A DNA stretch of 64,000 nucleotides, taken from contig OY969695.1 in NCBI GenBank assembly GCA_963701965.1, forward strand, positions 2,848,001 to 2,912,000. The letters run 5' to 3'. Made by a program: the position numbers and the translations under genes. Of the stretch, positions 1 to 64,000 are shown one piece after another (the stretch's first letter is position 1; each line of letters begins with the position of its first letter). The notes below the pieces were generated by a model. That model saw nothing but the letters and a program-made list of their open reading frames with translations, was not told the DNA's origin and made no database searches. Source of the DNA: an uncultured Gemmatimonadales bacterium. GTDB lineage: Bacteria > Gemmatimonadota > Gemmatimonadetes > Gemmatimonadales > Gemmatimonadaceae.

Positions 1-948
1 CTTGCCAGAGAAGAAAAGCTCCAGGTTGGCGAGCGCGCGCTCGCCCATCGCGATGCGGGTGTCCACGGTCGCGCTCCCCAGATGGGGGAGCAGCACGACA
101 TTGTCGAGCGCGAGGAGTGCAGGCGCGATCGCGGGCTCTTTCTCGTATACGTCCAATCCCGCGCCAGCAATGCGCCGCGCCGCCAACGCCTCGGCCAACG
201 CCGCCTCATCAATGACGTCACCGCGCGCCGTATTGATCAAAAACGCGTGCGGCGGCATGAGACGTAACGTCTCGGCATTGATCATGTGACGGGTCTCCGG
301 CGTCGCCGGCGCGTGCAGGGACACGAAGTCGCTTTCCCGCAGCACATCGTCCAGCGACGCCCGGGGCTCGGCGCCCAGCGCCTTCGCCTCGCCAATGGGG
401 ATCGGTGGGTCGAAATAGATGACGCGCATGCCGAATCCATCGTGCGCACGCTTGGCGACCGCGCGCCCGATCCGCCCCAGACCGATGATCCCCAGGGTCT
501 TGCCGCTCACCCGCGTCCCCAACATCTGCGTCGGGCCCCATCCGGTCCATCCTTCCGAACGCACCAGCCGCTCTCCCTCGGCCAGCCGCCGCGCCGCCAT
601 CAACAAGAGGGCGATCGCCAGATCCGCGGTGTCATCGGTGAGCACATCGGGCGTGTTGGTCACCACGACCTCGTGCCGCTTGGCGGCAACGACGTCGATG
701 TTGTTGAACCCGACCCCGAAGTTGGCCACGATCCGCGCCCGGCGCCCGGCCGTGCCCAGTACCTCGTCGGTGATCTTGTCGGTCACCGTAGGCAGCAAGG
801 CGTCGGCGCCGCGCATCGCGTCAATGAGCTGCGCCGTCGTCAGTGGCGTGTCGCTCGTGTTGACGCGGGCGTCAAACATCGCTTTGGCGTGCTGCTCCAC
901 GGCCGCGGGCAACCGCCGGGTGATGACGACCGTCGGCCGCGCGCTCAT
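1..948 (-). CDS. D-glycerate dehydrogenase / hydroxypyruvate(glyoxylate) reductase, D-2-hydroxyacid dehydrogenase family (3' end runs off window)
   Basis: Not in the ORF track. Manual translation from the ATG at 948 gives [14 protein letters not shown]...VANFGVGFNNID...TNTPDVLT...GIIGLGRIG...INTARGDVIDE...GLDVYEKEP...LPHLGSAT. ATGA overlap with the mtkB stop. Confidence 0.93.
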   Translation of the reverse strand, partial: MSARPTVVITRRLPAAVEQHAKAMFDARVNTSDTPLTTAQLIDAMRGADALLPTVTDKITDEVLGTAGRRARIVANFGVGFNNIDVVAAKRHEVVVTNTPDVLTDDTADLAIALLLMAARRLAEGERLVRSEGWTGWGPTQMLGTRVSGKTLGIIGLGRIGRAVAKRAHDGFGMRVIYFDPPIPIGEAKALGAEPRASLDDVLRESDFVSLHAPATPETRHMINAETLRLMPPHAFLINTARGDVIDEAALAEALAARRIAGAGLDVYEKEPAIAPALLALDNVVLLPHLGSATVDTRIAMGERALANLELFFSGK

Positions 949-1826
949 GAGAGGACCCTCGCCATGGTGGCGCCCAGCTCCGACGGACTGGGCGCGACCT
1001 GGAGCCCCGAGGCGCGCATGATCTCGGCCTTCTCGGCCGCACTGTCGCCGAACGCCGAAATGATCGCGCCGGCGTGCCCCATGCGCCGGCCCGTCGGCGC
1101 CGAGAGTCCCGCGACGTAGCCGACGACAGGCTTCGTCATGTTGTGCCGCACCCACTGCGCGGCTTCCGCTTCCTGCGGGCCGCCAATCTCGCCGATGAGC
1201 AACACTGCGTCTGTCTCCGTGTCGCGCTCGAACAGCTGGAGGATGTCGAGAAATGAGGAACCGTTGATCGGGTCGCCGCCGATGCCCACGCTGGTGCTGA
1301 CCCCAATGCCGAGCGCCGCCATCTGCGACGCCGCTTCGTACCCCAGGGTGCCCGAACGCGAGACAATGCCAACGCGACCTGCGCGATAAATATGCGGCGG
1401 CATGATGCCGATGAAAGCCTTGCCCGGGCTGATCACCCCGGCGCAATTGGGTCCGATCAAGGTCGAACGGCGCTCGCTCGGATAGCGCCGCAAGTACCGC
1501 TTCACCCGCATCATGTCCTGGGCCGGCACGCCGTCGGTGATGGCGACGATCAACCGGATGCCGGCGTCGGCCGCTTCCATGATGGCGTCGGCCGTGAACG
1601 GCCCCGGCACGAAGATTCCGGTGGCCGAGGCGCCCGTCGCGTGGACCGCGGCCTTCACGGTGTTGAACACCGGCAAGCCCAAGTGGGTGGCGCCGCCCTT
1701 GCCGGGCGTCACTCCGCCCACGAGTCGCGTCCCGTAGGCGATCGCCTCCCGGGCGTGAAAGGTGGCCTTGTCCCCCGTGAAGCCCTGGAAAATGATCGGG
1801 GTCGTCTGGTCGATGAGGATGCTCAT
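945..1826 (-). CDS. mtkB: Malate--CoA ligase alpha subunit (SucD-like)
   Basis: [49 protein letters not shown] phospho-His motif. Context next to mtkA and mcl. Confidence 0.88.
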
Positions 1827-3004
1827 ACCTCGGCACCCGCGAGCATCTGCAATGCACAGACGGCCTTGGCGGCGCCGTCCGCCAACGTGTCGGCGGTCGT
1901 GATCGAAAGGCCGCTCTGCTTGAGGATCCGGCGGCCTTCCTCCACGTTCGTCCCGGCGAGCCGGGCGATGATGGGCGCCGTGATCGACATGTCGCGGGCC
2001 GCTTGCACCACGCCCTGCGCGATCCAATCGCACCGGTTGATGCCGGCGAAAATGTTCACGAGCACGACTTTCACCCGGGGGTCCGACAACACCAGGCGAA
2101 AAGCCGTGGCCACGCGCTCCGGCGAGGCGCCGCCGCCCACGTCCAGGAAATTGGCCGGCTCGGCGCCGGCCAATTTGATCATGTCCATGGTCGCCATGGC
2201 CAGGCCCGCGCCGTTCACGATGCATCCGATCTCACCGGTCAAGCCGACGTAGTTGAGGCCATGCTTGGACGCCTCGGCCTCCCGGGGATCCTCTTCCGTA
2301 TAGTCGCGCAACTCACGCACGTTGGGCCGCCGGAACAGCGCGTTGTCGTCGAACTGCATCTTGGCGTCGAGCGCCAATACGCGCCCATCCTGTGTGACAG
2401 CCAACGGGTTGATTTCCACCATAGTGGCGTCGAGGTCCCGAAAGGCGCGGTAGGCGCCGAGGATCGCCCGCGTCGCCTCGGGCACTTGCGCGGCATCGAG
2501 CCCCAAGCCGAAGCACAGCTCCCGCGCCTGGAACGACTGCATCCCCACGGCCGGCTCAATGACCTCGCGCACCAGCGTGTCGGGCCGCTGCGCGGCGATG
2601 TCTTCGATCTCCATGCCGCCTTCGGCGGTCGCCAGCACGCACACCCGTTCGGCGCGGCGGTCGAGGACCAGGCCCACGTAGAGCTCGCGGGCGATGGGCA
2701 CCGCGGCCTCGATGTAGAGCCGCTGGACGAGCTTGCCCTGCGGGCCCGTCTGCTTGGTCACCAGCACGCGCCCGAGCAAGTCGGCCGCCGCGGCGTGGAC
2801 ATCGTGCTCCGAGGCGCAGATCCGGACGCCGCCCGCCTGCCCGCGGCCGCCGCTATGAATCTGGGCCTTGATCACCCACCGCGCGCCGCCGATCTCGCGC
2901 GCGCAGTACACGGCCTGGTCCGGCGTGTAGGCGACGCTGCCCCGCGGCACCGGCACCCCGAAGTTCGCCAGCAGCTCCTTGGCCTGGTACTCATGGATGT
3001 CCAT
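1823..3004 (-). CDS. mtkA: Malate--CoA ligase beta subunit (SucC-like ATP-grasp)
   Basis: [38 protein letters not shown] resembles MtkA rather than SucC NIFGGIVRCD. Confidence 0.88.
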
Positions 3005-3956
3005 TGCGGGCTCCAGCGTCTATCGCGTCCATCGTGTGCACGACGTTGCGGGCCATCCGTGCCGAAGCGGCGTCGATCATCTTGCCGTCCAGCTGCGCCG
3101 CGCCGCGGCCGCCGGCGGCAGCTTCGTCGATGGCGACCAGGATCCGGCGCGCGCGATCGACCTCGGGCGTGGTGGGCGTGAACACCTCGTTGGCCAAGGC
3201 GATCTGCGAGGGATGGATCGCCCATTTCCCCTCGACACCGAGGGCCGCGGCCCGGCGCGCCGCGGCCCGGTAACCGTCGGGGTCCTGGAAATCGCCGAAC
3301 GGCCCGTCGATGGGCCGCAACCCGTACGCGCGGCACGCGACGATCATCCGGGTGAGCGAGGCGTGCCACTGGTCGCCGGGATAGTCGGGGTTGAGCCCTC
3401 CGATGCTCACCGTGCGGGCGCGCAGGCTGGCCGCGTAGTCGGCGACGCCAAAGTGCATGGCCTCGAGACGACGGCTGGATTGCGCGATCGCCTCGACGTT
3501 CGCCATCCCCAGGGCGGTCTCGATCAGGACTTCGATGCCGACGCGGCGCGGCAAGTCCGTGCGGCCGTGGGCGTCCTCGATCTGCGTGAGCAACGCGTCG
3601 ACCATGTAGACATCAGACGCGGTGCCGACTTTCGGGATGAGCACCGTGTCGAGGCGGTCGCCAGCCGCCTCCACGACGTCGACGACATCGCGATACATGT
3701 AGTGCGTATCGAGCCCATTGATGCGCAGCGAGATCGTCTTGCCCCGCCCCCGCCAGTCATGATCGCGAAGGCCCGCGATGGCCTGCGCCCGGGCGGCCAC
3801 TTTCTCGTTCGGCGAGACCGCATCCTCGAGATCGAGAAAGACGTAGTCGGCATCGCCGGCCAACGCTTTGGCGAACAGCTCCGGCCGCGAGGCCGGCACC
3901 GCCAGCTCGCTCCGCTGCAGGCGCTGACGGGTGGGCTCGGGGCGCCAGAAGCTCAT
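2991..3956 (-). CDS. mcl: Malyl-CoA lyase (CitE/HpcH family)
   Basis: [65 protein letters not shown]. Confidence 0.9.
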
Positions 3957-5161
3957 ACTCCTGCCGCGGCGGGAGCGCGCTTCGCCGTCTTCGCCGCGCA
4001 CTTGCCGCGCCAAAATTCGGCGGCGGCGGCCACGCCCGATCCCGGCGTCACGTCGATCCCGACGTCGCGCATGGCCATCTCGGCGCCGGCGATGCCGCTG
4101 ATCAACATCAACTCGTTGAGATCGCCGAGGTGTCCGATGCGAAAGAGCTTGCCGGCGACCTCGGAGAGCCCGGCCCCGAGCGCCAGGTTGTAGCGCTTGA
4201 ACGCGACATCAATGATCTCCGCGGCATTGACGCCCGGCGGAGTCATCACGGCGCTCACGGTGTCGGAGTACCACTTGGGATCTCTTGCACAAAGTTGCAG
4301 TCCCCATGCCTGTACGGCGCGCCGCGTGCCCTCGGCCAGCCAATGGTGCCGGGCGTACACGTTGTCGAGACCCTCCTCGAACAGCATGTCGAGCGATTCC
4401 CGCAGCCCGTAGAGCAGGGGGATCGACGGCGTGTACGGGAAGTATCCCGTGGCGTTGGCCTTGATCTGATCCCCGAAATCGAAGAACACCCGCGCGCACT
4501 TGGCGCTCGACTGGAGGGCGAGCGCTCTCTGGCTCATGCACACCAGTCCAAGTCCGGCCGGCATCATGAAACCCTTCTGGGATCCCGTGATCGCGGCGTC
4601 GACGCCCCAGGCATCCATCTCGAACGGCAGGCTGCCGATGGCACTCACGCCGTCGACATAGAGCAGGGCGGGATGCCGCGCGGCGTCGATGGCTTCGCGG
4701 ACGGCGGCCACGTCGGTGGTGACGCCGGTCGCCGTCTCGTTATGCACGACGAGTACGCCCGTGATCTCGTGCGCCGTGTCGGCGCGGAGCGCCGCCGCGA
4801 TGCGGTCGGCCGGCGCGCCCTCGCCCCACGGCACCTGCATCACGTCGACCCTGAGGCCCAATCGCTGCGCGCAGTCGATGAAGAGATGACTGAACTGGCC
4901 GTAGCGGGGGGCCAGGACCCGATCGCCGGGCGAGCGTGTGTTGGCGAGCGCCGCCTCCCACATCCCCGTCCCCGTCGCCGGGAACACGAAGGCCTGTCCC
5001 GTCTCGGTGCGGAAGACGCGCTTCAGGTCCTCGAAGATCCCCTTGGGCAGCGCCGGAAACGACGATGACCGATGATCCTCCTGCGCGCGATGCATCGCGC
5101 GCAGGATGCGATCGGGGACATTGGTGGGACCGGGCACGAAAAGGTGATTCCGACCGGGCAT
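3953..5161 (-). CDS. sgaA: Serine--glyoxylate aminotransferase (class V PLP)
   Basis: MPGRNHLFVPGPTNVPDR, HNETATGV, GSQKGFM (PLP Lys), YFPYTP, FRIGHLGDLNE. Confidence 0.92.
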   Translation of the reverse strand: MPGRNHLFVPGPTNVPDRILRAMHRAQEDHRSSSFPALPKGIFEDLKRVFRTETGQAFVFPATGTGMWEAALANTRSPGDRVLAPRYGQFSHLFIDCAQRLGLRVDVMQVPWGEGAPADRIAAALRADTAHEITGVLVVHNETATGVTTDVAAVREAIDAARHPALLYVDGVSAIGSLPFEMDAWGVDAAITGSQKGFMMPAGLGLVCMSQRALALQSSAKCARVFFDFGDQIKANATGYFPYTPSIPLLYGLRESLDMLFEEGLDNVYARHHWLAEGTRRAVQAWGLQLCARDPKWYSDTVSAVMTPPGVNAAEIIDVAFKRYNLALGAGLSEVAGKLFRIGHLGDLNELMLISGIAGAEMAMRDVGIDVTPGSGVAAAAEFWRGKCAAKTAKRAPAAAGV

Positions 5162-5239
5162 GAGACGGCATCCTCGACAGAAATGATATGGCGGGCGGGC
5201 TCGACTTGGTGCCCACTTACCGGCACGTCGCGTGCCGAA

Positions 5240-5286
5240 AAGCGACAGAAAGGGCCCCCCCGCTGAATGGCGAAGGAGCCCTCTCG
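5240..5286 (-). terminator. Probable intrinsic terminator after the 62-aa ORF
   Basis: Minus strand reads GAGAGGGCTCC...GGGGGGCCCTTTC followed by TGTCGCTTTT. Confidence 0.45.
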
Positions 5287-5301
5287 CTCAAGAGCCGCGA
5301 C

Positions 5302-5490
5302 CTATCGAACGAGCTGCTCGACCTCTGCAGCCTTACATCGATTCTCGTGGTCCGGATAGGTGTGACCGCAGTGGACACAGACCTCGCCAAAGCCGGTGCG
5401 CTTCCACACGAGATAGTACACCGCGCGCTGCAACTGCTTGATGCGTTCGTTGATCTGTCGGACGTCGAGGTCCGCGTCGGGTGGTGTCAT
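5302..5490 (-). CDS. Small hypothetical protein with CxxC/H/H/C putative metal-binding motif
   Basis: 62 aa containing CVHCGHTYPDHENRC; directly downstream of the DCC gene. Confidence 0.55.
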   Translation of the reverse strand: MTPPDADLDVRQINERIKQLQRAVYYLVWKRTGFGEVCVHCGHTYPDHENRCKAAEVEQLVR

Positions 5491-5505
5491 GCCCTACACT
5501 ATAGC

Positions 5506-5910
5506 TCAGCGAGAGAGGAAACGCGACCGGACGTCCGCGGTCGGCACCATACACGTGTCGCGCCGGCCGAACCAACGGAAGCGGTTCCGCGCAATACAGC
5601 GATAGACGGCGTCGCGCACCGGCCGGGGAACGATCATCAGGCCGCGGGCCAACACCGGCCACACCCCGTCGAGCCCTAGGGCAATCCGAAGCGCGGCCGT
5701 GGACTCCTGATAGACGCGGTCACTCTCGACCAAGACGACGCTGGATGCCGGCGCCGTCCACTGGACGCCGCGTTGCCGCAGCAGTTCTGTCGCGGCGTCG
5801 CCCTGGAATGGCGCGAACGTAAAGTGTCCGTGGGGGTCGTGGCGGATAACGAACCGCACCCAGGCATTGCACAGATTACACACCCCATCGAACACGATCA
5901 CACGCGCCAT
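5506..5910 (-). CDS. DCC family (DUF393) thiol-disulfide oxidoreductase
   Basis: VIVFDGVCNLCN, RDAVYRCIARNRFRWFG...C. Confidence 0.9.
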   Translation of the reverse strand: MARVIVFDGVCNLCNAWVRFVIRHDPHGHFTFAPFQGDAATELLRQRGVQWTAPASSVVLVESDRVYQESTAALRIALGLDGVWPVLARGLMIVPRPVRDAVYRCIARNRFRWFGRRDTCMVPTADVRSRFLSR

Positions 5911-5955
5911 GAGTTCAACATACCGGTGGGCGGGAAGCAGCCCCATGTTTCTCTC

Positions 5956-6588
5956 ATGTTTTCCCGGTGCCTCCTGGTGTTGGCCCTTGCGGCGCGGCCG
6001 GCCTGCGGCCAAGCGGCCGCGACCGACGAATTCATCACGCTCACGGCCAAGGGCGATACGTTCGCCGTCGAACGCTACGTGCGGACGCCGGAGCGCGTGG
6101 CGGGGGAGATGCTCGTCCCGTCCGTCCACCAGCTGCTCTCCTACACGTACACGCTGGGGGACAGTGAGTTGGTAAAGCGCCTCGATGTCGCAGTGCGCCC
6201 GGACTCGGCGGCGCCGTCGACCCCCGCCCGGCAAGTCTTCGCGCTCTCGTTCGCCAGCGACAGCGTGCACATCGAGGCGCCCGGAGGCACGCGGTCGGTG
6301 CCCGCCGCGCGCGGCTCGCTCCCCTGGATCAATCCCTCGTTCGTGCTGCTCGAGCAGCTCGTGCGCCGCGCCCGCAGTCGGGACCCCCGGCGGGCGCGCA
6401 CGGACACGGTGCCGATGTTCGATCTCAACAGCGGGCCGATCTCGGCGTCCGTGAGCTGGGTGGGCGCCGACTCGGCGATCATCGCGTTCACCACGGTCAC
6501 CGTGCGCGCCGCGGTCGATCCCAAGACGGGTCAGGTGCTGGGCGTCCGATTTCCCGACGGCGGATCAGTGCGCGCCCATCATCTCTAG
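5956..6588 (+). CDS. Secreted hypothetical protein
   Basis: Signal-like MFSRCLLVLALAARPACGQ, then GDTFAVERYVRT; GC3-rich codons. Confidence 0.7.
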   Translation: MFSRCLLVLALAARPACGQAAATDEFITLTAKGDTFAVERYVRTPERVAGEMLVPSVHQLLSYTYTLGDSELVKRLDVAVRPDSAAPSTPARQVFALSFASDSVHIEAPGGTRSVPAARGSLPWINPSFVLLEQLVRRARSRDPRRARTDTVPMFDLNSGPISASVSWVGADSAIIAFTTVTVRAAVDPKTGQVLGVRFPDGGSVRAHHL

Positions 6589-6617
6589 CAGGTGCTGAAC
6601 TACGCACGCTGCTAGAG

Positions 6618-9113
6618 TTAATCGGTTGGACTGATCTCCGCTGCGCGGAGCTCCAGCATGGTGGCGCGGCGCGGCGGGGGTTCGGGGACGGCGTCGCCCT
6701 TGACGGCGCGCCACAGGATGGTGTTGAACAGCGTCTCGTCCGACTCGTCCTCTTTCCCCAGCCGGAGCCGGCGGGACATCGCCGCCAGCGGCCCTTTGGC
6801 CGGGTTCATCTCGTCGAGGGGGACGGACGGCGTCAACGCCGTGTAGGGCGTGGTATCGGCGACGGACGCGAAGGCATCGCGCAGCGGCCGGCCGAACCGG
6901 TCGAACGGCGACAAGGAACCGAGGCCGAGGATCTCTTCCATTGTCGCGATGACATTGGTGGTGTTGGCGAAGCGGTGCCGCACGCCCGCGCGCGCGTAGG
7001 GCGAGATCACCAGCACGGGCGACCGGTGGGAGTCGACATGATCGGCGCCGGCCTGGGCGTCATCCTCGAGCACGAACACCGCGGTGCTCTTCCAGAACGG
7101 CGTCTTGGACAACGCCTCGATCATCCGCCCCAGCGCCAGATCGTTGTCGGCGACCATCGCGCGCGGGGTCGGCGCGCCGGCCCGGGCGCCGGCGGTGTGA
7201 TCGTTGCCGAGGTGCACGATCTCCAACGCCGGCATCGCCCCGTCGTGCACGTAGCGCTCGAGCTCCGCGATCCAGATATCGGCCCGGCGCTGGTCGGTGA
7301 TCGACAGGTCGAACGGCGGAAAATCGGGGTTGGTGTGGGACTTGAGCGCGGGTTTCGCGCCGATCGCGGGGCCCTTCCACTTGCCTTCTTCGGCCGTGCG
7401 CCCGTTCTCGACCACGAACTCGCCGTAATCGCGCAGTGAAAGTCCCTTGGCGGCGGCGAGATCCCAGAGGTAACCCGCGACCGGCGACGCGACGTCATCG
7501 CCGTCGCGCGGCAGCACGTTGCGGTTCGTGCCCTCGTAGTCGTACGTGCGGCCACGCGCCGAGTAGTTGGACTCCAGGGTTTTTTCCACGTAGTCGGTCG
7601 CGTAGGCCGCGGTCGACCAGGGGTGCCCGTCGGCGCTGACTTCGGCGTTCACGAAGAACCGGTCCCAGATGCCGAATCGCTCGGCCAACGCATGGTGATT
7701 GGGCGTGATGGACCGGCCAAAGAACACGATCGACGAGTCGCCGTCTCCCTGGGGCAGGTCGCCGAAGATCTGATCGTAGGTCCGGTTTTCCTTGATGATG
7801 TAGACCACGTGGGTGATCGGCGGATAGCTCGCGGCGGGGCGCGATGTCTTCCAGCGGTTGGCGCGCGCGACGCGGGCGGTGTAGCCGGCCAGCGTCGCCG
7901 AGTCGCGCGGTGCGGCGACGATCGACAGGGTGCCCGACAACTGGCCGAGGGTGTAGGCCTCGGGGTGGCCATTCTTGTCGCGCGGCGACGGCCGGGTGGG
8001 CCCGGGGCCGGTCCCGGGGTTGGGCGCCGTGCCGATCCCCTTGCCGTTCACCACGAACAGCGCATCGCCAGGGCCGGCCGCGATCGCGGTGGGATACCAC
8101 TCGACGGGCACGCGGGCCACGAGGCGGTCGCCGCCGCCGAGCTGCACGATCGCTACGGCGTTGTTGTCGGCCTCCGCGATGAACAACCGGGTGCCGTCAG
8201 CGGAGAGCGCCAGCGCATTCGGGGTGCTGCCCTCGGCGGTGCCCGCGGGCGTCGGATCGTCGATGTGGCGCGCCACGCGGCGCGTCTTGGTGTCGATCAC
8301 GTCGACGCGGTCGGTGCTGGCCGAGGCGACGAATAGCGACGCGCCGTCGGCGCTCAGGGCGAGGGCCGAGGGATGCCGGGCCACCAGAACGCGCCCGCGC
8401 GCGGCGAGCGCGCCGCCGGCGCGGGGCGCGAAGACGGACACGGTGTGGCCGCCCCACGCCGAGACGTACACGCTGCTGTCGTGGCCGACCACGACGGCGT
8501 AGGGATAGCGCTCGGTGGCCAGGCGCTGGCGTACCCGATGCGCCGCGACGTCGACGACCGCGAGCGAGTCGCCGAGGTTCTCGGCGACGTACAGGCGGTG
8601 GCCATCCGGAGACACCGCGATGCCGGCCGGATAGCGCCGGCCGCCCGTGTTCTTGTCGTGCGGATCGCGCGCGTGGGTTTCCTCCAGCGCGATACTGTCG
8701 ATGAGCGTCGCGCTGTCGGCGCGCCAGGCATAGATGTAGACCTTGTCCTCGTTTCCGCCCGACGCATACAGCGTCGCGCCGTCCGGCGCGAACGCCAGGC
8801 CGAGAAACGCGGCGGGTTGCGGTAGCGTTTGGCGCAGTGCGCCGGTGCGGTCGACGATGGCGATGCCCTGCGAACGCCAGCCGTTGAGCGACAGCACCAG
8901 ACAGCTCGAGTCCGGCGACCAGATCGCGCTCAGCGGCAGCGGTCCCACCTCGTGCGATGTGCCGGCCGGGTCGAGCGTGACTCCCGTGGGCAGGCGCGTG
9001 CCGGCGAGCGTGCCGGTCGATCCCGCGGGCCCGGGCGGGGTCTGATCATTGTGGACCGTCGTGCAGGCGGCCAATACCGCAGCCAACGTGGCCAGTGCTC
9101 GTCCCAAGCGCAT
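6618..9113 (-). CDS. Lipoprotein: YVTN/YncE beta-propeller fused to phosphoesterase (alkaline phosphatase superfamily)
   Basis: Lipobox LAAC; propeller repeats; YIIKENRTYDQIFGD, EVSADGH, GNDHT, EDDAQAGADHVDSHRS. Confidence 0.88.
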   Translation of the reverse strand: MRLGRALATLAAVLAACTTVHNDQTPPGPAGSTGTLAGTRLPTGVTLDPAGTSHEVGPLPLSAIWSPDSSCLVLSLNGWRSQGIAIVDRTGALRQTLPQPAAFLGLAFAPDGATLYASGGNEDKVYIYAWRADSATLIDSIALEETHARDPHDKNTGGRRYPAGIAVSPDGHRLYVAENLGDSLAVVDVAAHRVRQRLATERYPYAVVVGHDSSVYVSAWGGHTVSVFAPRAGGALAARGRVLVARHPSALALSADGASLFVASASTDRVDVIDTKTRRVARHIDDPTPAGTAEGSTPNALALSADGTRLFIAEADNNAVAIVQLGGGDRLVARVPVEWYPTAIAAGPGDALFVVNGKGIGTAPNPGTGPGPTRPSPRDKNGHPEAYTLGQLSGTLSIVAAPRDSATLAGYTARVARANRWKTSRPAASYPPITHVVYIIKENRTYDQIFGDLPQGDGDSSIVFFGRSITPNHHALAERFGIWDRFFVNAEVSADGHPWSTAAYATDYVEKTLESNYSARGRTYDYEGTNRNVLPRDGDDVASPVAGYLWDLAAAKGLSLRDYGEFVVENGRTAEEGKWKGPAIGAKPALKSHTNPDFPPFDLSITDQRRADIWIAELERYVHDGAMPALEIVHLGNDHTAGARAGAPTPRAMVADNDLALGRMIEALSKTPFWKSTAVFVLEDDAQAGADHVDSHRSPVLVISPYARAGVRHRFANTTNVIATMEEILGLGSLSPFDRFGRPLRDAFASVADTTPYTALTPSVPLDEMNPAKGPLAAMSRRLRLGKEDESDETLFNTILWRAVKGDAVPEPPPRRATMLELRAAEISPTD

Positions 9114-9200
9114 TGAGTGCCCCTCACATGTGTCAACGCGGTGTGCAAGTCCGGACCGAACCGGCGTCTCCCTCGTACAACCGCGACTCGAGGGAACGTT

Positions 9201-11360
9201 ATGCACGGGAAGTCGGCCTGGCCAATCGTTACACGTCTCGTCATTCTGTCTCATCGCATCGGGCTGGCCAAACGCCCGGATTCAGGCTCAAGGGTGGGTC
9301 ATGCCGCGCGCCGGATTCGCGCCGACGGTCGTTCGCACGTCGAGCGATGTCCGGGCCGATCTGACGGATCGGGTCGTGCGCTGGGAGGTCAAGGAGACCT
9401 TCCGCAACACGGGCGGCCAACTCGGCGAGGCCGACTATCTGTTCCCGTTGCCGCGCGACGCGGCGTTCGAAAACCTGCGGCTGTCGATCAACGGCGAGCT
9501 CGTGGCCGGCGAGACGCTCGGCGCCCAGGAAGCGCGCAGTCTCTACGAAGAGATCGTGCGGCGACGCCGCGATCCGGCGCTCGTCGAGTGGATGGGGTAC
9601 GGATTGCTTCGCGCGCGCATCTTCCCGCTGGCGCCGGGCGAGGAAAAGACGGTCGTCGTGCGGTTTCAGACGGTCATGCAGCGGGAGGGCGATGCCATGC
9701 GGATCGACTACGTCCGCGCTGGCGGCCGCTCGGACCGGACGGACAGCACGGACAGCGGGCGCTGGAACTTCGCGCTCGCGCTGCCGGCGCAAGGTCGCTA
9801 CGGCACGCCCTACTCGCCGACGCACCAGTTGACGACGGCGGATGAAGACGGACGGCGCGTCGTCCACGTCGCCGGCGCCGCGCGCGACATCACGATCCTG
9901 TTGCCCGTGGAGCAACCCGCGCGGGCGTCGATCGCCATGCTGCCGTATGCGCCGGGGGGCGAAGATGGCTACGCGCTGCTCACGCTCACGCCGCCGCGCG
10001 CCCACCGGGCGAACATCGCGCCGCGGGACGTGACGCTGGTGCTCGATGTGTCGGGGTCCATGAATGGGCGCAAGATGGATCAGGCGCGCGCGGCCGGCCG
10101 GGCGCTGCTCAAGACGTTGCGGCCGACGGACCGGTTTCGGTTGATCGACTTCTCGACTGATGTACGGTCATTCCGCGACGGGTGGACCGTGGCTACTGAC
10201 GACAACCTGGCGGCGGCGGACCGCTACTTCACGCAGCTCGAGGCCGAGGGGTCGACGAACATTCGAGGGGGCGCTGCGCGCGGCGTTCACCGTGGCTCCG
10301 GATAGCGAGCGGCTGCCGCTCGTGCTCTTCATCACCGATGGCGAGCCCACGGTCGGCGAGCGCCGGCCCGACGCGCTGGCCAAGATGCTCGCCGACGCCA
10401 GGCATCAGGCGCGCGTGTTCACGTTCGGCCTCGGTGCCGACGTCAATGCGTCGCTGCTGGAGCAGTTCGCGCTCGACGGGCGGGGGACGGCGCAGTTCGT
10501 GCGACCCGACGAGTCGGTCGAGCGCGCGGTGTCGCTCGTCGCCCGGCGCTTGGCCGATCCCGTGGTCACGGATCTCGTGGTGCGCGTCGACGGGCCGGTG
10601 CAATTGCGACACGTGTCGCAGGCGGGGCCGATCGATCTCTTCGACGGACAGGACGTCGTTGTGTTGGCGCGTTATACGGGGACGGGGCGCTCCCGTCTCG
10701 AGTTCGATGGCCGGAGCGTGGATGGGCCGGTGCACTGGACCCAAGACGTCGATTTTCCCGATCGCGACCGGGCCAATCCGTTCGTGGCGCGTCTCTGGGC
10801 GACGCAGCGCATCGGGTATCTGAGCGCCCAGCGGCGAAAGGATGGCCCTTCGGCCGAGCTCGACGACGAGATTCGCACGCTGGGCATGAAGTACGGCATT
10901 CCCACGGAGCTCACGTCGTATTTCGTCCGGGACCCCTCGATGCGGCTGGCTCAGACCGTGGTCACCGCCGGGGTGGTCGGTGCGCCGGCGGCGGCGCCGG
11001 CGCCCATGGTGGCGTTCGACGCCGCGAAAACGGCGTCGGCGCAGCGGCAGGTGTCGTCGCTGTCGGCCATGGAGACGTCAGGCGTCCGGTACCGAGCGGC
11101 GGGCGGAGGATCGGACCTTTGTGCAGAAGGACAGCGTCTGGGTGGATACGCGCGACCGTCCGGCCCTGCCCGTCGTGCGCGTCCAGCCGTACACGCCGGC
11201 CTATTTCGCGCTGCTCGATGCGATCCCGGAGTTGCGGGCGTTGTTCGCGGTTGGCGAGCGGGTACGGGTGAGCGGGCGGACGATCGCGATCGAGGTCACG
11301 CCCGCCGGTGTCGAGCGGTTGACCGACGCCGAGGTCGCGCGCGTGCGCGCCGGCTGGTAG
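9201..11360 (+). pseudogene. VIT + vWA domain protein split by about three frameshifts (pseudogene or sequencing indels)
   Basis: Signal peptide from 9201 shifts frame at about 9250 into the VIT domain and vWA (VLDVSGSM). Shift at about 10262 (TNI/EGAL...FITDGEPT). Shift at about 11090 into RTFVQKDSVWVD..., ending 11360. Confidence 0.8.
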
Positions 11361-11370
11361 CGTTGCGATC

Positions 11371-11898
11371 GTGGACGACGCCGACCGCCTCTTTCGCGAG
11401 TATCACGCGCCGCTCGTGCGGTACTTGACGAGGCGGCTCGGCGACCGGGATTGGGCCGAGGAGGTCGCGCAGGAGACCTTTCTGCGGGCGCTGCGGCAGC
11501 CGGTGTTGGTGAGTGAGCGGGCGTGGTTGTTTGCGGTGGCCACGAACTTGGTCCGCGACGCCGCGCGGAAAGACGCGCGGCGGAGGAGGTGGTTGCAGGT
11601 GCTGGCCGCCGAGGAAAGGGAGCGGGAGGAGACCGAGCCCATCTCGGCGCTGGAGCAGGCGCAGGAGGCCGCGCTCGCGCGACGGGCCGTCGACGCGCTG
11701 GCGGAGCGGGACCGGTTGGCGTTGCTCATGCGGGAGGAAGGGCTGAGCTATGAGGAGATCGCTGAGGCTCTGTCGTTGTCCGTTGGATCCATCGGCACGA
11801 CGTTGGCGCGGGCGCGGCGGCGGCTGGCCGAGAGTTACGAGGCACTGCAGGGCGCGGCGCGCGTCCGTGAGGTGGGACGGAGGGGCCATGCCACGTAG
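11371..11898 (+). CDS. ECF RNA polymerase sigma-70 factor
   Basis: AEEVAQETFLRA, AWLFAVATNL, GLSYEEIAEAL...GTTLARARRRL. Confidence 0.92.
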   Translation: MDDADRLFREYHAPLVRYLTRRLGDRDWAEEVAQETFLRALRQPVLVSERAWLFAVATNLVRDAARKDARRRRWLQVLAAEEREREETEPISALEQAQEAALARRAVDALAERDRLALLMREEGLSYEEIAEALSLSVGSIGTTLARARRRLAESYEALQGAARVREVGRRGHAT

Positions 11899-13429
11899 TG
11901 GAGAGCGGCACATCGAGGAAGGCACGCTGCACGCGTGGATCGATGGGGCGTTGGTGCCCATCGAGGCGGCGCGCGTCGAGGCGCACATCGAGCGGTGCGA
12001 CGCGTGTCAGGAAGCCGCGGCCGAGGCGCGCGGCCTCGCGGCCGCGGCCTCGCGCATCCTCACGGCGCTCAATGCGGTCCCATCGGGGATTGTACCCGCT
12101 CCGTCGGACGAGCCCGGCTCTACTTTCGCGGCGCGGAGCCGGCGCCGGCCATTTATCTCCTGGTCGCTCCGCGTTGCGGCGACGCTGCTCGTCGTCGCGG
12201 CCGGCACGCTCTCCGTCGTCCGGGTCGCGCAGCAGGATTCCCGGCCTCCGGCGACTGTGGCGCCTGCGGCGCCAGCAGCGCCGCTGCCGTCAGCCCCGGC
12301 GCCGTCGGGGGCTGCCCCCTCAGGGACTGCGCCTTCGGGGGCTGCGCCGTCGGTAGCTGCGCCGTCAGGGGCTGCGCCGTCGGGGGCTGCGCCGTCGGGG
12401 GCTGCGCCGTCGGGGGCTGCGCCGTCGGGGGCTGCGCCGTCGGGGGCTGCGCCGTCAGGGGCTGCGCCGTCAGGGGCTGCGCCGTCGGGGGCTGCGTCGT
12501 CGGGGGCTGCGCCGTCGGGGGCTGCGCCGTCGGCCACTGCGCGATCGGGGGCGCCGGCGTTTGTGCCTCCGCCCTCGGCGCCGCCGCGGTCAGCCGCGCC
12601 GGCACCGCAGTTAGCGGCGAAGGCGGCGGAGCCGCCGCCGGTGGGCGCGGCCCGCGACTCGGTCGTTCAGGCACCAGCCGCGGCGAGCGACATGGCGGTG
12701 GCCCAGCGCGAGCAGCAGTTGCAAAATGACAATCGTGCTGCCCCCGCCAGGCCGGCTGGCATAGCGGGAGCCCTTACGCGACCGCTGGCGCAGGCCGCGG
12801 CTCCCAGTATGGCGGCCGCGGCGCCGATCGTCAGCGGCCGGGTAACGTCGGCGACGACCGGCGCGCCGGTCGCGGATGCGGTTGTCTCGTTGGCCAATGC
12901 CCAGGGGAGCGCGCAGACGTCGGCCGACGGGCACTACTCGATCGCGGTGCCCGACACGGTGTCCAAGGGCCACATCGCCACGCTCGTGATCCGCCGTCTC
13001 GGCTTTCAGCCGCAGCGACAGGATGTCGCGGTGGCGCCGGGTGTGACGGCGCACGACGTCGCATTGGTCGAGAACCGGCAGACGCTCATGCAGATGGTCG
13101 TCGCGGGCACGGCCAGCGCAACGCCTGTCGGCTGCTATCAGACGAAGAGCCCATTCTTCCCGTCCCGTTTCACACTAGACACCGCACCCGGCGACACACT
13201 TCCCCTGCGCCTCTCTCCCCCCGACGCACGCCGGTTCCCCATCGCGTACTGGCTCCGCGGCGATTCGGGCCGCGTGGTCTTGGTCGTATCACCGGATTCG
13301 ACGAGCGAGCCCATTCGCATCAAAGCGGCCGTGACCGCCGATAGCCTGAGCGGCGCGACAATCGCGCCGGATGACGAGCTGACTCAGCCCGCGCCGTTCA
13401 CGGCGACGCGCTGCAAGCCAGCGCGCTGA
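11888..13429 (+). CDS. Zinc-finger (zf-HC2) anti-sigma factor with TM helix, Pro/Ala/Ser linker and carboxypeptidase-regulatory-like domain
   Basis: LHAWIDGAL...HIERCDAC; TM segment; VSGRVTSATTGAPV...RRLGF; overlaps the sigma factor stop. Confidence 0.85.
   Translation: MPRSGERHIEEGTLHAWIDGALVPIEAARVEAHIERCDACQEAAAEARGLAAAASRILTALNAVPSGIVPAPSDEPGSTFAARSRRRPFISWSLRVAATLLVVAAGTLSVVRVAQQDSRPPATVAPAAPAAPLPSAPAPSGAAPSGTAPSGAAPSVAAPSGAAPSGAAPSGAAPSGAAPSGAAPSGAAPSGAAPSGAAPSGAASSGAAPSGAAPSATARSGAPAFVPPPSAPPRSAAPAPQLAAKAAEPPPVGAARDSVVQAPAAASDMAVAQREQQLQNDNRAAPARPAGIAGALTRPLAQAAAPSMAAAAPIVSGRVTSATTGAPVADAVVSLANAQGSAQTSADGHYSIAVPDTVSKGHIATLVIRRLGFQPQRQDVAVAPGVTAHDVALVENRQTLMQMVVAGTASATPVGCYQTKSPFFPSRFTLDTAPGDTLPLRLSPPDARRFPIAYWLRGDSGRVVLVVSPDSTSEPIRIKAAVTADSLSGATIAPDDELTQPAPFTATRCKPAR
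12296..12550 (+). repeat. In-frame 15-bp tandem repeat (consensus GCTGCGCCGTCGGGG, about 17 copies, encodes AAPSG)
   Basis: Directly visible repeat units. Confidence 0.95.
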
Positions 13430-14706
13430 GGCGCGACGCCCAGGCTCTTCTCGATCGCATCGCACGCCACGGCGATGCCGCGCTCGGCCCGCACGCGGGC
13501 GCCAATGGCGGCGGCGCGCTCCGCCGTGGCCGGGTCGCCGAGCACGGCATCGAGCGCGCGGGCCGCCGTGTCGGTGCGATATCGCGCGCGCGGCACGACG
13601 CGGGCGACGCCGAGGCGTTCGCAGCGCGCCGCGTTGTCCGGCTGGTCGTGGCTAAAGGGCACGACGACCGCGGGCCGACCGGCGCGGAGCGCCTGCCCGG
13701 TCGTGCCCACGCCGCCCTGATGCACGACCGCCGCGGCCAGCGGCATGACCAGGTGATGGGGGAGATACGGCACGGCCAACACGTCGTCCTGCCCGCGGAA
13801 CGTCTCCACCACTCCCGGCGCCGGGCCCACGAGGACGATGCTGCGCCGTCCGACGCGCCGCGCGGCCGCGATGCTCGCGGCGAAGAAATCACCGGCCGTC
13901 GCCACGGCCAATGACCCCAGCGTGAAGACGATCGGCGGCTCGCCCGCCGCCGCGAACGCACGCGCCAGGTCGGCCGGCTCGTCGAGCCCCGGCGGCGTCG
14001 CGTCGTAGAACGGAAACCCCGTCACCAGAGTCCGCGGCGGAAAATCCGGTTGCGGGCTCCCGAGGACCGGCGAGAACAGCGCCAGCACGCGCTCGTCCGA
14101 GTGCTGTCCCTCGAACAGCGGGTGGGCGCCGAGCGTGACCCCTTGGTCCCTAGCCAGCGCGCGGAGCGGTGCCAGCCATCGCCCCGTCTGCAAACGGCCC
14201 GCCGCGACGAACGCCCGCGCCGCGGACGGTCCCAGGCGGCGAAAGATCCGGCCAACCCACGGCGCCTGCGGGACGAGGGGGAAATCGTAGGCCGAGAAGA
14301 ACGAGATCGGCGCCAGGACCGAGGACACCCAGCGGAGCGAGGGGCGTTTGCGCACGACCACCGGACCCGCGAAGGACAGCACGTGCGTGACCAGCAAGTC
14401 CGCCTGGGCGGTGGCCGCCGCGAGATCCGCGTATGTCTCGCGGACCGCGGACAGCACCAGCCGGATGACCGTCTCGGTGCCGCGGAGCGGATCCATGATG
14501 CCCCGCATGAACGCCGCGTCGGTTGCATCGACGTCGGGCCGGATCGGCGCGAACGCGAGCCCTGCCGCTTCGACTATCCCGCGGTGCGACGCGCTGGTGG
14601 CGACGATCGCCTGGTGGCCGCGAGCAACGAGCTCGCGGCCGACCGCGACGTACGGGAACACGTCGCCGTAGGAGCCGAGCGTGTGCAGAACGATGCGCGC
14701 GGCCAC
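13384..14706 (-). CDS. GT1-family glycosyltransferase (sterol/small-molecule UDP-glycosyltransferase)
   Basis: GSYGDVFPY, FTLGS, VVHQGGVGTTGQAL, PFSHDQPDNA. Confidence 0.9.
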   Translation of the reverse strand: MAARIVLHTLGSYGDVFPYVAVGRELVARGHQAIVATSASHRGIVEAAGLAFAPIRPDVDATDAAFMRGIMDPLRGTETVIRLVLSAVRETYADLAAATAQADLLVTHVLSFAGPVVVRKRPSLRWVSSVLAPISFFSAYDFPLVPQAPWVGRIFRRLGPSAARAFVAAGRLQTGRWLAPLRALARDQGVTLGAHPLFEGQHSDERVLALFSPVLGSPQPDFPPRTLVTGFPFYDATPPGLDEPADLARAFAAAGEPPIVFTLGSLAVATAGDFFAASIAAARRVGRRSIVLVGPAPGVVETFRGQDDVLAVPYLPHHLVMPLAAAVVHQGGVGTTGQALRAGRPAVVVPFSHDQPDNAARCERLGVARVVPRARYRTDTAARALDAVLGDPATAERAAAIGARVRAERGIAVACDAIEKSLGVAPQRAGLQRVAVNGAG

Positions 14707-14713
14707 CGGACGG

Positions 14714-15418
14714 CTAGGTGCGCGGGTTCGTCGCCCAGATCGTCAGGTCGGTCGTGAACCCCCGATCATCCATCGTCAGCATCCCTAAGATCGCGTGGGC
14801 GATTTCCTCGGGGCGGAGCTTGTCCTCACTGGCCGTCTGCAGGCGTCCCGAGTTGTGCGCGAAGTCCGTGATCACCTCGCTCGGATTCACCTGCATCACG
14901 CGGATGTTCGCTTTGCGCAATTCGGCCCGCCAGCATTCGGTGAGGCCGCTGAGCGCGAACTTACTGGCGACGTACGCCGAGCCACCCGGGTAGCCGCGCA
15001 TGCTCGACGTCGAGCCCACGTTGACGATATTCCCCGTCTGCTGCTGGACGAAGTAGCGCGCCGACTCCCGCGCGACCAACATGGCCCCCGTGATGTTCGT
15101 CGCCAGCAGGCGCTCGAACGCGTCCGTGTCCACGTCGAGCAACGGCGCGAAGTAACCGAACGCCGCGTTGTTGATCAACACGTTGTAGTCGCCGAACTCG
15201 TCGACCACGCGGGCGACGAGCCGCGTGACCGACTCCTCGTCGCTCACGTCCGCCGGCACGCCCAGGATGCCCAACTCATCGGCGGCCTGCTCGACCTTGT
15301 CGGCGCGCCGGCCGCAGATAGCGACTTTGGCGCCGGCCGCCGCCAGCTCGCGGGCGGTCTCATAGCCGATACCGGAACTCCCCCCGGTCACCAGGGCGAC
15401 TGCGTTCTTGAGATTCAT
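14714..15418 (-). CDS. SDR family oxidoreductase
   Basis: VTGGSSGIG, INNAA, YVASK. Confidence 0.92.
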   Translation of the reverse strand: MNLKNAVALVTGGSSGIGYETARELAAAGAKVAICGRRADKVEQAADELGILGVPADVSDEESVTRLVARVVDEFGDYNVLINNAAFGYFAPLLDVDTDAFERLLATNITGAMLVARESARYFVQQQTGNIVNVGSTSSMRGYPGGSAYVASKFALSGLTECWRAELRKANIRVMQVNPSEVITDFAHNSGRLQTASEDKLRPEEIAHAILGMLTMDDRGFTTDLTIWATNPRT

Positions 15419-15443
15419 GCCTGGATTATACCATACTGTGCCC

Positions 15444-17303
15444 ATGTCCGAGGCCGAGCAGGTCGAGCAGCTGGCGCGGGCAGTGCGCGCCTTGCAGGCG
15501 CAGGTCGAAGGGCTGCGGCGCGATGTGCAGCGTCTGGCCGAGCCGCGGGCGGTGCCCGCTCCGGTCGCTGTGGCACGCGTCGCGCTAAGACCGCCAGACC
15601 CGGTGGAACGAGTCGCGAGGCCCGTGGCGCCGCCGCGCGGGCCGCGGTTCACGGTCGACATTGAGTCCATCGTCGGTCGCTACGGGACCTTGGCACTCGC
15701 CACCCTCGCCATCCTGCTGGGAGTCGGAAGCTTCGTAAACTGGGCCATCGCGCACGGGTTGCTCGTCCCGTGGGTGCGCGTGGCGTTGGGCCTCTTGGCG
15801 GCGGTGGCGATCGGCGTCGCCGGGATGCGCGTCCGACCGCACGCGCGCCCGTTCGGCAACGCGCTCTTGGCGTTGGCATTGGCCATCGTGCACGTCAATG
15901 CGTGGGGCGCGGGGCCCGTGCTCGGCTTGGTGCCGGGGTGGGCCGCGCTGGCCGTCGCCGGTGCCGCGTCCGCCGTGCTGTCGGTGTTCGCGCTGGTGCA
16001 GGGCGAGCAGACCCTGTTCAGCCTGGGTGTCGGTGGCGCGCTGATCGCGCCATTCGTCACGACGTACGGGCCGCCCCGCATCGTGGCGCTTCTCTCCTAT
16101 GGGTACTGCGTCATCGCCCTCGCCATGAGTGCAATCAAGAGTCGCGAGTGGCGGTTGCCCACGTGGTTGCTGGCGGCGGGTTGTCCGATCTACGTCGTCG
16201 CGGCGCTCGAAGCGGGAACGACCCTCGATCCGTGGATACCGGCGCTGCTGCCCGCGGCGTTCGCGCTGGCGTGCGCCATCACGGCGCTCCGGAGCGTCAT
16301 TCCCGCGCGGCGGACCGTCGTGGCGCACGTCGCCTTGGGGGCGCTCCTCCTTGGCCTGGGTTTGCGCGCCGCCGATCGTTTGAGCCTGGGCATCGTGATC
16401 CTGGCCGCGGCGGGGACCGTCACCGCCTACGCCAGTCTTCGCACCATCGACGCCGAGGCCATCGTCGCGCGCCTGTTGGCGAGCGTCGTATTCCCACTGG
16501 GATTTCTGGCGACGGCCGCCTATGTCGCGCCCAATCGGGACATCGCCGCGCTCATCGCGCTCGCCTGGATGGGCGGTGCCATCGGGATGGCGTTCAACAG
16601 CGATCCGGCCAATGAGGCGGGCGGCTTGGACCTGGCCGTCGCGGCCTTGGCGGGGTCCGCCGCCATCGTGCTGGCCACACAGGAGCGCTCCGCGCCCCTC
16701 TGTATCACGCTCCTCGCGGGCGCCGCGGCGACCGGAGCCTACGTCATGATGCGCTGGCGCATCGCGGCCCTGGCGGTGCCCGTGGCGCTCAATCTCCTCG
16801 TCACGGCCGGATGGGCGGCCAACCTGCTCATCTACCGGCCTCATTACGGATACATCCCGTTCGCGTCATCGCCCGGAGTGGCGGCGGGTGCGACATCGGC
16901 CGCCTGGATCATGTCGGCGTGGTGCGCGAGCCGGTTCACCGCGAAAGACGGGACGGCCGTACTGGACACCCGGTGGCGGACCGGACTCTGGGTGGTGGCG
17001 GTGCTCGTGGCGTTCCTCTGGGGACGCGACGAGTGCGGGCACGCGTTCTCGCCCGACATCGCGACCTTTCTCCTGATCGCGTACTACGCCATCACCGGCG
17101 TCGCGGCCATCTTCGTTGGTCGTGCGCGGGCGCTGCCGGTCGTGCGGCACGCGGGGCTCGTGGTCGCCATCTATGCGGCCCTCAAGTCCATCGCCCAGGC
17201 GTCGGACCTGGTCATCGTCCCGCGACTCGGGAGCTACTTCGTCGTGGGGCTCTTTCTTTTGGCGGTCGCTTACTGGTACCGGGCGCGCGTTCAGGGCGCG
17301 TAG
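15444..17303 (+). CDS. DUF2339-like multi-pass membrane protein
   Basis: Coiled N-terminus, DIESIVGRYG...LLGVGSFV...PWVRVALG, many TM helices. Confidence 0.8.
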   Translation: MSEAEQVEQLARAVRALQAQVEGLRRDVQRLAEPRAVPAPVAVARVALRPPDPVERVARPVAPPRGPRFTVDIESIVGRYGTLALATLAILLGVGSFVNWAIAHGLLVPWVRVALGLLAAVAIGVAGMRVRPHARPFGNALLALALAIVHVNAWGAGPVLGLVPGWAALAVAGAASAVLSVFALVQGEQTLFSLGVGGALIAPFVTTYGPPRIVALLSYGYCVIALAMSAIKSREWRLPTWLLAAGCPIYVVAALEAGTTLDPWIPALLPAAFALACAITALRSVIPARRTVVAHVALGALLLGLGLRAADRLSLGIVILAAAGTVTAYASLRTIDAEAIVARLLASVVFPLGFLATAAYVAPNRDIAALIALAWMGGAIGMAFNSDPANEAGGLDLAVAALAGSAAIVLATQERSAPLCITLLAGAAATGAYVMMRWRIAALAVPVALNLLVTAGWAANLLIYRPHYGYIPFASSPGVAAGATSAAWIMSAWCASRFTAKDGTAVLDTRWRTGLWVVAVLVAFLWGRDECGHAFSPDIATFLLIAYYAITGVAAIFVGRARALPVVRHAGLVVAIYAALKSIAQASDLVIVPRLGSYFVVGLFLLAVAYWYRARVQGA

Positions 17304-18064
17304 TTCGGGTCCAGTGTATAGCCGCGGCCCGGGATCGTGTGCAGCAGGCGAGCCGGGTAGCCGGGTAGCCCCGCATTCTCGCCTTCGATCTTCCGCCGGA
17401 GCGCGGCCATGGAGTTCTGATACGTCCGGCTGTGCTCCGTGAATGTCTGCTCCCATACGGCCGCAGCGATCATCTTGATCGTGACCACGCGTCCCGAGTT
17501 GCGCATCAGGTAGCGCAGGAGGCGGAACTCGAGGCGCGTCAGCTCGATTTGGCGATCTCCCCGATGGACCGTCTGCGCGGTCTCATCGAGCTCCAGGTCA
17601 TCGACGCGCATGACGATGGACCCGTGGGCGCCGATCGTGCGGCGGGCGAGCGCGCGCACGCGGGCGAGCAGCTCCGGCCAGTTGAACGGCTTCGTGACGT
17701 AGTCATCGGCGCCCGCCTCCAGCCCCCGGACCCGGTCGGCCACCGCATCGCGGCCCGTGAGCATGATCACCGGCGTATCGATCCCCGCGCGGCGCATCTC
17801 GGTCAGCATCCCGATCCCGTCCAGGCGCGGCATCTCGAGATTGAGACACACGAGGTCGGGGAGCATCTCGCGCACGCAGCGGAGGCCCTCCTCGCCGTCC
17901 CCCGCCACGCGCACGTGATAGTGCTCGCTCTCAAACAGGCGACTCAGGAGCGCCCGGATCGCCGGCTGATCGTCGACGATCAGCACGTGGACGGCCCGCG
18001 GCGACCCGGCGGGGAGCCGGCGCCGGCTGTCTTCGGACACCTGGGAGAGGGAGTCTGGGCACAT
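17291..18064 (-). CDS. OmpR-family response regulator (phosphoacceptor Asp replaced by Asn); start uncertain
   Basis: LIVDD...PDLVCLNLEMP...GADDYVTKPF; wHTH LTRLEFRLL...TIPGRGY. Confidence 0.88.
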   Translation of the reverse strand: MCPDSLSQVSEDSRRRLPAGSPRAVHVLIVDDQPAIRALLSRLFESEHYHVRVAGDGEEGLRCVREMLPDLVCLNLEMPRLDGIGMLTEMRRAGIDTPVIMLTGRDAVADRVRGLEAGADDYVTKPFNWPELLARVRALARRTIGAHGSIVMRVDDLELDETAQTVHRGDRQIELTRLEFRLLRYLMRNSGRVVTIKMIAAAVWEQTFTEHSRTYQNSMAALRRKIEGENAGLPGYPARLLHTIPGRGYTLDPNYAP

Positions 18065-18423
18065 AATCCGGTTGCCCAATGTCGGGCCGGTCCGGCCGGC
18101 GGCGCAACGGTCGACTACCGGTGGAGGCAGGGTGTCCGGTGCCGGTGTCTATGAAGGTGAGAGCAGAACGTGGAGGCGAGCGGCGCGTTGCAGCTTCGCG
18201 TGCGCAAATAACTTACGCGATAAACGTCCTCGGCGATTCATGAGAAAAATCTTGCACCGTGGAGGATTGCTCTTCGTTCGCTTCGTACGTACCTCTCTGT
18301 TACCAAAAAACGTGTGTGGTCACCCGCACCTTCCGACCGCGCGGCGGACAGATGACCAGTGACCACGCACGGCACGTCAGTCCTTGACGCAGCCGTTGCC
18401 CGACGGCTGCGCGTATAAACACC

Positions 18424-19362
18424 GTGGGCACCACAGCACGAGTCGCCGGCTGGTCGGCGCCGGCGAGGAGCGGCAACTTGCCACTGACCAATGAAGGACC
18501 AAGTCCCACCGAGAGCCTGGTTCCGGTGGATGCGTACGCGGTGCAGGGCGCGCCGCATACGTCTCGTCGCGCGGCTGGACCGGCGCACGTCGCCGCGCTC
18601 CTGTTGCGCAAGCCCGAGCGCGCCCACGTCGAGCGCGTGCTCAAGTCGCGGGCGACGATCTCGTTCTGCGATCGCATGGACTCGCTGGTGCAGCTCGCCG
18701 AGAGTTTGCCCCTGTCGGCGGTCGTGACGGAGCTGCGGGATATCGAGGGCGAGCGCGTGGGGCAGACGATCGCGCACTTGCGGGAGCGGTTCCCGACGCT
18801 GCCCATTGTCATTTTCGTCTCACTGGAAGCGGCCGATGTGCACGAACTGGCGCACGTGCCCGAGCTTCGGGCGACGGCGGTGGTGATTCGGGCATACGAC
18901 GATCTGGCGGCCGAGGTTTTGGCCGCGATCCGCACGGTGCCTGAACATCCGGCCGAGGTGAAAATCCTCGAGACCGTCCACCGTCACGCCCCGCGGGGGC
19001 TCGTGAACCTGTTCGACTTTCTGGCGCACGCGGCGGTCCGGCCGATCACGGTAGAGCAAGCGTCAAAGGGCGTCCGCGTTCCGCGGCGCACGTTGGGGGA
19101 TCAACTGAAGCGCGCGGGATTGCCGCCGATGGAACGGTTGATCGGTTGGATGCGGCTCCTGCACGCGGCGTGGAAGATGGACGGCCATGGACGGACGGTC
19201 GATTCGGTCGCCAATGAGCTGGAGTTCAAGTCGGGATCGGCGTTGCGCCATATGGTGAAGCGCTACACGGGGAGAACGCCATCGGAGATCTGGTCGCTGG
19301 GCGGGTTCGCGTATCTGCTCAATCAGTTCGAGCACTCGCTGTGGAGCGAAACGCGCGTGTAA
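18424..19362 (+). CDS. AraC-type HTH regulator with degenerate receiver-like N-terminus; start uncertain
   Basis: WMRLLHAAW...TVDSVANELEFKSGSALRHMVKRYTGRTPSE. Confidence 0.75.
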   Translation: MGTTARVAGWSAPARSGNLPLTNEGPSPTESLVPVDAYAVQGAPHTSRRAAGPAHVAALLLRKPERAHVERVLKSRATISFCDRMDSLVQLAESLPLSAVVTELRDIEGERVGQTIAHLRERFPTLPIVIFVSLEAADVHELAHVPELRATAVVIRAYDDLAAEVLAAIRTVPEHPAEVKILETVHRHAPRGLVNLFDFLAHAAVRPITVEQASKGVRVPRRTLGDQLKRAGLPPMERLIGWMRLLHAAWKMDGHGRTVDSVANELEFKSGSALRHMVKRYTGRTPSEIWSLGGFAYLLNQFEHSLWSETRV

Positions 19363-19394
19363 AGCGGCGTAACGATATCCCGAAGAGACCGGGT

Positions 19395-19439
19395 AAACGG
19401 CGGTCGTTGCTCGCCCAGAGCGAGTGACGACCGCCGTTT
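19395..19439. terminator. Long inverted repeat / probable terminator
   Basis: AAACGGCGGTCGTTGCTCGC-ccaga-GCGAGTGACGACCGCCGTTT. Confidence 0.7.
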
Positions 19440-19551
19440 GCCGCACTGTTCATTTTCGCACAGGCTTGCAGTGTGGCAACAATTGCTTACTGTGTCCCCC
19501 ACCCGCCCGTGGTGTCCGCCATGGAGCCGGAGAGTCTTCGTCGGGGGCATC

Positions 19552-20265
19552 ATGTCGAGCAGCGAGCCAGCCCTGAGTTGGACCGGTGAATGGTGGGCGC
19601 CGAAGCCGGAACCCCAACAGCCGGCCGCGCCGCCGCCCGCTGCTCCCGCCGCTCCCGCTGCCCGGCAACCCTGGCGCGCGCTGACGTACGCCGAGCGCAA
19701 TCCGTGGGCGGGACGCGTCGACACGCTGGAAGCGATGGACGCCATTCGGAACGGCGACGAGAACGCCTACGAAGCAATGTTCAAGGAGTTCTATCGGTCG
19801 TTGTGTTCGTTCGCCTATCGCTATGTGCGCTCGCCGGAGTTGGCCGAGGAGGTCGTGCAGGAAGTTCTGGGCGCGCTGTGGCTCCGGCGCGAGGACATCA
19901 CGGTGCGGGTCAGCGTCAAATCTTATCTCTACGGTGCCGTGCGTTACCGCGCGCTCAACGTCGTGGCCCGGAATCGCATCGAAGCGACGTGGCTGGCGCA
20001 GGCGTTGCAGAATGGCGCGCCGGCGATCGCCACGGAGCGCGCCGCCGACGAGCAATTTGTGCTCGAGGAGAGATCGGCCGCCGTGGGGAAGGCCGTCCAC
20101 GACTTGCCGCAGAAGCGGCGCGCGGTCTTCGTACTGCGCTCGTCGACGCAAATGAGCTACGCGGAGATCGCCGAGGTGTTGCACACGTCCGTGAAGAATG
20201 TCGAGGTGCAATTGCGTCGCGCGACGCACTCGCTGCGAGCGGCGTTGCCACAGCACGCGGAGTGA
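19552..20265 (+). CDS. ECF sigma-70 factor (FecI-like)
   Basis: AYEAMFKEFYRSLCSFAYRYV...AEEVVQEV...KSYLYGAV...MSYAEIAEVL. Confidence 0.9.
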   Translation: MSSSEPALSWTGEWWAPKPEPQQPAAPPPAAPAAPAARQPWRALTYAERNPWAGRVDTLEAMDAIRNGDENAYEAMFKEFYRSLCSFAYRYVRSPELAEEVVQEVLGALWLRREDITVRVSVKSYLYGAVRYRALNVVARNRIEATWLAQALQNGAPAIATERAADEQFVLEERSAAVGKAVHDLPQKRRAVFVLRSSTQMSYAEIAEVLHTSVKNVEVQLRRATHSLRAALPQHAE

Positions 20266-20348
20266 ATCAGTACTGTAGGGTTTGTTCGGGGTGGCCGGTC
20301 CGGGGTACGAATTATGTCGCCCGCGACTGACACCACCCCGGATAACGG

Positions 20349-21440
20349 ATGGAGATTCCCAACGACATCGACTGGGCTCTGATCGCGAAGTATCTGGCTG
20401 GTGATGCCACATCCGCCGAGATCGAGAGAGTCGAGCAGTGGGCCGCGGCCGATCCCCGCCACGCCGCCGAGCTTGACGCGATACGCAATGACGCGATACG
20501 CAATGACGCGGTACGCGAGCGCACGGCCGACGCCGGCGCCGAGCCACTTCCCCAATTCGACGTCGAGGCCGCGTGGGCCAAGAGCCCGGTCGCGCGCGAA
20601 CGCGCATCGGCCCCGCGGATTCGTCTGCTCGGTCATACGCGGGTCCGGCGGTCGCGCGTGGCCGTCGCCGCCTCGTGGCTCGCGGCCGCGGGCATCATCG
20701 TCGCCATCCCGTTCATCTGGAATATCGTGCGGGCGCGGCGCGCCGAGTTGTCCCAGCAGGCGAGCGCCGACGACACGATCTACGAGACCCACAAAGGCGA
20801 GCGGAGCCGCATCCAGCTGTCCGACGGCACGACGATCGCGATGGCCGCCGACACCCGGCTTCGCGTCTCGTCGCGCTACGGCGATCTCCGGCGCGATGTG
20901 TTCCTCACTGGTGAGGCGCTGTTCGACGTCACGCACGACGCGGCGCGGCCATTCGCAGTCCACGTGGGCGATCTCGTGGCCCAGGACCTCGGCACCCAGT
21001 TTGGCGTCCGGGCGTATGCCGGCAAGAGACTCCAGATCGTCGTCGCCAAAGGCGCGGTCTCACTCGGCGCCGACAAGAGCCGCGCGCCACGCCCCGGCGC
21101 GCCCGCCCTGCCGGATCTGCCGCCCGTCCGCCTGGCGCCCGGCGATCTCGGGCAGCTGGACTCGACCGGACACATCACGTTGCAGCATGACGTCGACGTC
21201 ACCCGATACCTGGGCTGGACCGAAGGGCGCCTCTCGTACCAACTGGCGCCGCTGAGCGAGATCATCGCCGATCTCGATCGCTGGTACGACGTCGACATCC
21301 GCCTCGCCGATTCGTCGGCTGGCACCACCCGGGTCACCATGTCGGCGACGGGTAAGTCGATCGACAATGTCATGACCGTGCTGGGGGCCGCCCTCGCGCT
21401 CCACGTCGAGCGCCACGGCCGCGTCTTCACAATGCACTAG
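20349..21440 (+). CDS. FecR-family anti-sigma factor
   Basis: LIAKYLAG N-terminus, TM, LSDGT, GEALFDVTHD, DLGTQFGV, LDRWYDVDI. Confidence 0.9.
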   Translation: MEIPNDIDWALIAKYLAGDATSAEIERVEQWAAADPRHAAELDAIRNDAIRNDAVRERTADAGAEPLPQFDVEAAWAKSPVARERASAPRIRLLGHTRVRRSRVAVAASWLAAAGIIVAIPFIWNIVRARRAELSQQASADDTIYETHKGERSRIQLSDGTTIAMAADTRLRVSSRYGDLRRDVFLTGEALFDVTHDAARPFAVHVGDLVAQDLGTQFGVRAYAGKRLQIVVAKGAVSLGADKSRAPRPGAPALPDLPPVRLAPGDLGQLDSTGHITLQHDVDVTRYLGWTEGRLSYQLAPLSEIIADLDRWYDVDIRLADSSAGTTRVTMSATGKSIDNVMTVLGAALALHVERHGRVFTMH

Positions 21441-21450
21441 TATTCGCGGC

Positions 21451-22632
21451 GTGTCCGTCACGCCGCTGCCCGTCACCCGGAGCACGCTCGCCCGTTTTCT
21501 CGTGGAGACCCTCGATCTGGCCGCCAAGCGGCCGGGCGGGACTCCCGACGATGTGTTGGACGAGATCCGCCGGTTGGAGTGCGTGCAAATCGATCCCGTG
21601 GCCGCGGTCGAACGCAACCAACATCTGGCGCTGCACGCCCGGCTCCGGACCTATGCCCCGGCCACACTCGGCGCCCTGCTGGAGCGCGCGCAGGTCTTCG
21701 AGGGCATCGCCAATGCCGCGTGCGTGATCCCCATCGAGGACTATCCGATCTTCGCCGGCACCCGGCGCCGCCGTCTGGCCGGTCTGGCGCGCGCGCTGGC
21801 CGATCTCGACCCGATCGTGCGCCACGTGCGGACGACGCTCGCCGAACGCGGTCCCCAACCGGCGCGGTCGTTCGAGTCCGCGCATCGGGTGCGCGGGTAT
21901 TGGAACGTCGGGACCGCCACGACCAAGGCCACGTCGCACGCCCTCACCCTGCTGCTCGACGCGGGAGAGGTGATCGTCGTCCGCCGCGACGGCAATACGC
22001 GGTGGTTCGATCTGCCCGAGCACGCCCTGCCGCCGGCGCTGTTCGATGCCGCGCAGCGCATCCCGACGCCCGACGCCGACGAGGCCCTCCTCCAGAAATA
22101 CTTGCGGGCGCTCCGGGTGTGCGACGCCGGAGACTTTCGCTTCGGATGGCGGGCCATGCCGGCCGCCGAGCGCGTCGCCCGGTTGGAGCAGATGGCCGGG
22201 GAGGGGCACATCGTGCCCTTAGCGGTGCGCGATGTGAAGCGCCGCTACTACGTCCTCGCTTCCGATGCCGAAGTCCTGGAGCGCCCGCGCCGCGGCGCCG
22301 GCGCCGGCGGCCTGCGCTTTCTGCCGCCGCTCGACAACCTGCTGTGGCGCCGCAGCCGTCTCGCCGACCTGTTTCGGTTCGACTACACGTGGGAGGTGTA
22401 TCTCCCGGCCGCCAAACGCCGGTACGGCTACTACGCCATGCCGATACTGTTCAACGGCCGCCTCATCGGCCGCATGGACCCCAACCTCGATCGCGAACGC
22501 GGTCGCATGACGGTGAAAGTGCATCTCGAGCCCGATGTCGCGGCCACCGAACGGCTGCGGTCGGCACTGCGTCGGTCCCTCGCCGCCTTCGCGGAGTGGC
22601 ATGGCGCCGACCTCGTTAAGTTGCGGTCATGA
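21451..22632 (+). CDS. YcaQ/AlkZ-like winged-helix DNA glycosylase family protein
   Basis: VQIDPV (QxD), LPPLDNLLW, DYTWEVYLPAAKRRYGYYAMPIL. Confidence 0.85.
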   Translation: MSVTPLPVTRSTLARFLVETLDLAAKRPGGTPDDVLDEIRRLECVQIDPVAAVERNQHLALHARLRTYAPATLGALLERAQVFEGIANAACVIPIEDYPIFAGTRRRRLAGLARALADLDPIVRHVRTTLAERGPQPARSFESAHRVRGYWNVGTATTKATSHALTLLLDAGEVIVVRRDGNTRWFDLPEHALPPALFDAAQRIPTPDADEALLQKYLRALRVCDAGDFRFGWRAMPAAERVARLEQMAGEGHIVPLAVRDVKRRYYVLASDAEVLERPRRGAGAGGLRFLPPLDNLLWRRSRLADLFRFDYTWEVYLPAAKRRYGYYAMPILFNGRLIGRMDPNLDRERGRMTVKVHLEPDVAATERLRSALRRSLAAFAEWHGADLVKLRS

Positions 22633-23897
22633 CGACCGCCGCCGCGCCCGCGCCGACCCGTGCCGCGGGCGTCGTGTCCTCTCCCACGCAGGGGGCCCGG
22701 CTCGACGCGATCGATCTCCTGCGCGGCATCGTGATGGTCGTGATGGCGCTCGACCACACGCGGGACTTCGCGCTCAACTGGACCCTGTTTCACAGCGCGA
22801 CCGATCCGACGTCCACCACACCCGCCATCTTCCTGACGCGCTGGGTGACGCATTTCTGCGCGCCGGTGTTCGTGCTCCTCGCCGGCACCGGCATCTCGCT
22901 CCAACAGCAGCGCGGCAAGTCGATCGGCGCGCTCTCCCGGTTTCTGGTGACGCGCGGACTCTGGCTCATCCTGCTGGAGTTCACGGTCGTCCGCGCGGGA
23001 TGGCTGTTCGATTTGGATTACGGAAAGCTCTTTGGATTTTTCCAGGTGATCTGGGCCATCGGGTTTTCCATGATCGTCATGGCCGCGCTCATTCGACTCC
23101 CCGCGGCGACCGTGGGCGTGATCGGGCTCGCGCTGATCAGCTTTCACAATGTGCTCGATCGCGTCGCGCCCGCGACGTTCTGGCGCCCCGGGCTGCCCGA
23201 GCCCAGCCGGTGGAGTGAGATCTGGTCGGTGCTGCACGGGGCCGGCCTCATTCCCCTCGGCCACCCGTTCCCGCTGGCGCTCACCGGGTACGGCCTCATC
23301 CCGTGGCTGGGCGTCATGTGCGCCGGCTACGCGCTCGGCATGGTGTACAGTTGGCAGCCGGAGGCGCGGCGTCGCGTCCTGCTGCGCGCGGGCCTGGCGG
23401 TCACCGCGGCATTCATCGCGATCCGGCTCGCCAACAATTACGGCGATCCGGCGCCGTGGAGCGTGCAACACACGCCGGTCTTTACGGTGCTGTCGTTTCT
23501 CAACACCACCAAGTACCCGCCGTCGCTCGATTACCTGCTCATGACGCTCGGCCCTGCCCTCATCGCGTTGGCCTGGTTCGACCGCATCCGCGAGCCTGCG
23601 TTTGCCGTGCGGGCGCTCATCACGTTCGGTCGCGTGCCAATGTTCTTCTATCTCCTGCAATGGCCCGCCACGCACGGTCTCAGCTTGCTGGCGGGCGTCC
23701 TCGCCCACAAGCCCACGGCCTATCTCATCGGCACGCCGGCCTTCTCATCCCAGGGCATCGATCCGCAGTCCGGCTTTGGACTCGGCACGACGTATCTCAT
23801 CTGGATCACGGTGATCGTGATCCTGTATCCGTTGTGCGCGTGGTACGCTGGCGTCAAGCGCCGGCATCGCGACTGGTGGTGGCTCAGCTATTTGTGA
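22629..23897 (+). CDS. DUF1624 / HGSNAT-like membrane protein
   Basis: IDLLRGIVMVVMALDHTRD, TRWVTHFCAPVF, KYPPSL. Confidence 0.88.
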   Translation: MTTAAAPAPTRAAGVVSSPTQGARLDAIDLLRGIVMVVMALDHTRDFALNWTLFHSATDPTSTTPAIFLTRWVTHFCAPVFVLLAGTGISLQQQRGKSIGALSRFLVTRGLWLILLEFTVVRAGWLFDLDYGKLFGFFQVIWAIGFSMIVMAALIRLPAATVGVIGLALISFHNVLDRVAPATFWRPGLPEPSRWSEIWSVLHGAGLIPLGHPFPLALTGYGLIPWLGVMCAGYALGMVYSWQPEARRRVLLRAGLAVTAAFIAIRLANNYGDPAPWSVQHTPVFTVLSFLNTTKYPPSLDYLLMTLGPALIALAWFDRIREPAFAVRALITFGRVPMFFYLLQWPATHGLSLLAGVLAHKPTAYLIGTPAFSSQGIDPQSGFGLGTTYLIWITVIVILYPLCAWYAGVKRRHRDWWWLSYL

Positions 23898-23967
23898 GTC
23901 GGCGCTCCAACGTGCGGTGCGAGCCGGGTGTATCCCGGTAGGACACTTCATGAGGAGTAGCGACCGA

Positions 23968-24333
23968 ATGCGCACCATACGCTGGCTCGCCGTCATGATC
24001 GGCGCAGCCTTGTTGATTCCAGGAGCGGCCGCGCACGCGCAAGGGAGAGGAATGGGTGGCGGCGGCGGCCGCCGTCCCGACTTGTTGCAAGGGATCACGT
24101 TGACGGACGCGCAGAAGACGTCCGTCGACTCGATCCATACCGCGTATCGATCGCAGTTCGAGGCCCTCGGCCAGCCCGGGCCCGACACCCGCGATCAGCG
24201 GCGGCAGCTGTTCCAGAAGGAGAACGCCGATATTCGCGGGCTGCTCACGCCGGATCAGCAGACGCAGTTCGACAAGAACCTCGCCGACGCCCAATCCCGC
24301 ATGCAATCGCGCGCCGGTGGCGGCAACACCTAG
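23968..24333 (+). CDS. Secreted Spy/CpxP-like helical protein
   Basis: Signal peptide ending AHAQ; LTDAQK and LLTPDQQ (LTxxQ motifs); GAGGAG RBS. Confidence 0.75.
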   Translation: MRTIRWLAVMIGAALLIPGAAAHAQGRGMGGGGGRRPDLLQGITLTDAQKTSVDSIHTAYRSQFEALGQPGPDTRDQRRQLFQKENADIRGLLTPDQQTQFDKNLADAQSRMQSRAGGGNT

Positions 24334-24345
24334 CAGAAAACGATC

Positions 24346-24372
24346 GCGGGGCCAGTCTTTGACTGGCCCCGC
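24346..24372. terminator. Hairpin between convergent genes
   Basis: GCGGGGCCAGTC-TTT-GACTGGCCCCGC perfect 12-bp stem. Confidence 0.75.
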
Positions 24373-24384
24373 TCGTCGTCGCGC

Positions 24385-24699
24385 TTAGCGCCAGCGCCCC
24401 TCGACCCAGAAATATCCCCGCGGCTCGCGGTCCCAGTGACCGGGGACCCATTCGCGCCGGCCGCGCGGCGGCAGCGCCCAGTAGCCACGCACCCACTCGT
24501 AGTGGCCACCGACCCACTGATGATGGCCGGCGATCCAGTAGTGGCCCGGACTTGGACGCGCCGGGGCCGTCTCCACCACTTCGACGGGCGGTCTCACGTT
24601 CACGAACACCCGCGCCTCGACCTGCGCGCTGGCGCGCGGCGCGGAGGCCGCGAGCATGATGCCGGCCAGCGCAACCGCTGGCAGATATTTCTTTAACAT
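24385..24699 (-). CDS. Secreted YXWGXW-repeat protein
   Basis: Signal peptide; YWIAGH, YEWVRGYW, WVPGHW, YFWVEGRW. Confidence 0.88.
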   Translation of the reverse strand: MLKKYLPAVALAGIMLAASAPRASAQVEARVFVNVRPPVEVVETAPARPSPGHYWIAGHHQWVGGHYEWVRGYWALPPRGRREWVPGHWDREPRGYFWVEGRWR

Positions 24700-24759
24700 A
24701 GGTCCCCCATTCGGTTCGTGTTGCTCGTCACGTATTGGACGAGCGAACCAGGGCCGGCG

Positions 24760-26517
24760 TTAATGCCCGGCCGCGAGCCGCCGGAATCGGGGGATGGCGC
24801 GCAACTGGTCGAATACCGGGTCAACGCGAAGCCAGCCTGGCGACAGCAACGCGGGACCTTTGAGCAAACTCTCAATGAGATCGAGCGCTTTGTCCCGCGC
24901 GCCAATGCGCAGGTAGATCCGGGCCAACGTCTGCTGGTACGTCGGTCCTTGCCAGGTGTTTTCCGGCGGCGGCGCCAGCGTCACGGCGCGCTCGCCTTCG
25001 CGCGCCGCGTCGTTCGTGCGGCCAAGGTAGGCCAGGGCCAGCCCGTACTCGGCGTGCAGCGCGGGTGACTCCGGCGCGGCGCGGAGCGCTCCTTCGAGTT
25101 GGCCGCGCGCCGAGTCCGCGAACGCGCGCATGCGCGCGCTGTCGCCGAGCAGCATCGCGTCCGCCGCGATGGCGCTGGCCCAGGCGGCGCGGTTGCCGCC
25201 GAACGCGCGCGGTCCGAGCGTGGTCACGTAGCGCCAGGTCGTCGAGTCCATCACCGCGATCGCGCCGAGCACGCCGCTGGCATAGGCGTAGAGCGCCGCC
25301 GAGTCCGTGACCTGCGCGCCAGCGCGGAGTACCGCGCGCGCCGCCTCGCGGTCGCCGGCGCAGAGCTCCACGAGCGCGCGGTCGACGATGGCGTCCGCGC
25401 TGCCGGGCGCGCGGGCGAGCGCCAGGTCCAACGCCTGGCGCGCCTCGGGGTACCGGCGTAGCCGGAGCAGCGTCGTCCCCCGCACCCGCGCCGCCGCGCT
25501 GCCGAACGGCTCCATCCGTTCGGCCTGGTCGAGCCGCGCCAATGCTTGCTCCCAATGGCCCACACTGCGGAGCGTCTGCGCGCTCGCCACCAGGATCTCG
25601 GCGTCGTTCGGCGCGTACCGCAGCGCGGCCTCGTACTCGCGCAGCGCCGCGTCGTTGTCGCCGGCGATCGTGGCATCGTACAAAGCCATGGCGCCGTGCG
25701 CCGGCCCCAAAGTTGGCGCGATCGCCAGGGCGCGCTCGGCGTCCTTGTGCGCGGCCCGGGCCAGCGCGGAGTCGGCGCGGCCGCGCGCCACCCATAGCGC
25801 GCTCAGCGTGGTACTGAGTCTGGCCCACGCCAGCGCGAACGCGGGATCGACGGCGACCGCGCGCTCATAGGCCGCGATCGCGCGGCGCGGGTCGGTCGTG
25901 GATTGTCCTTTGACATATCCCTCCCACGCGTCGAGACTCGACGTCGGCGTCGCGTCGATCGCGCCGCGGTCGCCGGGGTCGAGCGTGACGCCAAGTGCGC
26001 TCGCGACCTTGGTGGCGATCGACGCCTGGATCGCGAACACGTCGGCGACGCGCGCGCTGTACGGCGCCGACCACGTCTCGCCGGCGCTGGCGGCATCGAA
26101 CAGCTCCGGCTCGACGGCCAATCGTCCGCCGGCGCGCTGCACGCGGCCCCGCAGCAGGTAGCGCACGTGCAGCGCCCGGCCGATCGCCGCCGGCGTTTCC
26201 TCGCTGTGGCCGTAGCGGGCCGCGCTCGCCGGCGCAATCACCTCGATGCCCGGCACGGCGGCGAGCTTCGTCCGGAGACCGTCCGTCATCCCATCGGCGA
26301 GATACGCATCCGTCGAGTCGCCGGTATTGTCGAATGGGAGCACCGCGAGCCGCGCGGGCGCGGCGGCGCGCGGCATCGAGATCGAGCGGTTGTGCCAGGC
26401 GTTGGTGAGACCGGCGCCCACGAGCACCGCCACCAGGGTGCCGGCAATGGCGATCGCCGCCGGCACGCGCCGGCGGGTCGGGGTGAGACTCAGGGGCACT
26501 TCAGGCGCGTCGGTCAT
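24760..26517 (-). CDS. Membrane-anchored TolB-like/TPR protein
   Basis: TM, LAVLPFDN...YLADGMTD, then multiple TPRs, WLRVDPVFDQLR. Confidence 0.82.
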   Translation of the reverse strand: MTDAPEVPLSLTPTRRRVPAAIAIAGTLVAVLVGAGLTNAWHNRSISMPRAAAPARLAVLPFDNTGDSTDAYLADGMTDGLRTKLAAVPGIEVIAPASAARYGHSEETPAAIGRALHVRYLLRGRVQRAGGRLAVEPELFDAASAGETWSAPYSARVADVFAIQASIATKVASALGVTLDPGDRGAIDATPTSSLDAWEGYVKGQSTTDPRRAIAAYERAVAVDPAFALAWARLSTTLSALWVARGRADSALARAAHKDAERALAIAPTLGPAHGAMALYDATIAGDNDAALREYEAALRYAPNDAEILVASAQTLRSVGHWEQALARLDQAERMEPFGSAAARVRGTTLLRLRRYPEARQALDLALARAPGSADAIVDRALVELCAGDREAARAVLRAGAQVTDSAALYAYASGVLGAIAVMDSTTWRYVTTLGPRAFGGNRAAWASAIAADAMLLGDSARMRAFADSARGQLEGALRAAPESPALHAEYGLALAYLGRTNDAAREGERAVTLAPPPENTWQGPTYQQTLARIYLRIGARDKALDLIESLLKGPALLSPGWLRVDPVFDQLRAIPRFRRLAAGH

Positions 26518-26576
26518 CCAGGCCCACACACTGTGGGCCGGCGACCTCGACCGTCAAGGCCGAACGTCAAAGCCGA

Positions 26577-28625
26577 CTAATGCACAGCCAATGCGCTGAC
26601 CCCGTCCGGCGCCAGTGGCTCGTTCCAGATCCAGTGTCCGAACCAGCGCAGGTTTTCCTCCATGACCGAGCGCTGTTGTTTCGGCTTGTCGATCGGGTGC
26701 CCAAACCCCGGGTAGACGACCATCCGGACCGGCACGCCCTTGTCGCGCAACGCCTGATAGAGCTCGAATCCATTGGGGAGAGGAACGCGCCGGTCGCTGC
26801 CGCCATGCTGAATGAGCGTGGGCGTCCGCGCCGCCTTGACGTACGTGATGGGCGAAGTCTTCCGGTAGATCTCGGGATCATCCCACGGCGTGGCATGGAG
26901 ATACTGCCGCGTGAACGGATGGATGTCGGTATTGACGTAGTACGTCATCCAGTCCGAGATCCCGGCCCCCACGGAGACGGCGCGGAACCGGTCGCTCGAC
27001 GCGGTAATGAATGCCGAGATGTACCCCCCTTCGCTCCACCCCATCGCGCCGACGCGGGACCGGTCGACGTAGCCTTTGGCGATCAGGTAGTCGACGCCCG
27101 AGATCACGTCGGCGTAGTCACCGATCCCCAGATTGCGGACGTTGAGCGCGCGAAATTTCGCGCCATAGCCCGCCGAGCCCCGATAGTTGGGCCGGAGGAT
27201 GAGCGCGCCTTTGGCGACGAAGTCTTCCATCGGGTAATAGCGGTCCGCGCCCAGCGACGCGCGGTCGACGCCGGTCGGTCCGCCGTGGATCACGACCAGG
27301 AGCGGATATTTCTTCGACGGGTCGAAGTCGGGCGGCGTATACAGTACGCCTTCGATGCGCGCGCCGTCGGTCGAAGACCATTGCACGAGCTGGCGGCGCG
27401 CGGAATGGAACGGCTTGAGCTGGTCGCCCATCGCCGTGAGTGTCACCGGCGCGAACGTGTTCGTCAGTGAGACTTGGACTTCCGGATAGGCATTGTCCAA
27501 CGCGCCGACGAACGCCACGGCGGGCGCGTTCCGGGCGAAGGAGAACTGCGTGGCGCCGAGCGAGTCCGGTTGCGTCACGCGGTCGATCGTACCGGCGCGC
27601 GGGTCGAGGCGGAACAGGTGCGAGTACGTGCGCTGCTGCGCCCCGAAATAGATCCCGTCCCTGTTCCACGCGACAAGGAACGGATCCTCGTCGAAGTGCT
27701 CCGTGAGCAGGCGCGGGATACCACCGTTGCTGGAGACCACCGCAATGAAGGAGTTCGTGTAGTAGTAGTACGGGTTTCCGTTGGCGGTAGAGAACGCGAT
27801 CTCGGCGCCGTCCGGCGACCAGAGCGGATTTTGGTTCGGGCCCGGCCCGTCGACGATTTTCTTGACGGAGCGATCGGCGACGGTGACGACGTAGATCGTC
27901 GCCGTATTGGACGAGCCCAGGTCGGGATCGTGCTGCGCCGTGAACGCGATCCGGTTGCCGTCCGGGGACCAGGCGAACGATCCCACGGTGAGGCTATCCC
28001 CCTCCGTGAGGCGCCGCGCCGCGGGCGCGGCCGATGGGGCATCGGTGGCCGGCACGTCGACGAGCCAGATGTGCGTCATCTGATAGTCGGCACCGACGAT
28101 CTGGATGTCGCCGTAGGTGCTGTCGCGGTCCTTTCGCGTCTTCGATTTGGGATCGCGCGAGGCGAACGCGATCGTGCGTCCATCCGGCGACCACTCGAAG
28201 TCCACGACGCCGGTCTCGTGTCGCGTGAGCTCGCGCGCTTCGCCACCGCCTGGGGCGATAATGTAGATCTGCGTCGAGTCGTCGAGTTTGCCCCCGGCGC
28301 GCTGCGGCGGGCGGTTGGAGAGGAAGGCGATCCATTTCCCGTCGGGGGACCACCGCGCGTTGTCGCTCGAGCCTTTGCTGTCGGTGAGTCGAGTGCGGCG
28401 GGTACCCGCTGCGTCCGTGAGCCAGAGATCGCGCTCGAACGCGTTGGCATCCCAGTTCGTGCGGCTCACCTCGTAGGCCACCCACTTGCCATCGGGCGAG
28501 ATGCGGGGCGACGCGGCGGCGCGCATCTCCAGGGATTGATCGATCGTCGGCGCGGACTGCGCGCCGATCCCACCGGCTAAGGTGAGAAGCGCCAACGTGA
28601 TAGCGCCAAATGTCTTGCGGGTCAT
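26577..28625 (-). CDS. S9 family peptidase with PD40 propeller, secreted
   Basis: Signal peptide, WSPDG repeats, IHGGP, NYRGSAGYG, GWSEGG, QHGGSDRRV, GH. Confidence 0.92.
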   Translation of the reverse strand: MTRKTFGAITLALLTLAGGIGAQSAPTIDQSLEMRAAASPRISPDGKWVAYEVSRTNWDANAFERDLWLTDAAGTRRTRLTDSKGSSDNARWSPDGKWIAFLSNRPPQRAGGKLDDSTQIYIIAPGGGEARELTRHETGVVDFEWSPDGRTIAFASRDPKSKTRKDRDSTYGDIQIVGADYQMTHIWLVDVPATDAPSAAPAARRLTEGDSLTVGSFAWSPDGNRIAFTAQHDPDLGSSNTATIYVVTVADRSVKKIVDGPGPNQNPLWSPDGAEIAFSTANGNPYYYYTNSFIAVVSSNGGIPRLLTEHFDEDPFLVAWNRDGIYFGAQQRTYSHLFRLDPRAGTIDRVTQPDSLGATQFSFARNAPAVAFVGALDNAYPEVQVSLTNTFAPVTLTAMGDQLKPFHSARRQLVQWSSTDGARIEGVLYTPPDFDPSKKYPLLVVIHGGPTGVDRASLGADRYYPMEDFVAKGALILRPNYRGSAGYGAKFRALNVRNLGIGDYADVISGVDYLIAKGYVDRSRVGAMGWSEGGYISAFITASSDRFRAVSVGAGISDWMTYYVNTDIHPFTRQYLHATPWDDPEIYRKTSPITYVKAARTPTLIQHGGSDRRVPLPNGFELYQALRDKGVPVRMVVYPGFGHPIDKPKQQRSVMEENLRWFGHWIWNEPLAPDGVSALAVH

Positions 28626-28757
28626 TCACGCCTCGGAAGGTCGGGTAGCCGCCGGGAAGTAACAGCCGTTCTTCCTGGCGCGAAAGTGGGACAGCGGTGC
28701 GCCTCGATACGTTTCTCTTTTGCTGGCCAGCGGGCTCACGTCATCCCAGATTGGAAC

Positions 28758-30932
28758 ATGATCGGTTCTGTGCCCGGTACCCGCCGGGTGTCGGCGCCTG
28801 CCGACGGTGCGCTGTGGGCCGCGGTCGAGGGCTTGGTCGGCGGCGAGTACGAGTTGCACGGCGAGTTGAGCGATGCGCCGGACGGCCGGCGGGTCGTGTA
28901 CGTGGCGACGCGGCGCAACGGAGCGTCCGGTCTCGTGCTCCTCGTGGTCGACCGCTCGCCCGACGTGCCTGTCGGCGCAACCGGGTCGTACGAGTTGACC
29001 GTGCACGATGTGTTGGACGAGACCATTCCGGTGCGCGACACGTTTTGCCGGCATTGCGCGCATCGGCTGGTGACGTGGGCTGCCGCCTGTCCGGCGTGCG
29101 GGCAGAGCACGGCGCTCATGACCGCGATCGCGCGCGCCGAGTGGTCCGAGGCGAGCGCGCGGGCCGCCGTGTCGGCGGCGTTGGGGAGCGAGTGCACGAT
29201 GCTGGGGTCGCTGCCGACGGCGGCGGGCAGCGTGATCGCGATCGCGCGCGACGATCAGGAGGGAGCGGTCGTGGCGATGGCCATCGAGCGGATCGGCGGG
29301 CGTGGTGGCGCTACGCGGGCCGTCCCCGCGGGACGGCTCCGCCACCCCGTCTCTCCGCCGCCTGTGGCGCCGCCATCGTCTGTCCCTGCGCCAGTCGCCC
29401 CCGCGATCGCGCCGCCAGCCGCGGCGCCGCACCGGTCATCGCCGCACAGCGGCGAGATCGGTCCGTTGCCGCCCGCCGATCGCGGTCTTTTGGAGCGCCC
29501 TCTCGTTCTCGTGTGTCCGTCGTGCCGGTCGCGGTACGAGGATGGGTTGAGATTTTGTCCGTCCGACGGGTCGCAGCTCGTGCGGGCGCCCGACGGCAGC
29601 GATCTCGTGGGGCGTGTGCTGGAAGGGAAGTTTCGCGTGGAGAGACTGCTCGGCGAAGGTGGGATGGGCCGCGTGTATTTGGCCGAGCATGTGCGGATCG
29701 GCCGGCGGTGCGCGCTCAAGGTGTTGTCACCCCAGCTCGTCGGCCATCCCGGCGCCATCAAGCGCTTTGGTGGCGAAGCGCGGAACGCGAGCCGCATTGC
29801 GCACCCCAACGTGGCGACCGTCTACGATTTCGAGGAGACCGAAGACGGACTCGTCTACATCGTGCTGGAGTACATCGACGGGGAGACCCTCGGCGCCCTC
29901 CTGGCGCGGGAGCAGCGGCTCGATGCGATGCGCGCCGTGCGCATCGCGCGGGACACCGCCGCGGCGCTCGCGGCCGCGCACGATCTCGGCATCGTCCATC
30001 GCGATCTCAAGCCTGACAACATCATGATCGCAAGGGCCTCGTCGGGCGCCGATGTCGTCAAGGTCGTCGATTTCGGCATCGCCAAGGCGCTGGAGGGGTC
30101 GCAGACCAGTGTGACCATGACCGGCCACGTGGTGGGAACGCCGCGCTACATGAGCCCCGAGCAATTCGCCGGCGCCGGCGTCGATGCGCGCAGCGACATC
30201 TTCTCACTCGGCTGCGTGTTGTACGAGGCCCTCACCGGCCGGCCCGCCTACGATGCGCCGGTCACCACGCAGGCCGGCACCGGGCGCACCGCGCGGCAGC
30301 AGCCCCGGTTTCGGGAGGGGGCGCCGCGGGCGATCGATGCGATCATCACGAAGGCGATGGGTCGCACACCCGAGGTCCGCTACCAGACCGCGCGCGAGAT
30401 GTCCGACGCGCTGGACGCGGTGTTGGCGCACGCGGCCCGGAAGGCGCGCGCGGGGCAGCGCGCGCTCGCGCTCCGCATCGCGGGCGCCGCGGCCGCGGTA
30501 CTGATCGTGGGAATGGGCACTGTGTTCGTCGCGCGGCGGGTGGGCTCGCGCGATACGGTGACCGCGTCCGCTGGCGTCGTCGAGATGCCCACGATCGCGG
30601 CGGCGGGGCCAATGGGGCCCAACGCCTACCTGCGCCGCGTCGAGACCATCGTGCGCGATGTCTGGCGCCAATCCCGCTCGGCGACGCCATCGGCGTCGGA
30701 GAGCGCCGACTACACGATCGCCGTCGATGAGACGGGCCGCGTCGTCGATGTGCGCTCCGTCCGCGCGTCCGATGCCGCCTACTCGGCGCCGATCGCGGCC
30801 GCGATCCAGCACCTCGCCGGATTCGGGCCGCCGCCCGCGGCGCTGGGGCGCGCGCCGGGCGACGTCCTCCGGATCGATCTCCACTTTGGCGGCGTGACCG
30901 TCAGCGCATCGCCCGCGGCGGAAGATCGCTGA
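28758..30932 (+). CDS. Hanks-type Ser/Thr kinase with N-terminal zinc-ribbon motifs, TM and C-terminal extracytoplasmic domain; start uncertain
   Basis: [50 protein letters not shown]. Confidence 0.9.
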
Positions 30933-32997
30933 GACTGTCGGTCTCGCGGATCAGGCGCGCGTAGTCATCCTCGATCGTGCGTGCGCGCTCCAGGTCATTC
31001 TCACCGTTCACATAGATGACGTCGGGCGCGGTGTCGCGCACCGGATACGCCTCGGCGAACCACACGTAGAGCGCGCGGTTGTCTGCCGCCCGGTCGTCAG
31101 TGAGCGTGCGCCAGATGACGAGGGCGTTCCGACCGTCGGGCAGCATCCCAGCGACGGTGCGGAATGACGATGGACCGGTGATCGATCGCACGGTCAAGCC
31201 GATCAGCCAGTTGAACGTCTCCATCCGGTCGACCGTGTCGGGAGGTTGCTGTTCCCCATCGTCGAGACGGATCACCTTCACGATGCGCGGACTGCGGGCC
31301 GCCTCGGTCGGACTGGCGTGGCGCGCGGGGCGACCCTCCTTCCACTCGGGGGCGAACGTAACCTTCTTGATGCGGGCCAGGAGCACCCGATCGAAGTAGT
31401 CCGCCGACTCGACGAGGATGAACTTGCGGCGTCGCCCATCCTCGCGGTTCAGGTTGATCACCGCGTGGCCCGTAGTGCCGGACCCCGCGAAGTAGTCCAG
31501 CACGAACGCGTCGTCGTCCAGGGTCGCCGCGTAGATCGCGTCCTCCACCGTGTGGACCGATTTCGGATAGAAGAAGCGATGCGAGACGCCGAGGATGTCC
31601 CGGAGCAGGTTCGCGCCAAACGTGCCGGCGCTATACCGGCGGCCGATCCAGTTGCTGAACAGCGCCGGCGTGCGCTCGTGGCTCTCGATGCGCTGGTAGA
31701 TCGTGCCGTTCGCGCTGGCGCGGAGCCTCCCCTGGGCGATGAGGGCGGCGCCTGACGCGAACGCGCGTCGCCACACGCGCTCGTCGTCGCGCGCGCCGAT
31801 CGGGTAGATCCGCTCGTAGCCTTCCGCGGTGCGCTCTTGTGGATAGTCGTCGCCCACCGGCGGCGGCTCGGCGCCCACGACCATGCCGGTCCGGGGATCG
31901 ACCAGAATGGCGTAGAAGCTATTGGGGCGTTTGCGCCGATAGTTGCTCTCCGCGGTGCCGCTGCGCTTGAACGGCCGCTGCTCCGGCGCGTTGTCGCCCG
32001 CGCGACCGGCGAGCGTGCGTCGGGACGTGCGGTCGACGCACGTCAGCATGTATTCGTGGGTGTGGGCCAGCGTTCGGGCTTTGCCGCCCTGCGGGTGGTG
32101 GTTGACGATGATCATCTCGCGCTTGAGCCGCGGATAGCGCGTGTCGATCATTACCGAGAGCGTGACCATCTCGAAATCATCGACGGCGATGAACAGCACC
32201 GGGTCGGGCGCCAGGAGAGACGTCGCCAGGTCCAGGCGGTTCTCCATGAGCATGAGCCACGATGTCCGCGCGTAGGAATTCTTGTACGGGATCTCCGGGC
32301 CGCCGGTGTTGTAGGGCGGATCGATGTAGATGCAGGCGACGCGTCGTTCGAGCCGCCGTTGCATGAGGGAGAGCGCGTGAAAATTCTCGCCGTGGACGAG
32401 CACCCCATCGGTGCGATCGTCGATGTCGCCGAGTGATTCCAGCAGGCGGTCGGTGAACTCAGCCGGGAAGTGGCGCGTGTCGAGCATCAGAGTGCCACGC
32501 GCGCGGAGGAACTCCGGCGTCAGCGGGACGCGGTCGATGTCACACAGGCTGACCCATTCGTCGCGTTGCGCGTCGCTCGCCGCGACCGCCGGCAGAAACG
32601 CGTCGGGGATCTGGTCGAGCGTGATGCAGTAGTGCGTTTCGACCACGGGCCGTTTCGTGAGCCATTGTTGCTTGCGCGCTTCTTCGCGGCGCGCCAGCGC
32701 GTCAATGATTGGCGCCGCGGCGCGGTGCAAGGCCGGGTCCTCGTGCCCGGGATGGTGGCCCAGCGCGTCGCGGAGGAACCCCCCGAGATCCTTGTGTACC
32801 AGGATATCGCGCCGGCCGTCGTCCGTCTTCACGTAGTACTGGTCGCGATGGGAGTTCGTGACCAGGCGGCCGTCGGCGTAGTGGCGCCGGAAGAATGCGA
32901 TCAGGTGATCACAGATTTGGTCGGGCAGCCCCGGGCTCAAGGCCGCGGCCAGGTCCGCTTGATCGAGCGCCAAGAGCCCGGTCAGGGCGCCCGTCAC
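30901..32997 (-). CDS. Site-specific adenine DNA methyltransferase, type III Mod-like
   Basis: [28 protein letters not shown]; probable GTG start overlapping the upstream TGA. Confidence 0.85.
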
Positions 32998-33683
32998 GCG
33001 CAGCGCGACTTCCACCCCGGCGGTGTGAGCAGGTGGACCGCGATGACCACGGCATCCGGCTCCTGCTGCGTCGCGGCCGATGTCAGCGTCAGGTGCGTCG
33101 GGTCGACGCAGGTCAGTCCCGGGAGTCGCGGCGGCGGCATGCCCGGGTCACCGGTGGCCGCGGCCAGTTGGCGGGCCAGGTCGATCTTGACGTTCTGGTT
33201 GACGTATTGGGCGATCTGGTCGTGGGCGACGCCCAGGAATCCATTGAACACCGCGTCCCCGCCGCCGGAGGCGACGGAAGTTTGCGTCATGCGCAGCAAG
33301 TTATCGCGCACGACCGGGACCGCCGCGAGGTCGAGCGTGCCCTCGACGACCGGCGAGAAGAATTGGCTGATCGGGTAGGTGCCCTTGATATGCACGGAGA
33401 GCAGCAGCCGGGCGGCGTCGGTCTTGATCGCCGGGTTCGTGAGGGCGATGTCGTGGCCCCAGTTCTCGCAGCGGCTGCCTTGCACGCGGCACGGATAGAA
33501 GGCGCCGTCCTCGGTGAAGACCACTTGATTGAGCATGGACTGCATGTCGTCGGCGCGGACTACTATTACATAGGTCGTGTCGTGCGGCGCCGCGGGGGGT
33601 AGCGGGTGGCGTACGGCGGCGCGGGGCGCCGCCAGCAGGAGCGGAACGGCGAGCGGGAGCAGGCGGGCAGGAGGGAAGTTCAT
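32994..33683 (-). CDS. Secreted hypothetical protein
   Basis: Signal-like [21 protein letters not shown]3-rich frame. Confidence 0.65.
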
Positions 33684-33708
33684 GCCCCTACTACACACCG
33701 ACCCCCGG

Positions 33709-34521
33709 TTAGGCTCCCTCTTCTTTCTCTTCCTCTTCGCCGCTGGTGAACTGGTCGAATGATCCGGGCCAGGGCAGGTCGCCCAGTCCCTCCAGCGTCG
33801 GGTCGTCGGCATCCGGCAGGGCCAACATGTATCCCATGCTGGGGACCGTGTGGAGGATCGGTTCTTCGTCGGGTCCGTGCAGTTTTTGGCGCAGGCGCGA
33901 GATGCGGGGGAGGAGGGCGCAGTCATTGCCCCGCGGGCCGCTGCGATCGCCCAGCACCTCTTCGCGGAGCCGTTCATTGGAGAGCGGCACTTCCGGGTGC
34001 TCTAGGAAGTAGTGGAGCAGGGGGCACTCCGCTGGCGACAGTTGTATGGCGCGCCGGCCGCGTGTCGCGCAGCGCGTGACCAGGTCCAGCTCGAGATCCC
34101 GATACCGGTAGACCGACTTCTTGACCATGACGCGCCGCAGCGCGGCGATCACGCGCCGGTGGAGCGTCTCGTCGGTGAACGGCTTGGCCATGATGTCGAG
34201 CACCGCGTGCTCGATGGCCGCGAGGTGGACGCAGTCATCCGCTTTTTCGGTGGCGATGATGATGCGCACCCAGTTCCCGCGCGTGCGCAACCGTCGGATG
34301 ACGTCGAGTCCCGACAGGCGCGGCAAGTCGACATTGGTGATGATGAGGTCCGGGCGGGGGAGACCCAGGGCGGCTCTCAGGCCGTCGATGCCATCTACCG
34401 CGCCGCGCATCGTGAAGCCGAGGTCGCCCAGTTGGTCGCACATGAAGTCTCGCGACTCCGCGTCATGGTCGATGACGAGGATGCGCGAGCCGACCAGGTC
34501 CGAAATGCCGTTCGACGCCAT
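33709..34521 (-). CDS. OmpR-family response regulator (phosphoacceptor Asp replaced by Asn)
   Basis: ILVIDHD...PDLIITNVDLP...KPF; wHTH ISRLRQKL...HTVPSMGY; acidic tail. Confidence 0.82.
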   Translation of the reverse strand: MASNGISDLVGSRILVIDHDAESRDFMCDQLGDLGFTMRGAVDGIDGLRAALGLPRPDLIITNVDLPRLSGLDVIRRLRTRGNWVRIIIATEKADDCVHLAAIEHAVLDIMAKPFTDETLHRRVIAALRRVMVKKSVYRYRDLELDLVTRCATRGRRAIQLSPAECPLLHYFLEHPEVPLSNERLREEVLGDRSGPRGNDCALLPRISRLRQKLHGPDEEPILHTVPSMGYMLALPDADDPTLEGLGDLPWPGSFDQFTSGEEEEKEEGA

Positions 34522-34732
34522 TATATGGTATCGGTTACAGGGTGGCGGGGCGCTCGCCCCGCAGCGGTGTAGGAGTAGGACGTCCGGGCGGCGCGAACGG
34601 GTGAATCGTCCGGCGGCACGTGTCGCCGCACCCAGCGGGGAGTCGACAGGGAGGCTCCTTGCGTTTAAAACTCCCCCTACCCATCTTCGGCCTCCTGCGG
34701 CACCGTTTGTGTCACTTGACGGTCACGCTAGT

Positions 34733-35419
34733 ATGGAGGCCAGGTCACGGCGGTCGGCGGGTAGTCGCCTCATTTCTCAGGCAGCGGGCGTGGCAGTGCG
34801 CATCGGACGGTTCGGGTTCTTTCACCGTGGGAAGCGCCGGGGGACGGCGCCGCCGCGGAGTGTCGAAGATCTCGCGGGCGTCCTGCAGGCCAGCGACGCC
34901 GACGGATTTCGCGTGATCTTTTACGCCTTTTACGAGCCGCTCACGCGGTACGCGCTGTCGCTGGTGGATACGCGGGCGGACGCCGAGGATGTGGTGCAGG
35001 GCGTGTTTGCCAACGTATGGTGTCGGCGAAAGAGTCTGGCCATCGAGTCGGACTCATCCGCGTATTTGTATCCCGCGGTCCGCAATCGTTGTTTCGACAA
35101 TCTGCGGCAGATCCAGACGCGCTCGCGGGCGCAGACCGTGGTCGATCCGGCGGTGGGCGAGATGCCGCCCGCGGACCGCGAGCCCATTCCCGCGCGTTTG
35201 ATGACGGCGGTGGAAGAGGCGGTGGCCGAGCTGCCGCGTCGCCGGCGGGAAGCGTTGGTGCTCCGGTATATGTGTGAGCTTTCGGAGCGCGAGGTCGCCG
35301 AGTTATTGGGTGTGGGCGTGGCGACGGTGCACACCCATCTCCGGCTCGGGCTCAAGGAGCTGCGCGCGAAGTTGCGCGGCGAGCGGCCGGAGGGTTGGAA
35401 TGGTGGGGTCGACGGCTAG
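34733..35419 (+). CDS. ECF sigma-70 factor; start uncertain
   Basis: AEDVVQGVFANVW, YLYPAVRNRCFD, LSEREVAELLGVGVATVHTHL. Confidence 0.88.
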   Translation: MEARSRRSAGSRLISQAAGVAVRIGRFGFFHRGKRRGTAPPRSVEDLAGVLQASDADGFRVIFYAFYEPLTRYALSLVDTRADAEDVVQGVFANVWCRRKSLAIESDSSAYLYPAVRNRCFDNLRQIQTRSRAQTVVDPAVGEMPPADREPIPARLMTAVEEAVAELPRRRREALVLRYMCELSEREVAELLGVGVATVHTHLRLGLKELRAKLRGERPEGWNGGVDG

Positions 35420-35703
35420 CGGCGGCGGCCGGACGGTTTTTTGGGCGCGTTCGCGCGCTGGCGGAACGCGTTGATGTCCGTAACGTCCGGCGTGGAGGCG
35501 CGCGGTTTCGGCGGGAGCGCGTCGGGGATCGGTCGATAGTCCCAGGGGCCCGGCTGCGAGTTGCGGTTCATAGTCGCGATTTCGCGATGGAGTTGCTTGA
35601 TCAACTCCGGTAGCGCGTCCTTGTCGGTGGCTGAGAGTTGGCCGGTGAGGTAGCGCTCCCAGACCGAGTTCTGGTCTTTGTCCCGCGGTGGTCGGTGCTT
35701 CAT
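35416..35703 (-). CDS. Small hypothetical protein resembling an anti-sigma N-terminal helix
   Basis: GGAG RBS; WERYLTGQLS resembles the FecR N-terminus LIAKYLAGDAT. Confidence 0.5.
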   Translation of the reverse strand: MKHRPPRDKDQNSVWERYLTGQLSATDKDALPELIKQLHREIATMNRNSQPGPWDYRPIPDALPPKPRASTPDVTDINAFRQRANAPKKPSGRRR

Positions 35704-35947
35704 TGCAGCTCCAAGTCTGGATCGGGAGTGGGACACAAGCCTGCGGGCTAATATAGCTATAAGGACCGGCCAGCAGTTTACTTCCCTACCGTGCGTTTAA
35801 GATTCGATCAATACTGAACGGTATAGAGACGCCTTCAGTACGATTGGGTACGTATGCCGCGGGCGAAAAATTGACGTAGCCGGCGGGCGATGACGTTGGG
35901 CACGTAGGGATGACGCGCGATCGCCGTTGCGGTGGCACGATGCGCGT

Positions 35948-36541
35948 ATGACCAAGCGATCGAGAGCCAGGGCCCAGTTGCTGTCGCGACTGATTGCCCA
36001 GGCGTTGCGGCGGCGTCAGCAGCAACCCGACAAGTTCGCGGATCTTCGAAGAGCGTTGGCGCGCCTGCTCGGAGTTTTGCCCGGCGCGCTCGCCATCAAG
36101 TCCTTTGAGTCGGCGACGGCGACGATGGATAACAGGCTCGACGAGACCGGCAGACTCGGGAGACGGGTCGGGGTCGCCATCGGCGTGTTTGTGTTGACCG
36201 CCAGCCCAGCGAGCGTCGACCGGCAGGTCCGGGTTGCGGTGAAGAAAGCGTTCGGGGCGATGGGGGAATGGCCCGCCGACGGCTTCGTTCTCATCTACGG
36301 GCGGCCGCACGGCGGGCGGCGCGGCGTCCTGTCGTGGACGTTGCGTGCCGCGGTCGAGCCGATTCCGAACGATACGGTCGAGCGATTGTTGCGCCTGTAC
36401 CCGCAGGCGCACCGGCGGACCGGGCAGCCGGTGCACGCCGGCGCGGCGGCGCCTGTTGCCGGGATGGTCGCTGGGACTATCGGGCCTGTGGATGCCGCGG
36501 CCGAGAAGAAACCGGGAGTAGACGGCGCGGGCGATCCATAA
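35948..36541 (+). CDS. Hypothetical protein
   Basis: 197-aa ORF after an AT-rich divergent intergenic region; no recognisable motif. Confidence 0.5.
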   Translation: MTKRSRARAQLLSRLIAQALRRRQQQPDKFADLRRALARLLGVLPGALAIKSFESATATMDNRLDETGRLGRRVGVAIGVFVLTASPASVDRQVRVAVKKAFGAMGEWPADGFVLIYGRPHGGRRGVLSWTLRAAVEPIPNDTVERLLRLYPQAHRRTGQPVHAGAAAPVAGMVAGTIGPVDAAAEKKPGVDGAGDP

Positions 36542-36625
36542 TCGACAGACGCTGCGTCAAACGAGGCATGGTCGATTCGCCGCGATGCGGCACCGTATGG
36601 GACCCTTTCACTCGTGGAGAGTCCT

Positions 36626-36742
36626 ATGCGCCGTATGACCTGGTTTGCATTGATTGGTCTTCTCACGCTAGCCGCGTGCGCCACCCCTTCCGCGCCCCGG
36701 GATTGTGGCGGCTCGGCCGTGGGATCCGACAACCACTGCTGA
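36626..36742 (+). CDS. 38-aa lipoprotein-signal peptide (not in ORF track)
   Basis: GGAGA RBS; MRRMTWFALIGLLTLAA-CATPSAPRDCGGSAVGSDNHC*; lipobox LAAC. Confidence 0.75.
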   Translation: MRRMTWFALIGLLTLAACATPSAPRDCGGSAVGSDNHC

Positions 36743-36797
36743 TCCTGTCAGGCCGGTGCTGGTGAGCGCGCCGGCGGGCGCTCACCAGTGCCGGGGA

Positions 36798-37886
36798 TCA
36801 TTTGCGGAGCGCGCGCCGAACCCGGCGGAGTATTTCCGTGAATCCCCGGAGTTGGGCGATCTCCGCGACTCGTCGGTAGAGATTTTCGGCTTGGGCTTTC
36901 TGGCCTCGCTTGGCGTGGGCGCCGGCCAGCGTCTCGAGCAATTCGCACTCGAGGCGATCGGTCGGTGGCGAACCCACCAGGCAGGCGAGGAGACGGTCGA
37001 ATTCAGCCCACGCATTTTCCTCGGCATGCATGTCGAGGAGATTGATGGTGGCTGACCAACGGAGGTCGGCCTGTGTGGCCTCGGTGCGTACGGTCTCGAA
37101 GGCACTGCGCGCGACTTTCGACATGCCACCGGCGCGTGCCGCGTTGCCGATATCGTTCACGATGCGGAGCTGACGCGCGGGATCGCTTTGGAGACTGAGC
37201 GCTTCCTGCAGGTACGTGAGGGCCTGCTGGTGGTTTCCTTGGTGCGTCGCGACGAGGGCCCGGTCCTGGAGGGCGAAGGCCAGGGGGGCCAGGCGCTGCG
37301 CGGCGCGCGCCCGGTCGATGATGCTGTCCAGCTGTTGGCACGCGGCCGTGTAGTGATCCTGGTGGATCGCGATCTTGGCGAGGCCGCCTTCGATCAGGAG
37401 CTCGGAAACTTCGTCGCCGAACTCTTGGGCGGCGAGGATGCCGGCGCGGTAGGCGGCTTCGGCCTCGGCGATCCGGTCTTGATTGCGGAGGCAGAAGCCA
37501 GCGCGATGGAGCGCGTGGGGGACGAGCGCGATGTTGGGCTCGCAGCGTCCGAGGTCGGCGGCGAAGTGATAGACGTCGGAGCCGAGATCGTAGGCGCCCG
37601 CGTCTTCGGCCGCTTTGCCAAAGCCGATGAGGCCTGGGGTGGCGGCCACCGGCGAGTCCGTGAGGTCGCGGGCCAGGACGCCGAGTGCGACGGCGAGTCC
37701 TTCGGCCGGCAGCTCGGACGCGGCGGCGCTGAACGCGAGGGATTCGACGGCATTCGGCGGCGACGCGTTGCGATCCAGGCGCCGGGCCAGCGACCGGAAC
37801 ATGATGAGAGCGATCGCCGCGAAATCGCGCTCGGCCGGGGCGCGGTCGGGATCGGCGAGCCAGGCGGAGAAACCGCGGAATCGCAT
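36798..37886 (-). CDS. TPR-like helical repeat protein
   Basis: AEAEAAYRAG, ALQDRALVATHQGNHQQALTYLQEAL; similar to 39149-40405. Confidence 0.75.
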   Translation of the reverse strand: MRFRGFSAWLADPDRAPAERDFAAIALIMFRSLARRLDRNASPPNAVESLAFSAAASELPAEGLAVALGVLARDLTDSPVAATPGLIGFGKAAEDAGAYDLGSDVYHFAADLGRCEPNIALVPHALHRAGFCLRNQDRIAEAEAAYRAGILAAQEFGDEVSELLIEGGLAKIAIHQDHYTAACQQLDSIIDRARAAQRLAPLAFALQDRALVATHQGNHQQALTYLQEALSLQSDPARQLRIVNDIGNAARAGGMSKVARSAFETVRTEATQADLRWSATINLLDMHAEENAWAEFDRLLACLVGSPPTDRLECELLETLAGAHAKRGQKAQAENLYRRVAEIAQLRGFTEILRRVRRALRK

Positions 37887-38114
37887 ACGTCGAGCGGAGG
37901 GGCGCGAGACGGCGAAGCGGTGAAGCCGGGCAGCGCTCCGGCTTCAGTGAAGGTCGCGATGATATCGCACGGGTGAGATTCCCGCTAGTGCATCCGTATG
38001 CCGGTATGGGCAGCATCCGCACGCTCGCGCCGGCCGGGCCGTGCAGGGTAGGGCGACGGCGATTTCGCCTGTCCAACTCGCCGGTGCGAGCACCGTGCTT
38101 TTTCTCCCGGAGCG

Positions 38115-38960
38115 ATGCGATTGAGCCGAAATGTCCGAGGGCGTGTCGCGGAGCTCGAGCTGCAGTGTTTAGCGCGGGCGATGGTGGCGGACGATGTCGT
38201 CACCTTTGTGGGCCCCGCGGTGTCGGTGGAGGCTGGTGCGCCGACGACGGCGGTGGTGGCGATGGAGCTGTGCGCCGAGCTGCACGTGCACCCCGTGCTG
38301 GCGACGGAGTCCTTGGCGACCGCGGCCAAGTACCACCTTTATGAGCACGGGCCGCGGACGTTCCAGCGGCTGCGGCAGATCTATCACCGGTGGCCTTTGC
38401 GGCCGACCGCCGTTCACCGCCTCCTGTGCGGGCTGCCGCTCCGGTTCTTCGTGTTGGCGAGCATCGATCATCTGCTCGAGCGGGCGGTCCGGGCATCGGG
38501 CCGGGAGCCTTTGGTGATCGCCGATGAGGGCGCGTTGGACACGTGGCTCGATGCGTGGGACGATGGGGCGACGGTGCGGATCCTCAAGCCTTATGGGGAT
38601 GTCGATCAGTCCGGGACGCTCGCGCTGACGGAGCAGGATTGTGCCCGGCGGATGGGCGCGGATGGTCGGTTTCGGGAGGCGGTTGGTGATCTCCTGCTGT
38701 GTCACCCGGCCTTGCTGATCGGGTACAGCCTGGGCGATCCGGAGCTCGCGTTGCTGAGCGACGAGTCGACTGGCGGCTTGCTGCCGCATCCGCGTGGGGC
38801 GTTCGTCCTCACGACCGAGACCGAGCCGGAGCAGCTCGCGGAGTGGCGCCGGCGCGGGTTGAGACCGATCGCGGCCGAGGCAGACGGGTATTTGCCGCGC
38901 GAGGCGGTGGAGGCGGCATTGGAGCGGCTGACGGCCTTGGTGCAGCGTTACTCGGCTTGA
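38115..38960 (+). CDS. SIR2-like (SIR2_2) domain protein, degenerate motifs
   Basis: FVGPAVSVEAG (cf. FxGAGxS), SIDHLLE (cf. TNYDxLLE), LKPYGDV (cf. KLHG), LLIGYSLGDP. Confidence 0.75.
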   Translation: MRLSRNVRGRVAELELQCLARAMVADDVVTFVGPAVSVEAGAPTTAVVAMELCAELHVHPVLATESLATAAKYHLYEHGPRTFQRLRQIYHRWPLRPTAVHRLLCGLPLRFFVLASIDHLLERAVRASGREPLVIADEGALDTWLDAWDDGATVRILKPYGDVDQSGTLALTEQDCARRMGADGRFREAVGDLLLCHPALLIGYSLGDPELALLSDESTGGLLPHPRGAFVLTTETEPEQLAEWRRRGLRPIAAEADGYLPREAVEAALERLTALVQRYSA

Positions 38961-39148
38961 CGTTCCGGGAAGGGGCGAGTCGCGCCTGTGATTGCCCATC
39001 AATGGGTCGGCGACGGAGCCGGCCGAGTCTCCACGGGGAGAAATGCATTGTCGTCCGGGAGCAGATTCGGCGTTGACGTAGCGATTGGCATCGACCACTG
39101 TGTATCATCCGTGCGCTGATGCTATTTCACGTCTGCCCTCTGCAACCC

Positions 39149-40405
39149 ATGCCTCAGCCTTCCCGACGCGCGGTCCGGTCCTCCGCCGCGAGCCACGCGC
39201 CGTTCCGCGACGCGCTCCGGGCCGCCGCTCCGGCGAGCCAACGTGCTCAACGCTACCGCGCCGGCCTCTTGGCGCTCGAGTATGCCGACCAACCACGCGC
39301 GCGGCGACGCGATGCGGCCAGCAATCGCCAGTTCGCTGCCGTTCGACGCGCGGTCGACGCCGTTCGCCCGGTGCCGGCGCGTGCCGTGCTCCGCGCAGTG
39401 GTCGACGCGGCGGCGACCAGACCGACCAAACGGTCGGAGGTCGGCAGGGCGCTGACCCGGTACGCGGCGTTCCTCCAGTCCGAGGGGGAATTCGCGTTGG
39501 CGAATCACGTCTACCGGACTGTGGTCGACGGAGCGCCTCCCAACGAACCGCGTCGGGCCGCGGCTGCCGCGCATCTCCGGCTCGGCCTGTCGCTCCGAGA
39601 GCCGGGCGACCGAGCGGTCGCCATGGACATCTACAAGTCAGGCCTCGCGGCGGGTGCCCGACGCCAGGACGCCGAGACAGCGCGGGCGATCGGCGTGGCG
39701 AGCGCGGCCGTGCTGCGACTTGGCGGCGAGCATGCCGAGGCCAATGCGTGGCTCGAGCGCGTCCTGCGCGGGCGCCGCCCGTCCGAGCACGGGGAGCTCG
39801 ATGCGCGGGCGCTGCAGGAGCGCGGGGTGGTGGCTTACGCATCGGGGAAGCCCATCGAGGCCCTCGAGTACTACGCGGCGGCGTATGACGCGTACTCGAA
39901 CCGGGATCATCGCAATCAGCTGCTCGTCGACATCGCGCGCAGCTTGCGGGCGATTGGGCGCGTTGCGGATGCGCGTGAGGCGCTGACCTTCGTGCGCGAG
40001 ACGGCGCGCGAGCGCTGCACGCGGTGGATGGCCACCATCGAACTCATGTCGATCGCTGTGGCGGAGCACAAGCGGCATGACTTCGAGCGTCATGCGCGCG
40101 CGTTGGCGCGCGCGCCGATGCCCGCGCGTCTTTCGGCGGCCTATCAATTCGAGCGGCGGGGCGGATACGCCAAATTCAAACGGCCGGCCGATGGGCGACG
40201 AGCGTATCAGGGTGGGTCGCAGCCGGCGACTCCCTCGAAGGCCGAAAATGTGAAAAGACTTGCCAGCGATATCTTGAAGGGCCGTGCGATTGCTAGCACT
40301 GACGCGCGTACCAATGTTCAGAAACGACTCTCTAGCTCGGTCACTGATTTGATTGCCACAAACTCGACTCTCCGGTCGCTATCCAAGGCTGATCGCGGCA
40401 ACTAA
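39149..40405 (+). CDS. TPR-like helical repeat protein, paralog of 36798-37886
   Basis: ALQERGVVAYASGKPIEALEYY, RWMATIEL aligning with RWSATINL. Confidence 0.75.
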   Translation: MPQPSRRAVRSSAASHAPFRDALRAAAPASQRAQRYRAGLLALEYADQPRARRRDAASNRQFAAVRRAVDAVRPVPARAVLRAVVDAAATRPTKRSEVGRALTRYAAFLQSEGEFALANHVYRTVVDGAPPNEPRRAAAAAHLRLGLSLREPGDRAVAMDIYKSGLAAGARRQDAETARAIGVASAAVLRLGGEHAEANAWLERVLRGRRPSEHGELDARALQERGVVAYASGKPIEALEYYAAAYDAYSNRDHRNQLLVDIARSLRAIGRVADAREALTFVRETARERCTRWMATIELMSIAVAEHKRHDFERHARALARAPMPARLSAAYQFERRGGYAKFKRPADGRRAYQGGSQPATPSKAENVKRLASDILKGRAIASTDARTNVQKRLSSSVTDLIATNSTLRSLSKADRGN

Positions 40406-42340
40406 CACAGAGACGAACGACGGACCTGTCGCGTCGGCTCAGACATACGTCGCCTCAATTGCATTTTTGTATCCGAACGTCGTGCCTCGCGTACACGTGG
40501 GGTGGTTATCTGCACCGACGGTGGCGAGTCGACCGTCCGCATCCCTTCGGAGTGCGAGCCGAGAGACGGAGGCGAATCAGCGCACCAATGCTTGTCTCGT
40601 TCCATGACACTCACTTAATGCGCACGCTCCCGGAGTCGGCTTACGCGTTTCCGAGCAGTTCGATTCCATAAGTCATTCCAGCAAAGGCGCTTCGGAGCGA
40701 TTGTTGTAGGGTTGGTGGGGTCGTGCACCGTCTTCTTATTCACCGTTTTCGCACGGCATGTCTCCTCAGCGTCACGCGTCGACGACGCCTCCGTCACATA
40801 GCGGCAGAATGTCCGGGATGAGACTCCCCACTCCTCAGCGGGAGCGTTTTTGGCGCGCATGGTTGGTCATCCCTGCGCCGTTTTCGCGGAGCTTGTGGTC
40901 CCATCGCTCTATCAGATTTTGCGATGAGCTCTAGTCGTACGAAGAAACCGCCCGGGCGTCGATATTGAAACCTCCCCCTTGTAGGTCGGTGCTCATGATC
41001 CAGGTGATTGATCGCCTGCCGCGGAGTATGACGACATGATGCCCAAGATGCAGATTGGATTAGACCTTGTTGCCGCTGCGAAGAGAGCAGAGGCCCACTT
41101 CGCGCTGAAGCTAAGGGTCGGAATACCACCAGCTGGTATCGAACTTGAGCTTCCGCTCGGCCCTGTCGCTGCTTGCTTTGCGCGCGTGCTGCGCCGCGCC
41201 CCCCGTGGCATTTTTGCCGTTCCTTGCGCCAGTGGAATCAAGCTGACCTCGTACTGCGAGGGCTTTGTAGTTATCCGACTGTGCTTGTTTCATCCAGGCA
41301 GCAAGCGGTGTCCGATTGACGAGATCACCGTTCATGGTTGGCTGTTCGGTGCTCGGCCGTTCGCCATTCAGCCGTTCTCGGTACGAGTCGATCGTGCAGG
41401 TAAGACGCGATGGACGGAGGTCGATTTGTCGCTCAAGCTCGGCGAGTCCGAGGTCAATACCATCAAGATGGTGTTGGGCAGCGAGGTCGTTGACTCGTCA
41501 GTGCTGCGTAGTTTCGGCGTGCCATATGATCAACATCTTTGGATCACCTATCGCACTAACAGGCGCGCCCAGGCCGTTGACCCAAGCTGGGTTTCAGTGC
41601 CGCGAGTGGCGATTCAAGCGGTTGGCTCATTGTCGCGCCCAGCTTCTACAGCGTAGTGATGCGCCGTGGCGCGAGAAGACCGCCACAATTCGGCGCAGGC
41701 GCACTCGCACGATTCAGGGACGCATGACCGGACCGTCGCATCGGCCAACGTGATGCTGGCTAAAAAAGTCAACTAAGGCCAACCGTCGCAAACTGCTGTT
41801 CGGGCGACGCCAATTTTGACGCCGCTAGTATTGCATCCTCCGCGGCCCTCGTGCTGCGTCACAAGTCGCACCGTTCGAATCAAAAACGTCGCAAACGCTG
41901 TAGGCGCGCGGGAATCTACTCTGACAATAGGAGTGGCTTGGAAGGCGGTATCATTGGAAAAGAGAACGGAGCAGTTGCGTCACGTCTTGCAAGGCCGGCG
42001 ACGAAAATGACTTGTGTGCGCCTGCCGCGCGTAGAGACGTGTCGTCGGGAATTCCTTTCTCCAGTGACTTGAAGCCGCGAAGCTAGTCTCCGCCCTGGCG
42101 GTACAAACGAAGTCATACGCTACGGGGGGCAATTAGTCGCTTCTTCGCATCGCTCCAAGGCCAGGCGGCGAAGTCAATCTCCGGGGACATTGCGAGCGGC
42201 TAACGATTGTCGCCCTGATTGTTCCATCATGCGACCGAGGTACACCTTCTGAATCGTCTCGGTCCCATCTTGGCGGTCGATGCACGCGCGTTCTCGGCAC
42301 ACTCCGTACACCCTGCCACACTCGCCCACAACGGACCGTA

Positions 42341-45300
42341 ATGCCAAACGCCGGCCTACGCCTAACACTCGGCGTCCTTTTTGTCACGTTCCTATCTGAC
42401 GCGACAGCGCAACCAGCGAACCAAGTCGTCCAAACGTCCTTCCTCGGGGAAACATCCGTCACCGGTGCCGGAGGAACGCTAGATCGACTGATCGATTTGG
42501 ACCTAAGAGCGGTATCCAGACGCGAGGCACTGTTGCGTATCGGAACCGCGGGCGGCGTGACGATCGGAATCAGGGTGCCTTCCGATCGTAATCTGACCGA
42601 GCCTGTTTCTCTCTACGCTCGATCCCTCACGGTCCGTGCGGCTCTCAACGCAATTCTCAAGGGGACAGGTCTTGGCGCCGAGCTGATCGGCGTCCGCGAC
42701 ATCATCATATCGGCAGATTCGGGGCGCGTTCTCACAGATCCAGACGCGTTCGGCATGATTCGTGGCAGTGTACGAGACCGCCGTACCAACGAGCAATTAG
42801 CTGGTGTCGTTGTGCGCATACGAGGGACATCGAGTCACGCGACCTCCGGTCTAGATGGGCGGTATCAGATTGGCCGCGTCATTGGGGGCGATTTGCGCGT
42901 CGAGGCCCGGCGGCTCGGTTATGCACCCGCGACGATTGCCATATCTCTGCACCCTGGCGACACTGCCACGGTGGATTTTCTTCTCAGTCCCTCCGCATAT
43001 CAACTCGACCAAGTAGTCACCACGATCACCGGTGATGCGCCGCTCTTGCAGCTCGGCAATTCCATAGGAACCATTCGCGCTGATAGCGTCGCTGCGACTC
43101 AGCCTGTCACCGATTTGTCCGACATCATCAATGCTCGCGTTCCGGGGGTGCAGGTCATTCTGAACGGTGGGCTGACGGGCGCATCGCCACAAATCAACAT
43201 TCGTGGACAAAACAGTGCGCAGCTCTCGAATCAGCCTCTGTTGTACATCGACGGCGCGCGCGTTGACAACAGCGTCAGCAACGGAGTTGGCAGCGGTCGG
43301 TCGAACGACATCAGTCCCGATGAAATTGAGTCCATTGAGATCGTCAAGGGTCCATCCGCCGCGACTCTGTACGGGACAGACGCTGCAAACGGCGTCATCG
43401 TCGTGCGGACCAAGCGAGGTGCTTCGGGGCGCCGTCTCTGGAGCGCTTACGCGGAATCGGGAACGATCACCCTCGACCGTGACCGTTTTCCAGAGAGCTA
43501 CTATCCCTGGGGAACGACCGTTGGCGGCGCACCCGCTGTCGGTCAATGCACGTTGCAGACCGGTGTCGCCACGGGTGCGTGTACCATCGATAGCGTAACG
43601 CGCTACTCACCGCTGAGGAATCTGGCCACGACGCCAATTGGCACTGGCCAAAGGCAAGCATATGGGTTGCAGCTTAGCGGCGGCGGATCGGACATGCGGT
43701 ACTTTCTTTCCGGTGCGTTCGACGACGAGACGGGTTATCTTAAGCTCCCGACCTCCGATCGGGACGCGTTTGCGGCGGAGCGCGGCGCGGACGGCTTTAG
43801 TCAAGACGACCTGCATCCCAACGGCTTGCAGCGTGCGAGCGCGCGAGAGAATGTCACCGCATCGCTGGGTCGCGATGCCGATCTTACGCTCTCTTCAAGC
43901 TTTTTAACGCAGAATTCCCGAATCCCGAATTCGCAGGTCATTGAGTTCGGTGTTTTCGGTCCTGGGTATCAAGACAGCACGGGCGGTTGGGCTCTGGGGC
44001 TGCGCCCCGCGTATTACATGCTGTCTCGAAACGATGAATCTGTCGATCATTTTACGGGTAGCGCGACGTCGAACTGGCGTCCTGCCTCCTGGCTTACCAC
44101 TCGAGCGACGGCAGGACTCGACTTCTCACTCGACTACTTGAATCAGCTCACTCGCGCCGGCGAGGGACTGCCAGGAGCGACCCAGGGTTCGCGCAACAGT
44201 TCGAAGACATCCAATACGCTTAACAGCATCGATCTCGGTGCGACGGCGTCGTTTGACTTAGCGCAATCCTTCACGTCCCGAACGTCCGTCGGTGCTCAGT
44301 ACAATCGTTCGACCTTACTGGTAACCGGCGCCGGAGCAACAAGTCTCTTACCGGGGGGAGTCGACGTATTTAGCGGAAGTACGCAATCCGCTGCCGAAGA
44401 GACGGTTGAAACCGTCGTTGCCGGTGCCTATGTCGAGCAGACGTTCGCCCTCAACGAACGACTATTCGTCACGGGGGCGGTGCGTGCCGACGGCTCTGGG
44501 AGCTTCGGGTCGGATTTTCAAACGGCGTACTATCCCAAGGGGAGTCTGTCCTGGCTGATCTCGCGTGAGTCGTTCTGGCCCGCAATTCCAGGCCTCAGTA
44601 ATCTGCGATTGCGCGCGGCGTACGGTGAAGCCGGAATCCAGCCTAGCCCGACAGCACGCCTTGCGAGAGAAGGGTACGTACAATCAATCACTGACGGCTC
44701 GCAGCAAGTTGGTGCGATTCTAACCAATGGTGCCAACCCGAATCTGAAGCCAGAGTTTCAACGCGAGTTCGAAGGCGGCTTTGATGCTGGATTCCTTGGT
44801 GGTCGAATTAATGTTGAACTCACGTACTATCAGAAGCACAGCACAGACGCGCTGAGTACTGTGCCACTGGGTCCGTCTATTGGGGGCCCATTTGGGTTCG
44901 AGACAATCAACGTGGGTTCTGTTAATAATCTGGGCTATGAAGCGCTGGTCAATGTCGTCGTTTTAAAATCACGCGACCTGGCCTTAGATCTTACAGCCAA
45001 CGGCTCGATCAATCACAACAAGCTTGTCCGTCTTGAATCGGGAGTCGTTGCTGGACTACCCGCCACGGGTGCGGCCACCAATGTTGCCGGGTATCCTGTT
45101 TCCTCGCTCTTTGACTACCCTATCACCCGCTTTTCCGACGCGAACCACAATGGGATCATCGACCCGTCTGAGATCACGCTCGGATCGTCACCTGTGTTTA
45201 TGGGTCAGACCTATCCCAAGACGCAGTTGACGGTGGGAGGCACGGTCGGTCTCCTGAATAACCACGTTCGCCTGAACGCCCAGCTCGACTATCGCGGTGG

Positions 45301-45688
45301 GTTCGTCATTCTCAATCAAGCCGCCGAATTCGGCTGTCTTCTAGGCTTCTGTAGAGCTACCAGTGTCGTAGGGAGCGATCTCCGCGACCAAGCGGCGGCG
45401 AGCGCCATTTTCACGGGACCCGGGAGTGCCGTTGGATACTATCAAGACGGCTCTTTCACGCGGTTGCGCGAAGTGTCGGTGACCTTCTCCATTCCCGACG
45501 GCATCGCGCGGCGACTACGTACCCGCACGCTTAGCGTGACGCTCGCTGGGCGAAACCTGGCACTGTGGACCAAGTACACGGGTCCCGACCCCGAGGTCAG
45601 CACCGCGGTCGGCGATCACTCATTTAATGATCAAGGGGCCGTACCGCCTGGGACGTACTGGATCGCTCGCGTCAACCTTGGTCTGTAG
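42341..45688 (+). CDS. SusC/RagA-family TonB-dependent receptor with N-terminal STN-like and carboxypeptidase-regulatory-like domains
   Basis: INIRGQNS...PLLYIDG, DISPDEIESIEIVKGPSAATLYGTDAANGVIVVRTKRG, NPNLKPE, YTGPDPE. Confidence 0.93.
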   Translation: MPNAGLRLTLGVLFVTFLSDATAQPANQVVQTSFLGETSVTGAGGTLDRLIDLDLRAVSRREALLRIGTAGGVTIGIRVPSDRNLTEPVSLYARSLTVRAALNAILKGTGLGAELIGVRDIIISADSGRVLTDPDAFGMIRGSVRDRRTNEQLAGVVVRIRGTSSHATSGLDGRYQIGRVIGGDLRVEARRLGYAPATIAISLHPGDTATVDFLLSPSAYQLDQVVTTITGDAPLLQLGNSIGTIRADSVAATQPVTDLSDIINARVPGVQVILNGGLTGASPQINIRGQNSAQLSNQPLLYIDGARVDNSVSNGVGSGRSNDISPDEIESIEIVKGPSAATLYGTDAANGVIVVRTKRGASGRRLWSAYAESGTITLDRDRFPESYYPWGTTVGGAPAVGQCTLQTGVATGACTIDSVTRYSPLRNLATTPIGTGQRQAYGLQLSGGGSDMRYFLSGAFDDETGYLKLPTSDRDAFAAERGADGFSQDDLHPNGLQRASARENVTASLGRDADLTLSSSFLTQNSRIPNSQVIEFGVFGPGYQDSTGGWALGLRPAYYMLSRNDESVDHFTGSATSNWRPASWLTTRATAGLDFSLDYLNQLTRAGEGLPGATQGSRNSSKTSNTLNSIDLGATASFDLAQSFTSRTSVGAQYNRSTLLVTGAGATSLLPGGVDVFSGSTQSAAEETVETVVAGAYVEQTFALNERLFVTGAVRADGSGSFGSDFQTAYYPKGSLSWLISRESFWPAIPGLSNLRLRAAYGEAGIQPSPTARLAREGYVQSITDGSQQVGAILTNGANPNLKPEFQREFEGGFDAGFLGGRINVELTYYQKHSTDALSTVPLGPSIGGPFGFETINVGSVNNLGYEALVNVVVLKSRDLALDLTANGSINHNKLVRLESGVVAGLPATGAATNVAGYPVSSLFDYPITRFSDANHNGIIDPSEITLGSSPVFMGQTYPKTQLTVGGTVGLLNNHVRLNAQLDYRGGFVILNQAAEFGCLLGFCRATSVVGSDLRDQAAASAIFTGPGSAVGYYQDGSFTRLREVSVTFSIPDGIARRLRTRTLSVTLAGRNLALWTKYTGPDPEVSTAVGDHSFNDQGAVPPGTYWIARVNLGL

Positions 45689-45825
45689 AGCAATTGCCGC
45701 GGTGCGTGCTCAACGCTCCGCGTTGCTCGTTACCAACGAATCCCGTCGCAATGGGCGAGTGACCCCCAATCATGTGGTGGCACTCTTCACACAGTGGAAC
45801 CATCTCCTCTAACGGATATCGCGGC

Positions 45826-47121
45826 ATGATCGCACACTTTTGGATTCGCGTAAGCAGGTCACGCGGACGTGCCTCGGCGGCGCTAATGGTCATAGCCATC
45901 TTGGCCGGCTGCGACATAACTCACGTGGCATCGCCAAATGTGGTTACTCCGAGTCAATTTCAAAACGACACGGGTGCGCTCACGCTGCGTGCGGGAGCAA
46001 TTGCCGCCTTTGCTCAGGCATACAGCGACCAGATCGTAATGGCCGGCCTATTGTCGGATGAACTCACCGATCTCACAGGCAGTTTTAAGGCGGATCAGAG
46101 AATAATCGCGACCAACGGGAGCTTGGGGTCGAACTATCCTTATGATGAACTGAGTGGCGCGCGAATCAACGCGCTTTTGGCAATTCATGCGTTGGAACTG
46201 TATAGTCCATCTTCACGTCCTCAGATAGCCGAACTATTTGCGTATCTTGGGAATGTTGAGGTGTTCTTCGCCGAGAACATGTGCTCTGGGGTTCCTCTCG
46301 GAGTACTCGTTGCTGGCAATCCGAGCTATGGAAAGACCTTGTCGCGCCAGCAGTTGCTACAGCGAGCACTGGCTGATCTCGACTCTGCCTCACACTTCTC
46401 GGCCGCAAACGATTCCATAGCTAATCTTGCTCGGATTGCCCGCGCTCGTGCCTTGCTCGACTCGAACCTCGATCTTGCCAGTCGAGCCGCTCAAGTTGCG
46501 GATTCGGTGGGTGAGGGATTCGCTTACAGTACATCGTACGGCAATATCCCGAATCAACAGAACACGGTGTTTGGGGCGTTGAACTTGCGGGGTGTCGCAT
46601 CACTATCCGACCGCGAAGGTATCAATGGTCTGGATTTCATTAGCGCAAACGACCCAAGAGTGCCGCGCGACAGCCTTGGACCTGGAAGGTTTGGGATACT
46701 CAGCGATTCCAGTGTAAGCGCGCCGATCAAGCTCGCGAGTTGGATCGAGGCTCGACTCATTCGGGCTGAGGCCGATCTTCACGCTGGCAATGCGTCGGCT
46801 TGGCTAGCAGATCTCAATGCCTTGCGTGGCGACTCTGCCACCACTGGAGTTCCCGGTCTAATGCCGCTGGCAGATCCCGGCTCCAGCAATGCGCGCATAG
46901 ACCTCATGTTCCGTGAGCGTGCATTCTGGCTGTTCGGGTCCGGCCACCGACAGGGTGACTTACGACGCCTCGTCAGGCAATACAAGAGGCAAACGGAATC
47001 CGTGTTTCCTACGGGGCAATATCGGAATGGACCACAGCGGTACGGTACGGACGTCGTATTTGTACCGTTCGGCGAATCGAATAATCCAAACTTCGCGGGA
47101 TGCTTCGATCGTCTTCCGTAG
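45826..47121 (+). CDS. SusD/RagB-like outer-membrane lipoprotein
   Basis: Lipobox LAGC; GLLSDE; EARLIRAEA; ERAFWLFGSGHRQGDLRRL; directly after susC. Confidence 0.88.
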   Translation: MIAHFWIRVSRSRGRASAALMVIAILAGCDITHVASPNVVTPSQFQNDTGALTLRAGAIAAFAQAYSDQIVMAGLLSDELTDLTGSFKADQRIIATNGSLGSNYPYDELSGARINALLAIHALELYSPSSRPQIAELFAYLGNVEVFFAENMCSGVPLGVLVAGNPSYGKTLSRQQLLQRALADLDSASHFSAANDSIANLARIARARALLDSNLDLASRAAQVADSVGEGFAYSTSYGNIPNQQNTVFGALNLRGVASLSDREGINGLDFISANDPRVPRDSLGPGRFGILSDSSVSAPIKLASWIEARLIRAEADLHAGNASAWLADLNALRGDSATTGVPGLMPLADPGSSNARIDLMFRERAFWLFGSGHRQGDLRRLVRQYKRQTESVFPTGQYRNGPQRYGTDVVFVPFGESNNPNFAGCFDRLP

Positions 47122-47133
47122 AACCCCCATCAA

Positions 47134-49752
47134 ATGCGCTGCAAAGTGTTTGGGTCCTATCTGATATTGGCGGGCTGCTCAATGCAAGCATTGGGCGCGC
47201 AGTCGTCGCTTGGTACCAGCCATCCAACAACCATAGAGGATCTTCTCGTACAAGAGCAGGTCAGCCAAATCGCTCCTTCTCCGGACGGGCGCTGGATTGC
47301 CGTAGTTGTGGACCGAGCGAGGACAGCGAGCGAGTTCTACAGGTCATATAGCAATGACGTGCATGAACGGGGTGACGTGTGGCTGTTCGCTGTTAACGAC
47401 ACGGCCGGCCGCAATCTGACACATGGAGCCGCTCGAGGTGCTGGCTATTGGAGTCCCGTGTGGTCAGCCAGCGGTGATCGAATAGCAATGCTGTCCACCG
47501 AAGGGCGAGACAATGTTCGACTGTTGGTCTGGAGACTGTCCGACAATAGTCTCTCGCGTCTAAGTGATCGCGGTGTGGACCTTAATGCAGATTTCGGAGA
47601 GGGCGGCGGCATACCTCGCCGTTTCCAGTGGTTGGGTGACACAGCAATAGCTTTTGTCGCACTCCCCCCGGGTGAGGCGCCGATCACCTATGGCTACCTC
47701 ACGCAAATGCAGCGCGCCGCTACAACAATGTGGCCAATGGCGGAGCGAGGCGAATTGCCGACGCGCCGTGTATTCAATGTCGGCCCAGGCGCACCACCTC
47801 CTCCAGTGCCTTCGGCCCAATTGTTCGTGGTAGGTGTCTCCAATTCACGACTACGCTCTACTGGAACGTTCCCAGTGGTTGGCCTGGAACAACATCAGAT
47901 TGCCATGTCGCCCACGGGCCGCGCTGTAGCGGTCATTACACAGACTGCGTCCTATACACCAGACCGCTACCCCGTCACAGACAGTCGTGGCTTGGGCACA
48001 TGGCGACTTGGTGTTGCCCGATTGGATTCGTCCGAAGCAATACACTGGAGTTCAATCAATGTCCGGAAGCGCTCCTTCGATACACGGCAAATACGGCCAC
48101 GATGGTCAAGTGATGAGCGGTCCGTTGCGGCTATTGGCTACTCAAACGAAGCCGACAGCGCATCCGGTGTGGCGTATCTCATCTCTGCTTCGACTGGTAA
48201 AGCCGCGCGGCTCACGCCGGATAGTGAGGACGTCTCCGATCTAAGGTGGTCACCCGCTGGCTTCCTCGCTTACGCTGGAGTGCGAGCTCGCGGTTCGTTC
48301 GGGATGAGGATGCCGTCAGGCGCCGATTCATTGGTTGTCCCGACGCGTCGAGACTGGCTGCTAGTTCGCTCCGACAATGCGCGACCGACAAACATTACGT
48401 GGACGTTCGCGAACGTGTCACGCGACCTGCTGGTGTCTCGTGTCGGTGCGCAAGTGTACTTAGCTTCTGCTGGCGCGCTCTGGGCTATTGATCTCAACAC
48501 CGCCCACGCTCGTCGACTGACAGATACGTCAGTGTTCATGGCACAATCCATCCTGTGGCCTGACCCGACGACCGAGCGTGCGGGTTCAATACGCGAAGTC
48601 GTTGCGAGTACTCATTCGCGACTCCGGGTCGACGATCCAAGGCTGGTGTCGACTTTCACACGTGCGTCGGCGCCCGATGGCGTATGGTGTGTTGACGTGT
48701 CAGTCGGCCTGAACTCTGGCGCGGATCGTCCCGTGCTCATGCCGACGTCGGATGCAATCTTTCGCGATTTCATTCCCGCGAACCGTACTGCCGTCGTGAC
48801 CGCCGACCGTTGGGCCGGACAGCAAACTGTTTGGATTTCCGACATTTACCGAGCGCGCGTTGACACCGTGTTGTCCCTCAATCGCGAAGCGAACGCCCTA
48901 ATCGGGGCGCGCCGGATGTCGATCACCTATCTAGGCGCGGATGGCGATAGCTTGGGCGGCACGATTACGCTGCCCGTAAATTATGTCGCCGGCAGACGTT
49001 ACCCCCTCGTCGTAGACGTCTATGGCGGTACGTCTGCTGGTTCTGCCGATACGGTGGCGGAGTCGCCGAATCTCCTGGCAGCTCACGGATATGCGGTGCT
49101 CACTCCAAGTATGCCCTTGTCACATGCCGGCGAAATGTCCGACCCGTATATCGACATGCCTAAAGGCGTCATCGGCGCCGTCGACAAGGCAATCGCTATA
49201 GGGGTAGCTGACCCGGCGCGACTAGCACTCTTTGGTCACAGCTACGGCGGCTACAGCGTAATGTCGATACTGGCCTATACGCATCGCTTCCAAACGGCCA
49301 TTTCCTATGCGGGATTTGCCGATCTACTAAGTCTCTACGGCACACTCTCAGCCCCGTACCGTTATACATCTCAGGCTGCAGACGCGACGTTATTTCCGTG
49401 GTATTTGACTGAGGGAGGGGGAGCTCGCATGGGAGCTCCACCATGGTCCGACATGTGGCGCTATTGGCGCAATAGTCCCATCAGCTATCTGGACCGAATT
49501 CGCACGCCACTGCTCCTCATACATGGCGATGTCGATCCTAACGTACCGGTTGGACAAGCTGAGGAAGTTTTTAGCGGTTTGTACCGGCTCGGTGGAAGGG
49601 TGCGTTTCATTCAGTATAGCGGCGAAGGTCACGGTATAAATTCGCCTGCGAATATGCGCGACTTTTGGCACGAGGTCTTTGGCTGGCTCGACTCATTCCT
49701 GCTACCGAAAGCCACGTTGCAAGGCAAGGATTCGCACTTGGGCACGTCGTGA
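47134..49752 (+). CDS. Secreted S9 (prolyl-oligopeptidase family) peptidase; candidate lasso-peptide isopeptidase
   Basis: Signal peptide; SPDGRW; GHSYGG, IHGDVD, GEGH catalytic triad; adjacent to the lasso precursors. Confidence 0.85.
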   Translation: MRCKVFGSYLILAGCSMQALGAQSSLGTSHPTTIEDLLVQEQVSQIAPSPDGRWIAVVVDRARTASEFYRSYSNDVHERGDVWLFAVNDTAGRNLTHGAARGAGYWSPVWSASGDRIAMLSTEGRDNVRLLVWRLSDNSLSRLSDRGVDLNADFGEGGGIPRRFQWLGDTAIAFVALPPGEAPITYGYLTQMQRAATTMWPMAERGELPTRRVFNVGPGAPPPPVPSAQLFVVGVSNSRLRSTGTFPVVGLEQHQIAMSPTGRAVAVITQTASYTPDRYPVTDSRGLGTWRLGVARLDSSEAIHWSSINVRKRSFDTRQIRPRWSSDERSVAAIGYSNEADSASGVAYLISASTGKAARLTPDSEDVSDLRWSPAGFLAYAGVRARGSFGMRMPSGADSLVVPTRRDWLLVRSDNARPTNITWTFANVSRDLLVSRVGAQVYLASAGALWAIDLNTAHARRLTDTSVFMAQSILWPDPTTERAGSIREVVASTHSRLRVDDPRLVSTFTRASAPDGVWCVDVSVGLNSGADRPVLMPTSDAIFRDFIPANRTAVVTADRWAGQQTVWISDIYRARVDTVLSLNREANALIGARRMSITYLGADGDSLGGTITLPVNYVAGRRYPLVVDVYGGTSAGSADTVAESPNLLAAHGYAVLTPSMPLSHAGEMSDPYIDMPKGVIGAVDKAIAIGVADPARLALFGHSYGGYSVMSILAYTHRFQTAISYAGFADLLSLYGTLSAPYRYTSQAADATLFPWYLTEGGGARMGAPPWSDMWRYWRNSPISYLDRIRTPLLLIHGDVDPNVPVGQAEEVFSGLYRLGGRVRFIQYSGEGHGINSPANMRDFWHEVFGWLDSFLLPKATLQGKDSHLGTS

Positions 49753-49880
49753 GTTCCAATGCCCCCGACGCAGGCCGTCTCTTGTCTCTGCTTACAACGC
49801 GGCGGCCGCGAGCTCAGATGACGAGAAGACTTGCTCACGCAACGCTACTGCGGCCAGTTGCTAGTTGCGCTTGGGAGAGC

Positions 49881-50063
49881 TTACGATCCCACTGTCGTGT
49901 CAGGCGCTTCCACGTCGTCTTCGAACGTCATGCCCGGCGGATTATCGACATAAACCCGAGCTGTAAGGCTACCTACCTCATGGCTCATCGAGAAAGGCCC
50001 ACCGAGCGTTCGCTTGCATGCAGATCCGTGGTCGGTAATGTGAGGTGCCACGTAGGCTCGCAA
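49881..50063 (-). CDS. Lasso peptide precursor A2 (60 aa, TTG start)
   Basis: GAGGG RBS; MRAYVAPHITDHGSACKRTL|GGPFSMSHEVGSLTARVYVDNPPGMTFEDDVEAPDTTVGS; YxxP, G, Thr(-2), Gly1, Glu9. Confidence 0.85.
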   Translation of the reverse strand: MRAYVAPHITDHGSACKRTLGGPFSMSHEVGSLTARVYVDNPPGMTFEDDVEAPDTTVGS

Positions 50064-50245
50064 AACCCTCTGTTCTTGGTTTAGTCCTCGCCGATCGACT
50101 GTTTGCTTCACGCGTCCGATTCTCCCAGGGGTATATAAGGTCAGTTCGGGCAATGCGTGATCGCCGACTGCAGTAGTGGGATCTGGCCAAGGTTTGTTCA
50201 CCTGCAATCGGCGATCACGTCCGCGCTAGCTTAGGTTCTGCGAGA

Positions 50246-50428
50246 TTACGATCCCACGGTCGTATCAGCCGCCTGAACGCCGTTCTCGAGCGTCATGCCC
50301 GGCGGGCTGTCAACATCGGCATGTCCCGTCAGGCTACCGGTTTCATGCGTCTGGCTAGCCAGGGATCCGAAAGTCTTGGCGACCACGCTGCCATGGTCGG
50401 TAAACCGGGGAGAATTGTACGCCTTCAT
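50246..50428 (-). CDS. Lasso peptide precursor A1 (60 aa)
   Basis: GGAGG RBS; MKAYNSPRFTDHGSVVAKTF|GSLASQTHETGSLTGHADVDSPPGMTLENGVQAADTTVGS; YxxP, G, Thr(-2), Gly1, Glu9. Confidence 0.9.
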   Translation of the reverse strand: MKAYNSPRFTDHGSVVAKTFGSLASQTHETGSLTGHADVDSPPGMTLENGVQAADTTVGS

Positions 50429-50469
50429 GTTACACCTCCGTGCCGAAAATTGTGATTTGCCGTCCACTA

Positions 50470-52320
50470 CTAGGCGGCTTGAGGGGTGGCCGCACGCGGC
50501 GGCCAGAGGCCAGATCTCACTTGAAGCCAGGTTTCCAAAGACAGCGCTGCGTAAAGGCGAATGACCGACGTTCCTCGACCGCGGCGAACGAGCGACATAG
50601 CGCCCCGCAGCTTGTCCCTTTGAATGCATCCGAGCTGAGCAAGAACAGGGTCTTTCAACATCGCCTTCAACTTCGACCGCTCCGCCGTAAGCGCCCAACG
50701 GGTACGTGCTCCGAGCGTTCCCTTGCCGACGCGATTTCGCACGCGATCCGGCAGTTCGCTGCCAAGAGCCTGTCGTAGAACCAGCTTTGTGACTCCCGGC
50801 TGCGCTATGAATTCCGGATTTAGACCGAGACAAAATTCGACCAACGGCCGATACAGGAACGGGTATCTAAGATCCACGTAGTGTTCGAAGGGTTCTCTCT
50901 CGATGAACGAAGGGAGTGCTTCGATTTGCCAGGCGAGCTCGCCATTGCCATAGCCGTCCGCACATTCCTCGTACCGACGCAGTCGCGACCGCCGGTCTGC
51001 GATCGCATATTGCTTCTCAAAACGGGGCTCCAGCCATGCAGGGAGCCCGCGCCGCGGCGGAATCAGCTTTCGGCGTAGCACCTGCGGAAGAAGAGGCTGT
51101 ATGGCGCATGCATACGCCAGACGCCAAAACGACGTGTGTGTGGTCGTTGCACGGCGCGCCATTGCGTCAATGGCGCGAAGAATCCGGCCGCCTGCAATGA
51201 GGTCGGTGATGAACCCAAGGTTCCCCGTCAGGTAGTGATCTGACCCGTATCCGCTCAGGAGCACTCTCCCCCCAGATTCTCGGACGATCCTACACATCTC
51301 TTGATCCCGCGCGTAGTACGGATACATCAGGCGTGGCTGATCAGTAATCGGCAGCCTCGTGGCATCTTCCCGCCACGGCCAGTAGTCGGCGATTCGTGCA
51401 TTGGGTATCTCGTACATACGCAGTACTTCGCGCACAAAATCGCTTTCATCGCCGCTACCGAGTGAATCAACGATCGTAACGGTACCCGCGAGGCCTGACG
51501 ATGCTCTACCCGCGCGATGAAGTCGCTCGGCCGCCGCGACGATGGATGACGAATCCAATCCTCCAGACAACTGCGCCCAGGTGCGCCCCTGACCTTCTAT
51601 GCGCGCCCCCACCGCCTCATCGAGGAGTAGCCGCAGCTGTTCTGCCGCCATCTCCGCGGACAGGCAATCGGTGCCACTCCATACGAGATCTCGTGCCCGC
51701 CAAAAATATTCGATACGGATGCCACGGGCCGACGCGACTAACATTGCGCCCGCCGGCACGGCACTCACCCCCCGATAAATGGTCCGCTCGGAAGTGACAC
51801 ACCCGTGGACTAGGAAATCGGCAATGTATTCGTAATCCACCTCGTCATCCGCCGCGATCAGTGATGCATGTGTCGATAGCCATATGCCGTTAGTCGTCGT
51901 GCGGTAGTAGAGAGGGGCCACCCCGAAGCAATCCCGCGCAGCGACGACTTCTTGTCGCCCCGGACGCCATGTCACGATCGCAAAATCCCCAGTTATAGCG
52001 CGCATGGCAGCGGCGCCGTTAAGCAGCGACTGGGCAGCGCACATCATGTCGCGTTCCCCCTTCTCGTGGCCGCTGTCAATGTCGACGAGGCTCGGCGCAT
52101 CGAGCCGTGCCATACCAACACTCACAGCGTCGTCGCTACCGACCGTCGACACTCTCGGCGTTGCCTCGTTGTGGCTGTCAATGTAAGCGGCAAAGCCGCC
52201 ACCGGTCATCCATGTGCCCTTGCCGGCAGCAATCCTCGAGTGACGCAATGCCACAATGTGGCGCTCATCGTGCGATAGGGTTCGGCCATCATAGTTGATG
52301 GCGCACACAAAGGCGCTCAT
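50470..52320 (-). CDS. Lasso cyclase C (asparagine synthetase-like)
   Basis: ARDCFGVAPLYY, LSGGLDSS, LLSGYGSD, RYPFLYRPLVEF; no Cys at mature position 1; ATGA-coupled to B2. Confidence 0.9.
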   Translation of the reverse strand: MSAFVCAINYDGRTLSHDERHIVALRHSRIAAGKGTWMTGGGFAAYIDSHNEATPRVSTVGSDDAVSVGMARLDAPSLVDIDSGHEKGERDMMCAAQSLLNGAAAMRAITGDFAIVTWRPGRQEVVAARDCFGVAPLYYRTTTNGIWLSTHASLIAADDEVDYEYIADFLVHGCVTSERTIYRGVSAVPAGAMLVASARGIRIEYFWRARDLVWSGTDCLSAEMAAEQLRLLLDEAVGARIEGQGRTWAQLSGGLDSSSIVAAAERLHRAGRASSGLAGTVTIVDSLGSGDESDFVREVLRMYEIPNARIADYWPWREDATRLPITDQPRLMYPYYARDQEMCRIVRESGGRVLLSGYGSDHYLTGNLGFITDLIAGGRILRAIDAMARRATTTHTSFWRLAYACAIQPLLPQVLRRKLIPPRRGLPAWLEPRFEKQYAIADRRSRLRRYEECADGYGNGELAWQIEALPSFIEREPFEHYVDLRYPFLYRPLVEFCLGLNPEFIAQPGVTKLVLRQALGSELPDRVRNRVGKGTLGARTRWALTAERSKLKAMLKDPVLAQLGCIQRDKLRGAMSLVRRGRGTSVIRLYAALSLETWLQVRSGLWPPRAATPQAA

Positions 52321-52757
52321 AGCGTCGGCAACGGCAACTGAGCCAACCCGCGCGTAATTTCGCCAGTCTCATTAAGCGGCGCCCCATTGTACTCAACCCA
52401 CGCGTGCGCCGTGAAGCCGTACGGCTGCACCCCCAGGCGAAAGACAGAGTCCACTCCGCTCCGCCGAAGCAGGTGATGCAGTGTCAGCGACTGCTCCAGA
52501 CAGTACGCGCGACCGGGAAAGAATGCACCTGCGACCGCCACTTTCCGTACTATTTCGGTGAGCACCGTCGTCTCGACGCACTGTCGTGGGCGCACCGTGG
52601 CGCATAGTGCATTACTAAGTCTCATCGTCCGACCGAGGCCGCCAACGCGCAATGCAAGCTTGATCCAGATAAGCGTCACTACGCAGGTCATGGTACCGGG
52701 TACCGCTAAACGTCTGCCAGTCATGGCAGCTTGAGATCGGTCATCGTGTGCGCGCAT
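52317..52757 (-). CDS. Lasso leader peptidase B2 (transglutaminase-like)
   Basis: CLEQSL...LGVQPYGFTAHAWVE; TGATG overlap with B1. Confidence 0.92.
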   Translation of the reverse strand: MRAHDDRSQAAMTGRRLAVPGTMTCVVTLIWIKLALRVGGLGRTMRLSNALCATVRPRQCVETTVLTEIVRKVAVAGAFFPGRAYCLEQSLTLHHLLRRSGVDSVFRLGVQPYGFTAHAWVEYNGAPLNETGEITRGLAQLPLPTL

Positions 52758-53056
52758 CAGACGGCTACGAGCTGTGACTGATAGAGATCTAGCAAAAGCG
52801 TCACCACGTCCCGTTCGAGACGTTCGCGAGGCACGTCGTAATTCGGTGCTAACTGGTCGACGATAGCTGCCACCGTGTGATACTGCTCGAGCAACGACCA
52901 CACATCACCACCGATTTCGTTGAGGGAGTAGTACCGACTCCGCTTCACGTCAAGAAGCACTGTGGCTTGGCCATGCCGAGTGAAAATGATATGCCTATGT
53001 GCTGAGATAGTGGCGGATAGCCGAATGGTTGCGTCGTTCGCAGATCGCTGGGGCAT
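52757..53056 (-). CDS. Lasso RRE B1 (PqqD family); start uncertain
   Basis: VLLDVKRSRYYSLNEIGGDVWSLL...YDVPRERLERDV. Confidence 0.92.
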   Translation of the reverse strand: MPQRSANDATIRLSATISAHRHIIFTRHGQATVLLDVKRSRYYSLNEIGGDVWSLLEQYHTVAAIVDQLAPNYDVPRERLERDVVTLLLDLYQSQLVAV

Positions 53057-53309
53057 ACGCCTTACCGGGATGATGGAACGCGCTGTCATCGACACGTGCG
53101 CGAACGTTACGCCACCATGCGTTGGGACGATAGCGTCGGTACGGGCCAGATACCTCCGTGACAGGCTGACAGCACGCATCGCTCATTGAGTCACGAATAC
53201 ACGTACGGTCTATCCTGTCTTTACGACGCTAGGACGAGAACGTGGTGATCGCACGACCCACGGCGCCTCAGAGCGATCGGCACCGCCACACTCTACGTAG
53301 GAGATACGA

Positions 53310-54209
53310 ATGTCTTTGGCGGACTATGCCGTCGGGAAGATTCTGAGCGGCAGATATCGCATCCTCGAACATAGGGCAGGTGGTGGGCAGGCAATCGTGC
53401 TCCGTGTGGAGCACACCTTCCTGCACCGCCAGCTGGCGATGAAAATTGCCAGACGGCGGATCAGCGTTGGCCCACCGCGAATCCTCGAGGAGGCTGAGAC
53501 TCTAGCCGCGATAAATCATCCTGGCATCCCCGCAATCGTCAATGCAGGGGTATTGGCAGACGATCGTCCCTACCTGGTCTCGGAATGGATTGATGGCCGG
53601 TCGCTCGCTGAATTAGCCGCCGTGCACGCCTGTAGCCCGCGTGCCGCTGTTCAAACCATGGCTGCCTTGAGCGCCATTGTTGGCGATTTGCATGCGCTGG
53701 GCGTTCTACATCGTGACCTGAAACCAGCGAACATCCTGATACCTATGAACGGGGAGCACCCAGAGTATGCAACCCCCAAGCTGATTGACTTCGGCGTTTG
53801 TGACACTCTAAATGTCGACGTCGCCGGCGGAGTGCGCACAACTGGCAGCGGACGCACCAGTGGCACGGCGCTCTACAGCGCGCCGGAACAGATCGCTGGA
53901 CGGCGTCAATCAATGACGACCGACGTATTCGGTCTGGGTGCAATCCTGTTCGAGTTGCTGTGCGGCCATCCTCCGCTCGCTCCCACCGGGGAGGTGTCAC
54001 TGTTCGAGCTGGATTGCGGAGGTGAAAAGATGGCAATTCCCGTCGCAGTCAATCGACTTATCGCCAATGTGCCGGTACCGGAGATTGCGGGCGTGCCAAC
54101 CAGTGTTCGCGAAATTGTTCAACAGTGCCTGCGCAACGAACCAGAGGGACGCCCACAATCCGCCGCTGAAGTGGCGGTGACGCTGCAAGGCGCGTTAGCG
54201 ACGTGGTAG
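53310..54209 (+). CDS. Stand-alone Hanks-type Ser/Thr kinase
   Basis: AGGAG RBS; GGGQAIV, AMK, HRDLKPANIL, DFG, YSAPE; no TM or sensor domain. Confidence 0.88.
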   Translation: MSLADYAVGKILSGRYRILEHRAGGGQAIVLRVEHTFLHRQLAMKIARRRISVGPPRILEEAETLAAINHPGIPAIVNAGVLADDRPYLVSEWIDGRSLAELAAVHACSPRAAVQTMAALSAIVGDLHALGVLHRDLKPANILIPMNGEHPEYATPKLIDFGVCDTLNVDVAGGVRTTGSGRTSGTALYSAPEQIAGRRQSMTTDVFGLGAILFELLCGHPPLAPTGEVSLFELDCGGEKMAIPVAVNRLIANVPVPEIAGVPTSVREIVQQCLRNEPEGRPQSAAEVAVTLQGALATW

Positions 54210-54361
54210 GCCAGAGAGTGCTGTCTATCAGCCAGGCTGTGGCTGTGGTCGCCTTGGCTTGCGTCGCGGTATCGACGGCCTGACAATGCTATGCGACCGA
54301 TTGAATGATCAGCGTGAAGTCCCTGTCGGTTCGTGAATTATTAGGCCGGCCGCCTTCACCG

Positions 54362-56254
54362 TCAGCGGTATCCGGCAGCCTGCATCGAGAAGAGTTCACT
54401 GTAGAGCCCTCCCCGACCGAGCAAATCAGTGTGGGTGCCATGATCTGCAATGCAGCCACCCTGAAGCACGATGATCCGGTCCGCCATTCGCACAGTGGAG
54501 AATCGATGCGAAATGAGAACGGCGGTGCGCGCCGTCGCGAGTTCCGAGAAGCGACTGAACACCTCATATTCGGCGCGTGCATCAAGCGCTGAAGTCGGTT
54601 CATCTAATATGAGAACTTGGGCTTGACGCATGTACGCGCGTGCGATCGCGACCTTCTGCCACTCGCCTCCGGACAAGTCTATGCCCCCATCAAAACGACG
54701 TCCGAGAACTTGGCGATAACCGGCGGGTAACTGCGTTAGCAGAGACGATGCCAGGGAACGTTCGGCCGCCCTCGCAATTGCAGGATGCACCGGGTGCTTC
54801 AAATCACCCTTGAGATCGTCGAGCTCATCGAAATGATTGCGAGACGCCTCGATTTCTCCGACGCCAATGTTTTCGTCAAACCGAAAATCGTAACGAACAA
54901 AGTCTTGAAAAATGACGCCAATCGCGCGACGCAGCGATGCGATGTCGTATTCGCGGAGATCAACGCCATCAAGGAAAATCCGACCTTCGGTCGGGTCATA
55001 GAGTCGCGTCAGCAGTTTTGTGAGAGTCGTCTTGCCTGCGCCGTTCTCGCCTACGAGAGCGATGCGTTCACCGACACCCAGCGCCAGGTCAATGTGCCGT
55101 ACGGCCCATCGCTCACTGTTGTGGTAGCGGAACCCGACATCCTGAAAAACGAAGCCTTCGTGAATGTGGGCCGGTACCAGGACGGCGTTGTGCCGGGCAG
55201 CGATAGTCGGACGAATCTCGAAGTAAAGAAAGAGATCGCGGAGATACAGTGTTTGTTCGTAGATGTCACGCCCCGTCTGGAGAATGCTCGCGATGTACGA
55301 ACGACTGCCGGAGAAAGACGAAGCCAGGAAGGTTAAAGCGCCAATGGTTATGCGGCCGCGCATCGCATCTACGAGGATAAACACATAGGCGACGTAGTAT
55401 CCAAGAGTGCCCAAGATTGGCAGGGCACCACTGATGAAGGCGCGCTGAACCGCCAACGCCTTGTTTTCCTCGTAAAATTGCTGCGAAAGGCGCCGAAAAC
55501 GATCAGTCAGCCAGGGTGCGAGACCAAACATCTGCACTTCTTTGGCAGAGCGATCGCTGGACCCCACATAACGAAGATACTCGAGCATGCGCCGTCCTTC
55601 GGTGCGGCCGAAGAACAAGGAGTAGGCTCGGCGACTGTAGTGCGTCTCGCCGAGAAAACTTGGAAGGATGGCTAGCACCAGCAGTGCCAGCAGCCACGGG
55701 TTGAACGCAACGATCGCCCCACTCAAGCTGAGCAGCGTCAGCGCATACTGCGCGATGCTAAGGAGCTGGCCGAGTAGGCCAAGCCGCGCGGTCGAGTTTT
55801 GCCGCGCACGCTCGAGCAGGTCGTAAAACTCCGGATTCTCAAACTGCGCGAGATCGAGCGTCGCCGCGTGCTCCATGATGCGCACACTGACGTGGTTCGT
55901 GAACAGATCCCCAAGCAAAACCTCGACCAACGTCGACGCTCGCGAGATCGCCTGATCCGCGACGACGATCGAGATCTCGATCGCCACCAGCGTCCACAAG
56001 TGATGCCAATCCGGCCCCCGGAGCCGCGCCTTCACCACCGCGTCGATGATGAGCTTGGCCACCCACATCGTGGCGAGCGGCGTCGCGGCGCGCACGATGC
56101 GCAGTACCATCATCGCCACCGTGAGCGGCCAGCTCGTCTCCCAGATGAGCGCGATGAACTTGGGAACGTAGCGGAGCGCCGAGATACGCTCGCGAAGCTT
56201 GGGCGGCTCCTTGGTCGTGCCGGCGCCGGCGCCGTTGCCGTTGTGCGTCGCCAT
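54362..56254 (-). CDS. ABC exporter (fused TMD-NBD)
   Basis: TM region; GENGAGKTT, LSGGEWQK, ILDEPT, SHRFSTVRMAD. Confidence 0.92.
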   Translation of the reverse strand: MATHNGNGAGAGTTKEPPKLRERISALRYVPKFIALIWETSWPLTVAMMVLRIVRAATPLATMWVAKLIIDAVVKARLRGPDWHHLWTLVAIEISIVVADQAISRASTLVEVLLGDLFTNHVSVRIMEHAATLDLAQFENPEFYDLLERARQNSTARLGLLGQLLSIAQYALTLLSLSGAIVAFNPWLLALLVLAILPSFLGETHYSRRAYSLFFGRTEGRRMLEYLRYVGSSDRSAKEVQMFGLAPWLTDRFRRLSQQFYEENKALAVQRAFISGALPILGTLGYYVAYVFILVDAMRGRITIGALTFLASSFSGSRSYIASILQTGRDIYEQTLYLRDLFLYFEIRPTIAARHNAVLVPAHIHEGFVFQDVGFRYHNSERWAVRHIDLALGVGERIALVGENGAGKTTLTKLLTRLYDPTEGRIFLDGVDLREYDIASLRRAIGVIFQDFVRYDFRFDENIGVGEIEASRNHFDELDDLKGDLKHPVHPAIARAAERSLASSLLTQLPAGYRQVLGRRFDGGIDLSGGEWQKVAIARAYMRQAQVLILDEPTSALDARAEYEVFSRFSELATARTAVLISHRFSTVRMADRIIVLQGGCIADHGTHTDLLGRGGLYSELFSMQAAGYR

Positions 56255-56260
56255 GCGCGG

Positions 56261-56446
56261 TCAGTGGTGCGTGGCGAGCGACACGGGATCGCTAGAGTGG
56301 AGACCCATCCGCCCCGTCTCGTGACGCCCGTGCCGGTGCCCGCTCCGGTACACCGTGCACAGGGGGTCCACCACGAGCGACCACGTGTACGCGGCGGCGA
56401 TCACGGTAGCGGTAGACAAGACCACGAGGCGCAAACGAAACGACAT
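56261..56446 (-). CDS. Small hypothetical protein with N-terminal hydrophobic segment and His-rich tail
   Basis: MSFRLRLVVLSTATVIAAAYTW...GHRHGRHE...THH; ends 6 bp before the ABC start. Confidence 0.45.
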   Translation of the reverse strand: MSFRLRLVVLSTATVIAAAYTWSLVVDPLCTVYRSGHRHGRHETGRMGLHSSDPVSLATHH

Positions 56447-56531
56447 GACGGTGAGCTCCACTCACCGCAACGTACGAAACCTCGCCCGCCCGGGATACGA
56501 ACCACCGGGCGAATCGCGGCCGCCTAGTGCG

Positions 56532-57347
56532 CTACCACCGCTCCGGAGGATCCGGCGGATCGTCCAGGTGCAGATCCGAGATCGCGCGCCGCGCGTGAGT
56601 ATCCGGACGCACCCACCCCCACAACATCTTCCGCTTGATGTCCTCGAGCGGCGAGATCATCGTCCACCCGTCCCCGGTCTTCTCGATCAGCTTCGACTCG
56701 TCGGGGTGATGCAGCTTCGCCTTGATGTTCCGAAAAACGCCGGTATACTCGCGACTCGTCGGCGACACACGCCCGCCGAAGTACGCGTCGATCAACGTGT
56801 CGTTCTTCACGCTCTTGCCGTTCACGATCAGCAAGTGGAACAGGACGTCGAGCTCCTTGCCGACGACCCGGAACGTGCGGTTGCCGCGATGCACGACGCC
56901 CGAGCGCAAGTTGATCTTGATCTCGCCGATCTCGACGATCGGCTCGCCCGGCGGCTCCGGCTTGGCCGACCCCTTGAGAAACCCCACGACCTGACGCTCC
57001 AACTGCTCGGCGTCGAACGGCTTCTCGATCAACGACAGACCAAGCTCGATCCGGTCCAGATCCACGAGCTCCGCGGGATAGCCCGTCATCAACAACACCG
57101 GCATCGTGCTGCCGCTCTTCCGCATGATCCGGTAGACGTCGATGCCCCTCACATTTGGCAAGAACACATCGAGCAACAACATTGCCGGCGCCGGGATCGT
57201 CAGCACCGCCCGCAAACACCGCGGCGCATCCAACGCCATGCGCACGTGGTACCCGGCCTCGCGCAACGTTCGATCGGCCAATGCCAGGACCGCGGGCGCG
57301 TCCTCGCATACCACAATCGTCGATTCCGCCGTCGATGAACCAACCAT
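56532..57347 (-). CDS. Response regulator, receiver plus divergent winged-helix output
   Basis: VVCED, LLLDVFLP, LMTG, KPF. Confidence 0.8.
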   Translation of the reverse strand: MVGSSTAESTIVVCEDAPAVLALADRTLREAGYHVRMALDAPRCLRAVLTIPAPAMLLLDVFLPNVRGIDVYRIMRKSGSTMPVLLMTGYPAELVDLDRIELGLSLIEKPFDAEQLERQVVGFLKGSAKPEPPGEPIVEIGEIKINLRSGVVHRGNRTFRVVGKELDVLFHLLIVNGKSVKNDTLIDAYFGGRVSPTSREYTGVFRNIKAKLHHPDESKLIEKTGDGWTMISPLEDIKRKMLWGWVRPDTHARRAISDLHLDDPPDPPERW

Positions 57348-57633
57348 AGGCCCGGGCCAGTGAAAAAGGGCAGGCTAGGAAGTTGTCAGAAGAAACGCAC
57401 GGCGCAAGGCTCTAGCGAGCTCAACCATACACCGAAGTGAGCCGCAGGTGAGCCAGAATACGCATATTGGTTTGCTTGTGCGTCGTTACATGACGGTCCG
57501 TCCCTTGAACTGACCACGTAACGGGGGATCGCTCGTTGATCCGCTTCGACTTCCGATCCGCGTAGGCAACGCTTCCCTCGAAACGTATAGTATGTAGCCG
57601 CATAGGGTACGGATGAGGCAAACTAGGCACCGT

Positions 57634-57912
57634 ATGACACCACAGGCACCACAGCAGCCTATACCACAAACTGGTTTGGATCGGCCTGAAGCGCCCGCGC
57701 GTATCACGTTCGCGACAAACGTGCGACGCGCGCGGACGCAGTTGGGCATCTCCCAAGAAAAGCTCGCCGAACTGTCCGGGTTACACCGGACATTCGTCAG
57801 CTCGGTGGAACGGGGAGAGCGCAACATCTCGGTCGACAACATGGAACGCGTCGCGTCCGCGCTGCGCGTCAAGTTGGCGATCCTCCTCACCCCCACGCCG
57901 ATCATCGATTGA
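57634..57912 (+). CDS. XRE-family HTH regulator (controller-protein-like)
   Basis: NVRRARTQLGISQEKLAELSGLHRTFVSSVERGERNISVDNM. Confidence 0.9.
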   Translation: MTPQAPQQPIPQTGLDRPEAPARITFATNVRRARTQLGISQEKLAELSGLHRTFVSSVERGERNISVDNMERVASALRVKLAILLTPTPIID

Positions 57913-58054
57913 CGGCGAGGACACACCGGTAACCCACCACCGGTGGTGAGGCGACCGAGCGGCTGTCGGTGCACTTCCCACGCGTCCCGGCGATCCCGCT
58001 GAGAACGCGCCAGCCGCGGATCGACCCACGACTTGCCACACGAGACAAGCGCGC

Positions 58055-59086
58055 CTAACGCGCCGCCGCAGACGGCGCCGTCCCGTACGGCTCGTCGAAC
58101 ACGAGATCCCGCGCCACCAACACCACGAATGACGTCCCGCCCCGCACCGTGATCACCGGCGTGAGTTGGGCGTCGGCGCGCAACATCTCGAGCGTCCGCT
58201 CGGAGATCTGCTCGCCGAACGATCCCGCCACGACCTGGCCCGCGCTCGGCGTCGTATAGGGCGCGCCCGCGCCGGCGTTGGGTTGACTCAACTGCCCCGC
58301 CGCGCCGACCAGCGACAATAGCGCGGCGTCGATATACGCGTGGGCGATATGCGTGTCCACCGCGCCGCGCAGCCCGGCCGTCCCGCTCTCGTCGCCGGCT
58401 TCGAATCCCGGCAGCGCCATCGAACGCCCATCAGGAAAAAGGAGACGCGTCCATACCACGAGCAACGCGTCCTCCCCGCGGCCCACCTGCGTGTCGTAGC
58501 GCCCAATGAGACGGGAGCCGCGCGGCACCAATACCCAACGCTGGCGCGGCGTGTCGTACACGTCGCGCGTGACTTGGGCGACAACCTGACCGGGTATCGT
58601 CGAACGGATCTCGGTCACGAGCGCAACGGACACCACGGTGCCGGTCTGCACGGTGTACGGTGAATCCAACGCGTGCACGCTCGACGACGTGTCCAACCGC
58701 TCGGCCGCGGACAAGAACTGCGCGTGGGGCGCGGTCGATGGCGGCGCGTCGGACGCCGGCGCTCTCTCGCGCGCCGTGCGTACCAACGGTGCGCTCACTA
58801 ATGCGCGGGTGTACGACGTTGGTACGGGTTGGGGAAGTGGGGCGCTCATGATACTGGATACCGGGCGCACCGCAACGCGATGCGAGGTATCGGGAGTGGG
58901 ACTGGGAAACGATGGACGCTGCGCGGCCACGGGCCGCGGCGCCGTGGGATGGTCGGGCGCCACGGGACGCACCGCCGACCACAGAACGACACACGCGGTA
59001 ACGCCGGCAACGATCGCCGCGGCGAGCAGCGCGGTGTGATTGAGACGCGCGGGCTTGGGCGGGGTCGGTCGATAGGCCGAGCTCAC
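58055..59086 (-). CDS. trbI: Conjugal transfer protein TrbI/VirB10
   Basis: PGQVVAQVTRDVYD, VPRGSRLIGRY, VWTRLLFPDG, G-x-AGL-x-G-x-VD-x-H. Confidence 0.92.
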   Translation of the reverse strand: MSSAYRPTPPKPARLNHTALLAAAIVAGVTACVVLWSAVRPVAPDHPTAPRPVAAQRPSFPSPTPDTSHRVAVRPVSSIMSAPLPQPVPTSYTRALVSAPLVRTARERAPASDAPPSTAPHAQFLSAAERLDTSSSVHALDSPYTVQTGTVVSVALVTEIRSTIPGQVVAQVTRDVYDTPRQRWVLVPRGSRLIGRYDTQVGRGEDALLVVWTRLLFPDGRSMALPGFEAGDESGTAGLRGAVDTHIAHAYIDAALLSLVGAAGQLSQPNAGAGAPYTTPSAGQVVAGSFGEQISERTLEMLRADAQLTPVITVRGGTSFVVLVARDLVFDEPYGTAPSAAAR

Positions 59087-59092
59087 GATGCA

Positions 59093-59920
59093 TTACTCGC
59101 GAGCGAACAAGCGCGTGTTGATGATCTCGACCTGACGCGGGCGACGCCCATCCTCGGTCCCGCGCAAAATGGCGCGCGCGAATACGCGATCGGTGATGTA
59201 CGTATCGTTGGCGACGACGTAGTTGAGCACCGCCGTGCTCCCATCGGCGAGCTCCAAAAACAACACGGGCAGCGCACCCTTCCGAGCGTCGGCGCCCAGA
59301 CGCACGAAGGCGTGCACACCGTCGTCGTACACGGCGGCCGGCGCCCAGGGAATCTTCCCATCGGCGCTCCACCGATACGTGAATGCCAATGACTCGGGAC
59401 GCACCGCGTCGCCGCTGGCCGCACCCTCGGCCCGCGCGACGAGAGCGGCGGGATAATAGAACCGCACGTGCCGCGTGTACCGCGCGGCGCGATGCCCGCA
59501 GGCGGGCGCGTCCAACGCCAGATCGTATACGCGCCGGTCGGTCGAGACCACGAGATTGGTGCCGAGGTCGCAGGCGGTGGGCTTCACGATGAGGAGCGGC
59601 GTGCGCCCGCCGGCGCCGCTCCCGGCCTGATCGATGAGCCACCGCTCGGTGTCGCCCAACGCGGTCGCCAACACGCGCTCGCCGGCCTCGAGCTCGATGA
59701 CGCACGCGCGCAAAGGCGCGCACGTCACGGTCGGCTGGCTGTGCCCGAACGGGAACACGACGGCGTCACCGACCTCGACGGTCCGGGGCGACCACCCGCG
59801 CAGGACCTCCCGCTCGGCGATAGCAACAGGATCGGCCGTGGTATCGACCTGGGCCCCGAGGGGCGCCAACCCCACCACCAGGAACCCTACAATCATTAGA
59901 TACGTGAGATACGTCCTCAT
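59093..59920 (-). CDS. trbG: Conjugal transfer protein TrbG/VirB9
   Basis: Signal peptide; CAPLRACVIELEAGE, GDTERW, TNLVVSTDRRVY, VYDDG. Confidence 0.9.
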   Translation of the reverse strand: MRTYLTYLMIVGFLVVGLAPLGAQVDTTADPVAIAEREVLRGWSPRTVEVGDAVVFPFGHSQPTVTCAPLRACVIELEAGERVLATALGDTERWLIDQAGSGAGGRTPLLIVKPTACDLGTNLVVSTDRRVYDLALDAPACGHRAARYTRHVRFYYPAALVARAEGAASGDAVRPESLAFTYRWSADGKIPWAPAAVYDDGVHAFVRLGADARKGALPVLFLELADGSTAVLNYVVANDTYITDRVFARAILRGTEDGRRPRQVEIINTRLFARE

Positions 59921-60579
59921 GATACCGGCCCTCCCACCCGCGTCCAGGTGATCGACGTGACATAGAGCCCTAAGGGGTTCCGCTCGATGGTCTCCTCGGT
60001 CTCAGGCGGAGACACCCGGACGCTCAAATAGGCGTCCCACGCGTGGGTCACCGCGGGCGCCCCATTGGCGGGATACTCGGTCTCGGTCCACTGCACACGC
60101 CATCCGGCGCCGCCGGTCCGGGGCACCGGCAACACCGCGGTGACGTCCGCCGTCCGCGTCATCGTGCGACCAAGAACGCGCGGGTTGTTCCGGGGATCAC
60201 CGTAGTACGCGTTCAAGAACGCGGCGCCACCTTGGTCGAGATAGGCGTACGCGCGCGCCAACACATCGGCCTCCGCGGCCTCCGATGGCACCACGGTCCG
60301 CACATTGCGCACGAACTCGGCGAGTTGCGCGATCACGAGGCGCGTGTCCGCGTGGCGCAATGGCTCGGCGGGCCCGAACGCCCGCGCCTGCCCGAGCTTG
60401 TCGACTTCCACGAGATAGGGCGTCACGCGCGCGGTGAGCGACAGCCGCACATAGCCGGCGGTCTCGATGATCTGCCCGATGACGAGCGCGAACGCCATGA
60501 GCTGCCAGTTGCGCTTCCCGCGGGCGAGATTGGCGTACACGCCCTCGAACTCGCGCCGGGCCGCCACCCACGTGCTCAT
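59917..60579 (-). CDS. trbF: Conjugal transfer protein TrbF/VirB8
   Basis: NWQLMAF, PYLVEVDKLG, WRVQWTE, NPLGLYV. Confidence 0.9.
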   Translation of the reverse strand: MSTWVAARREFEGVYANLARGKRNWQLMAFALVIGQIIETAGYVRLSLTARVTPYLVEVDKLGQARAFGPAEPLRHADTRLVIAQLAEFVRNVRTVVPSEAAEADVLARAYAYLDQGGAAFLNAYYGDPRNNPRVLGRTMTRTADVTAVLPVPRTGGAGWRVQWTETEYPANGAPAVTHAWDAYLSVRVSPPETEETIERNPLGLYVTSITWTRVGGPVS

Positions 60580-60586
60580 GGTTGCC

Positions 60587-61420
60587 TCACGAGCCGCGCA
60601 GGGCACCGGCGAGTCCGAACGACTGCCGCGCAGCGATCCACCGCGCGCCATGCTCGGGCACCCGCGTCGCCAACAGCGCGAATAACACGGCGCCGCCCAA
60701 CACCTGCCCCAGCGGCGAACCCGGACCAAAGAGCTGATCGGCCTGGATCAACGCCACCCACCCGCGCGACAACTCGCTCCCTAAACTCACCATGAGATAG
60801 AGGAGAAAGATCTTGACGCCCACATGCACGGCGTAGGTCAGAAACCCGTCGGCGATCCCCGCCGTCCCCCGAAACGCCGCGAAGCCGAGGAACACCACGC
60901 CCCCGCCCAATACCACGTAGCTCTCGACGAGGACCATCACGAGCTGCGCAGCCACCGCGATGTACGCTCCCAACACGATGACGGCGCTCAACGCGGCGAA
61001 GAGCGCCATTGCGGGGTTCGCCAGTACGCCGACGACGTCGAGGGCCGTCAATAGCTTGGCGGCGAGCGCCATCCCGATGTCGATGATGTCGGACGGATTC
61101 ACGGTGCCGGCCACGCCAATGGCGCGCTCGCCAGCGGCCGCGAACCCGTCGATGAACGGTGGGATCCAGAACGCGAACGATGTGATCAACGACAAGAGCA
61201 CCGCGAGCAGCGCAAACTTGAGCACGAACCGCGCGGCAATGTCGTCCAACGCGTCCCGGCGCAACCCGTACACCAGGCCCGATACCACGACTTCGATGCC
61301 GGCCAAGAGCGCGAACGCCCGCTGGGCCACGGGCACGAGCCGCGCCAGCCAGTCGTGCGAGGCCAACCGGTAGGCGTCGGCGATCCCATCAAGGATCGGC
61401 CCGGTGGTCTGGATCTGCAT
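60587..61420 (-). CDS. trbL: Conjugal transfer protein TrbL/VirB6 (compact)
   Basis: Multi-TM; NPSDIIDIG, LVESYVVLGGGVVFLGF; position between trbJ and trbF. Confidence 0.85.
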   Translation of the reverse strand: MQIQTTGPILDGIADAYRLASHDWLARLVPVAQRAFALLAGIEVVVSGLVYGLRRDALDDIAARFVLKFALLAVLLSLITSFAFWIPPFIDGFAAAGERAIGVAGTVNPSDIIDIGMALAAKLLTALDVVGVLANPAMALFAALSAVIVLGAYIAVAAQLVMVLVESYVVLGGGVVFLGFAAFRGTAGIADGFLTYAVHVGVKIFLLYLMVSLGSELSRGWVALIQADQLFGPGSPLGQVLGGAVLFALLATRVPEHGARWIAARQSFGLAGALRGS

Positions 61421-62106
61421 CAGGGCCGATACGAAAAGGACGGACGCCGGGGCGGGGTCGCCGCCATCCCGGCCAGCAACGCGCGCGCGTTTTCCTGGGC
61501 CTGGGCTTGGGCGTTGACCTGGCTCGCATAGTACACGGCCTGGGCGTTGGTCTGGGCCGCAATAGCCTGCCGCAACAACAGCAGCTCCTCCGCGCTGTAC
61601 ACGTGCACGGTGTTGGCGAGCTCCAGGGACTCCTCGTGCCCGTTGGATGCGGCGACCTGCGCCTTGAACTGGTCGATCTGCGTGGCGCCGGGCGCGAACG
61701 TGGACGCGCCGACGCGCGTGGCGTCGAGCGCACCGGCCAACGTGGCCATGGTCGCGGCGTTCCGCGCGCGCTCGTCCGCGGGAAAGTCCCGCGTCGCCGC
61801 GGCGGGGAACCGGGCCGCGAATCGCTGATCGAGATCGCTCGACGAATACGCGATCGCGGCGCCCTGACTCTGCGCCACGCTGGCGGCCTGCACGACGCCA
61901 CCGATCTGCCGCCACACCGGCGAGCCGAGCTTCTTCAGGGCCTGCACTTGGTTGGCGATCTGGGACTCGGCCAACCGGATCTGCTCGAGCGCCTTGAGAT
62001 AGTGGGCGACGCTCTCGGCGTAGTTTGTGGGATCGAACACCGTGAACTGGGCCCGCGCACTGGCGGGCAGCATGATGGCCAGCACCGCCACTCTCACTGT
62101 TCGCAT
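61420..62106 (-). CDS. trbJ: Conjugal transfer protein TrbJ/VirB5-like
   Basis: GAGGAGG RBS; signal peptide; VFDPTN; helical Gln/Ala-rich. Confidence 0.8.
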   Translation of the reverse strand: MRTVRVAVLAIMLPASARAQFTVFDPTNYAESVAHYLKALEQIRLAESQIANQVQALKKLGSPVWRQIGGVVQAASVAQSQGAAIAYSSSDLDQRFAARFPAAATRDFPADERARNAATMATLAGALDATRVGASTFAPGATQIDQFKAQVAASNGHEESLELANTVHVYSAEELLLLRQAIAAQTNAQAVYYASQVNAQAQAQENARALLAGMAATPPRRPSFSYRP

Positions 62107-64000
62107 GATGCCTCCTCGAGCCAAACGTGAACCCACGCGTCGCCATGGGCCGCCATCAACGCGGCGGCCCGGCGCCGCACGTCGTCGCCCGACGCCAAAA
62201 ACGCCCGGGCCACCGGCCCGAGCGCGAGATCGAACAGCCGGCTGCCGTGGGGCGACGTGAGATAGTAGTCGCGCTTGGGCACGGCCCGGGCGATGGTCTC
62301 GATTTCTCTAGCCCCAAGTCCGAGCGCGGCGTACACGGCGGCGGTGTCGGGAGACGCGGCGTCGGCGTTCGGCAGATAGATGCGCGTCGGACAGGACTCC
62401 CGGATCAAGTGGGCATGGGGCATGTCGCGGAGCTGCGCGGCGCTATGCGCCACCAGCACGACGGCGGCGTTCTGCTTGCGCAGCGTCAAGAGCCACTGCT
62501 TGATCCGGGACGCGAACGTGGTGCGCAGCAGCGGACCCCACAACTCCTCGATCACGATGAGCGCGGGCCGGCCGTCGAGCTGCCGCTCCACGTGTCGGAA
62601 CAGCGCCAACACCGCGGGCACGAGCACGCGGTCGTCCATCTCCAGCAACGACCGCAGCTCATACACGGTATAGCGCGTCGCATCGGCCGGCGACGGGTCT
62701 GCCGTCTCCGTGCCATCGACCACGCCGCCGTACACGCCACCGATGTATGGGGCCAACGCGGCAACGAGGGCCCGGTCCTGCACCTGCCGAGCGAACTCCG
62801 CCAGGGTGCGATGCTCCGGCGCGGTCTCACCCAACAACGCCAACGCGCGCTCGATGCGCGCCCGCATCGCCGCCGTCACCGTTACGCCCTGGAACTCGGC
62901 GATGCTCTCGACCCACTCGGCGCACCACGCGTCAATGACGCGCAGCGGTTGTAGCGCCGTGCCGCCGCCGGGTACCAGGTCGATGTGCCGGCCGCCCAAC
63001 GCTTGACACAGGAGCCATGCCGAATACCCGACGTCGAACACGAACACGCGGGCCCCCGGGTAGCGCAGGAACTGCGCGCCGAGGAGCCCCACCAGAGTGG
63101 ATTTGCCAGCGCCGGTCTGGCCGACGATCAGCGTGTGCCCCACGTCCGACACGTGGAGGTTCACCCGAAACGGCGTCGATCCGTCGGTGGCCGCCCACAG
63201 AAGCGGCGGACTCCCCGCCGGAAAGTACGGACTGGGATTCGCGGCCAAGCCGGGCCACACGCCGGTCACGGGCACCAGATCGGCGATCGCCGCGCCGCTC
63301 ACGATGGGACGGCGCACGTTGGGCGATCCGTGCCCCGGCAGCGTGCCCAGAAAGGCCTCGACCGCGTTCACGGTCTCGATCCGCGCGCCGAAACCGGCAT
63401 CGCCCAATGCGCGCACGATGGCGCGGGCCACGGTATCGGCGCCGCGGTCGTCGTCCGCGGTGACGACCGCCACCTGGTTGTACACGCAAAACCGCGCGCG
63501 CCCGCTGGCGTTCTCGGCCGCGGCGCCGGCCGCATCCTGCGCCATGCGGGCGGCGTCATTGTCGAGCCACTGGGTGTCGGTCAATGCGCTGGCCGAACGG
63601 TGCGTCATCTCCCGCAACCACTCGCCGGCGCCCTTTCGCTTCTGGAACCATCGCAGCTGATGCCGCCGGATGAGCCGCGCCGCTGTCGCCTGCGACAAGG
63701 GCAATATCCGGTGGGACCAGCGATACTCGGCCGGCAGCGCGGCGATGGACTCCAGCATGCCCGGCACAGACGTATCCGGCCAACCGGTGACGGCGACACA
63801 ACGGATCGACTTGCCGCCGATGCGCGGCTCGAACCCGCCCGTCAGCTCACCCGTGGCCAGCGCCATATTGAGATAGGCGCCGGACGGCGGCACGCGCACG
63901 GGATGCCAGAGGCCCGTGAGGCAGCCGTGCAGATGCGTGCACAGTGCGTCGGCGTCCAGCGGCTCCAACACCAGACGGGCGCTGAGCCGGTCCGTGATAC
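62094..64000 (-). CDS. trbE: Conjugal transfer ATPase TrbE/VirB4 (5' end outside window)
   Basis: PFRVNLHVSDVGHTLIVGQTGAGKST, VIEELW, WLLTLRKQN, ESCPTRIYLPN. Confidence 0.93.
   Translation of the reverse strand, partial: ITDRLSARLVLEPLDADALCTHLHGCLTGLWHPVRVPPSGAYLNMALATGELTGGFEPRIGGKSIRCVAVTGWPDTSVPGMLESIAALPAEYRWSHRILPLSQATAARLIRRHQLRWFQKRKGAGEWLREMTHRSASALTDTQWLDNDAARMAQDAAGAAAENASGRARFCVYNQVAVVTADDDRGADTVARAIVRALGDAGFGARIETVNAVEAFLGTLPGHGSPNVRRPIVSGAAIADLVPVTGVWPGLAANPSPYFPAGSPPLLWAATDGSTPFRVNLHVSDVGHTLIVGQTGAGKSTLVGLLGAQFLRYPGARVFVFDVGYSAWLLCQALGGRHIDLVPGGGTALQPLRVIDAWCAEWVESIAEFQGVTVTAAMRARIERALALLGETAPEHRTLAEFARQVQDRALVAALAPYIGGVYGGVVDGTETADPSPADATRYTVYELRSLLEMDDRVLVPAVLALFRHVERQLDGRPALIVIEELWGPLLRTTFASRIKQWLLTLRKQNAAVVLVAHSAAQLRDMPHAHLIRESCPTRIYLPNADAASPDTAAVYAALGLGAREIETIARAVPKRDYYLTSPHGSRLFDLALGPVARAFLASGDDVRRRAAALMAAHGDAWVHVWLEEASCEQ

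Follow-up and report, generated by a model that had tools for sequence, protein, structure and literature searches.

A stand-alone Hanks-type kinase linked to lasso peptide clusters in Gemmatimonadota, a candidate threonine kinase of the lasso precursors

The stretch of DNA analysed here (the window, 64,000 nucleotides from an uncultured Gemmatimonadales bacterium) carries a lasso peptide biosynthetic cluster inside a low-GC island located at approximately 40.2-56.0 kb, the GC content of the genome being 0.67. The genes (Table 1) are ordered as susC, susD and an S9 peptidase on the forward strand, A2, A1, C, B2 and B1 on the reverse strand, the kinase gene on the forward strand and an ABC exporter on the reverse strand. 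The preferred start of B1 is at 53056, the longest ORF beginning at 53179; its best lasso-specific match, NF033536, scored 60.6 bits, below the cut-off of 80, and the best NCBIfam match of C, NF033535, scored 170 bits, below the cut-off of 525. Both A1 and A2 show the lasso precursor pattern of a Y-x-x-P leader, Thr at position -2, Gly1 and Glu9 (the rule being Asp/Glu at positions 7-9), and both end in DTTVGS, as the first-pass annotation had stated. The codons of core Thr37 lie at 50258-50260 in A1 and at 49893-49895 in A2; for A2 the start is uncertain, since the codon is TTG and the spacing to its ribosome site is poor.

Table 1. Genes of the lasso cluster and its surroundings in the window.
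Feature	Position	Strand	Remarks
SusC-like TonB-dependent receptor	42341-45688	+	TIGR04056 364.8 bits vs cut-off 368
SusD-like partner	45772-47121	+	PF07980 weak
S9 peptidase, candidate lasso isopeptidase	47134..49752	+	PF00326 above cut-off; NF033523 85 bits, below cut-off 400
Precursor A2, 40-aa core	49881..50063 (about)	-	predicted Gly1-Glu9 ring, tail DTTVGS
Precursor A1, 20-aa leader, 40-aa core	50246..50428	-	predicted Gly1-Glu9 ring, tail DTTVGS; good ribosome site
C, lasso cyclase (Asn-synthetase-like), 616 aa	50470..52320	-	PF00733 above cut-off
B2, leader peptidase	52317..52724	-	PF13471 and NF033537, both above cut-off
B1, leader-binding RRE (PqqD family)	52757..53056	-	PF05402 69.2 bits, above cut-off
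Stand-alone Hanks-type Ser/Thr kinase	53310..54209	+	299 aa; lasso-linked subfamily; PF00069
ABC exporter, convergent with kinase	54362..56254	-	72-80% identical copies in several kinase clusters

The left edge of the island (window 36798-41656) holds a TPR protein, a SIR2_2-domain protein and a 206-aa ORF, and the window contains no tRNA gene. Conjugative type IV secretion genes, which we take to be VirB10/Trb-like, adjoin the island at 58055-63971, and the resemblance of the flanks in L163-L165 points to an integrative element with variable cargo. The genome also holds another lasso B1/B2/C cluster (L059; G000:C1:4339663-4342435), which has a 19-aa core, an AraC-like regulator and SusC/FecR/sigma genes but no kinase and serves as a natural control.

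The kinase gene is preceded by an AGGAG element five bases 5' of its ATG, and its product matches PF00069 with 116.5 bits, above the cut-off. The catalytic set is complete (K45, E61 and HRDLKPAN at H134-N141, including D136, K138 and N141), further motifs being DFG at 160, APE at A191-E193, D205 of alphaF and R281 of subdomain XI, and the catalytic residues are invariant or nearly so across 13 aligned subfamily rows. In the Gly-rich loop (GxGxxG) the central Gly-Gly alone is kept subfamily-wide, the first Gly being Ala in the window kinase. A Pfam profile search of the 299-aa protein gave no second domain, and it has no membrane helix, the maximum 19-residue hydropathy being 1.49, compared with 2.3-2.9 in membrane-anchored relatives. 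The AlphaFold model (pLDDT 88.8, pTM 0.87) was matched by Foldseek to the PknB kinase domain with an E-value of 1.5e-22, a TM-score of 0.79, an rmsd of 2.1 A and 29% identity, the closest solved structures and best PDB profile matches being those of the PknB/PknA/Stk1/StkP group. By its catalytic residues and modelled fold, the protein is an intact soluble Hanks-type kinase, for which phosphotransfer is predicted. The gene has a GC content of 0.594 and a GC3 of 0.62, compared with GC3 values of 0.57-0.66 for the lasso genes and 0.81-0.90 for the flanking genes, and is separated from the divergent B1 by 253 bp when measured from the ATG at 53056, or by 130 bp from the longest-ORF ATG at 53179. 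The first-pass description of a stand-alone catalytic domain of 299 aa, divergent from B1 across about 250 bp and of island-like composition, was borne out by the intact ORF, the absence of extra domain and membrane helix, the spacing from the preferred B1 start and the lasso-gene-like GC3.

None of the best 120 matches to the kinase exceeds 40% identity, and the three top matches among 41 related genomes are short stand-alone kinases from the same genus. Profiles built from these three relatives delimit a 15-member subfamily, made up of the 13 aligned proteins and of P0303 and P0368, with scores of 338-400 bits, the remainder of 489 collected proteins reaching at most 266 bits; most members helped to build the scoring profile, P0303 and P0368 being the ones that did not. 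A quick tree computed from 109 domains places the 13 stand-alone proteins in one group (SH-aLRT 86), separate from the 33 other kinases of the window genome, the window protein forming a long branch, and the other members of the enclosing family (support 100) mostly bear a C-terminal membrane module. The sister kinase family, with a Pro-rich linker, a membrane helix and a conserved helical C-terminal module (L014:1-1018; P0126-P0128, P0130, P0132, P0133, P0136 and P0137), is the apparent source of the lasso-linked kinases. A G163 kinase (262 bits) considered as a member belongs with these membrane-anchored sister proteins, and lasso genes are missing from the 8 kb around it; it was excluded by length and tree position, a decision made after its context was seen.

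The subfamily is marked by a conserved G-R-x-Q after APEQ, by an insertion of approximately 16 residues before alphaG relative to PknB (around residues 223-243, where model confidence is low), and by an activation loop in which Ser/Thr is conserved at no position; one member (L012:766-1728) has HCD in place of HRD. PknB, PknA, Stk1 and StkP share the fold but possess a membrane helix and PASTA repeats that are absent from the window kinase, which matches NF033483 (PknB/Stk1 PASTA) over the kinase part only, with 148.5 bits against a cut-off of 450, and which further differs in lacking the conserved activation-loop Thr, in the pre-alphaG insertion and in its fixed lasso linkage. The subfamily is rare, with members in four of six genomes of the genus; the source records assign the relatives to Gemmatimonadaceae. 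No further member came from three draws, overlapping and of 401 genomes each (family, order and phylum; only five candidates scored per genome), 80 viral loci contained none (best score on viral contigs, 175 bits), the ESM Atlas returned generic kinases only, and a representative-protein search, dominated by multi-kinase proteins, added two members (P0303 and P0368). Among the best 120 of 3080 longer proteins, no fusion of a kinase to PqqD, B2 or cyclase was found, which is weak evidence; the best single-domain score among them was 229 bits, compared with 338-400 for members.

All seven members with readable DNA lie within approximately 0.5 kb of lasso B1 or C, six of them head-to-head with B1 and one downstream of a precursor (L013), at pairwise kinase identities of 28-39%. 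This count covers 7 of the 15 subfamily members and excludes the JGI proteins P0002, P0003, P0122, P0124, P0125, P0131, P0303 and P0368. The three relatives chosen by kinase similarity alone from the 41 genomes all adjoin lasso genes, and DNA-pattern scans, run on both genomes and metagenomes, produced 11 loci, among them three new member kinases (L015, L023 and L025), the other matches being non-kinases (L018, L019), multi-domain kinases of 876-897 aa without lasso genes nearby (L022, L024) or repeats of kinases already counted (L016, L017, L020, L021). Lasso B2 was detected above cut-off in 26 of the 41 related genomes, and no subfamily kinase was present in 34 other B2 loci (38 above-cut-off matches, minus three kinase clusters and an unpublished genome), two of which have a generic kinase several kb away. 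Eight of these control loci have a weak HPrK-like gene within 4 kb of B2, a feature that all four Hanks clusters of those genomes lack. The window genome encodes 34 Hanks-type kinase domains, which gives an estimated chance of about 6% of finding one this near given a lasso cluster; as the adjacency recurs in all six other readable members, the linkage is more than chance. Co-occurrence of this kinase clade with lasso clusters, put forward as a check in the first-pass annotation, was thus observed for the B1/B2/C genes at seven of seven readable loci, and the subfamily is also tied to Ser/Thr-rich precursor tails. The kinase is a real, conserved component of one lasso-cluster lineage.

It could be argued that the kinase is island cargo, inherited beside the lasso genes and functionally unconnected with them, given that the clusters lie in related low-GC cargo regions near conjugative genes (window 58055-63971; L165) and that a single origin is compatible with the cyclase tree. 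However, the adjacency has survived divergence to approximately 30% identity as well as rearrangement (the L013 kinase is downstream of a precursor, and SusC/SusD are on the opposite side in L011 and L023), the kinase stays where DUF6065 and GT9-like genes come and go, and the number of readable members away from lasso genes is zero, making this explanation very improbable.

When seven precursors, drawn from four kinase clusters, were aligned, the sole invariant positions were Pro, Gly and Thr(-2) of the leader, Gly1 of the core, and an Asp and a Thr in the tail (D-x-T). The tail forms are DTTVGS (twice) in the window, DSTPGT, DSTFGT and DSTASG in L011, PDNT at the extreme end in L013 and DSTNNS in L023, and two more G005 precursors, found with a profile, share the tail of the in-cluster G005 precursor. 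In total, all nine precursors of the four kinase clusters that share a contig with their precursors have cores of 31-40 aa and D-x-T within the last 10 residues, although the finding is partly circular for two of the nine, the profile that found them itself containing D-x-T. The two additional G005 precursors lie upstream of susC, approximately 10 kb from B/C (L069:1447-2141; G005:C261:27.9-28.6 kb). In L011:14200-19900 there may be a fourth precursor, which is broken but has a DST tail, together with an interrupted ABC gene and an insertion-sequence pair that is presumably IS21-like.

Among 21 control precursors from 16 loci, none has D-x-T in the last 10 residues and two carry it further inside. 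The corresponding Fisher values (2e-4 to 8e-4) overstate the association because the clusters are kin, and the motif was picked after the first sequences had been seen; shuffling gave a probability of 0.02-0.05 for any shared residue-pair motif arising over four clusters by chance. A1 and A2 differ in their last six codons by two synonymous changes and no amino-acid change, compared with five of nine ring residues changed. In the kinase-less clusters that share this cyclase lineage, some of which include S9 and SusC genes, the cores measure 15-25 aa and lack D-x-T, the exception being a doubtful 53-aa candidate in L054, which was kept in the control set; a weak control candidate in L032 was left out as a likely false match. 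The controls with a SusC/S9 setting (L027, L054, L034 and L176) lack D-x-T and L023 retains both kinase and D-x-T in the absence of an S9 gene, so neither S9 nor SusC explains the motif. Motif patterns and one profile, by which divergent leaders may be missed, detected no precursor at 23 of these 34 B2 control loci.

By analogy with paeninodin, the first-pass annotation had proposed the C-terminal Ser as the phosphorylated residue, a claim that did not hold across the lineage: the nine precursors end in Ser (two), Thr (five), Cys (one) or Asn (one), and with two of nine ending in Ser and nine of nine carrying D-x-T, the likely site is the Thr of D-x-T rather than the terminal Ser. Hanks kinases normally bind the residues on either side of the acceptor. 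This speaks against modification of the C-terminal Ser/Thr or of several tail hydroxyls with D-x-T acting as a docking signal only, as do the two precursors ending in Cys or Asn and the three G005 precursors that end on the Thr of D-x-T. Terminal or multi-site modification would nevertheless accord with the Ser or Thr ending seven of nine precursors, compared with 6 of 21 controls, with the 8-12 Ser/Thr residues per core, and with the lasso kinases PadeK, ThcoK, SyanK and PsmK (paeninodin, pseudomycoidin), which act on the C-terminal Ser and can polyphosphorylate (partial text of PMC9266682); on balance it is considered unlikely.

The kinase contig of G632 (L015) carries the N-terminal half of C, and contig L174 the complementary C-terminal half, without overlap. 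After the C half, L174 encodes a single precursor (9549-9686) with a typical leader and a 21-aa core that starts with Glu and lacks D-x-T. The two contigs are probably halves of one cluster and, if the join is right, D-x-T is found in four of five clusters and nine of ten precursors. In the cyclase tree the six kinase clusters require five changes, yet a single origin is compatible with the tree (p-AU 0.37), and the association of kinase and motif is therefore not phylogenetically independent. The ABC exporter is present in five of the seven kinase clusters (window, L011, L013, L023 and L025) at 72-80% identity, as against 30-38% between the cyclases of kinase clusters; the G003 copy is interrupted, that of G002 lies on an unlinked contig, and none was found at >64% identity in G632, which may be incomplete. 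The first 300 nt of the window ABC gene have a host-like GC3 of 0.92-0.94, which then falls to about 0.6.

The exporter could be the reader of the D-x-T tail. Stand-alone Hanks kinases are usually regulators, and the kinase may, as the first-pass annotation also considered, be a dedicated regulator of the cluster that phosphorylates B1, B2, C, the exporter or a transcription factor, D-x-T being read by another component such as the exporter. Its ancestry among membrane-anchored signalling-type kinases, its usual organisation as a divergent transcription unit of its own with an intergenic region in common with B1, the co-occurring conserved exporter and the probable D-x-T-less kinase cluster of G632 are all in keeping with regulation. 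The absence, among the best 120 longer matches, of kinase fusions to an RRE or lasso enzyme weighs against a tailoring role. The kinase lacks, however, sensor, membrane and partner-binding domains, and the unconserved activation-loop Ser/Thr and the HCD member fit a constitutive enzyme. Moreover, near kinase-less clusters use the same B/C/S9/SusC machinery and have short precursors, and the exporter is itself interrupted in G003 and missing at >64% identity from the possibly incomplete G632. A regulatory role is thus regarded as somewhat unlikely, and phosphorylation of the precursors by the kinase, whatever the site, as probable from the sequence comparisons.

Lasso kinases have been placed in the HPrK superfamily (partial text of PMC12639078), and the window resembles their systems in that the kinase gene lies within a lasso B1/B2/C cluster, a linkage seen here at all seven readable loci. 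BsfK, which modifies an internal Ser or Thr with the help of B1, provides a precedent for an internal site, for tolerance of Thr and for B1 assistance (partial text of PMC10368454). The HPrK-family enzymes have an HPrK/P-loop fold with a His-Lys-Asp-Asp set, whereas the window kinase has a Hanks/PKc fold and no match to PF07475, elsewhere in G000 only a housekeeping HPrK being found. Their substrates carry a conserved C-terminal Ser or ring Ser3, in contrast to the D-x-T tail of the window family, and their nucleotidyltransferase partner is absent from the window. The window kinase thus appears to work like an HPrK-family lasso kinase without being a member of that family.

In cyanobactin biosynthesis, the DolG/AphG kinase domain (PF00069) phosphorylates the peptide and the phosphate is stable, so Hanks-type RiPP tailoring has a precedent in the form of a fused domain (partial text of PMC12639078). 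That domain resides within the macrocyclase, prefers Tyr and acts late on the cyclic peptide in cyanobacteria, according to the same portion of the source, whereas the window kinase is free-standing in a lasso cluster, has a predicted Thr site and has no cyanobactin protease in its cluster. LanKC/LanL synthetases also contain a Ser/Thr protein-kinase-like domain acting on the precursor peptide (partial text of PMC10604976), with fused lyase and cyclase domains and a transient phosphate; the window protein consists of the 299-aa kinase only. In an analogous route, the phosphothreonine would be an intermediate from which a lyase forms dehydrobutyrine, as in class III/IV lanthipeptide synthetases. 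This would be in line with the weak similarity of the kinase to LanKC and LanL profiles, at 36 and 75 bits far below the cut-offs of 575 and 650, and with the title of a paper naming a hybrid system and its dehydroalanine-containing lasso peptide, cited in the available part of PMC13352647; that system may involve a kinase. Profile searches of the window cluster detected no lyase-like gene, however, and L011-L013 and L018-L025 contain no match to the island's sole unassigned ORF (41036-41656); dehydration is accordingly judged extremely improbable.

The S9 peptidase and TonB-dependent receptor are shared with isopeptidase-type clusters (astexin, sphingopyxin and rubrinodin), and the rubrinodin cluster also has an ABC transporter (partial text of PMC9266682). 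The window differs from these in its SusC/SusD-type pair, split B1/B2, cores of 31-40 residues in the family and Hanks kinase.

In the favoured reading, the D-x-T Thr near the precursor C-terminus (core Thr37 in A1 and A2) is the phosphorylated residue, an assignment for which the chances are judged to be about even. The soluble and probably constitutive kinase would transfer phosphate from ATP onto the Thr37 hydroxyl of the linear precursor, probably assisted by B1 as is the case for BsfK, and peptide docking is predicted to involve the pre-alphaG insertion and the conserved basic residues R198 and the Arg pair 248-249. Phosphorylation would precede maturation, an order taken by analogy from PadeK (PMC9266682, in part) and BsfK (PMC10368454, in part), after which B2 would cut off the leader and C would close the Gly1-Glu9 ring; the product would be a lasso peptide whose long tail is acidic and phosphorylated. 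More loosely, the ABC transporter may export the product, SusC/SusD may re-import it and the S9 peptidase may open it, as proposed for isopeptidase-type clusters, and the phospho-tail may serve in cargo binding or receptor recognition. Taken as a whole, the proposal that a membrane signalling kinase, having lost its anchor, was recruited as a free-standing lasso tailoring enzyme that reads a portable Asp-x-Thr tag and generates phosphothreonine lasso peptides with a non-HPrK fold, in a SusC/SusD catch-and-release setting in Gemmatimonadota, is put forward as one that could equally well prove right or wrong.

Further observations were made on lasso loci of related genomes. Their variable cargo repeatedly includes DUF6065 genes and weak GT9-like ones (L013:13562-14374, L025:4207-5025, L023:15932-17098, L034, L035 and L054), which are possible further tailoring enzymes. 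Weak HPrK-like genes are present in many Gemmatimonadota lasso loci (L026, L028, L029, L036, L042-L044 and L047), several precursors of such loci not being Ser-ended, and PF14907 nucleotidyltransferases are found in L028, L045, L047 and L053. At L077:1396-2956, a putative YcaO-like gene comes immediately after a lasso-like precursor.

A stand-alone Hanks kinase in lasso clusters was not found in the open-access literature, although supplements or subscription journals could already mention such a kinase; in the available part of a 2026 review, paeninodin is the only example given of lasso phosphorylation (PMC13352647). If the proposed function is correct, lasso peptide phosphorylation would have evolved convergently in a second enzyme superfamily, unrelated to the first, and the conversion of a signalling kinase to biosynthetic use would be traceable. 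Asp-x-Thr would then be a short recognition tag that could be grafted onto other peptides to have them phosphorylated, and 'regulatory' Ser/Thr kinases found beside other RiPP clusters may likewise be tailoring enzymes. It would also offer a handle on the cargo or signal of isopeptidase/TonB-type lasso peptides, in a phylum rich in unexplored lasso clusters.
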